Part shown: positions 1 to 64,000 of the stretch, in pieces
Position numbering within the stretch: position 1 is the stretch's first letter
How the letters are laid out: every line of letters starts with the position of its first letter
Assembly (NCBI RefSeq): GCF_041146345.1
Contig: NW_027191417.1
Location: 1,798,001-1,862,000 of the forward strand
From: Neodothiora populina
Lineage: Eukaryota
Reading direction: 5' to 3'
DNA length: 64,000 bases
The notes under the pieces: generated by a model
What the model was told of the DNA's origin: nothing
Databases searched by the model: none
Seen by the model: the letters and a program-made list of their open reading frames with translations, nothing else
Program-made: the position numbers and the translations under genes

Positions 1-1131
1 ATGGACTTGATAGACCTGGTAGACTCACTACGCATACTCGGTAACAGTCTGTCAAATGAGAAACAGCTCGCACTTCCTTATATGTCCAGCTGACCAGAAA
101 TGAATCGACTCGATTGATTACCTGTTTTGCATCTTACCTTAGATCAATATCCGTCCTGTCTCACTCTTTTCACTCTGAACAAGAAATATCCCTATCTCTA
201 ACTCGAGGCCATTTCCCTCAGGCCTGCCTACCACACTAGACCTAGCTATATCTCACGCATGAATCTGATATCGAAGCAGGGAAAACAGTGACTCAGCGAT
301 CCACAAAAATCACTCCCAGCAGAATCATACCAATATCACCACACCTTAGCATTAAGTCCAGAGACAGTAGCCAAAGTAGTGTTGTTTACACCATATAGTC
401 GTTTGTCTCCCGATTACTTCACCCGCTCGACTCGCCGATAAGTGTGATTGTATATAAGCTAAGGTAAACACGCGCGACTCCGCGCGACCCCAGTGCACGC
501 GAGCCCAAACGCGCAGTCACGCAGCCACGCACGACCCGCCTTGCTGCCTCGCGACCCACGCCTAAGGTAACCAGCCCACGCGCCTAGCCCACGCGACAAC
601 TCACCCACGCCTGCTACCTATAGGGCCCTGTCTACCTCACCTTAATATGGGACAACATGAGCCCTGCGACGTCCGGTCGGGGCTTGGCTGCCTGCTGCTG
701 CCTTGATCTACTATAACGCCCGCGTCTAAGAATGGCAAGAAGGCGCAGATTGGCAGGCTGCCAGTCGAGGAAATGGGATTACTGGGTGGGTTCGAGTCAG
801 TGGGGTGGCTCTTGTTTGACGTCTTAGTCTAGTGCGAGGGGGGGCGGTGGTATGGTGGGTTGTATATATAAGGTAGTCTTGCTTGCTGCTCTGTTGTGTG
901 TTACTATGTTGTACTGTCATATCTTTAGGTATATCATTGGAATCTGATACTGGCTTGACGTATATACTGCGCTGTTGTTCTACTTTGCTTTACGCTGCTT
1001 CTATCGCTTTGGTCTGTGATCCATTGAAGAATTCGTCGCAGTTGCTACCGCAGAGGTTCACTTAGAAACGAGGAAATCACCGTGCACATTATATTTCTCA
1101 AATCAATCGATTGCCTTCTCCAATTCCAGAA

Positions 1132-2433
1132 ATGGAAGGACTATTATCGACCGCAATGCTCACCAACGATCCATCACCGCCGTCTATAGAAACGACGACA
1201 ACGCCAACGAGAAGAAGCAAGAGGAAGAGAAACCAAGTCTCGTATTACGAGGAGCCAAACATCGCACTTGACGAGGACGGAGATAACATGGATATCGATA
1301 CCGACGGGGACGAAACCAAGGATGACGAAGACGACGACGAAGACGAAGATGAAGTCGGGGACCATGTTGATCATAGATTGTTTGTAAGTAATGTATCTTC
1401 TCTGCCCAGCAATCATGACTTCGTATGCTCTGCATGTATGTGTATTACAAAAAAAATCCGTACTAAATAAGGGTATAAGAACCCAAAGTACCCCACTCAT
1501 CCCTTCGGCAAGAAAGCAAAGAAGAGCAAGAAGCGAAAAGTCGTCGCCGTCAAGGACAACAAGAACAAATATCAGAAGAAACGAAAGGGCGTGTTCCCCT
1601 TCCTCAGCTTGCCGCCTGAACTCCGTAATGAGATCTATGAGCACTGTCTCACGGCTGGCGAGGATGAGCTCCGGATTATTCGGGAACACAAAAATGTTCG
1701 TCGCGTTGCGGTGCGAGGCGAGAGCGAGCACTTCTGGACTTATGATCGCGAGCGTCGCGACTTCCAGGAAGCTCAGAAAAAGGCTGTCGATCAGGAGATG
1801 ACTGAGGCACAAGACATCGATGAAAATCAGAACCAGAGCTCTGTCGAGCAAGCTGATCAGGTCCACATCCCGAAGAAAAGGCTCTGTCCTGCTCTTTTGG
1901 CCGTCAACCGTCAGATCCACGACGAGGCTATAACCTTTCTCTACCATCAACCCATACACCTGGAAGACACGTACGCTCTGCATACTTTCATCTCGACACT
2001 CGGTCCCGAGACGCGAAGTCAACTCCGTGAGCTCGTCGTCCATCACTGGGGCGAAGGCCGAGGCGTTCACAAAGCCTATAACCATGCCGGCATGACATCG
2101 TTGGCCTTGTGCCACAACCTGCAAGTGGTAAGGCTTGAATGTGAACCCTGCCCATATTCAGGACACAGCAGTCGCGCCCCAGATTCCGACACTAAGAACT
2201 CGAAACTGCTCGCGAGGCAGCTCTACCGAGATGGGTCTTTTTGGTGCCAGGAAATCGCTGCCAGGGCCGGAAAATACGATGCTGTGCTTGATGTACTCCG
2301 TCTGAAGGAAGCCAACTTCGCAGCCTACCAACGAGCCGGTACACCATACGTCGAGAATAGGCATGACGAGGCAGCCCAACGGAGGAAAGCCGTCTTCACC
2401 GAGGAATTGAGGCGGCTGATGAAGACTCGATGA
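1132..2433 (+). CDS. F-box-like fungal protein (FPFLSLPPELRNEIY motif) with acidic and basic N-terminal region
   Basis: ORFs 1111-1470 and 1591-2433 share a frame. A phase-0 intron 1384-1479 (GTAAGT..TACTAAA..TAAG) removes the intervening TAA. The FLxLPxELRNxIY motif is typical of fungal F-box-like proteins. Confidence 0.75.
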
Positions 2434-2922
2434 AGTAATTGGATTTGAAGGCGAAGTCGTGGCTTGTGATCTGCCTGCGCTTCCTGATGCATCGTTCGTT
2501 GCGGGAACCAAGGGGATGTTGTTGCAGAAGTCCCGAAGACCCCGAAAAGAGCGGGCGTTCAGGCGGGCAATATATATGACAGGAATGATGTCGTTGGTCT
2601 ACACAGCGATCTGACGCCAGTGGTGCAGTCGTGCAGTCATGAAATCCAACAAATCCAGCGGTCTATCTTTTTGGTTTCGCCTTTTCCAGTTGTCTGTGTG
2701 TTCCACCCATGACCATATTGTCTGCATACTTCAGATCGTGATCCACCAAGAAAAAGTAGTAAATTCAAAGCCGAAAGACGACAGCCAAACAATGCCCCAA
2801 GGGTATCATTCGCACGTCCAGTAACACGCCAAACACCATTGCGCCTTCGCTCAAAAGATCGCTCATTCATATGAGGTTAAACTTAGATCGATCACTCCAC
2901 AGGCCCGAAGGTCGAACGACCG

Positions 2923-4144
2923 TCAATGCTCATCACTTCGCGCCGAATGATAGTACGAATAGTCTCCATTGATAGCCTGTGCCCAGGCATCACGAATGTG
3001 GTCCTTGTCACCACTCAACAGCATCTCGGCAATCTCGGTCAAGAGTTCTCGACTCAGATCAGGCACGAAGAATTGCAATTTGTCTGAATGGCTCCACAGC
3101 ACTATGAACGTCTCGACGGCGAGACCTCTGCCGATCGAGTCCGGTGGTAAAGAAGGATAGAGAAGCTCTATGAGGGGCCGCACGATCTGTTCCGACGACG
3201 AGATTGTTCTTGTTCGGTGCATGTCACCCATGCATCGTAAAATGCGGTTCATGACCTCATTCTGAAAGTCGGTGTTCTGGACCTTTTCGCCGAATATGTA
3301 TGCCTGGAGGAGATCGACATAAGTTTCGTAGAGACTACTCTTTGTGTTCGCAGTCAGGTCGAGGTCGGCGATGCTGGATGGATTGTAGATATATTGCGCA
3401 TATAATTGGAACACTATCGGACTGTCGTCTTCGAGTTCGAGCAATTCCGATTGCTCTGTTCCCTGGCGGAGCTTCTCAAAGGCGTCGGCGAAGAAAGGCG
3501 AGCTCTGCACCAGGCGGGCTTCATGGATGTGGAAGTCCTGAGATGAACTCGATGGACCGACGCGAATGAGTACGGGCTTAGTAAAGCTGTGGATAATTCA
3601 CATAAGTCAGTATTGAGATGATAAAATCTTGAGTCAGGCTGCTGGTGAAGCACAAAATACCAGCTCCGCGGACGGCAGTTCTGAATTTGACATTCTTGCC
3701 CCGTGGGGAGAGGCAGGCAGGATTTGGGCGGTGATTGATGCAATCAAGCAAAAGACGAACAAATACGACGAATGCGACAAGACCGAAAGTTACGCACCTG
3801 GTCATCATGTTCGTCTCTCTCAAGGCCATAGACAAGGCACTTTCCGTGCCTCGACAAATACGCTTATACGGCGGCGCCTCTATGTCGAAGTCCGGGTCCT
3901 GCTCAGAGTCGCTGGCGATCGCTTGCTCATCATCAAACACTAAAGCTTTGTCGTTCTCCATGCCGGCGCTAGGGCTGTCCACTTTCATCTTGCTGTCGTT
4001 GCTGTAGTAGTCAAATCCTGCGTCGCTGACCGGCGACACCTGTTGCGGCGACGGGCGATGCGTCCCTATGAGACGTCGCTTGTGTGCGACACTCAGGGAT
4101 CGTGAATACTCGTACGCGCCTACTGTGGTGGTCGTTTGCGGCAT
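2923..4144 (-). CDS. BTB/POZ domain protein
   Basis: Intron 3797-3587 (GTGCGT..CTGAC..CAG) joins NMMTS to FTKPVLIRVG..FHIHEARLVQSSPFF..LEDDSPIVFQLYAQYIY..YIFGEKVQNTDFQNEVM, a fungal BTB signature. The start is uncertain (4144 or a downstream ATG). Confidence 0.8.
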
Positions 4145-6758
4145 CTGGATGCCGACGCAGAGATTCGCACTCTTGCTCTCTGCTGACTCTGACGACAGGA
4201 TATAGAGTGGCGGTGGAGGGATGGTAGAGAACGAGCGGTCGCACCCAATCGTTATCGGGCAGGTGATAATTAGCGTGTATGTAGCCTGCTACAATATACT
4301 GGTGTCACGCGCGGGGTGTTCGGGGTTTGAATCGGCTGGCTATAGCGGACTATGCATATCACTGACGAGGAAACGGATGAAGGGAAAGAGGCAGACGCAA
4401 TACTGCAAGAGAGGAAGAACGAGCAGGCAATAGTAGCAGCGGCGGTGGTAATAATGGCCGTAGATTAGTGCGACGACATGGGACTCACCTACTCCACCTC
4501 ACTGCGACAACCCAACGCAGACCCTTGTCTAAAAGTGCATCCATCCCGCAGTCCGCCTCATCTCCCTCCCTCCCCGATCGGACCTAGAGGGTCGAATATA
4601 AGCGTTGTCACGTCAGCGCCTCCAATGGCTTTCTGCTATCGGACAATCCCTGTAGTTTGCATAATGCATCCCGCACTCTCTTCGAACGTCTCCGGCGCTA
4701 ACGCCGGTTCGCTGGGTAAGGCGGGCCTTGAGATACAGTATTGTCCTGTCATGCCAGGATGGGGCGAGACAAAGTGATGGCATCTTCCAACGAACCCCAA
4801 GCCAAACCAAGTCTGAGCGTGTCGGTGCGCCGCGTATGCTTGCCGCATGTCATAAGCTCTGGAATGGAAACTTTGGTCTTTTGTGGTTGTGGTGACTACA
4901 AAATAGAGTGATTGGATAAGCAAAAGTAGGATAAACTTGTCCACCGTTTATCGCGCATCGCTTGCGCAGCCGAATGGTACGGAGTTACTGTAAAACACTT
5001 TGTTGCGACAGCATGGCGGAAGTGCAGTCCGCCTTGGGATCGAAGCGTTCGTTCCGTTTCGCGTGCCGATCTTGTCTCGGTGTTATCGGGGTTGATTCTT
5101 TTTTTTTTCGCCTACTGATTACGCACGACGGCGGAAACATAGATGGATTGATAGCACCTTTCTCTCCATCAACTGTGGGAACGCAGACGATCCGGGTCAG
5201 GACATCCGTTGGTTCACGTCGATTGTTTCTGGTTTCTATACTTGGGCTCGTATTCGTACGGTGCGGATATAGAAGCAGACGACGTCGCAATGGACTCGTA
5301 GGGGCATACTTTTAGCTTTCTCACACAGCTAGCACAATGCCCCCCACGTTTCAGCCTGGTTCAACATGTTGCTTACGATGGCAAAAGTCTACCTCGGAGT
5401 ATATTATTGTTTGTATTGCATGATGAGACAACAAGCTCTCTGAATAAGGTATGCGATATCTGCATGCAGTATGCAGCAACAGCATCGTATTTCTGTGTGT
5501 CACAGCAACTGCCGTCCATCCTATCGCTTTTAAGTTTCTTGTGCGTATGCAATGGGGGAGATGGTCGACTAAGCATATCAGTGCCGGCCGCATTGTGTTG
5601 CCCTTATTCAACAAGGGCGCATGAGTATGGCAGCTGTCGTGCCGCGTCTGAAAAAAGCCTAAAAGACAAAAGCCATCTTCTGCAGGGAACGCCTTACAAG
5701 ACACTAGAGGATTCACGATACAACAAACAGCCAGATCCAGACTCTAATGTTGCTTCCTTCTTATCGCAAGATAAACAAAAAACAGAATCGGGACAGGGCT
5801 AGAGTCCGTCGTGCTTGGTTTTCATGTTTCTCATCAAATCAGCTCACTTTTCTTTCTTCGAGGGGATCAATTACTCGTTGAGCGTGATTCTGCTCTTCTG
5901 CATGTGTCGTGACTTGACGATACACACAGCACGTGGTCGCTACATGGCAGAATTGGCTCTTGTGCGGGGTTGATGATGGACCTGTGGTTGCTCGCCTTGC
6001 TTCATGCAGCTGACAGGAGCTGTCACTCTCAGACGTCACCTCACTCTGCCGAGTAGGAATGTGTGATCTCGCGCACAGTGAACTCATATAGGCTCTCGTG
6101 AGGGATAAGGTACTCTAAGTACACCTAGAGTGTGCTCAAACACTGCACTGGGTGATCATGAGGTGACAGCAAGGTAGCTAGCTAGCTAGCTATAATGACA
6201 AAAAGAGTTTTGATTCGTTTCAGCACTTTTTTTTGGTAATCGAACGACAGATACTCTGGTATCAACCAGAAGAATTCCCCGTGGCTGTGACAGACCCTCG
6301 AGAAACTATAACACAGAGGAAGATGCAGGCCTTTTCCGTAGCTAATGCGTCGCTGCCGGCGGTGATGCTACTTCGGTCAAAGAACCGCGATTCCTCGACA
6401 TTGACAGTGTGGATTGTCTATCTGTTCTGGCTTGTATTCCTGCATTTCGTGATTATGCATTTCTTCGCCTCCAATACTCCTGTCCAGCCAGATCGCAAGT
6501 CTCGAGAGTAGGCGTATTAAGACCATAAAGACTGTTTTGTCGAATGGGATGAGCTGGAAACATATCTTTAAAGTGAGAAAAGACGCCCTTTGATACATAT
6601 GTTATGTGAGCAAAACTATTCGAAAAAAACGCGCGCAAGAAAAAAGAGATATCTACAAGGAGCCCTATGCATTCATCAGTCAACTCCTTCGGTGCATGTT
6701 TTCACATTCGCTCTTTCCCTCCTTCCTACTCCATTTAAGTTCGGGAGACAGGAACAGC

Positions 6759-8397
6759 CTACTGTCCGGGAGCGATCAAGAGACCCTCCTTGGCTGCGTT
6801 ATGTGACCAACCACCGGCAAGAGCCTCGCCGCCGCTTCGTCGAGCGTGGTCGGCGATTCTTGCCTCAAGCTCGGGTCTGAAGTGTCTGATCAGACCCTGA
6901 ATGGGCCAGGCGAAAGCCTCACCCAAGGCGCAGATAGTGTGACCCTCGACCTGCTTGGTGAGTTCCTGCATCATGTCGATCTCGCGGGATCGGGCGGTGC
7001 CAGCCTCGAAACGCTTCATGATCTGGTCGGTCCACTTGGAACCTTCTCTGCAAGGAGTGCATTGTCCGCATGACTCGTGGTGGTAGAACTTGGAGAGACG
7101 GGAAATGGCGCGGACAACGTCGGTGCTCTTGTCCATGACAATGACGGCGGCCGTACCAAGACCAGACTGCGAGTCCTTCAGGGCGTCGAAGTCCATGAGT
7201 TGGTCGTCGCAGACATGTCGGGGAAGGATGGGAGTGGAAGAGCCGCCGGGGATGACGGCCTTGAGGTTGTCCCAGCCACCGATGACACCACCGCAGTGCT
7301 TGTCAATAAGCTCACGGAGAGGAATGGACATCTCCTCCTCGACGGTGCAAGGGTTGTTGACGTGGCCAGAGATACAGAAAAGCTTGGTTCCAGCGTTGCG
7401 CTCACGGCCGAAAGAGTTGAACCAGTTGGCACCACGACGGATGATGGTGGGAGCGACGGCGACGGTCTCTACGTTGGTGACGGTGGAAGGGCATCCGAAA
7501 AGACCGACAGCGGCAGGGAATGGAGGCTTGAGACGAGGCTTCCCGGGCTTTCCCTCGAGAGACTCGATGAGGGAGGTCTCCTCACCGCAGACGTAGGCAC
7601 CCATACCACGGTGAATGTAGACGTCAAAATCGTAGCCAGTGCCACATGCGTTCTTTCCGATGAGACCGGCTTGGTAGGCCTCCTGGATGGCGCGCTGGAG
7701 GACGGTGGCTTCGTGGTAGAACTCGCCACGGATGTAGATGTAAGCAGCAGTGCAGTTCATGGCGCGGCCAGCGACGAGACATCCCTCGATGAGCTTGTGG
7801 GGATCCTTGCGCATGATCTCGCGGTCCTTGCAGGTTCCGGGCTCGCCCTCGTCGGCGTTGATGACGAGGTAGCGGGGCTTGGTGTCCTTGTCCCAGTCCT
7901 TGAAGTTCATGAATGACTGTGCCAGTGTCAGTTGTGCATGTCTTGTTGCTTGTGAGACAGATGACATACCCATTTCATGCCAGAAGGGAAACCAGCTCCA
8001 CCACGGCCACGAAGACCGGAGGCCTTGATCTCTGAGATGATCTAATGATTGATATCAGCACCTGTTGTATTCTCTCTGAATCGTTCTGATGACGATTGAT
8101 CTGATATAGGACGAGTCATACCCAGTCGTGGCCCTTGAGAACAATCTCCTTCGTCTTGTACCAGTCTCCATACTTCATCGCGCTCTTGAGGTCGGTGCCG
8201 TGGTGGCCGTAGAGGTTCTGGAAGATGCGGTCCTCATCCTTGAGTCCTCGTGATCGGTTGACGGGAGGAGCATCTTGGACAGTGGCGAGCCCTCTTGCGG
8301 ATTGTGCGCTGGCGAGTTTGGAGGTGGCGGAGAGGGAGGAGGGAATACGGTGCGACGCCGCCGAAATGGCTTGTGCCGGTGCCTGTCGAGATAACAT
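6759..8397 (-). CDS. nuo-51: NADH:ubiquinone oxidoreductase 51 kDa flavoprotein subunit (NDUFV1/NuoF), mitochondrial
   Basis: Exons 8397-8122, 8041-7970, 7916-6759. Motifs [49 protein letters not shown] and HTICAL, with an N-terminal presequence. Confidence 0.98.
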
Positions 8398-8500
8398 CTT
8401 GCCAAATATGAGATGAAGATGAGACAGAGAGAATGGAAGAGAGTTCGGTGTGGTCAATTGACCGTGATGTGGTGGTAGAGAGAGGGTGCACAGTTGTCGA

Positions 8501-8527
8501 GGTCGATGTCGATGTCGATGTCGATGT
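8501..8527. repeat. (GTCGAT)n hexamer repeat upstream of the complex I subunit gene
   Basis: About 4.5 tandem copies seen directly. Confidence 0.85.
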
Positions 8528-9228
8528 CCGCCTTCCCAAAGTGCCACCGGGAAGAAGGTTGGAGGTCAATGCATCATCGACATTTGCAAGCTTCTGATTG
8601 GTCGGCTTTTGTCATCATCACGTCCTTGACCTCTGCTCGACTGCTTATTCGATGTCGATGCACAGGGATATAGCAACACCCATTCGTTGTTATCGAGTTG
8701 CGAATCAGAAATATATGTCTCTATATTTGCACCGTGATCGGTAGCAACTGGATCCTTTCGATTGATTGTATACAATGATGTATTGACTGCAGCTTGTCTC
8801 CAGGGACTTTTTCCCTTGACAATGCTTGTCCTATATGAGTGGGCACATTCTGTGTGAGTGACTTTTCGGTGAGTCTCTGCGCGTTGGGTCTGGCTCATCT
8901 CACCGCATGTAGAGTGCTTTTTGTGGTGAACCTGAAGTCTTAAATCTCAAGTTTGAGGCTGCGCCGGCCTGCTAGGCTGCCTGGCTGGTGTGTGCCCCGC
9001 CGCGATGTCGAGATATACTAATCTCAGTGGTAAACGTATAATGTGACACATGTTCTCCTCTCACTACGAGCTCTACGCGGCGGGCTTCCTTTCTCTTTCT
9101 ACAACGTCACATCATTTACTTCTCAGTTCGTCATCCGAGAGCTTCATATCCGTACATGCACTTCCTATTTTATCAAGAGCAGATCTGTCCATCCTAGATC
9201 ACACTCACATACATCAAGGATAAGCAGC

Positions 9229-10752
9229 ATGGCTTCAGGGGTTTACTTCACAGATGCAGTGACGACAGGAGGGGGATCTGCTGGAGAACAACAGGCGCGA
9301 GGATCTCGTCGTTCTCAGCCTAGTCACGGCCTTGAGCCCGCTCCTTTCTACCCACCTCTCCCTTCTACACAGTCACCACTATTTGAACCTATGAGTCCTC
9401 CACAACCTCTGACCAATCAAAAGAGAGGAAGAAACTACAGCAGCAGACTTGCGAGTGATCGCGAGCTGGGCTCTGTCCCTTTGGATGCGCATCTCCCTTA
9501 TGGAAAGTCACCACTATATGAGCCCCTGGTCTCGCCACGGACCCATGTCAAACTTGAGACAGGAAGCAACCATGGCGTAAACAACGTGAGTGACACCTCA
9601 AGCCTCGATCACTCCCCGAAAGCCCCCACCCCGTGTTGACTGCTAATGCTCTGTTCCCAGCCAACTACATTGGACGCTCGCTCTTCGACGGGATTTTCCA
9701 AGGACACAGGTAGCCAGATGGAAGACCATCGCCTTGTTCGCAAACGATCATACCGCTCCTCGCCAAGCTCAACCCAGCTGTCTCGAACAGATTCGCAGAC
9801 CCGGCGCCATGTGTATCGTGATTTCAAAGGTGTGCTACGCGACATCTGGCAACCTGGTGATCTTGACGGCTCGCGCAATGGTGAGCTACCTGGTACTACT
9901 CGTCACGCGGAGCGCTTTCGCTTCCTTCAACATGATGTCGGTCCTATAGGCGGCGATGCCAATTCGCCACCCAAGTATGTCATATTGGACGACAAGGCTT
10001 GTTACGATATCATACAGAGTAGCGCCTACACCGCAAAGCAATGTGGCAGATTTTGGTCTCACGACTTCTCCACCGTGGGTACCGTAAAGCAAGCTAGGCC
10101 CAACAGAGGCCGCCCAGCGCTTGTTTCTATCGAGGATGGAGGACAGATGGTCGACCGTGGCGACGACCGTGGACCCCAAGAAGTCGGGTGGGTGTTCGTT
10201 GGCAAAAAGGGACAAGGTCGCAAATACTACTTCACTGGTGAGAGGAGTGGATATCAGGGAGTCCCGTTCGATACACATGCTTCACCACATCATAAACGGA
10301 TGAAACTGGAAAATGATCTCACTACCTCTTTCTCACTACCTCGGCCAGTGAGAGACCGAGGCAAGAGCATGTTCGCGAACGTTACACCATCCGACGGCAT
10401 CACTCTTATCGACATGCGAGGCAGGATTCGCGATCGTGGCCGTTCATCTCAGCAGGAGGCGGTAACTGAGATAGCGGATGTTCAAGAAAGCCCATTCATA
10501 TCTGCGCGCAGTCTGAGTGATGACATGGGCACGACATCTACATCTTCGCTGAAGCATAATCGTGACTCTCACACATCGTATCGGGATGTATTCGACGAGA
10601 GGCATTCTGCAGAGCAGGATGCGACTACGCGATATGTTCGGGAAATGGAGACTACGTTGGGAGAGATGAAAAAGACCTTGCATAGCAGAGAGCTAGAGAT
10701 TGGCAGGTTGAGACAAGAGAATGCTAGACTGAAGCAGAGTCATAGGAGATAG
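9229..10752 (+). CDS. Hypothetical protein with Pro/Ser-rich N-terminus and C-terminal coiled coil
   Basis: A phase-0 intron 9586-9660 (GTGAGT..GCTAAT..CAG) joins two long ORFs. The C-terminus LHSRELEIGRLRQENARLK has a heptad pattern. No family recognised. Confidence 0.75.
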
Positions 10753-11379
10753 TCTGTTATCGTGGTACAGGCCCTTTGATATCGGTACGGTGGGTAAAAG
10801 CAGAAGGATAGAGCAAGCAGCAAGGCAATGACACAGCTGAGGAAGGCGATGCCAGTTGTGACGAAGCTGGGGTGGTCAAGGTCAATTGATTAGCTACAAA
10901 TGATTCGGCCATCTAGGCCTTCACTCCGAAGTTCAAGAACATGTTGTACTGTAAGGTAGTCATCAAAAGTAGGAGAAAGCAGCTCCTCAAGTGCAAGCGT
11001 GGGTGGTTGATAGGAATGACAGAATCGGCAAGTGCAAGCGAAGCACTTCAGCAGGCTTGGCAGAAAGTCGCGTCAACTTCACAACACGCCAATCCGATAG
11101 AAAGAGACGCGCATAAACAATCACCAAAACAAGACAGAATAACTCTTGCATATCAGAAACCAGAAACCATCAGACTGACCTTTGGCCCAATCTCCGGATC
11201 TGTATACATGCTCTTGCTTGGCCACCCCGAACCACATGTCAGTACCTTCACCTGCAGGCTTTCCCAGTAAACGACTCAGAGTGACCCTGGCCCTTTAAAG
11301 ACAGCAAAAGACCCGAGTAAGCAAGTCTCAGTCATCCCTCATCCTCACGAGCAACTACACACATCGACACGCCTGGCCA

Positions 11380-12316
11380 ATGGCGACATCAGCACATCCA
11401 ACATTCCCGTCGCGGCCCTACACCTCGACTCTCGGCGCGCGCGCAGCAAACACATCTTCGAATCCACAGCAGCAAAACCCGTATGGGGCACCCACGGCGC
11501 AAGGCACAGGCGCAGGTGGACCTTCGGGAGTAGGAGCCAGCACGAATCCCTATGGTCCAGTGGGCAGTGGAGTCTACGGGAGTGCGGGAAGCGGAGGCGC
11601 ATTCGGCGGCGCGAGCGGGCAGAGCCAACAACAGAGGGAAGCGGCGCGGTTGGAACGCGAGAGGATCGAAAGGGCGGAGAGGGAGAGGAGGGAGATTGAG
11701 GAGAGAGGGGTGTTGGAGGCGCTGAGTGAAGAGCAGAGAGAAGAGATCAACGAAGCCGTGAGTTGTTTTTCCTCTTTTTCTTTTTCTCCTCAAATACTTG
11801 CGGCTAATAGTCCCACAGTTCGCCCTCTTTGACCTGGACAAAGACTCACATATCGACTACCACGAGCTCAAAGTCGCCCTGAAAGCCCTCGGCTTCGACC
11901 TGCCCAAATCAGAGATCTTAGCCATCCTGCAATCCCACGGCATACCCGCATCATCACTCTCTGCGAACCCAGCCGCTGCTGCAGGAGGCACAGCAGCCGC
12001 CGCGCAACCGAACAACCCAAATGCAAAACCGACCTTCTCGGGCCCTACACGCCTGGTCCTCCCGCACTCGGCCTTTGTGGCGATAGCCGCCCAGCGCATC
12101 CACGACAGAGACCCACGAGAAGAAATCCTGCGCGCCTTTGATCTCTTCGACGCAGACGGCAAGGGCACAATCAATCTCGCGGATCTGAGAAGAGTGGCGC
12201 GCGAGTTGGGCGAGGGCCTGCAGGAGGAGGAATTGATCGCCATGATCGAGGAATTCGATCTCGATGGCGATGGCGCGATCAGTCGGGATGAGTTTGTGGG
12301 GATTTGCTTAGGATGA
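11380..12316 (+). CDS. CDC31: Centrin (EF-hand spindle pole body protein)
   Basis: Intron 11758-11818. [32 protein letters not shown] and EEILRAFDLFDADGKGTI..LRRVARELGE..MIEEFDLDGDGAISRDEF match Cdc31. Confidence 0.95.
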
Positions 12317-13208
12317 ATTTTGAACCGATTGACGCTGTTTGGCTTTTTTCCCTATACTACTATATGGTCTTACCTCGACGGCTGTGGCGTATTGGCCATC
12401 GACACGCCTGTCAGTGCTCACTGTCTTCTCCAGGGCGGGGCGTTTGCCTGTCACAACCCACTTGGATGATCGCACGAGAGACTCGCAAAGACACGACGAA
12501 TTTCCAGCATCACCTCGCACCTCCTAGAGCAAGAAAGGGGAGATAAAGCCCACGAGGAAAAGCTCCGCACGCAATAAAGCAGGAGACACGAATCACGTAT
12601 CTGGGAATCTCTCTCTCTCTCTTGCTATTATTACCCTTCTGGAAGACATTGGTTTGGCAGCAAACTCGAAGCAAGCTCGAAGCATTTTAGCTAGCGACGG
12701 CGTTTTTCCATGGCGTCCCTTTTTGTTTCCTTTTCTGTCTCTCTTATACCTCAGTAGGCACTGTCTTGTAATGATTGTTATCCATTATCTGGGAGTCGAG
12801 ACCCTTCCTTTCTTTCCTCTTTGATGTTGTTCGAGTGAGGGTGCTCGCAAGTTTCGGGTACGGTCTGGCAGGTAGGAAAGTCGAGATCAGAAAGGGAAGT
12901 CACGCACTTTCATGAAATAGAATACCTTGCTGCAAGTCCGTGGGGGAATTCATTCTACTTTTGAGACATCACACTCGAGTAGCAGGAATAAAAAGGCATC
13001 ATCAGACAAGTGTGATCACTTTGGCAATACAATGGTAGTATAGCAGACAAGAGGGAAGGGTTCTTTTCGTTTCTCAGGAACAATTCTCATGGATCCACAA
13101 AGTCATGTTTTTCTTATGACAAACTCGGCATACTATACGTATAGTGTAAGTAAAGACAGGGGGGCCCATCGAGGGAACGAAGAGTCTGTTTCTCAAAAAC
13201 CAGATAGC

Positions 13209-13238
13209 AGAGAAGAAGAAGAAGAAGAAGAAGAAGAA
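13209..13238. repeat. (GAA)n microsatellite
   Basis: About nine tandem GAA units between two convergent genes. Confidence 0.9.
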
Positions 13239-13341
13239 TAAGTTATCCACAAAGAGAACGAACGCCAGACAAGACGACAGTGTCTCCAGAACAATATCGA
13301 CGTTGTCTTTTTCTCATGTTTGTTCCAATCTCTTGAATCTC

Positions 13342-14313
13342 CTAAACAGAGGGCCAGCCACCGCTCCAGCTGATCTTGTTGATACCAAGCTTCTTGTCGC
13401 CGTCGAGGTAGCTGACGGTGGTGTCGACGTAGTGGTAGTAGAGCACCCAGCCGTTCTTGGGGTCGTTGTAGACACCTTGGCCTCCGGGGCCGTAGACGTG
13501 GTCGTGGGAAGCGAGGACCTCGGTGCCGCCGCCGTTGAGGCACGACACCTTGTTCTTGTCGACGAAGCCGCTGGTCGGACTCGTTGATCTGCACACCATG
13601 ATCTTGTACTCGTCGCCCTTGGCCGGGCGCGACGTGTCGTAGTTGCAGCATTGGCCCGACGAGAAGAAGAGGTAGTAGTAGTTGTCGCGGTACACCATGT
13701 AGGAGCCCTCGAGGGAGTGAGTACCAGAACCGTTGAAGGCGATGTTGGTTGCTCCTGAGCCGCTGGTGCCGGTGAGGGAGGACTTCATCGTCGTCTGGAA
13801 GATGTCGGTCCAGAAACTGCCGAATTGCATGTAGTACTTGCCGTCACTGCCGACGTAGAGGTTGGGGTCGATGGCGTTGTAGGGCTTGCCGGTCGTGGAT
13901 GAGATGCCTGCGCTGCCGTGGTCGGTCCAGCTGCCGACTTCCATGGTCTTGGATGTTGCGACTCCGATCACTGAGTTCTGAGTGCCGAAGGCTGACACGG
14001 CGTAGTACATGTAGTAAGTTCCGCCGACATAGGAGACATCCGGTGCCCACATGTCCTTTGCGCCAGAGTTGTCAATCTTGGAGCCGCCCGAGAGAGCCTC
14101 ACCCTGGTAGACCCATGGTCCAGTCAGGGACGAGGCCTTGTGGATGGCAATACCACCACCGGTGGCAAAGCGGAAGTACTCTCCATCTGAAGTACGACGG
14201 ATGAGAGCAGGGTCGTGGGTGTTGGTGCACACACCAGAGCAAGCCATGGGATTAGCATAGCCAGCGACCATCGAGGCCAGGGCCAGAGGGACGGCGAGAA
14301 GAGAGAAAAGCAT
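13342..14313 (-). CDS. abnA: Secreted endo-1,5-alpha-L-arabinanase, GH43
   Basis: Intronless 323 aa ORF with a signal peptide and motifs [29 protein letters not shown] and YGPGGQGV, typical of fungal arabinanase A. Confidence 0.93.
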
Positions 14314-17048
14314 CTTGGTAGACTTCAGCTACTTCAAAGATGCTGAATGGACAAAGAGTAGAGCGGATGAGGATAGCAAGAGGAAGCGATCTGAGACAGC
14401 AGAATGAACCTACCTTTTATACAACAGAGCAGACACACCTCTATACATCTAGACAATCTCTTTGATGAAGTTATAGATGAAGTCTGAGTATTGCAATGTG
14501 CTCGCTTACAACGGACTACCCTAAAATGAAACTGCCTAGGTGCTGCTACCGTTCGCTCTGGAGGTGCCGCTGCAAGCACAACCTCCTGCGCGTTGGCCAT
14601 GGCTACTGGACTTCAGCCCTCACGAAGCAACCGCTCTAGACGACTATGTAGACTCGAACTCTAGGTGAAAGAAAACGGTGACAAATATTGTCTGTATCGA
14701 GAATGGAAGGAGGAAAGAAGATAATAGATCAAAGACACTCACCTCGTGCAGCGCCTCATGCAGCTGCTGGACGCTTGTCTCAAAGATCTTGCTTGCTCAA
14801 GGATGTAGCACACTTTGTTTCGTAGGGGGGATAGCCTATAGCAGAGATGTCTTAAGGACCCACCTCAAGTCCTCGGCGTTGTCTTGTCAGATTGAGGTGA
14901 AGCTCATCGACAGGCCGGCGAGCCGAGAAGGCCATAGTAACTCACGAGACAGCAGTGGTAGAAAATGCTTGCAGGTGGTGAGCGGCCCAGATGTGATGGG
15001 GCCATCGGGCATTCTGGTAGTGTGCAAGGAGGCCCCGCCACCAGTTTTGGATACATGGTGCGGCCCGCAGGTAATCGACTAGCGAAGGGTAGTCTGTACT
15101 GCTGAGGAGAGGACCTGACTTATTGAACTTTCGAAGCAGAGGCTAGTGGTTTCTAGGTTGGGGTCGAGAATGATATCCTTGCGAAGGTCCCAGCATCATG
15201 GCGGATCTGCGAGTCAGGGTCTGGTGTGCAGGACATCTGTGGGGTTTCAGATTGATCGTCTCGCACCTAGAGTAGTGTTTCTTCCATCCAATCCTCTGTC
15301 ACGCCAGACGCATATAGCGCCAACAAGCGTGACCCTCCGCGGTCTGCTCTGCTTCGAATCAGTGTCGTCTCAGATACAGCCTTCGGCCCCCTTGGCTTGA
15401 GCTAAGACTGCGACGGCATTAAGGAACGGCTGAGAGAGAGTGATGCAATAACCTTCAATATTTAATATCCATGTCTGCCCAGGCAGATGCCACGAAGTTG
15501 CTCAAGATGTTTAGTGTGTGCGAGGCCGCTGCACATGATCTCGCTCGGCAAGAAGCATTCGAACGGCTGTATTGATCAGAGGTACACGGATGAGTTGAGA
15601 TGTATGAGGGAGACTTCCCGTTCTAGACTGTAAAAGCATGGACGAAGCTCAAGCATAATTGCACTTCTTTAAGGTCTCTAGTGTTGAAGATTAATCGCTC
15701 GGCGGAGTTGCGGCCTAGGGACCGCACCAGTGAAGCTAGCTCTGATACAGTAAAGCTATCAGGGGAAATAACAACACTGACCGACCCACTGTCTGTGATG
15801 CTGTTCACATAACGGAGCGCGATAACGGCAGAGCATCCCGAGCGAGTCGGTTGAAAACATAACATGCGGCTGCCTCTTCAGGGAAGATTCACCAGCGCAG
15901 TGAGCGACAAAGCTCGCCCCGAGGACTGCGGCCTTTGTACGGGCATAGTGAAGGTCGGCTTTATTGTAAACCCCCGACCTGAGAATGTTTTCGCTTGAAG
16001 CTTATTCATCCACTTCACTTGTCTGATCCTACAACGCTCATGTTTTGTGTATCTGCTGATGTGCATGGCACATTTCGAGAAATAATAATCCCGCACTGCA
16101 GCTGATATATCATTGTTATACGTGCAGCAATAGATGGTGGGTCGTCCTCAATCTCTATTGCTGGGAAATGCGGCAAAGTAGCTTTAGGCAAGTACTGTAT
16201 AATAGATGACCCTCCACTCAACCTTGGACAATAGGCCGCCGGTACTTAAAGTGCAAGACAGGGTGGCTTGCGCATGTATTGATAGCCTTAACAAACAGCA
16301 TGGTCTGCACTATCAGAATCAAGTTCTGACAAACCGTCTACTTTATTCTTTAGTATGTGATTGCGACGGCTATACAGAATCCCTCTGCCGTCCTCGAATC
16401 GGGTAGCCTCCGACCTATGATACTTTCAGGTGGTTCTCAGCCATGGGTAGACAGGTGAACTGTCGTTTGTAACACTTCAGTTCGTTCTTAGGTTCCCTAG
16501 TAACTCGAGACCTCTTTACCGACGTGCCCAGGCTTAGCGTGATTGGGAGTTGAGAGGTGTCGGATCATTGGAAGGCAGTGATACGAGGCAGTCGTATATT
16601 CGCATTACTGCCTTTTCCAAGTATGTAAGGTTTGCTAATAGTAAGCTGATCTATATCTTTGTGGATAATGACAGTGTTGTTGACTGTTCAGGTACCTTAG
16701 CGTATACTGTCGGACCTTTCATCGGAGATAATTCGAACGGTACTACATAGGAATACATCTGGGATTGCATCCTTGCCAGTAAGCAAGTCTGGCGGATTTC
16801 AAATGTACGAGTCCAGTCCTATGTGTAATTCCCAATGGATGTTCAGAAAGTCGATAAGACCGAAGCCACCATCGTTTTGAAGATGGTCCAGATGCTTGAA
16901 GGATGCAAGCTCGAATCGTCATCAAGGCAGCAGCTTTTCCCGTGAAAACGTGGGCTAGCTGAATTGACTTTACGAGCGAAACTCAACAACTCGACGACAT
17001 TCATGGTGCGTCTGCAAACACAGAGATCAGGACATCATCAAGAAACAC

Positions 17049-18294
17049 ATGTCGTTGACTGCCACCATGTCGCATAAGTCTGAGATCAACGATCCAAATC
17101 CCGGCTTCGGTTGCGTGCCTCTCGTAGACAAGACCTGGACTGGACTTGCCTTGTTGCTAGTGCCATGGCAGCTGTCTGTGTTCACATTGCATAGACTTAG
17201 TAACATCGGCCATAATGAATACTCACTCAAGCGCGGCCTTGCTACCTGGCTAGCCCGAAGGTGAGACTTCTCTCAACCCCAGGGACGAATGCACTTGACC
17301 TGACATTGTCCCCAGTGTCCTGCCCCACTTTCCAATCACGGTATCAAGAGCTATGATTTCACCCAATATAGCCGGGGTCCTCGAGAAACCACGCTTTTGC
17401 GAGAACAAGGCCAATGTACACGATGAGTACGTTCGACAGGCGGACTTTTCAGCACAATGGCTCTTGAAGGGCCCGCCTGGTAAGGCGGTAGCCCCTGCCT
17501 CCTGTGACTTGGTCATCTACTACATGCACGGCGGCGCCTATCGTACCGGAGCTTGTGATGCGTCCCTCGTGTCGTTTCTTCGAATTGCAGAAATTCTCGC
17601 CACGAAGGGGATTTCTGTTGGAGTGCTGTCACTCAACTATTCGCTTACGCCCGAGGCGAAGTTTCCGAAGCCTATTGATCAGGCTGTAGCGGGTTACAAG
17701 TATCTGCTCCGCGAGGTTGGGGTCGATGCCTCGAGAATCGCCTTTCAAGGAGATTCTGCAGGCGGTCATCTTTCACTCTGTCTCCTCTCAATGCTGGCGT
17801 CTCACCGTCTGCCCAGTCCTGGTGCTGGAGTTATCCTTGTGTCTCCGTGGATAGATGTGCTCTGTTCATCAAGAAGTGGCTCATATGTTCGTAACAAGTA
17901 CAACGATTTTGTCGATGCGGACGACTTGGGAATGCAAGGGAGGGTCGTAGTTGGAGAGGCAGGAAGCTCCTCTTGGTATGCGGACTTCTCCCGTCCACTG
18001 ATCGATGGGCGTTCATGGAAAGATATAATCCAATGCAAAGTCTGGGTATGTGCCGGTAGTGGAGAAATCATGCTGGACGATATCGCCCGGTTCGTCGGCT
18101 TGATCAAATCTGAGAATATCGAAGCGGTACTGGACGTTAAAGATGGCGGCATGCACGTCTGGCAAGCTATACAGGATCGTTTCGTGGAGGATGCTTATCT
18201 GACAGCGCCTGGTCCTCAGTGTCCCGATGGCATCATGCTGGGTGCAGCAAACATCGCGCAAGGTGTACTATCGGTCTATCCGAAGCATAACTAG
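17049..18294 (+). CDS. Alpha/beta hydrolase, HSL family (Say1-like esterase/deacetylase)
   Basis: Intron 17261-17315 keeps the frame. HGGAY oxyanion motif, GDSAGG nucleophile elbow, SPW, GSGEIMLDD and a C-terminal His (GMHVW). Confidence 0.88.
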
Positions 18295-18551
18295 ACATTC
18301 ATATCTGAACGAAACTCAATTGAAAGATCGACTGTAGTAGTCGATCTATTGGACCATCCTCAAATATATGCTACCCGATTAGGGTCTGCCAAGACCAAGA
18401 ACTGCCGCAAAATACACCTAAAAACAGCCCAATCGCAGTGATTCCATCAAAAATTAAACCGACCATCAATTTAGTTCTTTTGGTTTTTCTATCATACAGT
18501 ACATTTCTATCTTATAAAAGAACACTTGCAGAGCAAGTTTTGGAAGACACC

Positions 18552-20069
18552 ATGTCGGACGCATCAAGCGAAGTCGAGGACAATGGTCTCTTTCACGAAC
18601 CAGAAGATTTTTATGAGCCTGAAAAACAGCCGACGTTCGAGTCTCACAAGTTATTGAGTGGACGAGAATTGAACTTACGCCTTGTAGGGCATAATCCACT
18701 ATGGGTAGGTCCTTTTATATTTTTATGTTTTTCTTTCCACATTCTTTGTGATTTTCTTGGTTTTTCGTCTTGCGTAGCGGACTTTGTGATTCAGAAAAAG
18801 GAGGAAGTTGTCCATTTTTGTGCTTTGATCGTAATGAACGTTTGTTTCCGCTATGATCACAATCGTCTCTTTCCTGGAGGGACAATGTTTTTACTGCACA
18901 ATCTTCTTTGGTGAAGTCCATGCCTGGCTGCTATGGCAGGAGAATCTATTTCACTAGATGTGTTTCGCTCTCAAGACAATCTACCATTTCTTTCTTGCCA
19001 TCGTGGCGTTGTTTTATTCCCAAACGCCATATCACACCCCCAAGCTCGCACAAGAAAGAACAATATCCAAGACCATTTCAATTTTCCTTTTGCCCTTCGC
19101 CACCAAAACCAATCATTTCTCCACCCCTTGACTTTCCATATCAAAGCCATCCATGCAAACCAAAGACAAAAAAACAGGGCCACCACCTCTGGAACGCCGG
19201 CCGGGTATTCGCAAACTACCTAGAATCGCACCCCTCGACCATCGCCTCGAAAACAGTGCTCGAACTCGGCGCCGGCGCCGGCCTTCCGTCCCTCATGTCT
19301 GCCATCTTGGGCGCCGAATACGTGCTGGTGACGGATTACCCGGACGCGGACCTAATTGAGAATCTGGAGTTTAATATTGAGGAGAACTGTAAGGGGGTGG
19401 CTGATGAGTCGACGAGGACGACGTCAGCAGTGGCGGGAAGGGAGGTATCGAGGATCGAGGCGCGAGGATATCTGTGGGGCGCGAACGTCGAGCCTTTACT
19501 TTCTATGCTACCTTCAAACAAAACATCCTTCACTACAACGACGACGACAACCACCGAGTCAGAAACCCCCCAGAGAAAATTCGACATCCTGATCCTAGCC
19601 GACCTGTTGTTCAACCACTCCGAGCACACGCGTCTGCTACAAACCGTCCAGCAGACGCTGACTCGGTCTGAAGACGCCAGAGCACTCGTCTTCTTCACGC
19701 CGTACAGGCCGTGGCTACTGGAGAAAGACCTTTCGTTCTTCGAGCTGGCCGCTTCTAGCGGCGCGGCTGAGAATGGCGATAGTAGTGTTGACAAGGGCGA
19801 GGAGAAAGATGAAGGAAATGCGTTCGTGGTGGAGAAGATCTTCGAGAAGGTCATGGATAAAGTCATGTTTGAGGAGGACCGTGGCGTGAGTTCTCTTTTT
19901 TCTCTTCCTTCCCCTATTCCTCCCTCTACTTGTCTCCCATCGTCTTGTTCCTATGCTATCGACCCCCTTCTTCTCCGCTTCTCACATTGCATCAAGACTA
20001 ATGTAAAAACAGGACGAACTACTCCGACGAACAGTATACGGCTACGAATTGAGGTGGAAGCACGTCTAG
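18552..20069 (+). CDS. EFM7: Protein N-terminal/lysine methyltransferase Efm7 (Nnt1)
   Basis: Exons 18552-18704, 19178-19885, 20013-20069. LRLVGHNPLW|GHHLWNAG, VLELGAGAGLPS, TDYPD, ADLLFNHSEH, FFTPYRPWL, MFEEDRG|DELLRRTVYGY. Confidence 0.93.
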
Positions 20070-20327
20070 ACCTTGTCCTTGAGAGTGATGAGCACTGATT
20101 GATGGATGGATATTTATTGGGTTGTCCTTGTAGGAAAAAGATGAGTTAGACCCCGAGTCGAAGCCTATATAGACTGATGATGGATGAAAGGGGGGAATGC
20201 TGCTAGGAGATAGCAGATGATAGCATGGGAATAAGACAAGAAACCAGCTCAAACAAACAACAGCCCCTCTTCCCCAAAGCAGAAAAAAATAAGAAAAATA
20301 AGAAAAAATGGGGGCAGACGCCAAGGT

Positions 20328-22767
20328 CTACACCTCCCTGACCCACCCAGCAGGAACAACGCCCCTAGTCTTATCCCCCTGCCTCTCGACCTCGCACCAC
20401 CCGTCCCCAGCATCCGGCGCGATCAACACCAGTTTCTCGCCTTCGTCCATGCTCGCTTCGCCCTCGCCCGCGGCCGCATACGTGTACAGCGCTTCTACAT
20501 ACTTGATCTTCTTGGCGCCGCGCTTGGGCGCTACTGCTGGGCCTTTCTTCTTTCCGCCGGAGTTCATGCTGCCTGTTAGAGACACGGTCGAGGCGCTGGC
20601 TGTTGATTGGGGCCGGATGGCGAGGTCTGAGTGGTTGTTGTTGTTGTTGTTGTTGCTGTTGTGGGAGGGGTCGTCGCCGAAAGGCGAGGGAGAGGTGGAT
20701 TGCGCGGGGAGGACTTCCATGTAGGATGATGGCACTAGGCCTTCGCCTGCCGTCGATGAACGGACTTTGGCCCAGCCGCTTCCGTCTGTGGTTTTGCGCG
20801 TTAGATGAGTGCTGTGGGGACGGGGAGAAGAAACGAAAAGCGCTTACCGTCTGGTTCGACTATGGTTACTATGTCCCCTTCGTTGATGCTCAGCTCTCCT
20901 TCTCCGCTGCCGGCAAACGAGTAAACCATTCTCCCTCTGGCTTCTCCTGACGATGAATGAGAAGAGCCGTTGGCATACTCTTCCGGAGGAGGAGCAAGCA
21001 CGCGGTTCCTCTTGACCGTGTCTGATCTCCCTGGCGTCGAGGCTGTGGTGGGTATTGTCGCTCCCGAGACACTTCGTTGAGCACTGTGGGCGTAACCCGA
21101 GCTCAGAGTGCTCATGCTGCCCATCGTGTCACTTCTATCGAGTCGGGGCAGATCGTTGACGGAATCGGTAGAGCCAGTGGCATTGGAAGTAGCGACAGTC
21201 GAAGGTGCAGCTTGGGCGGCGGCTTGGCGCGTGGCCTTGAGCTTCTTCCTGCCCTCCTTGTCCGTCCCGCCAGGACAGTCGGCCGGCACCTTCATCTGGC
21301 ATTTGTTGTGACAGGTAAAGCCACAATCCGTGCACTCGAAGCCCTTTGCCGACAGGCCCCAGATGCGCTCTCCGCACAAGTCGCAACTGGTGGGGATCTT
21401 GAAGGTCTGCGACTTGAAGGCGTGGTTCTGGGCACCTATGCTGAGGTCTCCCACGACGGAAGCTATAGTGCTGACTTCGACCTCGGCGGTGATCTTTTTC
21501 CGCTCTGCCTCGTGCATTATTTCTTGCAGATTAAACTGAGCCCTGACAACCTCGACTTCGTCACGCTTGTCCTTGCCTTCCCGAATTGCCTGTCGCACAC
21601 GTTTCGCTCCTTCCACTTCCCGTCGCTTGGCCTCGACTTCCTGCCTCAGATGATTGAGATCGGATTTGCTCTTGAGAATAATGTTGCGCAGGAAAGTCTT
21701 GCTCGATTCATCGACGGCCATGGTGTCGTCGTCGAGCCAGACGGGAGAGGGCTCAAACTGGAAATCGGGCGGGTCCTGCCAGTCGGAGGCATTGTGGCGC
21801 ACAAACATCATCGAGTCGAGCACGGGATTGTTGCGAGGGATCTCGGAAGACAAGTGGTTCAGCAGGTCGGTCGACTGAGTCAGGGTCTGGGTCTCGAGGC
21901 TCGCCGCAGTCAGCCAAAAGGAGTTGAGCTTGGCAACACGAGTCTCGGACAGACTCTGCAGAGAATCGAGTAGGTCCGGGACGTATTCGTGATAGTAACG
22001 CTCTTTCTGCTTGTTGGTGACGTTGATGGCGATGAGGTAGGTGTTTTTGATGTTGCGCATGTCGGACAGCTGCTGCTGGTACGAAGCCTGGGCCTTGTTC
22101 TTGCCGTGGTCGAAACTGCTCTCGATCTTCTTGCGCTTGTTCTCGACCTCCTGGCAGACGCCGTCGTACTTGGCCTTTGTCTTCTTGAGGTCGTTGTAGG
22201 AGCCATCTCTCTCTTTTTCCAACTTGGTGTTGTAGTCGGCGTGGTGCTTGCGCAGGTCTTCGTAGCGGTTGGCGAGGTTCTTGATGGGGTCGGCCAGACT
22301 CTGGACAAGCTGGGCGGCGAATCGATCATGCTGCTCGGCGCGGTTCTCGAGCGTGGTGAGCTGGACTGTCCAGGTGGTCATGGATGCGCTCTCGAGGGAG
22401 CCCGGGGTGACGGTGGGAGTGTCGCCGACGCTGAGGGTGCTCGACTTGCGGATCTTCTTCTCAAAGTACTTTTTGGCCAGAGCGGAGAGCTTCTGGCTGT
22501 ATTCCTTTTCGATTGCGCTGCGTTCGCGGTAGAAGGACTGCATGTCGTCGAGCCATGCTATGCCATTGGACACCTGGCAGGAGTCAGTGAAGTGCTCATT
22601 GGGGGAAAAAGTGAGAGAAACTACCCAGCTGTTGACGGGCTTGAAGCCATCCTGTATGAACAGAAGAAGGTCAGAGACATGCAGAAGACCGCCTACGATT
22701 GTATTATGGATATATATCAAACCTTCAATTCAGCGCCAAACTGCGGCACAATGTCCATCTCCGCCAT
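20328..22767 (-). CDS. BZZ1: Bzz1 actin/endocytosis adaptor (F-BAR, C1, two SH3 domains)
   Basis: Exons 22767-22723, 22651-22625, 22573-20848, 20785-20328. FYRERSAIEKEYS (FCH), HAFKSQTFKIPTSCDLC..CTDC..HNKC (C1) and two SH3 domains. Confidence 0.95.
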
Positions 22768-22996
22768 GACACAATCGCTCGTCCTCTATCGGGGATACCT
22801 ATCTGATATCATGCATGAAACAAGAGACGGGGTACGATTGGTGAATCACAGAGAGTACAGAAGAGTGGAGTGGAGCAGAGTCTATGTACACTCTCAGGAG
22901 GCGTATGTTATGGTGTTATTGACAGACACACTTCTGGTCTATATCCAGTCCAGCCAACGACCAACACCGACTCGGGGATTCCAAGGCGGAGTGGGG

Positions 22997-23067
22997 CAGA
23001 CACAGAGACACAGAGACACACAGAGACACACAGAGACACACAGAGAGACAGAGAGACAGAGAGAGAG
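22997..23067. repeat. Compound (CA/GA) minisatellite with GACACAGA-like units, in the divergent BZZ1-DBP5 intergenic region
   Basis: cagacacagagacacagagacacacagagacacacagagacacacagagagacagagagacagagagag seen directly. Confidence 0.9.
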
Positions 23068-23704
23068 CCCTATAAGGAATCATTACACCATCTCGCGTTG
23101 CTTTGCGGCCCGACTTGACTGTGAATGGTCTAGTCTTCCCTTGGACTTCCGGGGGAGTCTTGTACGGATACCTGACCTAATTACTTTGAATTGCACTCTA
23201 TCGTAGCCACTGTACCTTGATCATGATCTTGAAGCTGCCGAAACCAGTCACTGCCAACAACAGCTGAAACAGAAAAGGGAGAAGAAGCTGTGAGCACCGG
23301 CGAGACCCCTCTTTTGCCGTCCATCTTGGTTGATCAATTGCTGCTGCTGGTTCCAGTTGTTGTTTAATGCGAAGCGAGATAGCTCCCTCTGTAGGTGTAC
23401 AAGCAATTATCTGCCCCTCCATCTACCAAAGGTAACCTTAGCTACAGCAGGTGTTCGTACCCTAACCCACTTTATTATTACTTTGTACACAAAACCTTTG
23501 TATCTTCTATACTCGCCTTCCATCTCTCTGTCTCATTCATCAACCCACGCCCGCCCTGCGCGCATTACTCTGCATCTGACCGCTGAGACAAAATCTCACG
23601 CTCCTCACAAACACAATCAGAGTCGGCCAACCACTGCGCTGTGCACTATCTGCACACGATTGCATACGACTGCACAATTCTCTACATCCACACATACCTC
23701 ACCA

Positions 23705-25337
23705 ATGTCTGAGCAGCGAGCGACAGACGCTGCTCCGGCTGCGGCGGCGGCAGCGGCAGCGCCTCCGCTGGGTGACCGCATGGCCTTTCCCGGTAGTCAG
23801 TGTCTTTCTGTCTCACCCTGCCTTCTCTTTCTCTCAATGTCGCTGACTCACCCTCGACCTTGCAGCTAGCAACCTGACCTCGGACAAAGTCACCGACTGG
23901 GCAGAAGAGAGCATGGAGGGACAGGCAGATGGCGCATCAGAGTTCCAGCTGGGCAGCACCGGACTCCTCGAGCCAGAGTTCGACGTCAATGTCAAGCTCA
24001 CCGACCTTCAGGCCAACCCCGACGACCCTCTGTACTCCATCAAGGACTTTAGCGATCTGAATCTCTCCGACGACCTGCAAAAGGGCATCGCCACTCTCTC
24101 CTTCCACAAGCCCTCCAAGATCCAAGAGCGCGCTCTGCCCCTGCTGCTCAAGGACCCTCCCACCAACCTCATCGGTCAATCGCAATCCGGTACCGGCAAG
24201 ACGGCCGCCTTTGTCCTGAATATCCTCTCTCGCGTCGACCTCACTCTCCGCTCGCCCCAGGCCATCGTCCTGGCCCCCTCGCGTGAGCTGGCCAGACAGA
24301 TCTGCGGCGTCGTGCAAATCATGGGTCAGCACATGCAGGGTCTCGAGACCTACCAGGCTGTGCCTGACCCCAGCATGCGCGGCAAGGAGGTTCACGGTCA
24401 CGTCATTGTCGGCACTCCTGGCACCGTCATGGACCTGATCGGACGGAAACAACTCAAGGCTCAGGCCATCAAGATCCTCGTCCTCGACGAGGCCGACAAC
24501 ATGCTCGACCAGCAGGGTCTGGGCAATCAGTGCAAGCGTGTCAAGGGCCTGCTTCCGAGGAACATCCAGACCGTCCTCTTCTCTGCCACTTTCCCCCAGC
24601 AGGTCCTGGCCTTCGCCGAGCTCTTCGCCCCCAATGCCAATCGCATCACTTTGCAGCAGACCGAACTCACCGTCAAAGGTATCAAGCAGATGTATCTCGA
24701 TGTCAGCCAAGACTCGGACAAGTACGATGCTCTGATCAAGTTCTACGGATTGATGACCATTGCCTCGTCCATTATTTTCGTCAAGGTATTTTTGTTTTCC
24801 GTCACATGTCACAGGAAGAGAAAAAAAGCTAATGTTTCGGTATAGCGTCGTGATACCGCCGCCGAACTACAGCAACGCATGACGAGTGAAGGTCATCATG
24901 TGGTCACACTTACCGGCGGCCTCGAGGGAGTCGAACGTGATAGAGTCATCGACAGCTTCCGCGAGGGCAAGGCAAAGGTCTTGATCACCACAAACGTCCT
25001 CGCCCGAGGTATCGACGTGCAGTCCGTCACCATGGTCATCAACTACGACATCCCCGACCGACCTGACCCCTCGGGTGGTCGCCGCCCTCTTCCAGACGCC
25101 GAAACCTTCCTCCATCGCGTCGGTCGTACCGGTCGTTTCGGCAAAGTCGGTGTCGCCCTGACCCTCGTACACGACCAGCAGAGCTGGTCCATGTTCAAGT
25201 CCATCTGCGAAGAACTGCACATCAACCCCACCAAACTCGACACGGAAGACTGGGACGAGGTCGAGCGCGTGGTCAAGTCCATCATCAAGAGCTCGAGGAA
25301 TTCCAAATCTACCACCGAGGTTGGCATGGAGGGCTAG
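23705..25337 (+). CDS. DBP5: DEAD-box RNA helicase Dbp5 (mRNA export)
   Basis: Exons 23705-23792, 23866-24785, 24846-25337. [63 protein letters not shown]. Confidence 0.97.
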
Positions 25338-26591
25338 GAGCCTGATCGTGGCTACGTCACTAGCATGACTGATGCGTTTTAATGACGGAACGGTGGAGCA
25401 TGACTCGATACATCGCAATGGGACAGCAATAGCAGCGCCTTCGATCCGCCCATCTGGTCTTCGGGCCATGTGGTAGTCGCTATGTTGCCGACGAACACTC
25501 ACCGCCTTGAGGGATAGCGGGAGACTAACAGATGCATCTATCGTCTACGTAGCTCATCGCGGGCAACACATTTCGAAAGGGCGACCGCGCGCGCCGGGCC
25601 GCTTCTTTATCTGAAAAGATTATGAGATTGGTGGTCTTCTGCTAGATTCAACAAGCTCAGAAAAGCATAATAAGACACAACTAATGTGCAGAGTATTTCC
25701 TGATTCGCGAGAGTTCCAGTCGGTTTCTTATCTTTTCGTATCGTAGTGGGATGGATGTTCGTAGTGGGGGAGGGGGAGCTTGTCGGGCTTATCACTGTAC
25801 TTTTTATGCATGTGCATCTTCAGACTTCCCTCCTCCGACAGCTGCTCTGAAAACGCGGGGATCTGCTGTTCGTAGATCAGCGACATCCGCTCGCGTATCC
25901 GCTTCTTTGCTGAAACCTATACGCGTACCGTGGACGACCAAAACTAGTTGCAGTGTTCGCACTCGAATCTTTGTTCAGTGTTCTCTCTCTGCGCTCAATT
26001 GAAAATCACCTCCTCCCGTTCAACATATGAATACAGAATTGGACTTGGGACTTATATACTGACAACTTCGAAGCTTGCTGCTCGGCGAAGCTGATTCTCT
26101 GGTCGATATATATCTGTGCCGAGTGTAGATGGGACTGACTACATACTCGATCTGGCATTAGTAATAACAGGGAAGCAGTTGGCTTGCCTTGGGATGCCGA
26201 AACGTGGAAACAACGTGCTATACATTGTTCAATTGCCAACGATCTGATTTGGCTGTGCTGTGCATCTACGCAAAAGATCTGGAATCTAAAGCGAGCACTC
26301 TACCTCACTTTATTATATGAGCGAGCAGCCACCACATTCGAGCCCAGGAAGCATAAACTCGATCACGCAATCTCACACCACCACGGCTTTGCATTGTGAT
26401 CCTTGGTACACGCAAGACGACATCGCCCAGTCTGGGCAAATCCCCCAATTTTCATCACGCAGCAGCAGCGAAACCTAGTTCGAATCTGTTTCACCTTGTT
26501 CAGCTAGGCGAGCACGAGGGCACCAGTTCCATGTTCGGTCTGTCCTGCATGCCTTACCCGCACGTGCTTCTTTATATTCTGATCCAACGTC

Positions 26592-27545
26592 ATGCCTCTA
26601 CCATGCACTCCCGTCTCCATGTCTGAGCGAGAAGACACAACGTCTCAGTCCCAGTCCGCAACGGAGGCTTCAGAGTCAGAAGATGCTCAGGAAGGCGATC
26701 TCATTACTCCCACACCGGGTCCATCTGATCCCGTAAAACGTACCTCTGCCGAGTTGTCGACGCCCTTGCCTGCTTTGGTCGAGGCATCGTGGTCGAAATC
26801 AGCGGCCAAGGACAGTAGTGATCGACCTGGGAAAAGGGAGTTTCACTATCCGACTACCAGTGAGGACGACGGGGAGGAGCCAATATTTCCTCCTAAATTA
26901 CCCCCTGGCTATAGGCCTCCTCAGAGGCTGCAATCTTCGGATTCTTTGCGGGCCTCGGAGCCGGGCAAAGAACACTCCAACGGCCGTTCTGTAACAGACA
27001 CGGCACAAGACGCAAATATAGCTGCTGCGACTCTGCCGACTGGCCAGGAAGAGCAACCTGTCTATACCAAAAGCCAGACCTCTCACTCCGGAGGGAGCAG
27101 TGACGGAAGTGGCAGCAGACGCCGCCCACGAGTAAAGAGAAACACTTCGTCTGTGCAGACTCAAGTGCGACGGAAAAGTCCTCTACTACGTGACGATTCG
27201 AGCCCTGGACTCAGCCCACGACATAGCCCGAGACAGCGGCCCATCAACCCATTGGATCGGATATCGTCCTCTCCTGCGCCAGCTTTTGTATCAAGCACAT
27301 CAAGTTCGTCACCTTATGCTGTTCCAGAGAGAACCAGGAGCGTAACTTTTTCGCCTGCCCATTCTTTGCGTCCTTCTCCTGAGACAGGTGTAGGGGTCTA
27401 TAGCGCGTATACAATGTCACGTAAACAACGTGACAGCCCGGCAATCAGCCCACACGGGTCATCACGCAAAGACCTCTTGAAAGACTCAGACCATCAGGAC
27501 GTCGAGAGCAGCGCGGATGAGAACACTGCCATCTTCTCACGAGTC

Positions 27546-27577
<32 letters not shown>

Positions 27578-28421
27578 AAGCAGTGGTTTCGGCGCCACCA
27601 GCTCTTTGGGGTATGGCACGAACATGTCTGTCCAGCCCATACCTTCTTCCGCAGGGCTCGCCAAAACGCATGATGACGAAGACGTGCGATTTCCAGGCTA
27701 CGAGGGCGCAGCCGAGGAAGAAGTACCCGGGGCACGAGACCTGAGCCCAGTAGAGCGAAGACGAAGATCATCCAATAAAGCTGCGGCGAAGAACGGTGGT
27801 TCTTGCGCGTCGGACAGACGAATCAGCAGCGATGGTGGAGCAGGGACTAATGGCCACGAAGAGGACGGGGAAGACGAAGAAGGCTGGTCCGGGTGGTGGA
27901 AGAGCGTGTTCGAGTTCTACGGCAGCATCGAGCTCGAGAACAAAGGAAGTGTCGCACGCGACCATTTAGCTCTCGAACGTACTTTTCTGGCGTGGCTTCG
28001 GACGTCGCTGTCTTTCGCTAGTATCGGCATAGCAGTGACGCAGCTTTTCCGACTCAACACATCCATCGCAGACAAGAGTGCCGCAGGCTCTTCTTTCTCG
28101 CATCTCCAATTCACCCCTGCCACGAACCTCCGAGACCCTCTGGCGCTGTTACCGCGGGAGCAATACTCGTCGACGTCAAAGTACGATTACCACCGGCTCA
28201 GACAAGTAGGCAAACCCCTCGGCGCGACCTTTCTCGGCATCTCTCTCTTGATCCTAGCGCTGGGGTTCCATCGATATTTCGAGAGTCAGCATTATGTGAT
28301 AAGAGGCAAGTTTCCCGCCAGCAGAGGCAGTATCGTCATTGTCGCTGTGCTGAGCGCGGGCTTGATCGTGACCAGTCTGGCTGTGGTCATTGCTGTGGCG
28401 CCATCTGCTTTCGAAAAGTAG
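26592..28421 (+). CDS. DUF202 membrane protein with a long disordered N-terminus
   Basis: Intronless 609 aa ORF. LENKGSVARDHLALERTFLAWLRTSL followed by three hydrophobic helices. Poly-Asn from an (AAC)n tract near 27545-27577. The start may be the second ATG (26619). Confidence 0.9.
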
Positions 28422-29099
28422 TGGTCATGCATGCATACTGTTGTCAAACGCAATACTGGCATTGTTCTCCTCTTGGGGAGTTCTTTTCCCCCATTTACCT
28501 CGCTTGATGTGGAAGATGGAAAAGGAGAGAGTGGAAGGAGGAAATGGTAGTACTTATTGGATGGACGTTCAATCTCCGAGTCCATTGTCATGTCGTTCTT
28601 CACTATGATCATGAGAACCAAGACGTAATCAAGAGGAGCGAACATGAGAAAGGGACAAGAACAGGGAAAGGAAGCAACCAAAGAAGTAAAAGAAGCAGCA
28701 TAATTCAGAGATGCCATCTATATATCTAGCTTACTTGTCTACCTACATATTCACATATATCACCTGCATATCTAAGGTAACACCACACAGGTTGCCTCTC
28801 CAAGACCATCATCACATATCCCTGCATGGTCTATCTTTCTGCATATATCACATAAACACATCCAATAAACGAGAACCACCATCCAAGCAATTAGCACACC
28901 TCGACCAACCGTCAAAGAAGACGCAGAAACAAAAGTCCGACCGCGAAGAACCAACAACCAGTGCAAAACCCACCTCCCATCTTTTTTTTCTTCTCATCAA
29001 CATCAACAAAGAAAGCCATAGCAGAAGAAAAGGCAACAACGCCATAGCAGCAGAAAATCCATAGCAAAAGAAAAGTAGAGCGAGGAAGAAAAAAAGAAT

Positions 29100-29207
29100 T
29101 GACCGCGCCAGGGGTCGAACCTGGAATCTCTTGATACCGCCTCAACCGAAGCACGAAGCTCCTCAGCCGAATCGTAGTCAAGCGCCTTGCCATTGGGCCA
29201 CGCGGCC
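29100..29207 (-). tRNA. tRNA-Arg(ACG) with a 36 nt intron (29171-29136)
   Basis: GGCCGCG/CGCGGTC acceptor stem, TGGCCCAATGG A box, CTTGA-CT ACG AA-TCAAG anticodon arm after removing the intron at 37/38, GGTTCGACCC T loop, and a downstream T-run terminator. Mature length 72 nt. Confidence 0.97.
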
Positions 29208-29892
29208 TGCTTCATGGCTTTTTCGCATTTCCTACCTCTTATAAACTTGTTTCCAATCGAAGAACTATCGCTCCGCGCGCTCGCCGCATGCGCACGACAT
29301 CCTAGGCGGAATTCCACAAGCGCCAATGGGGGCAGATAAGATCACTCACGCACTGTACCACCTGCCATCCGTCTGTCTCTGGTGTCGGAGTCGATGCTTG
29401 AGATGTGCGTACAGAAGTATCTTGCTTGTGCGGGCGGGCATGGCTGTGCTCTCGTGTCCTGAGCTCATATACTGGGGTTCCTCTATAACAAGAGAATGGA
29501 GGGCGACCCTGTCTGTCCCTCTGGTCGGATCTCGTTTTCTTTGTTCGGTCCAGATTGGGGTTTCGTAGAGGACTTTTGAATTCGTGTCGTCTTTCTGATG
29601 TTTATTGGACTGATGGACTTCTTTTGAAGTGGCGTGGGTGCGTTAAGTCAGGACAGAAAATGACAGAAAATGACGGGAAACATATTCGTTCGGAGGTCGA
29701 AATACAGCCAGGTAATGGTGCGAATCATACACTTCACTCTCCATCCAAGGCACGCTCAAGTGGACCTTCAGATCGGGTTATGGTAACACACTCGGAAATA
29801 AATCAAGAGACAAATAAAAGGGGTATGATTCGAAAATAATAGCTAGATAATAGGATGAAGAGGAAGAAGGGAAAATCAAAAATCAAAAAAAA

Positions 29893-31505
29893 TCACATCA
29901 ACGGAAACACCAAATCTCCATCTCCCAAGTACCCGCAAACTCCATTACTGGCCACATACCCAGCCTGTCCATTCCTGCCTCTATACGTCACAACTCCAAA
30001 ATTCTCCTCTTGGGTCTTACACATCGACCCGCCCGATCCGACCTCCCCTTCGTCTTTGACTACCACTGCTCTACCGCTACTTCCCTCGCTCCTCGCTTCT
30101 TTTGCATCGCGACCAGACACGACGGATTGATCTAGCGGCGCACCGGAAGAGGACGAACTCGTGGAGACGTACAACAGACATCTCCCTCTATCTCTTCCTT
30201 CCAGCTGAAACAGCGAGTAGGCGCAGGGTAGATCACCACCGACACAAGCAGCACAACAGTCGTACTCGTTGGCAACGCTGGGTATCACGTGTTCGACTTG
30301 ACTGCCGTGAATATTGGGGGCAATGCCGTTGATACGCTTGTGCTTGTGGTTAAAGTACATCATGTTGGTGGGCGCACACGCTGCGAGTGCCGTCACCGTG
30401 TGAGTCGCATTCGTCCACTTGGTCGTCGTTCGCATCTCACTTCCGGTCCAGGTGGACCTCACAGTAAATGGCGTCTGTGTCGTCGTGAATGTGTTTGTTA
30501 TGATCGAGGTTGACTCGGGCTCCGACCTTTTGGAAGGCGCTGGTGCAGCGTGGTTCAATTCCTCATCTAGGTTACGGCGTCCGATTTCGCGGAACAGGTC
30601 AGAGTAGTTGTCACGGGCACCATCCTCAGCGGCTGCGGCCGACGATGACGATGATGAAGCTTCTGCAGAAGTCTCCGACGAGGTAGTAGACGCCTTCGTA
30701 GGCTTAACTCTCGGCATTCTCAGGATCGTTGACGTCTCCGCAGCGAACAGTGTGGTAGTATCCCTGTACGAAGTTTGAGCAGGCAAGACTGACTTGCTAG
30801 CCCAATCTGCAGTGGCGATCAAATATTGCTTGGTGTAGTGCTGAACCAGTTCCGTACACTCCACAGCAACGGGAAATTTCGAGACAAGCGGTCTTCTACA
30901 TTTAGTGGAAATGCTGCTTGTTTTGGCAGGCTCCTCGCGCGCCTTGTGCGGGTGGCCAATCTGAGCTTGCCCTAGACGAGGGTTGTCTCTATCCCGCCAG
31001 CCACCTCTGGTATCTCTGATGGGCTTGAATCCAGTAGGAGCTGGCACCCAAGTTGTCGTCCTGCTGGTACCAGTGATAAAAACAGTATCAACGCCAGAAG
31101 TCGTCACATGATCCCATACTAGACACAGAATGTCAACCTCACATGCATGAATCGATAGCGATAGAGCTTACGGGTTTTTGTTTCGAATATCGTTGTAGTC
31201 GTGTTATATACTCCCGTCCTCGGTTCTTCAATAACATAAGTAGTGTTGGTCCGGCACTCGGTGGACCTGGTCCAGAACACATTTGGAGTCGAAGTCACAA
31301 TCGATGTCCAGGTAATATGATACATGACCGGCCCATGGTTGGATACGCCATCGACGGTGGCAGTAGGTATCCCACCGAATGGTAGAGCTGCTGCATACCT
31401 CGTTGCGCAGACGAGCGATGTGCTATTCACGAGTCTGCTTTCGAGCGATGAACCCAGCGCTGTCGGCAGAGCCAGCGACAAGGCGATCAACGATAGCGTA
31501 AACAT
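29893..31505 (-). CDS. Secreted Thr/Ser-rich protein with a C-terminal Cys-rich (Apple/PAN-like) domain
   Basis: Signal peptide MFTLSLIALSLALPTALG. Intron 31171-31119 keeps the frame. Dibasic RR/KR sites, and a C-terminal ACAPTN..YDCCAAC..CAYSLF..C..C..C pattern. Confidence 0.8.
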
Positions 31506-32577
31506 TATTATATGACCCCAAGTGTCGTTGCGCAGCTTCGACAAAAAAGAATGAGACAGGGACCCGGTGTCGAACTATACGAGCACAGTGAAGATCGTGT
31601 CGCGTGGGCACCTATAAGAGAGGGAAAACTCTCCTGTGACTTTAAGAAAGAGCGAAGAAAGTCGAGAGCGCACCAAGATCGAGCTTCTCTTACCGGCCGT
31701 GTCGCTGCTAGAGCTGTCTACTTCTACAAGAAAGCCCCTTCTTGGGCTGGAGGGGGCAAGAGCTATCTCTAACTCCTGAAACCGTTGCATGTGTGCTCAA
31801 ATAGTCAATGCATAGCGTCTGTAACGGCTCTCCCTAATGGCCAAAGTATGGCCCTCAGTGCTGTACTTACTATGCAGGAACAGAGTTTGAAGACGACATC
31901 TGATTGATTTAAAGAACGAGACCGAATGCTTTTGTCACAATGCAATGACTCATTTGACAAGATTCAGTGGTATGCTCTATCTCGTATTGCTTCGTGTGTC
32001 CATATCGACCCAAAAAAGAGTGTACAGAAGTCAAGTAGCAGTGGAGACATCAACGGTCAAAGTCCTACTTGTGGAAGAAGAGACCAGGTAGCGAGCCTTG
32101 TATCCGAAAGGTTTATATGGTTTAGACTTTTTGTACCCCTTGCCAAGCCCTGTCAATACCCGAGTCTTCATCAACACTAAATGTTATTTGCACACATTCT
32201 GTTATCACACGAGTAATGATAGTGACTAGAGGATAGACTCACAGAAAAAGACGATTAGCGTAGCAAACACGCAATGGACCAGAAGAGGTATGAATGCTAC
32301 ATTCAATATACCCAGCGGGGAAATAAAATAACCGACGACCGGATTCGTCCCAGTCAATTGAAACCCTTCTCCAGAAGGACCTCCCCAAACGCCGACTTCC
32401 GTATATGCTGGTGTGAATCTTCCCTCATACAGCCATGTCTCCAATCAACTTCTCAGAGTAAGAGTTTAAACGACTTTTTGACCATTTTTTTTCTGGGCTT
32501 CCATAACGCTATAGATGATGAAAATAGATAATACTGGTTGGGTATTGTGTGTTTGTTGCCTTTTCCGTGCTTTTACT

Positions 32578-34047
32578 TTACATGATAATAGCAGGGATCT
32601 CGACGTTTTGCTTGATCGACTTGTGGGGAAGGACACTGTGACAATGAAAATTAGTTCTCTGCTTCGCTCGAAAGTTGAAACCATGGGACAAATGTTCATA
32701 CCTTCCACCGTTGACGTAGATCTCGTCACCAATCGTGACGTCGTCTCCGAGCACGGTGATGTTCTCCAGTCTCGCCCATCTGCCGACGACGCTGTTCCAT
32801 CCTACAATGGTGCTCTTGACCCATGCATGTTCCTTAATCTTGGAGCCAGAGAGAAGCACACAGCGTTGCAGTCTCACACCGTCGCCAATGACCACATTAG
32901 GGCCAATGACCACGTTAGGGCCGATCTTGCAGTTGTTGCCAATCTTGGCGGTAGGGTCGATCATAACATTGCCGCCGTGGACAAAGTGCTCTGAGTTGGA
33001 AGTCAGGGCCTTGGAGCCCTTCTTAGCGAGAGATGAAAGGTAGAGGCATGTTCCGGAAAGGAAATCCTTGGGCTGACCGACATCCATCCAGAAGCCCTCG
33101 AGATCGAAAGAGTGAAGCTCGCCATCCTGAGTCATGGCGGGAAAAGTCTCTTGCTCAATAGATGTGGGTCTGAGGTCGATTCTCTTGAGAACGCTGGGGT
33201 TGAGGATGTAGATACCGGCGTTGATACGGTTGCCAACAAACTCAATGGGCTTCTCGACGAAACGGTCGATTCTTGAGGCGTGGTTGGGCTTGTGGACCAC
33301 GACACCGTACTTGGAGGGCTCCTCGACCTTGGTCACGACAATGGTGCCCTCTTGGCCGTGGGCCTTGTGGAAGTCTGCGAGTTGCTGGAAGGGGTATTCG
33401 CAGATGACGTCCGAGTTGAGAACGAAGAAAGGAGTATCGTCCTTGCCCAGGATCTTCTCGGCGAGCTTGAGGGGGCCCGCAGTACCGAGAGGCTCAGTCT
33501 CCACGGAGAACTCGATCCTGACGTTGTACGTCTCCTCATACTAGCGATTGGTCAGTATGAGAGCGTTGCGATGTCCTCTACATTTCCCGATTCCTTACCT
33601 TCTTCAATGCTGCGGTCATGATCTCGGGTCTGTAGTTGACAGCGAGAACAATATCGGTGACGCCGGCAGCTGCAAGAGCCTCGACTTGATGGAGAATCAT
33701 GGGCTTGTTTCCGAACTCGACCAGCGGCTTCGGAAGGGTGAGGGTCTTGCCATTTGGTCAGCGCTGTTTTGGATGTTGTGGTGGCTATTGCTCGGCCGAC
33801 TGCGTCAAGAGCGCGGACGGCAGACATGTCTCCTCTCTTGAAGCTTTCTCTCCTTGCTGAAGATGAGGAGACTCTGTCTGGCTTGCGCGCATCTGACCAT
33901 CAGACAGACGGCAGGCGTGTCAACGTACAAGAGGCCTGAGGCGGGTACCGAAACCGCCGACAAGAATGAGAGCTTGGAGCACAATCAGCATACATGATTG
34001 AGTGATTGCAGAACCTCCATAACAACGACATGGAACTTACCCTTCAT
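32578..34047 (-). CDS. MPG1: Mannose-1-phosphate guanylyltransferase (GDP-mannose pyrophosphorylase)
   Basis: Exons 34047-34041, 33972-33929, 33745-33599, 33540-32702, 32635-32578. [44 protein letters not shown] and hexapeptide repeats. Confidence 0.98.
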
Positions 34048-35379
34048 GTTGAGTAAATGGAATTGATTAAGCGGGGTATTTGTTGTGTAGAGCGCAGTGA
34101 CGGGAAAAGTGGTCAAGCCGTAAGATAATTGATTGATCGCAGCTAGATGAAGCGACAGAAAAGAGTGTACGGAATTATTACAATGGAAATGGAATTGGAT
34201 GGTCAATCGGTGGGAGGAGGAGAATTGGGTTCCTTTAGACAACAGAAAAAGATTCAAAAGGCAAAGGGGGTTGAGGGTGGAGAGACAACAAGTTGCATTT
34301 GAATAGAAGGGGGGCGGGATGGCGCTGACGACTCGTGTGGGCAAGCGGTGGGCCCCTTGGGCAAAGGGCAAAGGGCAATTGGGGGGGCGCCTCTCTCTGC
34401 TGCTTTTCTAGGGACTGGGGGGCAGAGACTCGGGGCGAGCGACAGGTCAGGCTCAGTCAGGACAAGTAGCTCTAACAGAAAGTTCAAATTCAGATTCAGG
34501 CCCAGCTGTTCTGTACTGTCCCCAATTCCAGTCTCACCAGTCCGGCCCAAGATATGCTACGCCGCCGACCGACCCTAGCCGCTAAGGTGCTTTAAGGTAG
34601 GTACGAAGGTAAAGCTTCCTGCTAAGGTACAGTGCAGTACTAACACTACAGCTGCGGTACATCCGTTCCACCCCTTGCTTCTAAATTTACCACATTGTCC
34701 AAAAAGTCTGAAAGTCTGCTTACTCGTGACATTTTCGAGGTCGCCTTGTATCCAGATCTCGTATTTGCAGGAGGCTAGTCCCGTCATCTCGTCACTTCAA
34801 CACGCCATTGATCTGAAATAGTCGTATGCGGGAAGCGACGCTTGCTTTTCTTTGCTTTGCAGTGTAACGTCGCCCGAACTGTGTCTCCTGACGCTCACCC
34901 TGCTGGATTGCTTCCACTCCCGAAATAAAAGGGGCTGTGTTTACAGTGAAGCCAACCTGCACAGCTGCTTAGGCACCTACCTGCACTCAAACAGTCGCAT
35001 CGCTGCATTACGAAATCACAACATGAATTGCAACTCAATGACTTCTTCGTTATTGACTCTTTTTTATCCTTTTTTTCCTTATATCTGACAGGGGCTATCT
35101 ATACAATGCAGCGATCCATGTTGCTCGCTTATTTTTTCTCCTCCGGCCCCGCACGGTTGTGTGCATAGTTCTGTATCAAGGTACGCGTGAGTGTATGCAC
35201 GCCATTGCTTGTTCTATGCTTTGCAACGCCGCACCATAATTTGCGACCAAGTCAAAACTTCGACTCCCTGCGTATATCGCTGCCATAATCAACAATCTTG
35301 CATTCGCACGCTGGTAACATTGCTTCGCTTGCCTGCCACTAGACCAGAAAGTAGTTCGATATACTCTCTATTAGATCGA

Positions 35380-36640
<1,261 letters not shown>

Positions 36641-37087
36641 GATTGATCTGGCGGGTGCAAAGGCAGGAGCCCAGCAGTGAGGTTGTGAGGGATTAGGAAG
36701 GAGGACGGACGAGGCGAGGGTGACGCGGTCGAGGGGGGGCCGAAGCTTTGTGGAAGTCAGCGTCCAGACATGGGACAAATGGATTGACCCAGAGCTGTTG
36801 TACTTGTGCTGCAGCGGAGATGGAGGATCGTGAAACGTAATCAAGACAATGTAGAAAATACAGCGAGGGAGAAGAAAAAGACAAAACCCCGACCAAGAAA
36901 AATATATATCGACAACAAGAACAAGGAGAGAATATAAGAGGGTCGAGCTAGTGCTTACAGCGTGGGTTGATTGCGATTGGAAAGTGTTGACAACAGTCAC
37001 GAACTGAAAGGGCAGCAAAAGGGGAGCCGAGCGCTGGCTGCTATCCGAGTGTTGAGCAAGACAAACTCATTTCCCAAGCAGCTCGAA

Positions 37088-37129
37088 TGCTGCTGCTGCT
37101 GCTGCTGCTGCTACTGCTACTGCTACTGA
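37088..37129. repeat. (TGC)n/(TAC) trinucleotide microsatellite upstream of MNN9
   Basis: Tandem tgc x8 followed by alternating tac/tgc units, seen directly. Confidence 0.9.
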
Positions 37130-37975
37130 TGCAAAAGACTATCTCACGAGCTACGGCTGTTGCGAGCCTTATGCCTGAAGTGACTAGCAAGAAGACTCCG
37201 CACTTGGTCGACTGGGGAGAGACAAGGTCAAATTATTGTACTAGGAACGCAAGGGGATTGATTATACAAGTAGCTTCTTTGCTGCACGCCTCAGGCCATA
37301 CAGTAGACTTTTGCCGACCAAAGACGTGTCAATGTCGAGGCACCAGCAGATTGTGTGGAGTAAAGCTGTAGGGCTGATGCTGAAACCCGTCTCTACCATC
37401 TTTCTGTCTCTCTTTGGACTCTTTGTCGCCTCTCGCAGTCGCTGAAACTCGTCTTGGCCCTGCTCAATCTGAGGCGAAATAAGATGTGGCCTTGGCATCA
37501 TCTATTCCATGAATCGTGCATATCGGGGTTCATCTGCCTGCGCGAATCACAATTGGGTCCATTCCGCATTCAGCTTCGGAGGTGCTATACAATCTATACT
37601 TACTATTGGAGCAATGATTACGTACTTGTATGTCTGAAAAGTCAACCCATTGAGATTCGATTTCTTATGCGATTCCATCATCCGTGCCTCTCAACTCTTC
37701 ACAGACAGTAGTACGTGTCGGAGTTACGAATCTTTAGCTGCTGCTCTCCCTCATGATAATGCCTTGATACCTGATATCACTATCCTGCCCGAGCCAGAGA
37801 CGCAGATCCGTACATAGAGCACTTGTGACACCACAGCTTTGCCATCGCCTCGCTCTTTCCGTTCTCGTCACGAAACCGAAACACTGCAGCTATCGACTGC
37901 CCTGAGCGCCTCTTGTTCCGGCATTCCTGCCTTAAACAATAGCCTATATCTATCACAACCGCCGCTACCCATTTA

Positions 37976-39976
37976 ATGCCGAGGTGTAGGCCGGCGGGAA
38001 TGTCGACGAGCCTTACAACATGGACTAATAGCATCCGCGCTTCTTCCTGCGCGCACTCGACCTTATGCACAGCTTCCATATCTCGTCGCTTCTCTGTCGC
38101 GGCTTGCAGAAGACTGGCTACTCCCGTCGACGATCGTCTTGAGTATACAAGCCTCTTCAATGCTCGATCGGATCTGATCAGGAAGCAAAAATCATATACT
38201 GTCAGAAACCTCAAGTCTTCTGTAAAGAAGAGCAACGGGAAACATGGGTTCAACAACGTCTCCGGCAATTCCCAGCATACCTCTTTACGGAATAGACAAA
38301 GGCGTTATGGCAAGAAGGATCGCGCCTGTACCATTCTGACTGCGAATCCCCATAACACTGCGCTGTCCCAACTATGTGACCAAATCCCTCAACTATCCCC
38401 TGACCAGGTTCAAAAGTCCTTCGCCCTCTTCATTTTCCTTGTCACCCCAGCCTATGCACAAAGTGCGAAAACGAACAGGAAACTTTTCGAGCGCACTGTG
38501 CAACGGATATACTCTGACCGTGGACATGAGGCGACACAGGGGATACACACCATCATATCTGTTGTCGATAGACTGCCACGCCCGTCCTGTCGTCAGAGTC
38601 CTCTGCAGGATGCTGGGTCTGAAGGACTTGCTTACATGTTCACTGACGATGTTGGTGATGCGCCTGGCCTTCTCGACCTCCATGTGGGTCAAGCAGATCG
38701 CATCGTTAGAGACCTAGCCTCTTCCTTACAAGTTCGCCGGAGTTTGACCTTCAGCATTACGACCGATCGAAAACACAAGGAATCCTCGCAGAATCAAGGC
38801 AAATCGGCCGAGACTTCAACTCTGTCATACTCTGTACAAGTGCCTTTGGCCAACACCGTCTTCCAGAATGGACTGTCCTCGACACTGATCCATAGTCGAT
38901 ACGACAGAGAAGAGAGTGGAGAGCTCAAACTAATATCCTCACAACACCTCGATGACCAGACCATCCGGCTACCATTCTCAGCACACAGCGATGACCTGGT
39001 ACTGACTGCGCCGCTTGTGCCTCTGACTCCTGCGCGTTCTATAGTTGCTTGTATGGGGAACATTGTCCGCCGATTATCAGCCAATGCGACTGTATCCAAA
39101 GCGGAGTCAACAGACGAAACCATTCTGGCATCTCAAGAGCTCGAAACTTCGGTGCAATCTTACTTCAAGGCTCGCAGTATTCCCCCTCAGACTGTCTCTG
39201 TCTGGGCACTCGTGATTCCTAAGGAGGTGTTCGCCTCTTACTCTCTCACAATGCTCGATGTTCTTGCCCCACAGGATCTGACGCGGCGGTGGAAAGACAA
39301 TGACCAAAGCTGGGTCAAATCTGCGGCTCACTCGCCATTATCATTACTACAACACCGAGTCAGACTGCATAAAGTCCTTTCCGGTGGAGGTGGGTGGGGC
39401 AAGAAGGCTGGACTCCTCTCGCTTGATCCGGACACGTCATATACACCCGAAGAACAAGCCCAGCAGGAAGACTCATTTCTCTCGTTCCTTGATCCTGAGC
39501 TCGAAGATTCCGAATCTGCGCTGCGAAGTGTCGTCTCTCCTGGAGACCACGTTCAGTTCTACATCGGACCGACTGCTTCGACTGCCAAAGATTCGAGTCT
39601 GTCTCTCGATGAGAAGGCTGCGTGGGACGGCGCCGCTGATTTTGGTACTATCCCAAGCACTATTGATTCGATGCCACAAGCCATCAATCACCCGACTGGT
39701 GCTACCTCAATCCAGGAAGTCTACAATGACCACTTTGGCGCCCTCTCTGAGGTGGGTATATCACTGACGCTGGACACTCATGATACCCATAATCCCGAAC
39801 TTCACCAGCTCAATCAGACTAAGATTGACGTTCCATTCAGTCGACTCAGCTTGACGACATCGAGAAGCTCGGGTATCGAATCTGAAGATCTCCAGGACGG
39901 TGTTGATAATCTACACGATAATGCTCAGAAAGGACCGGAGCCATCCAGGCTATCGCACAGCAAGACTGTATCATGA
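37976..39976 (+). CDS. Conserved fungal hypothetical protein (VLSGGGGWGKKAGLLSLDP motif), possibly mitochondrial
   Basis: Intronless 666 aa ORF. Motifs LANTVFQNG, PLVPLTPAR..MGNIVR, ASQELE and VLSGGGGWGKKAGLLSLDP are recalled from an uncharacterised ascomycete family. The first 50 aa are Arg/Ser/Thr-rich with no acidic residue. Confidence 0.85.
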   Translation: MPRCRPAGMSTSLTTWTNSIRASSCAHSTLCTASISRRFSVAACRRLATPVDDRLEYTSLFNARSDLIRKQKSYTVRNLKSSVKKSNGKHGFNNVSGNSQHTSLRNRQRRYGKKDRACTILTANPHNTALSQLCDQIPQLSPDQVQKSFALFIFLVTPAYAQSAKTNRKLFERTVQRIYSDRGHEATQGIHTIISVVDRLPRPSCRQSPLQDAGSEGLAYMFTDDVGDAPGLLDLHVGQADRIVRDLASSLQVRRSLTFSITTDRKHKESSQNQGKSAETSTLSYSVQVPLANTVFQNGLSSTLIHSRYDREESGELKLISSQHLDDQTIRLPFSAHSDDLVLTAPLVPLTPARSIVACMGNIVRRLSANATVSKAESTDETILASQELETSVQSYFKARSIPPQTVSVWALVIPKEVFASYSLTMLDVLAPQDLTRRWKDNDQSWVKSAAHSPLSLLQHRVRLHKVLSGGGGWGKKAGLLSLDPDTSYTPEEQAQQEDSFLSFLDPELEDSESALRSVVSPGDHVQFYIGPTASTAKDSSLSLDEKAAWDGAADFGTIPSTIDSMPQAINHPTGATSIQEVYNDHFGALSEVGISLTLDTHDTHNPELHQLNQTKIDVPFSRLSLTTSRSSGIESEDLQDGVDNLHDNAQKGPEPSRLSHSKTVS

Positions 39977-40598
39977 CTAGATTCGGGATATGCAAAGACA
40001 AGGGATCGGGCACGCGACAAACGAAATCACGGAACGCGGTCTCTACGTGTACGGAGAACTGTGGGGCATCGCACAGTACCGCGAGCCAGTATAAGTGGTT
40101 CGGACACAGAGTCCGAGATGCATAACATTGATAAGGGAGATAGTGACGTTAAGCTAAGAAAGACTATATTGGACGTTGTACGAAAGCAGAAGCGGTCGCA
40201 AGCAGCTGCCAATAACGACTCGCACAGAACGAAGGTTAGTGTAGATAAAGGGCAGCTGGAAAACGACATCAGAAGAATGTTAGGACTTAAAGCTAAGCGA
40301 TAACAATATTGTACGATCAATTATGGGGCGATGTGTTCTAGCCTAGTGGAGAGCGACGTTAGATCTGCCCCATACTAATTTACAATATAACGTTTATGCA
40401 GAAAGGTTAATACCGCCCCTGTCCGATACCTCGTTTATCGCAACATTATTATCTATACCGAGCAATGCCTTTCGATTTTGTCTCACGGTACTCATCCGGC
40501 GAAGAGTCTGCGTACGATGCTGTTCGCTGCTCAGTGAAAAAGCAGTAACAAACGTATATCGTGGCTCCGTCCTCGCGCATTTGTAGTTCGCATTATGC

Positions 40599-41864
40599 AT
40601 GATGATTCCATTCGTTCGGCGTATGCTGTTGTCGTCGGTGGCTGTAGTGCTCTGCATCTACACGATCTATCTGCTGAAGGACTCGGGCTATGTCAGTGAA
40701 ACGGCGAAACAGAATGCTGTCGATATTGTCCACAACGCGGTGCAAGCAGGCGCAGAACTAGGAGGATTGCACCAGGAAGGCGAAACACCACCTCCTGCCT
40801 CGTTGCCGTCGGATTCGCCACCGTCTCCAACTCCCGAGGTCGAATCAATAGCAGACAATAGCAACGAAGCCCAGCCAACTGCAGTCGAGGCCGAGGGCTC
40901 TTCTGAAGTCTCTTCTGCTGAAACGAGCTCCACGACACCCATATCCGTAGACAAATCTACAGACGCAGTGAATGAAACAGACCATCGTCTGACATTTGCC
41001 ACCTTCCTCTCAGGAACCATGATCAATGCTACGCCTGGTGCGGAGGACTATAATAGCAATTTCTGGTTCGTGGCAGCGCGTCTCCTAGGCTACCAACTGC
41101 TGCACCAACCAGACACGAGAACGCAAGCGAGGATCCCATTCATCGTGCTCGTCACTCCAGACGTGCCCAGAGCGATGCGCATCCGCCTGGCCAGAGACGG
41201 CGCCCACGTTGTCGAAATCCAATACGTCACTATCACCGAGCACGCCAGCAGGTTGACGCCGCAGTGGCGAGACGAGATGACCAAGCTGCGCGCGTGGCAG
41301 CTCGAAGGCTTCGATCGCGTTTTATTCCTCGACGCCGCGACGATCGTCAATGAATGTCTTGATGGCGTCTTCGACAGCGACGAGAGCAAGACCATCGACT
41401 CGAAACCCACAAAGGCCGACTCCAAAGAAGACCTACCGCAGAGATACCTACTGGCCGCGATTGCAGGACCAAACGCCGACGAATTCGACACAGGCTTCAT
41501 GCTGCTGCGGCCCTCGGAGAAGGCCTTTAAGCACTACATATCGCTATCCGCGCACCAAAAGCCCAAACCCCACCGCATCAACATCTTCGACACAGAACAC
41601 ATCGACGACCGCACGGAGCTGCTCAACCACGCCCACGCTCCCGACGGCAGCATGCCCTGGCAGCGCCTGAACCCCAGGTGGAATCTGCATTTCGCGCACG
41701 CGAATCGTGGCGGCGATAATGGCGCTGTGGCGAGTATGCAGGATAAGTGGTGGCAGGCGGAAGTGGGTGCTGCGTTGCAGCCGTATTATGATGGCTTGAG
41801 GTGGCGCATGGAAGGCCATTATGAGGCTAGGGATCAGTTGCAGCAGATTAGAATCTCGAGATAG
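40599..41864 (+). CDS. Glycosyltransferase family 8-like type II membrane protein (catalytic motifs degenerate)
   Basis: N-terminal TM helix and acidic stem, then FVAARLLGYQLLH, IPFIVLVTPDV, MTKLRAWQLEGFDRVLFLD, GFMLLRPS and GSMPWQRL..WN, the layout of fungal GT8 proteins. Confidence 0.85.
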   Translation: MMIPFVRRMLLSSVAVVLCIYTIYLLKDSGYVSETAKQNAVDIVHNAVQAGAELGGLHQEGETPPPASLPSDSPPSPTPEVESIADNSNEAQPTAVEAEGSSEVSSAETSSTTPISVDKSTDAVNETDHRLTFATFLSGTMINATPGAEDYNSNFWFVAARLLGYQLLHQPDTRTQARIPFIVLVTPDVPRAMRIRLARDGAHVVEIQYVTITEHASRLTPQWRDEMTKLRAWQLEGFDRVLFLDAATIVNECLDGVFDSDESKTIDSKPTKADSKEDLPQRYLLAAIAGPNADEFDTGFMLLRPSEKAFKHYISLSAHQKPKPHRINIFDTEHIDDRTELLNHAHAPDGSMPWQRLNPRWNLHFAHANRGGDNGAVASMQDKWWQAEVGAALQPYYDGLRWRMEGHYEARDQLQQIRISR

Positions 41865-42473
41865 ATTGGGGGCTTATATGCTTATATCCGTAATTCTTTC
41901 CTTTTCTACTCTGGCCTTGAATGATGCTGTACTATCTGTTTGGTGCGTCGCCACTGCCCAGGTCGCCCGATGCCGTGGTGATATATCATATATCACTGTG
42001 AGGGGGCGTCTCTCAACAAGCATATGCATCTTGCTGTACCGAGTCTCCGACCACTAGGTTTTGTCTACTTGTATGCGAAGTGGACCAGAATTGGCCATCA
42101 CCAAACAGTAGAGCATATATCGAATTAATCGACAAATAGATTGACGAATATGATACAAACGAGGTATTTACAACTGAACAAGCCAAGTATCAAACATGAC
42201 ATTTCCCAAGAAAACAAAATCTATCCATATCTATTGGCTGGTCATACTGTATTGAGCTGTGATGTGAGCTTTTTTTTTGGGTATTCGCTTTTCTAGATTT
42301 AGGACCAGAGCAGGCTGTTTTGTTCTGCTGTAGTCTTGCGTGTCGTATCGATCGTCTTACGTCGTATCTGTGTACTCATATCGTAGCGCTGTGAAGTGTG
42401 TCTACTCCTACATGCATGGTACCTCTGGGGTAGGGATTCTCCAGGTATAGAACGCGTGCAGCTAGGATGTTAA

Positions 42474-45151
42474 TCAGGTCTTGTTTTCGGCCTCTTTGGA
42501 AACCTCTCTGATCCTGGAGACGAGTTCGTCAATCTTGAAAGGCTTGGAAAGCACGCTGTCCATGCCGGCCGTTTTCATGTCTGCCTGCTGTTCTTGTCGC
42601 ACGTTCGCCGATACGCCTATGATCCGAACTCTGGGCAGGGAGTTCTCGGTCTCGTATTCTCGAATAGCTTTCGTAGCTGCATTGCCGTCCATGATTGGCA
42701 TCTCCTGGTCCATCAAAACGCAGTCGAACGCTGGCGACGTGGCGCCTGGGCCGATCGCGGCCTTGTAAGATTCGACAGCATCTTTGCCATTGTTCGCAGT
42801 CACGACTTCGAAGCCCTTTGATTGCATCTTGCGTTTGAGAATTTTCTGGTTGATGAGATTGTCCTCAACAAATAAGATCTTCAGGAAAGGCTGGTCTCCT
42901 TTCGTGCGATCTGTCAGTTGGGTGCGGCGATTGCGCGAAGTGTCCCCATCCTTGTCCTTGACATTCTTCCCATTTTGATCGATGTCGGGCTTTCGAGGGA
43001 TGTTGGACACAATGTCTGCTGTGTGACTCCATCTATCATCATTGTTCGACGAAGGTTCCACTCGTGGCGATTTTAGGGATTCTGGCACATCCTTGTCCTT
43101 TAGGTCCTTTTGTTGTATCTCCTCCGGAATGTGCAGGCCGTTCTGCATCTCTTCTTGATTCATACTTGCCCCATCTGGAGGAGTAGTCTCGCATCGTCGC
43201 ACACGGAAAAAGAACGCGAATGTGCTACCGCTTCCTTCCTTGGAGCTGACACCTATCTCTCCTCCATGTAGTTGACAGATCTTCCGCGAGATATTTAGGC
43301 CAAGCCCACTGCCGCCATAGATCTCCTCGGTCTTCGGAGTGGCCTGCCTGAAACGATCAAAGAGCTTCGTCTGGTTCTCGTTGGAAATTCCTATGCCCGT
43401 ATCACGTATCGCGACCGTGATATACAATGCCTCTCCATTGCCCCATTCGGCGCTGTGTGTCGAGTCCATATGGGTGACTTGATCGTCCAACTCGAAATAC
43501 ACAACATCAGGGGGATATGACGTTGGTCTTTCGATGGATGCTCCAACGTCAACAGCAATCTTTTTAGGCCCCTCTTTCTTAGCGGTAAACTTGATGGAAT
43601 TGGTCATCAGATTCACAAGCACTTGACTGATCCTCACGAGATCGGCCTTGACCCATTCCACCTTGTGCTTATTGTAGGAGGGATCAAGTTGGTAGTCGAA
43701 TCCTATGTGGCGTTTTCGCAGCTCGGGTTGGAAAATCTTCAACGAGTCCGCCATCTGCCGCTTCGGCTGGGTGTCCCTATTTATTTAGATCAGTGTCTAT
43801 TGGTATCTCAACTAGACAAGTTTTACTGCTTACTTTGGGGCAAGTGATAACATAGAGGCGTCGAGTTTCGAAAAGGACAGTACATCGTCGACAAGTGTCT
43901 TCTGATGTCCCACACATATCGATATAGTCTCACAAGCTTCTACGATATCATCGACGTTTATCGTGTCGGACCTGATCTTGCCATAATCAATCGCCTCAAG
44001 AATGTCTTCCTGGCAATGGAGTACCGCGCCTAACGGATTTCGGATTTCGTGACTGGACGACTTTAGATCAGACGACGAGAAGTTTAGCAAGTATTATTCC
44101 ACTCACCTCAGCATGTCGATGAAACGCTCTTGTTGTCGCTTACGTTCTTGAGCGTCCCGAGCTGCCTTCTTCTCCGAGAGTTCGGCAGCCTTGATCTTTG
44201 TAATGTCGACCACAGCACAGATGAAACCACCATAGCGTTTCAGACTAGCCTTCTCCAGATTTTCATCCTCAAGAGGACGCATGAGGAAAAGTCTCCACCT
44301 GGTCTCAATGTTAGCTGCATGGATGGCGATCGGTCGCAAGCATATCCTACGGTTCTTCCTTCCCATATGCTCTGAATTCGGTAGATAGATCAGTCCGAGA
44401 CTCGAAGGCCTCGCGGTATGCATTCATGACTCGATCATAGTCTTGCGGATGGATGGTTTTGGGCCATTTCTTGAATGATTTGTCGGTCCCTCCGTGGACA
44501 GTCAACTCATGAAATTGTTGGTTGACAAACAATGCCTCAGCTTGGTGGTCTAGTATTGCCAGTCCAGTCTATCTATAGTCAGAACATATATCCACGGCTA
44601 GTAATCGAGGAGCATCGCACCGGAAGCATCTCTGCAAACTTCTGGAAGAATGGCTGACGATCGAGAGAAATTCGTTGATTTGTTGGGCTGGAATCGAAGT
44701 TTCCTTTCGACGGATTCATCTCGTGCATGTGCTGTTCTGCATGACCACCTATGTGGCAACCAGAATCACATTGGTTGTCCGCGTTTTGTTGTTCTCCTTG
44801 TGGGTGGATGACTTGGACTACGATGCCATTCGCTTCACCAACGGTGAATGGACTGTATAATACAGGCCAATCTCGAAGGTGCTGTCTACCCTCAACATCA
44901 AAGGCTTGCACGGTCATACTCGAAGGCACGTCTCCATTCATGGCTGATCGTAATGTTTCTGCAAGTTCCTCAGGGACTACATCTTTCAGCGGTCCTCCTT
45001 GTTCAGTAGGAGTGCCCAGCAACTGCGCCCAGGGTTTGTTTTGCAACATAACAAGATCGTGTCCCACAAACATAGCAGCTGCAGATTGTAGAGATTCCAC
45101 GAACGCAGATATATTCTGGAGGCCTGCAGGCCATTCGCGCGCTGGACCCAT
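42474..45151 (-). CDS. Hybrid sensor histidine kinase (PAS, HisKA, HATPase, receiver)
   Basis: Exons 45151-44621, 44568-44351, 44298-44107, 44052-43834, 43776-42474. H box SHEIRNP, N box NLMTNSIKFT, DTGIGI, GSGLGL, receiver VEDN..MDQEMPIMDG..KP. The start may include a small extra upstream exon near 45250. Confidence 0.93.
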
Positions 45152-46755
45152 TGCATTCTCTATCCTATTCCTATTCAGCAAAAAGCCGTTTGCAAGGGTT
45201 GAGAGGGTTTCACTTTGAGGACAGGCAATTTTCATTCGTGCTTACGCCCATATCGGGATTGCCTCTTAGGCAAAGGAAAGTTTCTGTTGTTCTCAGGTCC
45301 ACGCTTGATCGGATTGTAGTTGTAGGTGCTGTTGCCTGTCCAGAATAGAGCAAACTCCTCGTAATGCAAACCCCAATTACCAGGGTAGTCGATGTGAAAT
45401 TTCCCTTATGCGACACGCTGCCTAGTGTGATAGCATCAATAGCAGTCGTTGCATATTACTGTGTACAAACATGAAGTCGTTTGAGGAAACCGCGGAAGGC
45501 GGAGTGTCGATCACTGTCGTCATGATGTCATCATACTCACCTATAATGCGATCTCATTATCACACTCAACTACCGTGTGCCTTGATTCTAGCTACATGCC
45601 ATGACATTTTATAATGCAGTATAAGGCAAAAACTCAGTGTTCCTGAAGATCATGGGTGGGTACAGTATAAGATACACGTGGACTAAGCAGGGACTATCTG
45701 CGGATTAAGGACACAGCTCGCTAAATGTGGTTTGTGTAACAAGTTAGACAAAAACGTTGCATAAAAGCGCATTCGGAACTTCCATCTGCAGTGCACATCT
45801 AACTATAGCGTATTTGGGAGTACCCAGGCACCATTGCGATTTGTACACCCCTCTGGTCCAATATTGCAATAGATTAAGACTTGTGAATGTTGTTCAGCAT
45901 AATCACGGGAGACTTAGCCTTAGGAAAGATCGGGCAACTGCGGCACCCAGGGTCCCGGACTCTAATCGATCTACACCTAGGCGATCACCGCATCGTGGAT
46001 ATTCTGCACAAGCCGATATACGAGCCTAGCGGCTTGCGTGTAACGCCTCGTACCGACGTTCATGTTGCCGGGCTACATGAACTGATTGACTTCACCACAT
46101 CAGAGCTAAGGTAGGCACACAATGAACAAAGGGTCTTACATCATGTCGTGAAAATGTGCCACAAAAGTCTCAATTTTGTCGTAAGTATGCGTTGCCTTAT
46201 AAGCATTATTGAAATCCTCATGCATCGTGAAACAGTACGAGTACGGTGGGTGCGTCGTTTTCCCTTCGCCAACGGCAAGTGGAAAGAAGTATGACCGAAT
46301 TTCTCTCCTTCCATGGGTCTTGCCATATGGTACAGTAACTCTAAAGACCTAGTCTTATTCACGAAGGCCTTTACGCTTTGACTAGTACCCTGGACGAACT
46401 GCAATTGGACAGTCCAATGACAGATGCACTGATGCGCCTTCGTTTCGACTCCCGCTTTAGCTCAAAGGCAGATCTCGAGTGGGGCCCTTGAACAGATCTA
46501 TACTGCACAGTATCAACGGCACATCTAGCGGGGATGTCGATTTCTCATCTCATTACTGGGTGGAAAGTATCGCTAGACCAAAGCGGTAGGTGCTTCGCAG
46601 GGCACTCAGTGGTTCGTTTCAGATACGCTCTCATATTTTACATATATCGTATCTTTACCCACCTCGAGAGGATTTTACCCGTTTATGCAGGCGTGCAAAT
46701 ATTTGTTTGGTCTTCTTGTACCCTTCGATTCCTGCCTTCGATCCCAGCCTTCACA

Positions 46756-48276
46756 ATGGATACTGAGCTATACGAAATCTGGGTGAGCGTTGTACAATCA
46801 TTGCCTACCTGACAGGTATCTGACCAAGCTTGCGCAGACATGGTACATCTTGGGTGCTCTGATCATCCTTAGCCGATTCATTGTCCGAATCAGGACTGTC
46901 GGCTTGAGAGGCTTCCAAGGCGATGACTACATAACAATTCTTGTATGTCAAAACAGTGATATCTATCATGTTATAGCGAGAAGCTGACTCAAACCTGCAG
47001 ACGCTGTTATTCTATACGTTGGACGCGGCGTGTGTCACCATTGTCTGTGAGTCGAATGCTTGAAGGGACTCCAAACTATGGGTTTTTCTCTAATGCATTG
47101 GAATCCAGTTCACACGGGTCAGAATATCGATGTTACCGAGAGCATGATACCCAGCCTTACGGCCAGCGACATCAGTCGCTTAGAATATGGCAGTAGGATA
47201 GAGCTCACGGCATGGTGAATGATGCTGAAATCCTGCTTGCGTTCAATGAACATACACTAAATCGCTAGGTACAGGTACAGCTATACGACTCTCATTTGGT
47301 GCATGAAGTTCACAATGTTATTCTTCTAGTGCGAGCTTTTAATCCTTCTACCCAGCTGTCTTTAAGACTAACTATCCGTATAGTAAACGTTTGACCCTTG
47401 GCTCTTTGCACAATCGACTGGTCAACTACTTGTTCTGGGTTTGTGGAGCCGCATATATTGCAGTATTCCTTACTATTTCCTTAGGATGCTATCCGTTAGT
47501 AGCCACTTCCACTCCTTTGACACAGTGTGGCTTACCAAAATCACGACAGGATACAATTGAATTGGCAGGTAGTTCCTATACCGCCATGGAAGTGCAGATT
47601 CCGACCTCAACTCTTCGGTGTCGTGGCTGCGCTCAACATCGGTACTGATATCGCATTGCTTTCCGTTCCTGCACCAATGCTTTGGAAGCTGAAGATCCCC
47701 CTGCGCCAGAAGCTCATCATCTCCTTGCTTCTTTCGTCCGGCGTCTTCGTCATCGTAGCTGCTATCATTCGTGTCGTCTACTCGCTAGACGCCGAACCGA
47801 GTGCCAGTAACATCAACAGGTGGGTCTCAAGTGAGAGGCATGGGGCGAAAACGAAGCCCTTGACTTGAAAAGTTGCCTAACACTGTCTCAGATGGGGAGT
47901 TCGAGAAACCATCATTGGTCTGTTCGCCATCAACATCCCAATCCTGCGACCAATTTTCAGGAGGACCTTCTGGACTTCGGGCAAATACGATCCTTCGTCT
48001 CCTCCTTCGGCGGGCTCGCGTCCCACGAACAGCAAGCGCTACAAATCATCTGGTCTCAGCGGATGTGACGTTGAACTCGGCACGACAACCGTGAAGAGCA
48101 TAACTCCTAGGCGCGCGAATAGCACTTCATCGCAGGAGAATCTTGTCCGTATGGGCAAGGACAACGTAGTCTACGTACAGACCACATACGATATTCAGAG
48201 CCACAGCCGTCAGGATGTGGACAGTGTGAAAGTATACGACAAGGACTGGGACGACAGAACGGTCACGACACCGTAA
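46756..48276 (+). CDS. PTH11-like/Sat4-like integral membrane protein (fungal rhodopsin domain, no CFEM)
   Basis: Eight exons join in frame through seven GT-AG introns. RFIVRIRTVG..GDDY, LIWCMKFTMLFFYKRL, LNIGTDIALLSVPAPMLWKLKIPLRQKL and WGVRE..NIPILRP. Confidence 0.88.
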
Positions 48277-50421
48277 AGGTCAAGCTGTATCAGTCAAAAC
48301 ACTTTTAGCTTCACACATACACAATTTTTTAATCTCTTTTGATTGGCGTGGCCAACTGCAGTATCCTTGTATATAACCAAATGAATCAAAATCATCACGA
48401 CCCAGTTTTCCAGTCCTATGTGATTGCTGTGTCTCCCGACATCTCCCTCCAAGTAACAACTCCATCGCACCTCGAAGATCAGTCAAGACTGAGGCAACTG
48501 AACCCGACGCGATAGCTTCGCAAAGAGTCATGGTCAAGCATCCAGCCTCCCCTCCCTTCCGCTCCGTGGCAGCTGAAGGAAATATCTGAACGCAGAGGAA
48601 TAGCCTTCGCATAACCTCAAGCACGACACCATAACGATCATTTTCAAGGAAGTGTGCGTCATGGACTTCCTGGACATCTCGAAACGAGGTCTTCCCTTCT
48701 GTATCTCAAGATACGCACACTCCTGCAAGCGACCAGTCCTGCCAAGCGCTCTCTCTCTTTCGCGTGGGTCTCAAGAGTCGTCCCCACTGATCCATTATAA
48801 CTCTGCTGGTCGAACGATAATCTTTGTCCAGGCTATGAACTCAAACCTCGGCATTGCTCTTCGCCCTCTCAAGATCCCTCTCGTAATGCATCTCTGCGCA
48901 ACCCTATGAAGGTCTAGAAACATCAACTACCGAGGATATTGTCTCACTACACCTTATTTGTGTACAAGGACCCGACAGAATGGTCCCGGGGCCCAAAACT
49001 GGTTCCCGCGGGCTACGGGCGAACTGCTCGATTTCCCCTTCCACCTTGGTTGGTGGCTGACGGTGATACGCCGGGGTAAAGCCACTAGTGCTGTGAAAGC
49101 GGGATCCTGTGCTCTTCATCAAACTCTAAAACGAAGAGAAACCCAAGGTACAGTAGAGTTCCGCGCGACGCGTGAGAAACAGAAAGAAGAATGGTGGAAG
49201 CTTCCCCCGTTGTGGGTTGCACTTATTCTGTGAAGCTTTTGCTGCACTACTGTCGAGGGTCGAGATGCGTATTGCTGATAAGCGGAGGTTGGGTCAATGC
49301 AGAGATCATTTGTTCCATGTCCCGGATGTTATATGCTTCGGTGAAATGCGTGACCGTGGAATATGCAAACGACTTTCTCCATGTCCCTCCGCGGGGTCTA
49401 GAGATGTACATTTGTGTAGCACGTGGGATATCCAGCGTTTTCCATGCAGAGTAAGAACAAATGGTTTAGTCTGCGTCAATCATCTCCTTGCGCGATTCAT
49501 GTTCAGACGTAGCTTGTCTGATATGTAAAAATAATTTTCTGCTCTCAGTCACTATTGTTTTTCTCTTGTGGTATACTTGATTTTATCTAGATGGGCCGAG
49601 AAGGTGAAACATCCGTGTAGCTTCGTATGCGATTACGGACCTACTGGTTTCTGAAATATATTAATCCGAGAACCGGGATGTTGCCCAAATGTCACTTTCG
49701 ATGTACAGAAATGATCAACACAGCAAGCCCAGCAATGCAGCCTTCGACATCAAGATTGGCGGCCCGCGACCATACACATACTCGTACACATTGTCTTAGA
49801 GTCGAACAGCGGCCTTGAACGGTCAATGTTCATGTTATATACAGTATCTTGCCTACATCCTTCGAGACCTATTGCTGACCTCCCTCCATCAATACATGTC
49901 AATATACCACAGTTGCTTTGGTCAACCAACACATCTACATAAGCAATAAAGTGATTGTCTTCCGGTACAGTATTTCCTCTTATGTGAACAGCCACAACAG
50001 CATCACCATTTTCGTAAGAGCTGAGACATCGATTCTGCCCAACAACCACAGCACGCCCGTCGGGGACGTATACTCGAAGTGTAGTAATTGACGTAGCGCA
50101 CTTCCGTGGCAGTCACTGCTTGCATGTGAAGGCATAGTGCACGTGACACGATGTGAGGTCAAGTATCCATGATTATTGACCTGTTTCTCTACCCGCCCGA
50201 TGTTGCATCGCAGGTGAGCTCCTCGCGGATTTCAACATCACGGACTTCAACATTGCAGTAAGCTGCTTCGTGCAGGAACACGGCAAGCCGGTTGGCAAGT
50301 CTATTTTCTATGACATTGTCATAGATGAATCCAGAGGCGCTGATCGAAACAATATTGCTGCTGGAACATGCTTCAAAGGTCCTCAATAGCAATTGAAGCT
50401 CGCCCTCGTCCTCGTGTGGCT

Positions 50422-52827
50422 CTATCCGATCGGATTGCCAAAGTTGAATTCGGTGTGATCTAGGCTTCCAGCCCACAGGTCTTCATTGATGAGGGTCGGC
50501 GCGCATCCTGCCATCCAACTGGTGGCGTCCCACGTAGGTTCGAAGATGGACGCCATGGATGGATCATACATCTCAGTATTCGAATCACGGAGATGAGAAC
50601 CGCATAGGCTGAGGATCACATCGCGACATTTCCCTGCGCTCGGATTCATGCTTGTCATTGACTGTATCACCTCCAGTGTCGCCTCTATCTGCAAGCGCCA
50701 ACCCAGTGCAAGCGGTGACTGCGGCTTACTTCGGAGACAATGTACTGGAATCAGGACAGCCTGGAAGAGGAAGTATCTAAATTCATCGATCAGTGTTACT
50801 GAACACAACAGAAAACTAGAAATTGAACTTACAGCACGTAGAAGGCGGTCAGTCGAGTCTGATACTTGGTGTTCCAGAAGTTCTGTATGTGAGTAATGGA
50901 CTCCTGAGCAGCTTGGAGACATCTGTCAGTGGCTGCTTGTTCGTCCCATGGAAGCACTTCGTTTTCGGCCTGAAGCGCCCATCGTACTAAGCATGGTCGA
51001 TAACAAATGATTCTCAAATTTCTGAAACGCCAAGCATTGATGCCTTGTACCAAGGCGAATCGAGGATCGATAGTCATTCCAGCATCATCGGTGAAGTACG
51101 GCGGCACTTTCTGCAGCCAGGTGTGAGTAGCAGTATCGTCAAGTGACAGAAGCTGATCGGCCTTCGGTGGAGGATTGCTGATCAAGCGATTGTAGATCAT
51201 CATCGTATGTAGATGATAGGAAGCTTGCTCTCGAATGTACGTTGCAACAGTCGCCTCCTGTACCTCAATTGGCAGCATATTTGTGGCCGAGGTAAGATGC
51301 TATGAGAGTCAGCACATGTCAGAATCGGCATTGTTTGACAAACTTACATCTTCATGAGAATTACTCGGCAGTGCCGCATCTATGCCCTCTTGCGGCCACG
51401 TGAGCGGTCGGCTGTAAGTAATCGTTGCTCCTACATCCAGCACACATAGAGACCACCAGATTCTCCGCCTCATCTCTCGAGTCAAGGTAGTCATCTTCTG
51501 ACCCCCGAGCTCCTTGTGAAGACCCAAACCAATCGCAAGACGAAGGGCAAGACCTCCATAGCTATAACTGCTATTTGGCTTGTTACGTTTCTGCAAATAG
51601 TGCGCTGTCAAACCAAAGATCTGTACCATCGCAATATTTCCCATTTCTAGACAGTTCATCGAGAGATGTTGCTTTGCAGTCCTGAAAATGGCAATATCGG
51701 TATCATCCTGTGAACTTGTGCTGGATACAAAGGCTCCAGTCGCAGCAACCAAGTTCGCCAGGACAAGCCATGTGCCTTGGCTCGGACGAGGAATAGCATT
51801 AGCATACTGTGCCCGGAATGTCGGCTCATGCAGTGCAGGAAAGGTGGGATGATACAGGCTGAAATATGCATCAACAAAGGCGTCCGACATGGCCCGAGTT
51901 ACCAAAGCCTGAGCATGGACTATGGATGTCATCGACGCCTTCTGAGACTGTTTCAACAGCTGTTGCATATGTTGCTGACGCTCGTTCCTGGAGTCGGCAT
52001 CCCACGCTGGCCCTCTGCCCGTCTCCATCCACATAGTCCGCAGATGCGAGGCTCCAGAGGCCGTGCCCAGATAGCCGTAGTTAGCAGCATCTACAGTGAG
52101 AGTAGCCATGCCATCCATGATTTTTTTCACGCCCTCTTCTCCGCCTGCTGACGGTGGCGCAAAGTCACCTGATCCGAGACCGGCAGACGACTGTTCCTGT
52201 TCATCCCACTCGAACTCTTCGTCTGAGTAGTCAGTTGATGGATAAACACCCTCACCCCCTGCTGGACTTGCATCCGGTCTGACCGAAGGCGAGGAAACAT
52301 AGGGTTCATGTTCTGTAGGGGTCGACCACCATGACTGCGATGACTCGATTTTCACAGGCTCTATGGAATGATCATGCTGCTGGTTGGTTGGAGTCGCATG
52401 TAACTGGCCCCCATCCGACATTGACTGTCTTGGTGTCCCATTGTCTGATGAGCGTAATGGGGGAAGCACGGGTATATCTCCCGACACATCCTGATCAAGC
52501 AAAAAAGTAACCTGATCCTCCGTATACAGCCTTTTGAGGATGGCCTCGGCTCGCTGGAGACGGTGCTCAACCTCTGTGAGATGTCTGTTGCAGGCATATC
52601 AGTCCATCATTCTATCCGATAAGCGTCTTGAAAAGTTCGTACTTCCTTGTCAGAGGCGTGCGGCTATGTTTGTCATACAAGCAATGCCGTCTGTAACGTC
52701 TACAAGTCGAGCATTCGGGTATCTTGTGATCGCAATTCGCCTTGCGCCTACGACATTCCTTGCAAGCTAGGTTATCTTCCTGATGCGCAGACCGCTTCGT
52801 AGGAGCAGGAGTCGCGCGCGTAGCCAT
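50422..52827 (-). CDS. Zn2Cys6 transcription factor with a Gal4-like linker and fungal-specific TF domain
   Basis: ACKECRRRKANC..PECSTCRRYRRHCLY then RTPLTRK|HLTEVE. Middle region YFSLYHPTFPALH and AIGLGLH..RRRIWW. Three introns (about 52642-52585, 51346-51300, 50832-50777). Confidence 0.93.
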
Positions 52828-53520
52828 GATGCGCCGGACCAATTATTGTCACAATTTGGTTATACAAGGGCGATAGAGTCCATCTGATCGGGGGGTGAGA
52901 GTCACCCTCGGACACGCGACTGTCTCTATTCAATGGACCCTACGGTAGAATGCGGGGCAATACCGAGTCCTCCTTCCACCCATCACGTTGGCTTCGGGAT
53001 CGACCAAATGTCGCAGTGCGCAACAAATCTCATGCTGATCATTTGGACAAAAGGTCGTTCGAATGTGATGGCGGAAGCTCGCAAATAGACAAGCGGAGGC
53101 GGCGGCAGCAGACTACCATGACATATTGCTGAAATACGGTGTCGAGCCACACACCTATAACGTGATTAAGCATCATCCGATATAGCCTTTGTGACATAAG
53201 GGTTCGCCTGCGTTTAAGCCTCAAGTCCTTGTCAACATGTGCAGTGAGATACGAATACGGTGTCGGTGTTTGAACGAGATAAGGTACGAGAAACATGACC
53301 TTCTTCGATTACTCAGACGGAAGAACTTTATTCAGCACATATCGACATGAGATTTTGCACTTCTGATGAACCTAGCAGAGCCGTGCAGTGACTTCAGGTT
53401 GGTCTCAAAAGATGATTCTCGTCATTCGACTATATACATAACTCATATACGCGGCTCGATGCGTAATGTCATTGCAGGTAAAGATGAAAACATGGAACGT
53501 GATAGCGTGGGGTAATGTCC

Positions 53521-55272
53521 CTAGACCAAGAAGCGGAAACCCTTCTGTTCACCGCCTCCGTTGCCCGCAGCAGGTCCTCCCATGGGGACTCCCTCGACGT
53601 ACTCGCCGCGATCTAGCTTCTTGTTTAGTCTAGTAAGGGTGATCTTCAAGACAAGAGCCGCAACAATTGCGATGACGGCAGTGCTGCAGTTGACGCTGAA
53701 CGCAATAATGTAGCGAGGACCCATGGTATCCTTGTACATGTAACTAGCGTAAATACTGGTGGTGTTGCTCAAGCAGTTGATAAGAGCGAGAGATGCAGCA
53801 CGCTTGGACTTGGGGCGCATAAGTGTGTTTGAGATCCAGGCCAGGGTGACCACGAAAGACATGTAGAAAGATGCGGGCATCAACATCATGGCAACGTAGC
53901 GAGGAGCGGTAGCAGTGGTTGCGGCAGCAAGGATGAATGCGGCAACAGACACAATAAGGGGGAGGACGATGTGGTAAAATCTCTCTCCAGTCTTATCCGC
54001 GTGCCATGCGTTAAATGAGGCGGTGATGAAGGCGAGCACGTAAGGAGGTGCGGTCAGTAGAAGAGTGTGGACGTGGCTGTATCCGAGAGTTGCGACCACT
54101 GTCGGGAAGAAGTTGGTGACACTGGCGCTGGAAGTGATGCCGAGAAGGACGAAAAGAAGAATGTATGTCTTGGGGTCCTTAAGGCAGAGAACGAAGCCGT
54201 GGAAGAAGCTACCGGACTCATCTTCAGTCTCAGCAACACCGACGTCCTCTTGCAGGCGGTAAACTGCGAGCTGCCTCTCTTGCTCGCTGAGCCAGGTAGT
54301 GGTGTGGGGGAAGTCGGGAAGGATGAAGTATGCGGCGAAAGCGACAGCGACGGTGACAGCGCCCTCAATGATGAACAGCCATCTCCTGTTTCTGCTGTTA
54401 GCAAGGAGCTATTGTAGGGAGACATGCGATTCTTACCAGGCACCAAGACCCTTGACTCCGTCCATACCATCGGAGATGCCGGCTGCAATGAGACCAGAAA
54501 ATGCTCCGGAGATGAGAGATCCAGCGTACAACATTGCGGTTCTCAAAGCAAGCTCTTTTCTGGTGTACCAGCAGGAAAGGAAAAACAAGCATCCAGGCTG
54601 AATTCGGTGTTAGCAAATGTGATCGGTACAAATGAGCTCGATTGAATGGACTCACGAAGTAGGCGGCTTCGACGAAACCCAAGCAGAATCTAATAGCAAC
54701 GACTGCGCCATATGACTGAGCTGCGGCGATTGATCCAGAGATGATACCCCAAACAATCATGACGGTAGGAAGGTAGATTGCGGGCTTTCCCATGTAGCTC
54801 AACAACAAGTTCGAAGGAACTTGCATAAGAATGTAACCGACGAAGAGGATACTAACGCAGGTCTGGTTCCTGGTCAGCGGAAATGCCCACAACGACTTTT
54901 TTCTTCTTTTCCTTTTTTCCCCCTATCTTTTTGGTGATGTGGCAAACATACATTGAATTGAGTTGAAGTCATGTTGAGATCCTCCACCATGCCGACTTTG
55001 CCTGCCAATTTGGCACTGGCAATGTTGTTGCGGTCGAGGTAGTTGAGAATGTACATAATAACCAACATTGGTAGCAATCTAAGATCGATTCTGCGGACCA
55101 ACTTCTTTTCCAGGCGCTGTCGCTCCTCGGGGGCGAGATCCCTCAACAGCTCGGGGACCCTGTTGGCAGTGTTGATCGAGGCCACATCTTCGCAAAATAG
55201 AGCGCCATCTTTCTCTGCAGAAATGTTGACGTCCTTCTCCGATAGAGCAGGATTGCTGGTAGGGGCGGCCAT
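53521..55272 (-). CDS. MFS transporter, anion:cation symporter (Dal5/Tna1-like) family
   Basis: LVRRIDLRLLP..LNYLDRNNIASAK, GYILMQVPSN, RFCLGFVEAAYFPG, WRWLFIIEG and PDFP. Three introns. Confidence 0.93.
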
Positions 55273-55338
55273 TGCTGTGGAGATTTTCGCTTATTCGCCT
55301 CTGCTCGAGTAATGGGCCAATCTGTTTAGAGAGAAAAT

Positions 55339-55399
55339 CTGGAGATGCTGGTGGGGAGAAAGTGGAGTACCCCGTGGGGGGACTATCACGGTTTATATA
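55339..55399 (-). promoter_or_regulatory. TATA box and cluster of CreA/Mig1-type SYGGRG sites upstream of the MFS gene
   Basis: TATATAAA on the minus strand at 55392-55399. CTGGAG 55339, GTGGGG 55351, GTGGAG 55362 and GTGGGG 55374 on the plus strand. Confidence 0.5.
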
Positions 55400-56493
55400 G
55401 TATCAAGTGCCGTGGCCCATTGCATGGACCTCTGGTCGGAACGGCCGCAAGTGTAGACCAGATTTACCGTGCATCTAGAATAGTACCACTGTGTACTATG
55501 GGCCACTAGGGTGGGAGTCGCCCAAGCCGACGTTATTGGATAGGGTCAGACTCACCCAGGCCAAGCATTCGGCTGGTCTTGGTACTACACGTGACGGTAG
55601 AAACACTCGCCGCAAATGTTTCCCGTGAAAAAGGGTATAGCACTAAACTGCAAGAAGCACTAGCTCGTCCCAGACTGCAAGACCAAACAGGCCGAAAACG
55701 TGAGCCGTGGGGGAAAATTGCGGCCAACTACTTCCTGTACCTTCCTTGCCTTGTGCATTTTGTGATGGGAATCGAAGAAGTGGCCTGCCCAACAGTAGAT
55801 GTCGGCTTGTCAAGAATGCCTGTAAGAAAGCGAATAGCAGAAACCCATCCAAGTGCCTACGGTCCATGACGACCGCTCATGTACATAGACGAGAAGTGAT
55901 CTCGACCACCTGCAGAGACCCGCTTGTCTCTACAAGTATTGTACACAATTGAGACACCTCCATAATCGACAGTGGCCCTTGCAATAATATCAGCCTCATC
56001 CCAGACTCACTCCCAACTCCACACCCGCCAAGAATAAGGTTTTGGCATGTGTCATTTCCACTGATTACTTAGCCCATCGGACCCAGAAGGATGGTCTGTG
56101 TCTCCTCCGCATATCCCCACACTCATCTACCCCGAGAGGAAGTGAGATCCAAGGGGTGGAAGATTCGATGCATCTGCAACAGTTTCGTGATATCCCGATA
56201 CGACGCCCAATGGGCAACTGTCGACCAAGTCGACCGTCACCCTGCTGCGGCGCAGGATTCTTTTGATCACGATCACAGGGCGACAGGTCGACATTCATCC
56301 TTGAATCATGAGGGGTGATGGTGGTTAGTAGTGATTGATATAATAATGTTGAAGTTGCCAAGTAAGTGAATGGGTAAGTCCATTTCATCTCAAGTTCATT
56401 CAGAGCATATCCAAAGCACTATTTCTGGCATAAATTTATTGTGCCTTGTAAGAAAATCCATATCAGATTGTACCCTGATACCCATTGCACATC

Positions 56494-58105
56494 ATGGTTC
56501 ACCTCACAAGCAACGACTTCTCCAATGGCAATGGCCACCTGCCTCAGACCATCGAGAAGATCGGCGTCATTGGCACGGGAGTCATGGGCTCCATGTTTGC
56601 CCTTCTCCTTGCATCCAACGGAATCACAGTCTCGATCCATGATCGCTCGGAACAGAGCATGCAGAACACTGCTGCCAAGGCCAAGGAGTCCGGTCTCTCA
56701 GACAAGATCATCGTCTGCAAGGACTACGACACTCTTTGCAGCTCGCTCGGATCGCCCAAGGTCTTTATCTTCAGTCTGCCACACGGCGGTCCCGGCAACG
56801 GGGTAGTCCAGACCCTGGCGCCCCATCTCCAGGCAGGAGACATTGTTGTCGATGCATCCAACGAAGACTACCGTGTCACGCAGAAGCGGCAGTCCATGCT
56901 CGAGCCCAACGGTGTCCACTACGTTGGCATGGGCATCTCGGGGGGCTTCAACGGTGCTCGCTACGGTCCTGCCATGATGCCTGGAGGCTCGACGGCGTCC
57001 GTGTCGCTGCTTCTTCCTCTGTTGCAGAAAATTGCAGCCAGAGATCCCCAGGGCCGTCCATGTGTTGCGCACATCGGACAGGGAGGCAGTGGCCATTATG
57101 TCAAGATGATCCACAATGGCATCGAGCACGGCATCATGTCAGCGCTGGCCGAGGCGTATGAGCTGATGACTTGCGTGGGCATGGATGGAGATGCCATTGG
57201 CAGCATGTTTGATTCGTGGTGCGCAGAAGGGCCGCTGGTAAGTTTTGCAATTCACCCCAACCCACAACAGATATGACTCTCCCTACTCTTCATGGATCAG
57301 ACTGACACAACAACCACACCAGAAAAACAACTTCCTCGTAGAAATCAGCGGACCGATCTGCCGCACCAAGAACAGCAAAGGCGGATTCCTGCTATCAGAC
57401 ATCCGGGACGCAGTAGTGCAAGACGCCAACGAATCCGAGGGCACAGGAGTATGGGCCAACGAAGAAGCCATCACAGCACATGTCCCCGCGCCCTCCCTAG
57501 CCGCAGCGCACAACTTCCGCCTCGCCTCCTCGGACATGTCCCTGCGCGCCACCATAAAGCCATACATCGGCGTCCTCGAAACCGAGCAGATGTACCCGCG
57601 CGAGAAGCAAAAGGCCGCCTTCCTGGATAAATTGCATGACGCAGTCTACGCCTCCGTGCTGGCGTGTTTCGCACAGGGTCTCGACCTCATGGCGCGCGCC
57701 GACGAGCGCGAAGGCTGGAACATCGACTTTGCCTCCGTCATCAACGTCTGGCGCGCCGGCTGTATCATCCGCTCGGATTACATCACGGACATCCTCGAGC
57801 GCCACTACTCGGCTTCAACAAAGAAAGTCCACCCCCTGTGCGGCGAGGACGTGTCGCGCGATCTGCGCCGCTGCATGCCCGCGCTGAAGTCGGTCGTCAT
57901 TGCTGGACTGGAGGTCAACGCCCACCTTCCTTGTCTCGGGGCGTCGCTCGAGTATCTGAAGTACATGTCTTGCGAGACGCTGCCGACGAACTTCATGGAG
58001 GCGCAGCTGGACTGCTTTGGTGCGCATGGGTATGATCTCAAGACGGAGCCAGTCAGGAGGTTCGCCAAGGGCCCGCATCACAGTGATTGGTCTGTTTCCG
58101 CTTAA
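56494..58105 (+). CDS. 6-phosphogluconate dehydrogenase-like decarboxylating dehydrogenase (divergent paralog)
   Basis: Exons 56494-57237 and 57323-58105. GTGVMG, GMGISGG..GARYGP..MPGG, GHYVKMIHNGIE, GTG, WRAGCIIRS and FGAH give a full-length 6PGD fold. Confidence 0.93.
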
Positions 58106-59159
58106 TGACTTTTTTTGTTCTTTTTTTTTTTCTTTTATCCTTTAATTCGTTGTCAGGTCGTGCGTTGTTAGTGTGGCTGGGTGAGAGGAAGAGAAAGGGA
58201 AGAGGAGAGGGCACGCTTATGCCAAGCAGATTGTTCACGTTTTCATGATATCCATCTACTTATATATTCATATACCCGGTTTTTCTTTCAGAATTACCAA
58301 GTATTCATCAAGTCATCTCCAAATCTCTCATTTCACTTCTTCACGTGTGTTTAGGCAAGAGTGATAAAAAGTAAGGAAAAGGAGAAGAGAAGGCAAGGCG
58401 GAAGGAAGCTCAAAGCACTGACTACTAGTACCTTGGTATACAAAGGAACGTCGATGCAGTGTACAAAGGCTGCAGATGTTGCTCATTATCTGTCGCGTCT
58501 GTATCACTCTTGTACATAAGGTACCGTAGTATACTCGACGGATCCTGATCTTATCCTCAGCTTCCAAATTCAGGTACTCCATTCGACTCGACTCCAGCCC
58601 AAGACACAGCTTTAGGTCACCCAAGAAAGTGTACCCTTACAGGCACAGCCATCTGGTTCCATCTCCCCTATAGTTCGTTCTTATTTTTTGGTATGTACCT
58701 ATTATGTGGTATGTGCCATGTAAGGTACCCTCCTATGTGTGAGGAAAGGCGGCGAGGCGAACAACGTCCTCGGGATCGACCCTTATGTACTGCATGCGTG
58801 AACGAGAAAACAAACAAGCGCCTGCGCCTGGGGAAAGGGTACTGTATGTGTCCTTTATCTTCAACGACAAGAAATGAAAGATTGTGGTTCGAGGGGGGAG
58901 GGGATAAGTGCCCATGGACCCCGCTCTCCTCTTTCTGTCTCTGCGCTCCTTCCCCTTTTGTCTAGATGCATCCCCGGGATATGCTTTATGAACAAACAGA
59001 AGGAACCAGCCAGGAAATATGAGAGAGTTTTGCAGCCCCGACACCTTTCCTTGGCGAGTAATGCAAAATGCAAATGTAAGAATAAAAAAAAAAGACCGAT
59101 GCAGATAAAGAAGATTCATTCAATATGCAAAAAGATACGAAACAACAAAGGAAAAGTCA

Positions 59160-60872
59160 TCAGATCACGGACTCGATATCGCTCTCGACGTCGGCCTCGT
59201 CGGCCTTTTTCCGCCTCTCCTCGCTCATCTCGGCATATGTCGCCCAGCTGAGCAGCAAGAAGGCCGCGATGATCAGGACACCTCCCGCCACGGCGGCGCC
59301 GCTCAGCGGGCTGTTCAGCGGGGGAGGCAGCAATTGATCGACGACGGCGACGAGGAAAATCGTCAGCAGTGCAGCGACGGAGCTGAGTACGGGACTGGTC
59401 AGGGAGATCAAGACGAGAAAGGAGCCCGAGAAGGTGGCGTTTGCGAGGACGGAAATAAACAGCATCCAGGCTGCTTCGCCGCGGGGCAGGGCAAAGGGCT
59501 CGATGCCCGTGTAGTGCAGGATCGGAATGGGGATCCAGAGCACGCAGAGGGTGAAGACGCCGATCATGCTGCCGAAGGTGTTTGCGAAGATCATGCCTCG
59601 GCCCGGACTGCAGCCTTCGGGGGGACAGGCGACTTTCTTGTAGAGAACCTCGTAAAAGCCGTAGAGCACGCTGCCGACGCCGATGACAATGTTGCCCAGG
59701 GCGCGGTTGCTGGCTTCGTCCTTGTCCGGGGCGTCGGGTCCGCCTGCGCCTCCGCCGCTCTTGCTGCCGTGTTTGCTCGGGCTGCTGTCTCCGTAGGCGA
59801 CGACGAGGACGCCGACGATGGCGACGCCGACGGCGAAGATCTTGCTCCACTTTAGCTTCTCGTGCAGCATGGGGATGGCGAAGGCGTAGGCGAAAAAGGC
59901 CGAGCAGTTGTAGATGGCGGTCAAGTCGCTGGCGGTGGTCAGATCGACGGCGACATACCAGCTGCCTCCGGCCACGGTCAGGGCGCATGTGACAAAGGCG
60001 GTGGTGCGAACAAAATAAGGCACGGGCGACTTCTTGTGCAGATGAGGCGGGATGTGCAGAGTCTGGTGCTCGACCATCTGGGCGGTCTGGCGCAAGAGCT
60101 GCTTGTGTCGGCGCCAGAATGCGTCCCACGGCATGCTCCATTTCTGCAGGCGGATGATGAGCAGCTGGGTGGGATAGAGCAGTGACCACGAGCCGTGGGT
60201 CAGGTAGAGCATGCAGTATGCCTTGTTCCACTTGAGATTGTGCTGGATATAGACGGCGGTCTCGGTCTGGATGGTGAAGGAAATCAGACTCATGATCAGG
60301 AAACAGGCAGCGTAGATGTATTTCTTCCTCGTGGCAGCGCGGGCCTCGACCTCGGGGTCTCGTTCTCTGAAGGTCGAGCGACGGGTGCGCAGGACGGGGC
60401 CATCTGGAGAGGAGTAGTCCTGGTATTTGTCTCGGTCTGCGGCCAATAAAGGCTGGGAATGGGAATGTGGATTGGGATGCGCCTTTTGCCTGTCAACGGC
60501 GGGTCTCAGATCTGAAGGCATTTCTCTTGTGCCTCTGCCTCTGCCTCTGCCTCTGTGGTCCTGCGAGTCCTGCGAGTCCTGCGAGTCCTGCGAGTCTCGG
60601 TCGCTCTCTCTTTCTTGTTCTTCTCCTTCGGCCCAATGGTCCGGGTGTGGCAGGTCTACAAAGGGACTCGAGTTCCTCGAAGGCGGCTGTCCATTCGACG
60701 ACTGCGACAGGTGCACGAGGCTACTGGACGCCGACTCGACGTCTTGATTAGAGTAAGGGCGCAGGGAGGAGGCCAACAAGGGGGAGGAGCGTGGTGGCTG
60801 AGATGGCGGCGGTGGTAACAATGAGGGAGAAGGACCAGGAGCAGGTGGCGGCGGAGGAGTGACTCTAGGCAT
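59160..60872 (-). CDS. EamA/DMT superfamily (SLC35F-like) transporter
   Basis: 570 aa intronless ORF with about ten hydrophobic segments, SDLTAIYNCSAFFAY and LISLTSPVLSSVA. The N-terminus is low-complexity, so the true start may be downstream. Confidence 0.9.
   Translation of the reverse strand: MPRVTPPPPPAPGPSPSLLPPPPSQPPRSSPLLASSLRPYSNQDVESASSSLVHLSQSSNGQPPSRNSSPFVDLPHPDHWAEGEEQERESDRDSQDSQDSQDSQDHRGRGRGRGTREMPSDLRPAVDRQKAHPNPHSHSQPLLAADRDKYQDYSSPDGPVLRTRRSTFRERDPEVEARAATRKKYIYAACFLIMSLISFTIQTETAVYIQHNLKWNKAYCMLYLTHGSWSLLYPTQLLIIRLQKWSMPWDAFWRRHKQLLRQTAQMVEHQTLHIPPHLHKKSPVPYFVRTTAFVTCALTVAGGSWYVAVDLTTASDLTAIYNCSAFFAYAFAIPMLHEKLKWSKIFAVGVAIVGVLVVAYGDSSPSKHGSKSGGGAGGPDAPDKDEASNRALGNIVIGVGSVLYGFYEVLYKKVACPPEGCSPGRGMIFANTFGSMIGVFTLCVLWIPIPILHYTGIEPFALPRGEAAWMLFISVLANATFSGSFLVLISLTSPVLSSVAALLTIFLVAVVDQLLPPPLNSPLSGAAVAGGVLIIAAFLLLSWATYAEMSEERRKKADEADVESDIESVI
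60531..60596. repeat. Coding tandem repeats (GCCTCT)x4 and (GTCCTGCGA)x4, encoding RG and DSQ repeats
   Basis: Seen directly in the N-terminal region of the EamA ORF. Confidence 0.9.
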
Positions 60873-62521
60873 ACAAGCGGTCTAGCGGTGGTAGGGTACT
60901 TGTGCCTAAGATATGATAAGGGCAACCCTAGTGTGTGTATGCGAGAAAAGATAGTGTGTATCTCAGATACAGTGATAGAGGGAGAGGGGGGGGGAGCCGC
61001 CAGTGAGACACCTATTCTCCGTTCATCTCCACCCTGTCTATTTATTATCTATAGTATACTGCCCACGCGCACACTTGTTCGACTGACCAGCTCTCTGAAT
61101 GGCCGGATATGAAATGCTGTAGAGCCAGATGATAAGATAAAAAGAAACAGATAAGATGCGAATGACCCTTTTCCTCAATGTTGTTGAATCGTGTGCATGT
61201 GTACTTCAGCTCGTAATTGGCTGCTGACGTCGGCCCTAAAGTGCCACGCAGCCACATTTCACGCGTCGCAAAGGGGGCAAAGAAAGACAACTGTTCGATT
61301 ATTGTTAGCCCTTCGCTTTTGACGAGACGGACAAGACCAGAACCAATGTCACGACACACGTGTCTGGCGAATGCGTATATTTCTTGTCTTGTGACGCCAC
61401 CATCGTCCGCTTTATGTCTCTTTGCCTTCACGGAGGGCAACCCTGTCCGTTCGACTGGACAGCACGCGAGTCACTACCATAAGGTACCTTGTGTTGGGCA
61501 TCCATGCTCGGAGATTGAAACGTCCTCTCTCTTTCACGTCTTGTTGTTTACAGATACCCATTCGAGGTCAAAGAGACTATATAGTATATAACAAACGATA
61601 CTCGGAGCCTGCAACTTTAGTCGTGGAGTCCCAGAAAGAACGTTGAGAGACGCTGCAAAACAAGGTGACAAGAACCCCTCTCACCAGCGTGGTTTCAGCC
61701 GCCGAATCACCTGCGATATATCCGTGTCTTGAAGAACAGCGAGTGCGAGCATGGCGGTCGGGACCGAAACAGACTCGAATATACAATCAAAGCAACCAAA
61801 TCACAGACGAGTTGAAACGAGCAAGATTCACCGTGTCCAGCGAGTCATTCCTCTCTGCCAAGCCATGCTGGGGACACAGTTGTCGCGTACTGCAATCCAC
61901 ATCTTGCCTGTCATCAGAAGGTGACCGCTGATGCCATCCTGTGTGTTTGTCTTTACCTTCCAGTCTAACTCTGCTGCCTGGACAGTCTAGTCAACCAGAA
62001 TAAAGTACATGATTGCTGCCTGCTGCCAAAAAAAAGTGGTCATGGTCCAACCATTTAGCATCCACAAGGGTCGCGCCGGCATCGAAGCTTCCGACGCACG
62101 GGTGTGTGGGGGGGCGCAGCAGCCTTCGGTGGAATGGCCTGTTTCTTATCGGGATGATTCTTTGATTCTTTGTTCAGGGTATGTTCAGGGTATGGCAGAG
62201 AAAAACAAGGGTCGAGGAGTCATCGTTTTATCTGAATTGCACCAATCTAACCCCTAGACCCTTGTCGGCGGCGTGTCACAGTGCAGATGGGCAGATGCAG
62301 ATGGGAAATGGTCTGACTTCAGCATGATCGACGGAGCGACGTTAGGCGGCGCCGGCTCTCTTGTTCTTTGGTGTTTCGCAACTCCCATCTCGTACCTGAT
62401 TCTATTCTGTTCTTCCTTTAGTTTCTTCTACTCTTGATATACAATCCGCATGCTGTCGCCTTTTCCACAATATCAGGACATGAGACACTGACAAAATCCA
62501 CTGATCCAACAAACAATCAAA

Positions 62522-63719
62522 ATGGACCAGCAGCAGCAGCAGCAGCAGGCCGCCAACGCGCTGCAGCATGACTGGCCAAACCTCGAGGACCTTGGTATAG
62601 CCGCCGCGCCTGGCGTCTCCATGGACGGTCTGGACAACAACCCCAACGATTGGGAAGAATGGCTGCGATGGGATCCCACAACCGAACCTTTCTCTCCCGA
62701 CAGTTCGACAAAGACGTCAAATAATTCCCCCATGCAGGACCTGGGCTTCAATCCGGATCAATTCCCTTCCCTGCCCGGAGATGAGACGCTGGCGCCACCC
62801 TTGATCGTCGGCGATGACTCGACAATGTTTGATTTCTCTTTCGACCAACCCAACTTCAACTTTGACGACCTCAAGCCCACCAACACTGCTCAATTCGCCC
62901 TTGTCGCGCCAGACACGCAATTCGCACAACCGCCGGCAGATCCCGAGACCAACCTCCAGCCCATTCTGGACCATCTCCAGGCCAATGATGATCAGCCCTT
63001 GTTCCCTGCACCCTCCCTACCCTCTGAGCCGGTCCAGACCTCGCCCTTCTCACTTCCGAGCAATGACTTCTCCACCAATTATGCCGCGACCGTACCATCG
63101 ACGACCGGCAAGAGCAGCCCGGCGTCGTCCACTGCCCAACCACGCACCAGCGTCTCGTCCATGTCGCCTGCGCCCGAGCAGCCTCCTGCTCGCAAGAAGA
63201 GCGGACGCAAGAGAAAGTCGTCGAGTGACGACGAGAGCAAGCACCTCCCCGACGTCTCGCCCGAAGACGGTCCGCCCGTCAAGAAGACATCGCACAACGT
63301 CATCGAGAAGCGATACCGCAACAACCTCAACGACAAGATCCAAGAGCTGCGCGACAGTGTGCCCAGCCTGAGAGCCATGTCGAGGCCGAGCGGCACCGAC
63401 GAGTCCGAGGATCTCGAGGGTCTGACCCCGGCCCACAAGCTCAACAAGGCCACCGTGCTGGCAAAGGCCACCGAATACATCAAACATCTCGAGAAGCGCA
63501 ACAAAAACGTCACAAACGAGATGGAGGCGCTAAAGGCACGTCTTCTGACGCTGGAGAAGAACATCGCCAAGACGAGCGCCGTGCAGAATCTCCAGACTGC
63601 TGCCGGGCACGGCCTGTTCACACCATCCATGACCAGGTCCAGACAACCCTCGACCGCGCACATGGCTGCTGCCGGAAGACGAGCACAAGCCGAACAGTAC
63701 GCGCAACAGCAGCTACAGC

Positions 63720-63753
<34 letters not shown>

Positions 63754-64000
63754 GCCGCATCAACCGAAACAGCAACAAGAGCAGCAGCAGCAGCAGCAGC
63801 AGTCGCAGCAACAACAACAACAACAACAACAGACCTCACCTACTTTCGAGGCTCAAGCCGACACTGTCCAAGCCGGCCAACAGCGCATGGTCAACGGTCA
63901 AGGCGGCAACGGCTTCATGGGCAAGCTCATGGTCGGCTCTCTCGCTGGTGTGATGGTCATGGAGGGATTCCACGAGCAGGAGCAAAACAGTCAAGGGACA
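62522..64000 (+). CDS. srbA: SREBP-type bHLH transcription factor (SrbA/Sre1), truncated by the window end
   Basis: Open frame from ATG 62522 to the window end, so it is absent from the ORF track. KKTSHNVIEKRYRNNLNDKIQELRDSVPSL has the SREBP-diagnostic Tyr, followed by KLNKATVLAKATEYIKHLE, poly-Gln tracts and the GKLMVGSLAGVM membrane segment. Confidence 0.93.
63716..63830 (+). repeat. (CAA)n/(CAG)n poly-glutamine microsatellites within the SREBP gene
   Basis: Three tandem CAA/CAG runs seen directly. Confidence 0.9.

What the first reader, a model, noticed from the sequence alone, without database searches (positions are those of the whole stretch)
50422..58105. Candidate uncharacterised sugar-acid catabolic module: Gal4-like TF, anion permease and atypical 6PGD-like dehydrogenase
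Seen: three adjacent genes, with the permease and dehydrogenase divergently transcribed from a shared 1.2 kb region and the Zn2Cys6 gene next to the permease. Known: Dal5/Tna1-type ACS permeases import small carboxylates, and TF-transporter-enzyme triplets are the usual layout of fungal nutrient-utilisation clusters. Inference: an aldonate such as gluconate or galactonate is imported and oxidatively decarboxylated directly to a pentulose without a kinase step. No kinase gene is present in the module, and I know of no characterised fungal pathway of this form.
Basis: partly seen in the sequence, partly recalled or inferred. Interest (0 to 1): 0.8.

Follow-up and report, generated by a model that had tools for sequence, protein, structure and literature searches.

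The report
Fungal phosphate-free sugar-acid dehydrogenase module
A fungal three-gene module (regulator, acid importer, enzyme) recurs in distant fungi, and its enzyme is a 6-phosphogluconate dehydrogenase relative that keeps its catalytic residues but has lost its phosphate-gripping ones, pointing to an untested route that breaks down a sugar acid such as gluconate without first phosphorylating it.

Summary
The three genes are real and intact: a Gal4-like Zn2Cys6 regulator (747 aa), an anion:cation-symporter permease (517 aa) and a long-chain 6PGD-fold dehydrogenase (508 aa). The enzyme keeps all catalytic residues but has Y191→H, K260→E and R446→L at the 6-phosphate site, plus an NAD-type Asp. 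The same remodelling is in 50 of 50 fungal relatives and 0 of 70 canonical ones. It marks a Dikarya-wide family annotated as ordinary 6PGD; the genome has its own canonical gene. The window's sub-clade is linked to the same regulator family in Nectriaceae and one metagenome lineage, and to a permease in that lineage. The window's permease and regulator are paralogues of those partners, not orthologues. A cis-element (half-site GGKYGACWG) recurs upstream of this sub-clade in five lineages. It also occurs three times in the unlinked gluconokinase promoter, so 'no kinase in the module' holds for linkage but perhaps not for regulation. Best reading: an NAD-linked oxidative decarboxylase of a free aldonate, D-gluconate→D-ribulose most likely (0.55 for a free aldonate, about 0.3 for gluconate). 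No substrate, uptake or expression is shown for this locus.

The parts
50422..52827 (-). Gal4-like Zn2Cys6 transcription factor, 747 aa; exons 52827-52643, 52584-51348, 51299-50833, 50776-50422
   Evidence: Pfam Zn_clus, Gal4_dimer, Fungal_trans; best PDB hits Gal4 and Lac9; model matches P0241 apart from 15 residues
53521..55272 (-). MFS anion:cation symporter (ACS)-type permease, 517 aa; exons 55272-54952, 54862-54656, 54597-54437, 54385-53521
   Evidence: Identical to P0121; best NCBIfam TIGR00893 (D-galactonate transporter family) at 179 bits, below its 395 cut-off; PDB hits are VGLUT2 only
55273..56493 (.). Divergent promoter region shared by permease and dehydrogenase (1221 bp)
   Evidence: Gene models
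56217..56244 (.). Candidate regulator site 1: ACTGTCGACC (+, 56217-56226) and GGGTGACGGTCGAC (-, 56229-56242; the only match to GGGTGACNGTCRAC in the genome)
56277..56295 (.). Candidate regulator site 2: GGGCGACAG half-site overlapping a GGTCGACA core
   Evidence: 2 of only 4 exact half-sites in the 64-kb window lie in this promoter
56494..58105 (+). Long-chain 6PGD-fold dehydrogenase with remodelled 6-phosphate site, 508 aa; exons 56494-57237, 57323-58105
   Evidence: Identical to P0001; predicted model pLDDT 89.8, TM 0.86 to solved long-chain 6PGDs at about 30% identity; below NCBIfam cut-offs for gnd (349 vs 427 bits) and PRK09287 (394 vs 413)
56641..56643 (+). Asp50 at the position of Asn32: NAD-type coenzyme loop
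   Evidence: D in 47 of 50 family members; role of Asp from PMC8900737
57103..57129 (+). Catalytic K204, H207, N208, E211 (sheep K183, H186, N187, E190) retained; His212 replaces phosphate-site Tyr191
57437..57439 (+). Glu287 replaces phosphate-site Lys260, behind a five-residue acidic insertion
58007..58009 (+). Leu477 replaces Arg446, the tail arginine that binds the 6-phosphate
   Evidence: PMC8900737 and PMC1919378

Best explanation
An inducible module for using a free (non-phosphorylated) aldonic acid. The permease imports the acid (inferred from family). The Zn2Cys6 factor activates the divergent promoter through repeated GGKYGACWG half-sites (site conservation shown; binding inferred). 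The dimeric 6PGD-fold enzyme oxidises C3 with NAD+ and decarboxylates C1 by the normal Lys/Glu chemistry, giving a free pentulose, CO2 and NADH (catalytic residues and loss of the phosphate clamp shown; reaction inferred). The most likely substrate is D-gluconate, giving D-ribulose for the genome's pentulose kinase, run alongside the co-regulated gluconokinase/Gnd1 route (about 0.3 absolute). L-idonate (to L-xylulose) or D-galactonate (to D-xylulose) and other aldonates share the remaining 0.25 or so.
For: Catalytic and C1-C3 residues N102, S128-G129-G130, K183, H186, N187, E190 and H452 are invariant in 50 of 50 family members. Y191 is H/Q, K260 is E and R446 is L/M in 50 of 50, against Y 70/70, K 63/70 and R 70/70 in canonical proteins (roles from PMC8900737, and PMC1919378). 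The genome has a canonical Y/K/R gene elsewhere. Linkage: all 7 loci of one metagenome lineage carry a divergent ACS permease, and 2 of these with enough flank carry the regulator; 0 of 68 loci of other sub-clades do. Dehydrogenase and regulator are two accession numbers apart in 8 of 8 Nectriaceae assemblies where both were visible. A Fusarium-like contig shows a permease-like start divergent from the enzyme (E 5e-4). A Pseudogymnoascus record fuses that permease type to the regulator. Element: GACnGTCRAC lies upstream of 8 of 9 sub-clade loci vs 1 of 30 others; three or more half-sites occur in 10 of 12 sub-clade loci (2 lack upstream DNA), with no triple in 568 kb of other loci. The gluconokinase promoter has three half-sites; 0 of 54 control promoters do. 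A pentulose kinase, a xylulokinase and a gluconokinase are all in the genome.
Against: No assay, uptake or expression data exist for this locus. R287, T262 and the G-T-G loop are retained, so an anion could still bind. A co-regulated gluconokinase would supply 6-phosphogluconate and fits the rival reading equally well. The element was refined after the gluconokinase site was seen, rests on one genome there, and is absent upstream of the pentulose kinase and xylulokinase that would take up the product. It is not a CGG-type site, so another factor may bind it. The permease is not orthologous to the cluster permease elsewhere. Locus L073 has the element but a different Zn2Cys6 gene and no permease upstream. 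Some regulators of the linked clade sit beside an SDR gene. The presumed A. nidulans relative AN10233 is highest on galactose (38.4 vs 0.62 on glucose) but is also listed for carbon starvation, and the A. niger one is flat on eight sugars.
Confidence: 0.55

Rival explanations
1. An NAD+-specific catabolic 6-phosphogluconate dehydrogenase: gluconate is imported, phosphorylated by the unlinked but co-regulated gluconokinase, and oxidised by this enzyme through a rebuilt phosphate site, giving NADH rather than NADPH.
For: Three half-sites in the gluconokinase promoter; NAD-type Asp50; R287 and T262 kept; databases and A. niger models file such genes as 6PGD/gndB.
Against: The tail arginine that binds the 6-phosphate is Leu, Lys260 is an invariant Glu and Tyr191 is gone; these residues are described as conserved across solved long-chain enzymes. 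That R446 and R287 alanine mutants lose activity several hundred-fold is recalled, not read.
Confidence: 0.17
2. The substrate carries another anion or no C6 (an aldarate such as glucarate, a 6-sulfonate, or a C4/C5 acid), or the enzyme only oxidises to the 3-keto acid.
For: R287 is invariant and could hold a carboxylate or sulfonate; new invariant residues E124, D282, H311, K461 and E474 reshape the pocket. Another sub-clade is divergently paired with a xylose-isomerase-like TIM barrel (4 loci). Superfamily members act on free short acids (NCBIfam L-threonate dehydrogenase hit).
Against: Glu at 260 disfavours a second anion (inference). The decarboxylation residues are fully kept. The gluconokinase link points to a gluconate-level signal.
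Confidence: 0.14
3. The dehydrogenase-like protein is an inducer sensor or repressor of the neighbouring activator, as with GaaX/GaaR (clustered; PMC6353982) or Gal80/Gal4 (recalled).
For: Constant linkage to a Gal4-like activator; altered substrate pocket.
Against: Every catalytic residue is invariant in 50 of 50 members; most family members have no regulator beside them (0 of 68 loci).
Confidence: 0.07
4. In this genome the three genes are neighbours without forming one regulon; the permease in particular is an unrelated recruit.
For: The permease belongs to a widespread subfamily with a 72% identical paralogue elsewhere in the genome, not to the cluster type. The element lies 200-275 bp from the enzyme but about 950 bp from the permease start.
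Against: Same order (regulator-permease-enzyme) as inferred for Nectriaceae; same three families in another lineage; shared element.
Confidence: 0.07

Closest known systems
Long-chain decarboxylating 6-phosphogluconate dehydrogenase (Gnd1/GndA, EC 1.1.1.44)
   Same: Fold (TM 0.86), length, tail, and all catalytic and C1-C3 binding residues.
   Different: About 30% identity; Y191H, K260E and R446L at the phosphate site; GxGxMG and Asp instead of GxAxMG and Asn-Arg-Thr; below curated cut-offs; accessory, clustered gene alongside a canonical copy.
Aspergillus 'gndB' orthogroup (NRRL3_09641, AN10233; PMC9781776 Table S2, PMC6231085)
   Same: Probably the same remodelled family: a second long 6PGD group present in most Aspergilli and in Agaricomycetes and absent from T. 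reesei. Inferred from distribution; sequences not compared.
   Different: Filed there as an ordinary pentose-phosphate enzyme with no assay seen; probably a non-clustered sub-clade.
Animal pentose pathway: L-gulonate 3-dehydrogenase CRYL1 plus decarboxylase C11orf54 (PMC12337341)
   Same: NAD-linked beta-oxidation and decarboxylation of an unphosphorylated hexonate to a pentulose.
   Different: Two unrelated enzymes there, one 6PGD-type protein here; the paper states fungi typically lack that gene set.
Fungal D-glucuronate/D-gluconate catabolism (GluC-F, GukA; PMC6353982, PMC5306355)
   Same: Aldonate intermediates, divergent gene pairs, gluconokinase at the end.
   Different: Ends by phosphorylating gluconate; no 6PGD-like step on a free acid in the passages read. 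The genome's idonate-dehydrogenase-like/KduD-like pair lacks the element.
Fungal regulator-transporter-enzyme nutrient clusters (gaaR-gaaX, gluD-gluE; rhamnose and quinate clusters recalled)
   Same: Layout and divergent promoter.
   Different: Different enzyme family; the candidate site is a GAC-based repeat, not the CGG-N11-CCG site of Gal4/RhaR (PMC5469009).

Membership tests
Canonical long-chain 6PGD (EC 1.1.1.44) | Two-domain long-chain fold with C-terminal tail | tested here: met
   Pfam PF03446 + full-length PF00393; Foldseek TM 0.85-0.87
Canonical long-chain 6PGD (EC 1.1.1.44) | Catalytic Lys183/Glu190 with Ser128-Gly-Gly, Asn102, His186, Asn187, His452 | tested here: met
   All present; invariant in 50 of 50
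Canonical long-chain 6PGD (EC 1.1.1.44) | 6-phosphate site Tyr191, Lys260, Thr262, Arg287, Arg446 | tested here: not met
   His212, Glu287, Leu477; only Thr and Arg287 kept
Canonical long-chain 6PGD (EC 1.1.1.44) | NADP 2'-phosphate loop Asn32-Arg33-Thr34 | tested here: not met
   Asp50-Arg51-Ser52; Asp in 47 of 50
Canonical long-chain 6PGD (EC 1.1.1.44) | Score above curated gnd / PRK09287 cut-off | tested here: not met
   349.5 < 426.7 and 393.9 < 413 bits (prokaryote-built models)
Canonical long-chain 6PGD (EC 1.1.1.44) | Activity on 6-phosphogluconate | not testable with these tools
   Needs assay
Short-chain NAD-6PGD / HIBADH-type beta-hydroxyacid dehydrogenases | About 300 aa, no duplicated helical domain or tail | tested here: not met
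   508 aa; TM about 0.5 to the short forms; TIGR00872 169 < 297 bits
ACS (anion:cation symporter) MFS permeases | MFS_1 fold with best match to ACS models | tested here: met
   PF07690; TIGR00893 E 1.5e-52 and HpaX E 3.5e-41; PDB VGLUT2
ACS (anion:cation symporter) MFS permeases | Closest to yeast Dal5/Tna1 specifically; aldonate transport | not tested
   No characterised fungal permease was in the data; the Dal5/Tna1 label is recalled
Gal4-type Zn2Cys6 activators | Zn2Cys6 cluster, Gal4 linker/dimer helix, fungal middle homology region | tested here: met
Gal4-type Zn2Cys6 activators | Conserved CGG-N11-CCG site in the target promoter | tested here: not met
   No CGG-N11-CCG in the window promoter or seven related ones; the conserved element is GAC-based
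Fungal nutrient-utilisation gene cluster | Linkage conserved across lineages | tested here: met
   partners are paralogues
Fungal nutrient-utilisation gene cluster | Co-induction dependent on the regulator | not testable with these tools
   No RNA holder listed
Enzyme-derived repressor (GaaX/Gal80 type) | Decay of catalytic residues (recalled criterion) | tested here: not met
   Catalytic residues invariant

The most novel reading that the evidence does not exclude
Fungi have a phosphate-free version of the oxidative pentose phosphate step. A Dikarya-wide family, misannotated as 6PGD, converts free aldonates to pentuloses in one enzyme with NAD+. This sub-clade is the inducible gluconate (or related acid) branch, controlled by an undescribed Gal4-like regulator that reads a non-CGG site and also drives gluconokinase, and the module has been reassembled from different permease and regulator paralogues.
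Probability: 0.4. Interest if true: 0.78.

Novelty: new variant of a known kind. Interest (0 to 1): 0.62.

Why it matters
If right, genes counted as NADPH-making pentose-phosphate enzymes in fungal metabolic models (gndB and kin, present across ascomycetes and basidiomycetes) do a different job: one-step, kinase-free, NADH-yielding conversion of a sugar acid to a pentulose. That would add a route for gluconate or another aldonate in fungi, where the published models list missing steps (PMC9781776), and supply a new biocatalyst for rare ketopentoses. The cluster, the residue signature and the candidate site make the question testable with one enzyme screen and three deletions.

Tried and rejected
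Expression: no RNA holder listed; the one run laid is probably DNA and gave three short contigs, so there is no verdict. Earlier scan notes were not available. Literature: ten full-text searches found no characterisation of this family, cluster or element; the library lacks most subscription papers. The T. atroviride barcoded-library supplement sd07 has no 'phosphogluconate' row; its appendix and sd02 were too large to read, and bioRxiv supplements were not read. Conserved linkage of the family to an ILV3-like dehydratase, seen for the genome's second paralogue, was rejected: 0 of 80 loci. A CGG-type Gal4 site was rejected. A wide regulon was not found: genome-wide scans with six patterns gave counts from background level (47 vs 39; 27 vs 23; 6 vs 7) to two- to three-fold enriched (18 vs 5; 20 vs 9 sites), or a single hit at this promoter; only gluconokinase stood out among the neighbours inspected. 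No half-site was found upstream of 7 D-2-hydroxyacid dehydrogenases or the idonate-dehydrogenase-like/KduD-like pair. Galactonate as lead substrate was considered because AN10233 peaks on galactose, then down-weighted: the gene is also in the starvation and arabinogalactan lists, and its family membership is unverified. Prokaryotic intermediates: none among 150 best representatives; hits with readable motifs were either remodelled or canonical-type. ESM Atlas gave only 6PGD and MFS clusters. The gene between enzyme and regulator in the Nectriaceae assemblies was not seen directly. The permease tree is the quick version, and the enzyme and regulator trees are FastTree only.
Full report
OBSERVATION. 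The window is a fungal genome stretch (G000:C13:1798001-1862000). The three genes are intact. The dehydrogenase (+, 56494-58105, one 85-nt intron) gives 508 aa identical to record P0001. The permease (-, 55272-53521, three introns) gives 517 aa identical to P0121. The regulator (-, 52827-50422, three introns) gives 747 aa and matches P0241 apart from 15 residues. The database labels these records Neodothiora populina with consecutive locus tags 005004-005006. Permease and enzyme diverge from 1221 bp. No kinase is in the module.

THE ENZYME. Sequence and predicted structure place it with long-chain 6-phosphogluconate dehydrogenases (about 30% identity, TM 0.86), but below the curated cut-offs. 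I aligned the 120 listed of 147 hits: 50 form a divergent group (the named ones fungal, except one rotifer record) and 70 are canonical-type. In the 50, every residue that binds C1-C3 or catalyses the reaction (sheep N102, S128, G129, G130, K183, H186, N187, E190, H452) is invariant. Of the residues around the 6-phosphate (Y191, K260, R287, R446 in PMC8900737, passages; T262 added in PMC1919378, passages), Y191 is H or Q, K260 is E and R446 is L or M in 50 of 50, while R287 and T262 stay. The canonical rows have Y 70/70, K 63/70, R 70/70. Asn32 is Asp in 47 of 50, which the same review ties to NAD+ preference. A profile search of 1.84 billion representatives ranked remodelled proteins first and then jumped to canonical ones, with no intermediate among the 150 listed; the named ones are asco- and basidiomycete. 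The genome has a canonical gene on C3 and a second remodelled paralogue on C2. So this is a conserved, probably active enzyme family whose pocket is no longer built for a phosphate, though an anion site is not excluded.

LINKAGE. A metagenome scan confirmed 204 relatives and returned 80 loci. Twelve are at least 54% identical to the window enzyme (clade A; one well-supported clade in a FastTree). Seven of the 12 carry a divergent ACS permease, and the two with long downstream flank (L075, L077) carry a homologue of the regulator. None of the other 68 loci (28 with 2 kb or more upstream) hit permease or regulator. The seven are 79-99.9% alike in DNA and count as one lineage. Of the other five, three are too short, L074 (98% identical to Fusarium proteins) has a permease-like start divergent from the enzyme (E 5e-4), and L073 has a different Zn2Cys6 gene there. 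Independently, enzyme and regulator accessions are two apart in all 8 assemblies where both were listed (Thelonectria olida and seven of the Fusarium solani complex; 10 clusters looked up for each, at most 15 members shown); the middle gene was not seen. A Pseudogymnoascus record runs the permease into the regulator, and enzyme P0006 and regulator P0283 share a contig length of 27294 (indirect). Against simple inheritance: the cluster permease of the other lineages (62-85% among themselves) is only 41-44% identical to the window's, which belongs to a widespread subfamily with a 72% paralogue on C3. The window's regulator lies in a sister clade, 44-46% identical to the enzyme-linked ones, though the DNA-binding domain and linker are closely alike. 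The module looks reassembled from paralogues. Other sub-clades sit beside PEX2 or a xylose-isomerase-like TIM barrel.

A SHARED ELEMENT. Comparing promoters that do not otherwise align, ACTGTCGACC was the only 10-mer shared by 4 of 5 clade-A lineages; 9 of 500 random sets of other loci shared any 10-mer. The looser GACnGTCRAC is upstream of 8 of 9 clade-A loci tested (the miss has 286 bp) and 1 of 30 others. The half-site GGKYGACWG occurs three or more times in each of the 10 clade-A loci with upstream DNA, against 32 copies and no triple in 568 kb of other loci. The window has 4 exact copies in 64 kb, 2 in this promoter. Of five candidate promoters checked, only gluconokinase had the site; it has three half-sites 312-340 bp upstream. 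Among 54 control promoters 4 had one or more, 1 had two and none had three. Caveats: the pattern was refined after the gluconokinase hit, two of its half-sites overlap as one palindrome, the pre-set loose pattern would hit one of five such regions roughly one time in ten, conservation at gluconokinase in other fungi could not be tested, and binding by this regulator is inferred.

EXPRESSION CLUES (other fungi, other sub-clades). In PMC9781776 (passages, section 3.4, supplement rows) the 'gndB' orthogroup spans Aspergillus, Penicillium and two Agaricomycetes. I infer, without sequence, that it is this family. A. nidulans AN10233 reads 38.4 on galactose, 7.3 on rhamnose and 0.6-2.9 on seven other sugars; A. 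niger gndB is flat at 14-18. In PMC8780418 (passages, supplement rows) AN10233 is in gene lists for lactose, arabinogalactan and starvation versus glucose, so the galactose peak may be carbon stress. gukA is induced on D-glucuronate in three ascomycetes. Gluconate was not among the sugars tested.

MECHANISM. Shown: three intact genes, conserved linkage at family level, intact catalytic machinery, lost phosphate clamp, NAD-type loop, conserved upstream element. Inferred: import of an aldonate, activation through the element, oxidation at C3 and decarboxylation to a pentulose. By configuration D-gluconate gives D-ribulose, L-idonate L-xylulose and D-galactonate D-xylulose (own knowledge); pentulose kinase and xylulokinase genes are present but lack the element. 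I put 0.55 on a free aldonate (gluconate about 0.3), 0.17 on an NAD-6PGD fed by gluconokinase, 0.14 on another acid or oxidation only, 0.07 on a sensor and 0.07 on no shared regulon.

COMPARISON AND NOVELTY. It works like 6PGD but fails the family's phosphate-site and NADP-loop features, so it should not be filed as EC 1.1.1.44. The chemistry proposed matches the animal CRYL1/C11orf54 pathway, which uses two enzymes and is said to be typically lacking in fungi (PMC12337341, passages). Known fungal glucuronate/gluconate routes end in phosphorylation or dehydration (PMC6353982, PMC4870679, PMC5306355, PMC6231085, passages). ApnO is only a distant fold relative (PMC13753588, passages). Passages of PMC4830055, PMC13534542, bioRxiv 675652, PMC8113861 and PMC5469009 added no characterisation. 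Ten searches found no study of the family, cluster or element; subscription papers and unread supplements could hold one. Verdict: a real, conserved module around a new variant of a known enzyme family; function is a strong, testable prediction, not shown. Interest 0.62.

Noticed in passing
G000:C2:433.7-438.5 kb (L006 723-2336 minus; 3946-5514 plus): Second remodelled 6PGD-like paralogue (H191, E260, L446) lies divergent from an ILV3/IlvD-type dihydroxy-acid dehydratase; this pairing was in 0 of 80 metagenome loci.
   Followed up: yes
L014, L018, L021, L031 (e.g. L018 8488-9582 minus): A further sub-clade of the remodelled enzyme is divergently paired with a xylose-isomerase-like TIM barrel (PF01261, weak 3-dehydroshikimate dehydratase hit): a second candidate module with another substrate.
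   Followed up: partly
G000:C14:1654410-1654446 (L089, L237): Gluconokinase promoter holds three half-sites of the cluster element inside a 31-bp inverted repeat.
   Followed up: partly
G000:C16:96.0-98.3 kb (L240, L274): Divergent pair of an L-idonate-dehydrogenase-like Zn enzyme and a KduD/gluconate-5-dehydrogenase-like SDR, resembling the glucuronate route; no element upstream.
   Followed up: partly
G000:C13:47-51 kb (L276, L239): L-rhamnose-1-dehydrogenase-like SDR near a Zn-dependent sugar dehydrogenase, a likely rhamnose cluster.
   Followed up: no
P0032, P0033, P0041, L035: A well-supported branch of the remodelled family includes a record labelled Rotaria (bdelloid rotifer); possible transfer from fungi or contamination.
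   Followed up: no
L023, L075-L079: Enzyme of this lineage nests among Nectriaceae proteins and its regulator groups with Hypocreales/Pseudogymnoascus ones, hinting at cluster transfer; upstream lie a GH5-like secreted protein, a sugar porter and a GH127 gene (L075).
   Followed up: partly
L039, L040 (13640-14593 minus; 15902-16801 plus): Non-clustered sub-clade gene beside PEX2 is followed by a flavohemoglobin, a Zn-dependent polyol-dehydrogenase-like gene and a sugar transporter.
   Followed up: no
G000:C2:1226.4-1227.5 kb (L256): A Zn-dependent dehydrogenase resembling L-arabinitol dehydrogenase (recalled motif) has two half-sites 176 bp apart; compatible with chance among 54 promoters.
   Followed up: partly
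window 52282-52326 approx. (regulator residues 168-182): The database model of the regulator removes 15 in-frame residues that the open frame retains; possibly an extra short intron.
   Followed up: no
window 42480-45241, 47343-48276, 59160-60881, 62492-64000, 13345-14328: Neighbours: hybrid histidine kinase/response regulator, fungal-rhodopsin-domain (Pth11-like) gene, EamA transporter, bHLH factor with poly-Q tract, GH43 hydrolase; none tied to the module.
   Followed up: no

What the first reader, a model, noticed from the sequence alone, without database searches (positions are those of the whole stretch)
56494..58105. 6PGD paralog keeps catalytic residues but has substituted phosphate-binding residues and an NAD-type motif
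Compared with canonical 6PGD (sheep numbering, from memory), catalytic K183 and E190 plus N102, S128-G-G, R287 and H452 are kept. Three 6-phosphate ligands differ: Y191 to H (NGIEHG, about 57121), K260 to E (SEGTG, about 57434) and R446 to L (QLDCFGAH, about 58004). SGGEEG becomes SGGFNG. The NADP-selective N-R-T motif is D-R-S (56641-56649), the pattern associated with NAD use. Inference: an NAD-linked decarboxylating dehydrogenase for a non-phosphorylated substrate that automatic annotation would mislabel as gnd.
Basis: partly seen in the sequence, partly recalled or inferred. Interest (0 to 1): 0.75.

Follow-up and report, generated by a model that had tools for sequence, protein, structure and literature searches.

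The report
Fungal 6PGD paralog, phosphate pocket rebuilt
This fungal gene encodes a relative of the pentose-phosphate enzyme 6-phosphogluconate dehydrogenase that keeps the catalytic machinery but has a remodelled, conserved pocket where the sugar phosphate should bind, so it probably acts on a different, unphosphorylated acid although databases label it as the ordinary enzyme.

Summary
Window 56494-58105 (+) is a two-exon gene whose 508-aa product is identical to a deposited Neodothiora populina protein. It has the long-chain 6PGD fold and every catalytic and carboxylate-binding residue. Three of the four 6-phosphate ligands are replaced (Y191H, K260E next to a 5-residue acidic insertion, R446L). 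The nicotinamide-orienting Glu131 is Phe, and the NADP motif N-R-T is D-R-S.

This is not a one-off. The same all-or-none signature marks a single-branch fungal clade under strong purifying selection (dN/dS 0.04-0.08), which also has its own invariant pocket residues (Q281, D282, E287, H301, H311, K461). The protein scores below NCBI's curated Gnd cut-offs, yet databases name clade members 6PGD.

An anion:cation-symporter-type MFS transporter and a Zn2Cys6 regulator flank the gene here and, rearranged, in a second lineage.

Best reading (about 0.5): an NAD-preferring, 6PGD-type oxidative decarboxylase for an imported, unphosphorylated hydroxy acid. The substrate is unknown, no biochemistry was found in the literature searched, and compensation by the new residues is not excluded.

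Verdict: a new variant of a known kind, of moderate to high interest.

The parts
56494..57237 (+). Exon 1 of the 6PGD-like gene (residues 1-248): Rossmann NAD_binding_2 domain and the start of the 6PGD helical domain
   Evidence: PF03446 E 4.7e-35; PF00393 E 3.4e-14; identical to P0003
57238..57322 (+). Intron, 85 nt, GTAAGT...ACTGAC...CAG
   Evidence: same codon boundary in L014, L061, L062, L063, L065
57323..58105 (+). Exon 2 (residues 249-508 plus TAA): the rest of the 6PGD C-terminal domain and the tail
   Evidence: (PF00393 E 2.7e-61)
56641..56649 (+). D50-R51-S52 in place of the NADP-selective N32-R33-T34 turn
   Evidence: role of the motif from PMC8900737
56938..56955 (+). S149-G-G-F152-N153-G: the Ser-Gly-Gly substrate/nicotinamide contacts are kept, and Glu131 (orients NADP+ for hydride transfer) is replaced by Phe
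   Evidence: role of Glu131 from PMC8900737
57103..57129 (+). K204 (catalytic K183), H207, N208 and E211 (E190) kept; H212 replaces the phosphate ligand Y191
57413..57445 (+). Clade-specific loop V279-V-Q281-D282-A-N-E-S-E287-G-T289: a 5-residue insertion plus K260 to Glu; T262 kept
   Evidence: pLDDT about 70 here
57479..57520 (+). H301 and H311 (clade-invariant; canonical Gly and Val) and the retained R314 (R287)
57959..58027 (+). K461 (canonical Asp), E474 (canonical Gln), L477 (R446 replaced) and H483 (H452 kept), in the last helix and the subunit-swapped tail
55273..56493 (.). 1.2-kb divergent intergenic region between the MFS gene and the 6PGD-like gene (presumed shared promoter region)
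   Evidence: inference
53521..55272 (-). Multi-exon MFS transporter of the anion:cation symporter (Dal5/liz1-like) family, AAFC00_005005, 517 aa, transcribed divergently
   Evidence: MFS_1; TIGR00893; P0313
50425..52827 (-). Zn2Cys6 fungal transcription factor, AAFC00_005004, 732 aa; Cys6 motif at 52764-52681
   Evidence: Fungal_trans; P0433

Best explanation
The gene encodes a homodimeric, long-chain 6PGD-family enzyme that still carries out the family's chemistry. It oxidises the 3-hydroxyl of a 2,3-dihydroxy acid using Lys204 and Glu211, then decarboxylates the beta-keto acid to give a ketose one carbon shorter.

The substrate is not 6-phosphogluconate. The part of the site that holds C1 to C4 of the substrate is unchanged. 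The 6-phosphate pocket has been rebuilt into a conserved, less cationic site: two cationic ligands are lost (K260 to E, R446 to L), Y191 becomes H, a 5-residue acidic insertion is added, and new invariant Gln, Asp, His and Lys residues appear. The 2'-phosphate site of NADP is turned towards NAD.

The substrate is most likely an unphosphorylated sugar acid or a similar hydroxy acid. It would be taken up by the divergently transcribed ACS-type MFS transporter and regulated by the neighbouring Zn2Cys6 factor.

Shown: the residue pattern, its conservation, purifying selection, the fold, failure of the Gnd cut-offs, and the neighbourhood. Inferred: the chemistry, NAD preference, a free-acid substrate, and the functional link to the transporter and regulator. 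My candidate substrates share the C2/C3 configuration of D-gluconate (recalled stereochemistry, not from a call): D-gluconate, D-xylonate and L-threonate.
For: 1. Fold and domains. PF03446 and PF00393 both match. The AlphaFold model has pLDDT 91.2 and matches solved 6PGDs at TMq 0.83-0.88.

2. Catalytic and carboxylate ligands. K183, H186, N187, E190, S128-G-G, N102, T262, R287 and H452 are invariant in 41 of 41 clade members.

3. Phosphate ligands replaced across the clade. K260E, R446L/M and Y191H/Q each occur in 41 of 41. In the metagenomic loci, K260E occurs in 75 of 78 covered and E131 to Y/F/S in 79 of 79. The roles of these residues come from PMC8900737 (passages).

4. The signature is all-or-none. 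Among 50 of the 150 best library representatives, 25 carry it and 25 are fully canonical. One branch separates the two groups on the tree (SH-aLRT 99; 1 change against a shuffled mean of 25).

5. The pocket is rebuilt, not decayed. Fifteen clade-specific positions were found, including the invariant Q281, D282, E287 and H301, plus H311 (95%) and K461 (93%). dN/dS is 0.04-0.08 in 10 of 10 ortholog pairs on exon 2.

6. The protein scores below curated Gnd cut-offs: NF006765 393.9 against 413, and TIGR00873 349.5 against 426.7.

7. Cofactor. Asp stands at N32 in 38 of the 40 clade members that cover the site, and Arg33 is kept in only 6 of 40. Asp there hinders the 2'-phosphate (PMC8900737). Lys75 aligns with the conserved Pro96.

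8. Context. The divergent neighbour hits the ACS subfamily TIGR00893. An ACS-type MFS lies divergently upstream in 7 loci (5 distinct sequences). A TF 40% identical over about 430 residues lies beside the gene in L061, L063 and L074, on the other side.
Against: - There is no biochemical or expression evidence of any kind; no RNA run was listed.
- R287, T262 and H452 are kept. The clade has also gained K461, H301 and H311, which might still bind an anionic group, so compensation for 6-phosphate or binding of another charged tail is not excluded. Pocket geometry could not be inspected.
- K260 is L or Q in 3 of 10 canonical-type sequences, so that change alone is not diagnostic.
- The window's protein keeps Arg33.
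- The context evidence is thin. The MFS+TF trio is seen in only two well-separated lineages, because the seven loci are 84-92% identical to each other.
- The two MFS genes are only about 35-47% identical, while fungi with no detected paralog have MFS proteins 60-66% identical to the window's.
- L059, the closest metagenomic relative (67%), shows no MFS or TF within its 1.6 kb of upstream flank.
- More distant clade members sit in other contexts: Pex2/Pex12 or a FluG-like gene.
- The tree alignment included the signature columns, and the canonical set is of unknown taxonomy.
Confidence: 0.5

Rival explanations
1. It is still a 6-phosphogluconate dehydrogenase: an NAD-linked isoenzyme that binds the 6-phosphate in a different way, through R314, T289 and the newly conserved K461, H301, H311 and H212. 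It would serve, for example, a catabolic gluconate route.
For: All catalytic residues, R287, T262 and H452 are kept. New cationic or protonatable residues are conserved in the clade. NAD-preferring 6PGDs exist, and canonical-type sequences with Asp at N32 were seen here (7 of the 25 canonical representatives). The total profile scores against Gnd models are high though below threshold.
Against: The review calls Lys260 and Arg446 'crucial' for binding the 6-phosphate (PMC8900737). All 35 canonical sequences tabulated keep R446 and Y191, including those with Asp at N32. The clade adds three acidic residues at or near the site (D282, E287, E474). No kinase gene is nearby. The protein scores below both curated equivalog cut-offs.
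Confidence: 0.17
2. It acts on an acid whose tail carries a different charged group. The group could be cationic (an amino- or ammonio-hydroxy acid binding D282/E287) or a different anion (sulfonate, or a second carboxylate as in aldaric acids) binding R314/K461/His.
For: The pocket keeps conserved charged residues of both signs rather than becoming simply hydrophobic. In a distant subclade the gene lies 583-826 nt downstream of a FluG-like Amidohydro_2 + glutamine-synthetase-like gene, and in L054 near an amidase. From recalled knowledge, GS-like enzymes of this type handle amines. ACS-family carriers move zwitterionic and anionic nutrients; sources name relatives 'pantothenate transporter liz1'.
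Against: The FluG link is not present in the window or its subclade. There is no direct evidence for any such substrate. E287 may simply pair with R314.
Confidence: 0.15
3. It is a dehydrogenase or reductase that no longer decarboxylates. It would interconvert a hydroxy and a keto acid, like other beta-hydroxyacid dehydrogenases, or work mainly in the reductive direction.
For: Glu131, which orients the nicotinamide for hydride transfer from C3, is replaced in the whole clade (role from PMC8900737), so the hydride geometry may differ. The superfamily includes many non-decarboxylating members, seen as weak NCBIfam hits to HIBADH, tartronate semialdehyde reductase and L-threonate dehydrogenase.
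Against: The full 6PGD C-terminal domain and the tail residue H452 are kept, as are E190, H186 and N187, which the decarboxylating group shares. The protein groups with long-chain 6PGDs and not with the short beta-HADs.
Confidence: 0.1
4. It is a decaying or non-catalytic copy of Gnd (a pseudoenzyme).
For: Several canonical ligands are lost. One library representative, P0136, is aberrant at N102, S128 and N187.
Against: The reading frame is intact, with a conserved intron. The catalytic residues are invariant. dN/dS is 0.04-0.08. The clade has its own invariant residues. The fold is predicted with confidence.
Confidence: 0.03

Closest known systems
Canonical long-chain 6-phosphogluconate dehydrogenase (EC 1.1.1.44; sheep 1PGP/1PGN, yeast Gnd1 2P4Q, human 2JKV)
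   Same: It has the same three-part architecture and fold (TMq 0.83-0.88). The catalytic Lys/Glu pair, His186, Asn187, Ser128-Gly-Gly, Asn102, Thr262, Arg287 and the tail His452 are the same. It presumably forms the same tail-swapped dimer; this was not tested.
   Different: Identity is about 30%. Tyr191, Lys260 and Arg446 are replaced. There is a 5-residue acidic insertion before position 260. Glu131 is replaced by an aromatic residue or Ser. N-R-T is D-R-S, and Lys75 aligns with Pro. The protein scores below the curated Gnd HMM cut-offs and sits on a separate branch of the tree.
NAD-preferring 6PGDs (Gluconobacter / Gluconacetobacter short-chain enzymes, 6XEQ, 6VPB; Mycobacterium Gnd2, 8IHE; Bacillus GntZ is recalled, not from a call)
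   Same: An acidic residue replaces Asn32 at the end of the second beta-strand, which goes with a preference for NAD+ (PMC8900737, passages).
   Different: Those enzymes still act on 6-phosphogluconate. The short-chain ones lack the long tail: TMq is only about 0.5, and TIGR00872 scores 168.8 against a cut-off of 297.2. Canonical-type sequences here with Asp at N32 keep K260, R446, Y191 and E131, so the cofactor change does not by itself entail the pocket change.
Animal L-gulonate to L-xylulose route: CRYL1 dehydrogenase plus C11orf54 decarboxylase (PMC12337341, passages read)
   Same: The proposed net chemistry is the same: NAD-linked oxidation of the beta-carbon of an unphosphorylated sugar acid, followed by decarboxylation to a ketose one carbon shorter.
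   Different: That route uses two unrelated proteins. The paper states that fungi typically lack that gene set. Here, one 6PGD-type protein would do both steps, and the substrate is unknown.
Small fungal catabolic clusters made of a Zn2Cys6 regulator, a transporter and a pathway enzyme (a general pattern, recalled)
   Same: A Zn2Cys6 TF, an MFS carrier and the enzyme lie next to each other, with carrier and enzyme transcribed divergently.
   Different: Only three genes are involved. The trio is seen in only two separated lineages. The carriers in the two lineages are of the same family but probably not orthologous. No co-expression data are available.

Membership tests
6-phosphogluconate dehydrogenase, decarboxylating (EC 1.1.1.44; Gnd) | NAD_binding_2 + 6PGD C-terminal domain architecture and the long-chain fold | tested here: met
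   PF03446 121 bits; PF00393 53 + 208 bits; TMq 0.83-0.88 to solved 6PGDs
6-phosphogluconate dehydrogenase, decarboxylating (EC 1.1.1.44; Gnd) | Catalytic Lys183 and Glu190, with His186, Asn187, Ser128-Gly-Gly and His452 of the partner tail | tested here: met
   all present in the window's protein and in 41 of 41 clade members
6-phosphogluconate dehydrogenase, decarboxylating (EC 1.1.1.44; Gnd) | 6-phosphate ligands Tyr191, Lys260, Arg287 and Arg446 (PMC8900737) | tested here: not met
   the residues are H212, E287, R314, L477, so only Arg287 is kept. The same holds in 41 of 41 clade members. R446 and Y191 are kept in all 35 canonical sequences tabulated
6-phosphogluconate dehydrogenase, decarboxylating (EC 1.1.1.44; Gnd) | Score at or above the curated equivalog cut-offs of NCBIfam | tested here: not met
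   NF006765 393.9 against 413; TIGR00873 349.5 against 426.7
6-phosphogluconate dehydrogenase, decarboxylating (EC 1.1.1.44; Gnd) | NADP+ specificity motif Asn32-Arg33-Thr34, and Glu131 orienting the nicotinamide | tested here: not met
   D50-R51-S52 and F152
6-phosphogluconate dehydrogenase, decarboxylating (EC 1.1.1.44; Gnd) | Turnover of 6-phosphogluconate to ribulose 5-phosphate and CO2 | not testable with these tools
   Needs an enzyme assay
Beta-hydroxyacid dehydrogenase superfamily (PGDH group) | Rossmann domain plus the conserved Ser-Gly-Gly, catalytic Lys and Asn (PMC8900737) | tested here: met
   weak NCBIfam hits to HIBADH, tartronate semialdehyde reductase and L-threonate dehydrogenase over residues 21-238
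NAD+-dependent short-chain 6PGD (TIGR00872 gnd_rel) | Score above the curated cut-off; short-chain architecture of about 300-350 aa | tested here: not met
   168.8 against 297.2; the protein is 508 aa with the long tail (TMq about 0.5 to 6XEQ, 6VPB, 8IHE)
Fungal signature clade of 6PGD-like proteins (defined here) | Joint presence of E at 260 with the V-(V/T)-Q-D insertion, L/M at 446, H/Q at 191 and a non-Glu residue at 131; placement on the signature side of the tree | tested here: met
   the window's protein has all of these and sits in an 11-row group with support 100
Three-gene catabolic module (Zn2Cys6 TF + ACS-type MFS + enzyme) | The same three gene families adjacent in independent lineages | tested here: inconclusive
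   The trio is present in the window and in one further genus-level group (5 distinct sequences), with the TF on the other side. It is absent within the 1.6 kb available in L059 and absent in the distant subclades. P0008 and P0475 both list a 27,294-base Logan contig, which is only a hint

The most novel reading that the evidence does not exclude
The window's protein would be a member of an unrecognised fungal enzyme family, hundreds of sequences strong and filed in databases as Gnd. The family would carry out a one-enzyme, NAD-linked oxidative decarboxylation of free sugar acids, for example D-gluconate to D-ribulose, D-xylonate to a tetrulose, or L-threonate to dihydroxyacetone. That would be a non-phosphorylative counterpart of the oxidative pentose-phosphate step. 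It would feed acids produced by plant tissue, or by fungal oxidases, into central metabolism while yielding NADH. Different subclades would be recruited to different pathways: an ACS transporter plus regulator here, and a FluG-like ligase plus amidase elsewhere.
Probability: 0.35. Interest if true: 0.75.

Novelty: new variant of a known kind. Interest (0 to 1): 0.6.

Why it matters
Fungal metabolic models and genome annotations currently count every 6PGD homologue as EC 1.1.1.44. The Aspergillus niger model, for example, lists five such enzymes assigned by phylogeny (PMC6231085, passages read). If this clade acts on a free acid with NAD, those models overstate NADPH-producing capacity and miss a catabolic route.

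The family would also be a clean natural example of how a phosphate-binding pocket is rebuilt while the catalytic core stays fixed. It would be a candidate biocatalyst for making rare ketoses from aldonic acids.

The hypothesis is directly testable with one recombinant protein and a panel of acids.

Tried and rejected
- Whole-genome search for a canonical Gnd in the same organism: no genome is held for this window. That this is a second copy beside a normal Gnd therefore rests on general knowledge and was not tested.
- RNA evidence: no RNA holder was listed.
- Solved-structure search with two MFS exon pieces: no hits at E <= 0.01.
- Literature. Full-text searches for divergent, paralogous or '6PGD-like' enzymes, for the residue names, for twelve locus tags or accessions of clade members, and for unphosphorylated-substrate variants found no characterisation of this clade. 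Subscription-only papers are not covered. A mutagenesis study of the sheep 6-phosphate site that I recall was not found in the library and is not used as evidence.
- The EamA-like gene downstream (59160-60872, minus strand) as a cluster member: no relative was found in any of the 80 loci, so I rejected it.
- Pseudogene reading: rejected.
- Peroxisomal targeting through the C-terminus, considered because of the Pex2 neighbours: the clade's C-termini seen (for example ...SVSA...KPA...PAK) do not match the recalled PTS1 pattern, so I did not pursue it.
- Earlier notes of this scan: nothing by place, by sequence or by words on this protein.
Full report
**What is there**

The window is fungal DNA. 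Between 56494 and 58105 on the plus strand there are two open frames, joined by an 85-nt intron with canonical fungal signals (GTAAGT at 57238, ACTGAC branch site, CAG ending at 57322). Exon 1 (56494-57237) gives 248 residues and exon 2 (57323-58102, then TAA) gives 260. Joined, they are letter for letter the 508-aa protein P0003, which a source names 'hypothetical protein AAFC00_005006 [Neodothiora populina]'. The intron sits at the same codon boundary in five of five orthologous metagenomic loci examined. Pfam finds NAD_binding_2 (E 4.7e-35) and the 6PGD C-terminal domain (E 3.4e-14 and 2.7e-61).

**Checking the observation**

The alignment to sheep 6PGD (1pgn) printed shows four things:
- Lys260 is replaced by Glu287, preceded by a five-residue insertion.
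- Arg287 is kept as Arg314.
- Arg446 is replaced by Leu477.
- His452 is kept as His483.

The alignments to the Geobacillus and Lactococcus enzymes show HNGIEYG as HNGIEHG (Tyr191 to His212), SGGEEG as SGGFNG (Glu131 to Phe152), and the NADP turn as D50-R51-S52.

The roles of these residues are taken from the 2022 structural review PMC8900737 (passages read):
- Tyr191, Lys260 and Arg287 surround the 6-phosphate.
- Lys260 and Arg446 are called crucial.
- Asn32-Arg33-Thr34 bind the 2'-phosphate and define NADP+ specificity.
- Asp in place of that Asn hinders the 2'-phosphate.
- Met13 and Glu131 orient NADP+ for hydride transfer from C3.

The review also notes that the main-chain amide of Lys260 contributes to phosphate binding.

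**Is it more than chance?**

A search with exon 2 among longer proteins returned a block of about 50 fungal proteins (159-592 bits), followed by canonical 6PGDs (128 bits and below). I aligned 41 of those 50 with 10 of the 70 lower hits and tabulated the key columns.

| Sheep position | 41 fungal proteins | 10 canonical sequences |
|---|---|---|
| K260 | Glu in 41/41, always behind a conserved V-V-Q-D-x-x-x-(S/T/E) insertion | Lys 7, Leu 2, Gln 1 |
| R446 | Leu in 38, Met in 3 | Arg in 10/10 |
| Y191 | His in 16, Gln in 25 | Tyr in 10/10 |
| E131 | Phe 8, Trp 1, Ser 4, Tyr 28 | Glu in 10/10 |
| N32 | Asp in 38 and Glu in 1 of the 40 covering the site | Asn 8, Asp 1, Ser 1 |
| R33 | Arg kept in only 6 of 40 (including the window's protein) | |

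The catalytic set (K183, H186, N187, E190, S128-G-G, N102, T262, R287, H452) is invariant in all 51.

A profile of 40 clade members was then run over 1.84 billion representatives. I aligned 50 of the 150 best hits. Of these, 25 carry the signature and 25 are fully canonical, and no full-length sequence is mixed. Two oddities are P0136, which is aberrant at several catalytic positions, and P0154, whose C-terminus departs. Seven of the 25 canonical ones have Asp at N32 yet keep K260 (or Arg), R446, Y191 and mostly E131, so the cofactor change does not by itself bring the pocket change.

On a maximum-likelihood tree of 41 signature and 34 canonical sequences, the two groups are separated by one branch (SH-aLRT 99; one change against a shuffled mean of 25). 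The window's protein lies in an 11-row group with support 100. Two caveats apply: the signature columns were not removed from the tree alignment, and the canonical rows have no known taxonomy.

**A rebuilt site, not a decayed one**

Comparing 40 clade and 34 canonical sequences column by column gave 15 positions that are conserved in each group but differ between them:
- L38 (canonical Asn)
- H97 (Ala)
- E124 (Ser)
- V279 (Ala), followed by the inserted V280-Q281-D282
- E287 (Lys)
- H301 (Gly)
- H311 (Val)
- F364 (Tyr)
- K461 (Asp)
- F472 (Leu)
- E474 (Gln)
- L477 (Arg)

Q281, D282, E287 and H301 are invariant in the clade. H311 lies one helical turn before the retained Arg314.

Among five distinct orthologous loci, dN/dS on 750 ungapped bases of exon 2 is 0.04-0.08 in all 10 pairs. 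This exon holds the insertion, the His residues, K461 and the tail.

The AlphaFold model built from the clade alignment is confident (mean pLDDT 91.2, pTM 0.91). It is lowest at the N-terminal 17 residues and around the insertion, where the block 281-290 averages 70. It superposes on solved long-chain 6PGDs at TMq 0.83-0.88 with about 30% identity. Every solved structure found is a canonical or short-chain 6PGD. Model coordinates are not exposed to scripts, so I could not measure the pocket.

**Membership**

NCBI's curated equivalog models for Gnd score the protein below their cut-offs: NF006765 393.9 against 413, TIGR00873 349.5 against 426.7. The short-chain NAD-type model scores 168.8 against 297.2.

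Public sources nevertheless name clade members '6-phosphogluconate dehydrogenase, decarboxylating', and in some cases 'NADP(+)-dependent'. The atlas's nearest clusters are mostly Ascomycota, have 51-211 members each, and carry the same automatic names. The fungal sugar-metabolism papers I read in passages also assign paralogues to EC 1.1.1.44 by phylogeny (PMC6231085; PMC9781776).

**Neighbourhood**

Six-frame ORFs of the window against Pfam, together with later searches, give this order:

| Position | Strand | Gene |
|---|---|---|
| about 50425-52827 | minus | Zn2Cys6 factor; Cys6 motif at 52764-52681; AAFC00_005004, |
| 53521-55272 | minus | MFS carrier; AAFC00_005005, |
| 55273-56493 | | 1.2-kb divergent spacer |
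| 56494-58105 | plus | the 6PGD-like gene |
| 59160-60872 | minus | EamA-like membrane protein |
| from 62492 | plus | bHLH protein |

The carrier's exon pieces hit only the ACS subfamily model TIGR00893 ('D-galactonate transporter' subfamily) and HpaX. Both scores are below the cut-offs, as expected for pieces. Sources call many of its relatives 'pantothenate transporter liz1'.

**Is the neighbourhood conserved?**

They were selected by two peptide patterns that include positions 191 and 446, so those two columns are circular in the loci. The independent columns agree: Glu at 260 in 75 of 78 covered loci, and Tyr, Phe or Ser at 131 in 79 of 79.

tblastn with the window's neighbours gave these results:
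- An ACS-type MFS lies divergently upstream of the gene in L014, L015, L061, L062, L063, L064 and L065.
- A TF 40% identical over about 430 residues, with further matching exons, lies immediately downstream in L061, L063 and L074. That is on the other side of the enzyme compared with the window. Pfam confirms Zn_clus, Fungal_trans and MFS_1 there.
- The EamA-like gene has no counterpart in any locus.

These loci are not independent. They reduce to five distinct sequences that are 84-92% identical in DNA, one genus-level group about 57% identical in protein to the window's enzyme. The trio is therefore shared by two well-separated lineages, not by eight.

Further cautions:
- The carriers of the two lineages are only about 35-47% identical in the C-terminal part. 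Fungi in which no paralogue was detected have carriers 60-66% identical to the window's, and N. populina itself has a 73% paralogue. The carriers are of one family but probably not orthologous.
- L059 is the locus closest to the window's enzyme (67% identity) and has 1.6 kb of upstream flank. It shows neither the carrier nor the TF, even at E <= 1.
- The TF and the carrier have relatives at 74-89% identity in other Dothideales, while the enzyme's best relative is only 62% identical. The enzyme is therefore more patchily distributed than its neighbours.
- A weak hint of a third lineage: the paralogue P0008 and the TF homologue P0475 both report a Logan contig of 27,294 bases. I could not fetch that contig.

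The more distant clade members live in other contexts:
- The gene lies beside Pex2/Pex12 in L003, L027, L035, L042 and L071. These are five loci 65-76% identical in DNA.
- The gene lies 583-826 nt downstream, on the same strand, of an Amidohydro_2 + glutamine-synthetase-like (FluG-type) gene in L044, L054 and L080. L054 also has an amidase beyond it.

**How it most likely works**

Shown: the fold, the catalytic core, the replaced ligands, their conservation, purifying selection, sub-threshold Gnd scores, and the neighbours.

Inferred: the enzyme keeps the family's mechanism. That is general-base oxidation of the 3-hydroxyl by Lys204/Glu211 with hydride transfer to the nicotinamide, decarboxylation of the 3-keto acid, and tautomerisation of the enediol. 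I infer this because every residue that holds C1 to C4 of the substrate and the carboxylate is unchanged.

The distal pocket has lost two cationic ligands, gained three acidic residues and several His and Lys residues, and carries an insertion. It should therefore no longer hold a dianionic phosphate in the canonical way. Asp50, and across the clade the loss of Arg33 and Lys75, point to NAD+.

An ACS-type carrier next door fits an imported organic anion, and no kinase gene is nearby.

I therefore favour an NAD-linked oxidative decarboxylase of an unphosphorylated hydroxy acid (confidence about 0.5). D-xylonate and L-threonate share the C2/C3 configuration of D-gluconate (recalled stereochemistry), so they and D-gluconate itself are my first candidates. 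This ranking is inference only. The animal two-enzyme route from L-gulonate to L-xylulose, which fungi typically lack (PMC12337341, passages), shows that such chemistry on free sugar acids is physiologically used elsewhere.

**Rivals**

| Rival | Confidence |
|---|---|
| An NAD-linked true 6PGD with a compensated phosphate site | 0.17 |
| A substrate with another charged tail (amine, sulfonate or second carboxylate), suggested by the mixed-charge pocket and by the FluG/amidase context of a distant subclade | 0.15 |
| A non-decarboxylating dehydrogenase or reductase, suggested by the loss of Glu131 | 0.10 |
| A pseudoenzyme | 0.03 |

**Novelty and verdict**

Seven full-text searches found no description of this clade. 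Subscription journals and supplements were not covered.

It is a new variant of a known kind: a 6PGD-family enzyme with a rebuilt substrate-tail pocket and an NAD-type cofactor site, widespread in fungi and mislabelled as Gnd. Its interpretation is the best-supported reading but remains unproven. Interest is 0.6.

Noticed in passing
L044:6382-9175, L054:6406-9229, L080:1130-3887 (with the 6PGD-like gene starting 583-826 nt downstream on the same strand): In a distant subclade, the 6PGD-like gene directly follows a FluG-type gene (Amidohydro_2 + glutamine-synthetase catalytic domain). L054 also has an amidase at 15879-17336. L044 and L054 are 84% identical in DNA, and L080 is much more diverged, so the pairing is conserved. 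This may point to an amine- or amide-linked pathway for that subclade.
   Followed up: partly
L003:8567-9445, L027:8164-9672, L035:3771-5054, L042:825-2432, L071:8520-9398: A Pex2/Pex12 peroxin gene lies next to the 6PGD-like gene in five loci that are only 65-76% identical in DNA. It could be plain synteny or a functional link; I cannot say which.
   Followed up: partly
P0035 and its cluster: Clade members are deposited from the bdelloid rotifer Rotaria sp. Silwood1, on contigs up to 780 kb. On the tree they group among the fungal sequences. This suggests gene transfer into the rotifer, or contamination.
   Followed up: no
P0057, P0068, P0074: These canonical-type 6PGDs keep R446, Y191, R287 and E131 but have Leu or Gln in place of Lys260. 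The Lys260 side chain is therefore not universally required.
   Followed up: no
P0136: This 554-aa representative within the signature clade has Asp at N102, Ala at S128, Asp at N187, Thr at 260 and a longer insertion. It may be a degenerate or mispredicted member.
   Followed up: no
window 53521-55272 and 50425-52827, compared with 56494-58105: The carrier and the regulator have relatives at 74-89% identity in other Dothideales (Taxawa, Delphinella), while the enzyme's best relative is only 62% identical, from other fungal classes. The enzyme gene seems to have been lost from, or added beside, an older TF-carrier pair. P0440 and P0318 both list a 4,641-base contig.
   Followed up: partly
L061:14709-17657 and L063:6290-9221: In the second lineage, a HAD/phosphomannomutase-like hydrolase and a flavocytochrome-b2-like 2-hydroxy-acid dehydrogenase (Cyt-b5 + FMN_dh) follow the regulator. 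Neither gene is in the window.
   Followed up: no
window 59160-60872 (-): This EamA-like membrane protein has a long Pro/Ser-rich N-terminal region containing an SQD repeat. It is convergent with the 6PGD-like gene and is not found beside it in any other locus.
   Followed up: partly
window 13345-14328 (-), 6762-8054 (-), 42477-43784 (-): Ordinary fungal genes elsewhere in the window: a GH43 glycosidase, the 51-kDa FMN subunit of complex I, and a hybrid histidine kinase with a receiver domain.
   Followed up: no
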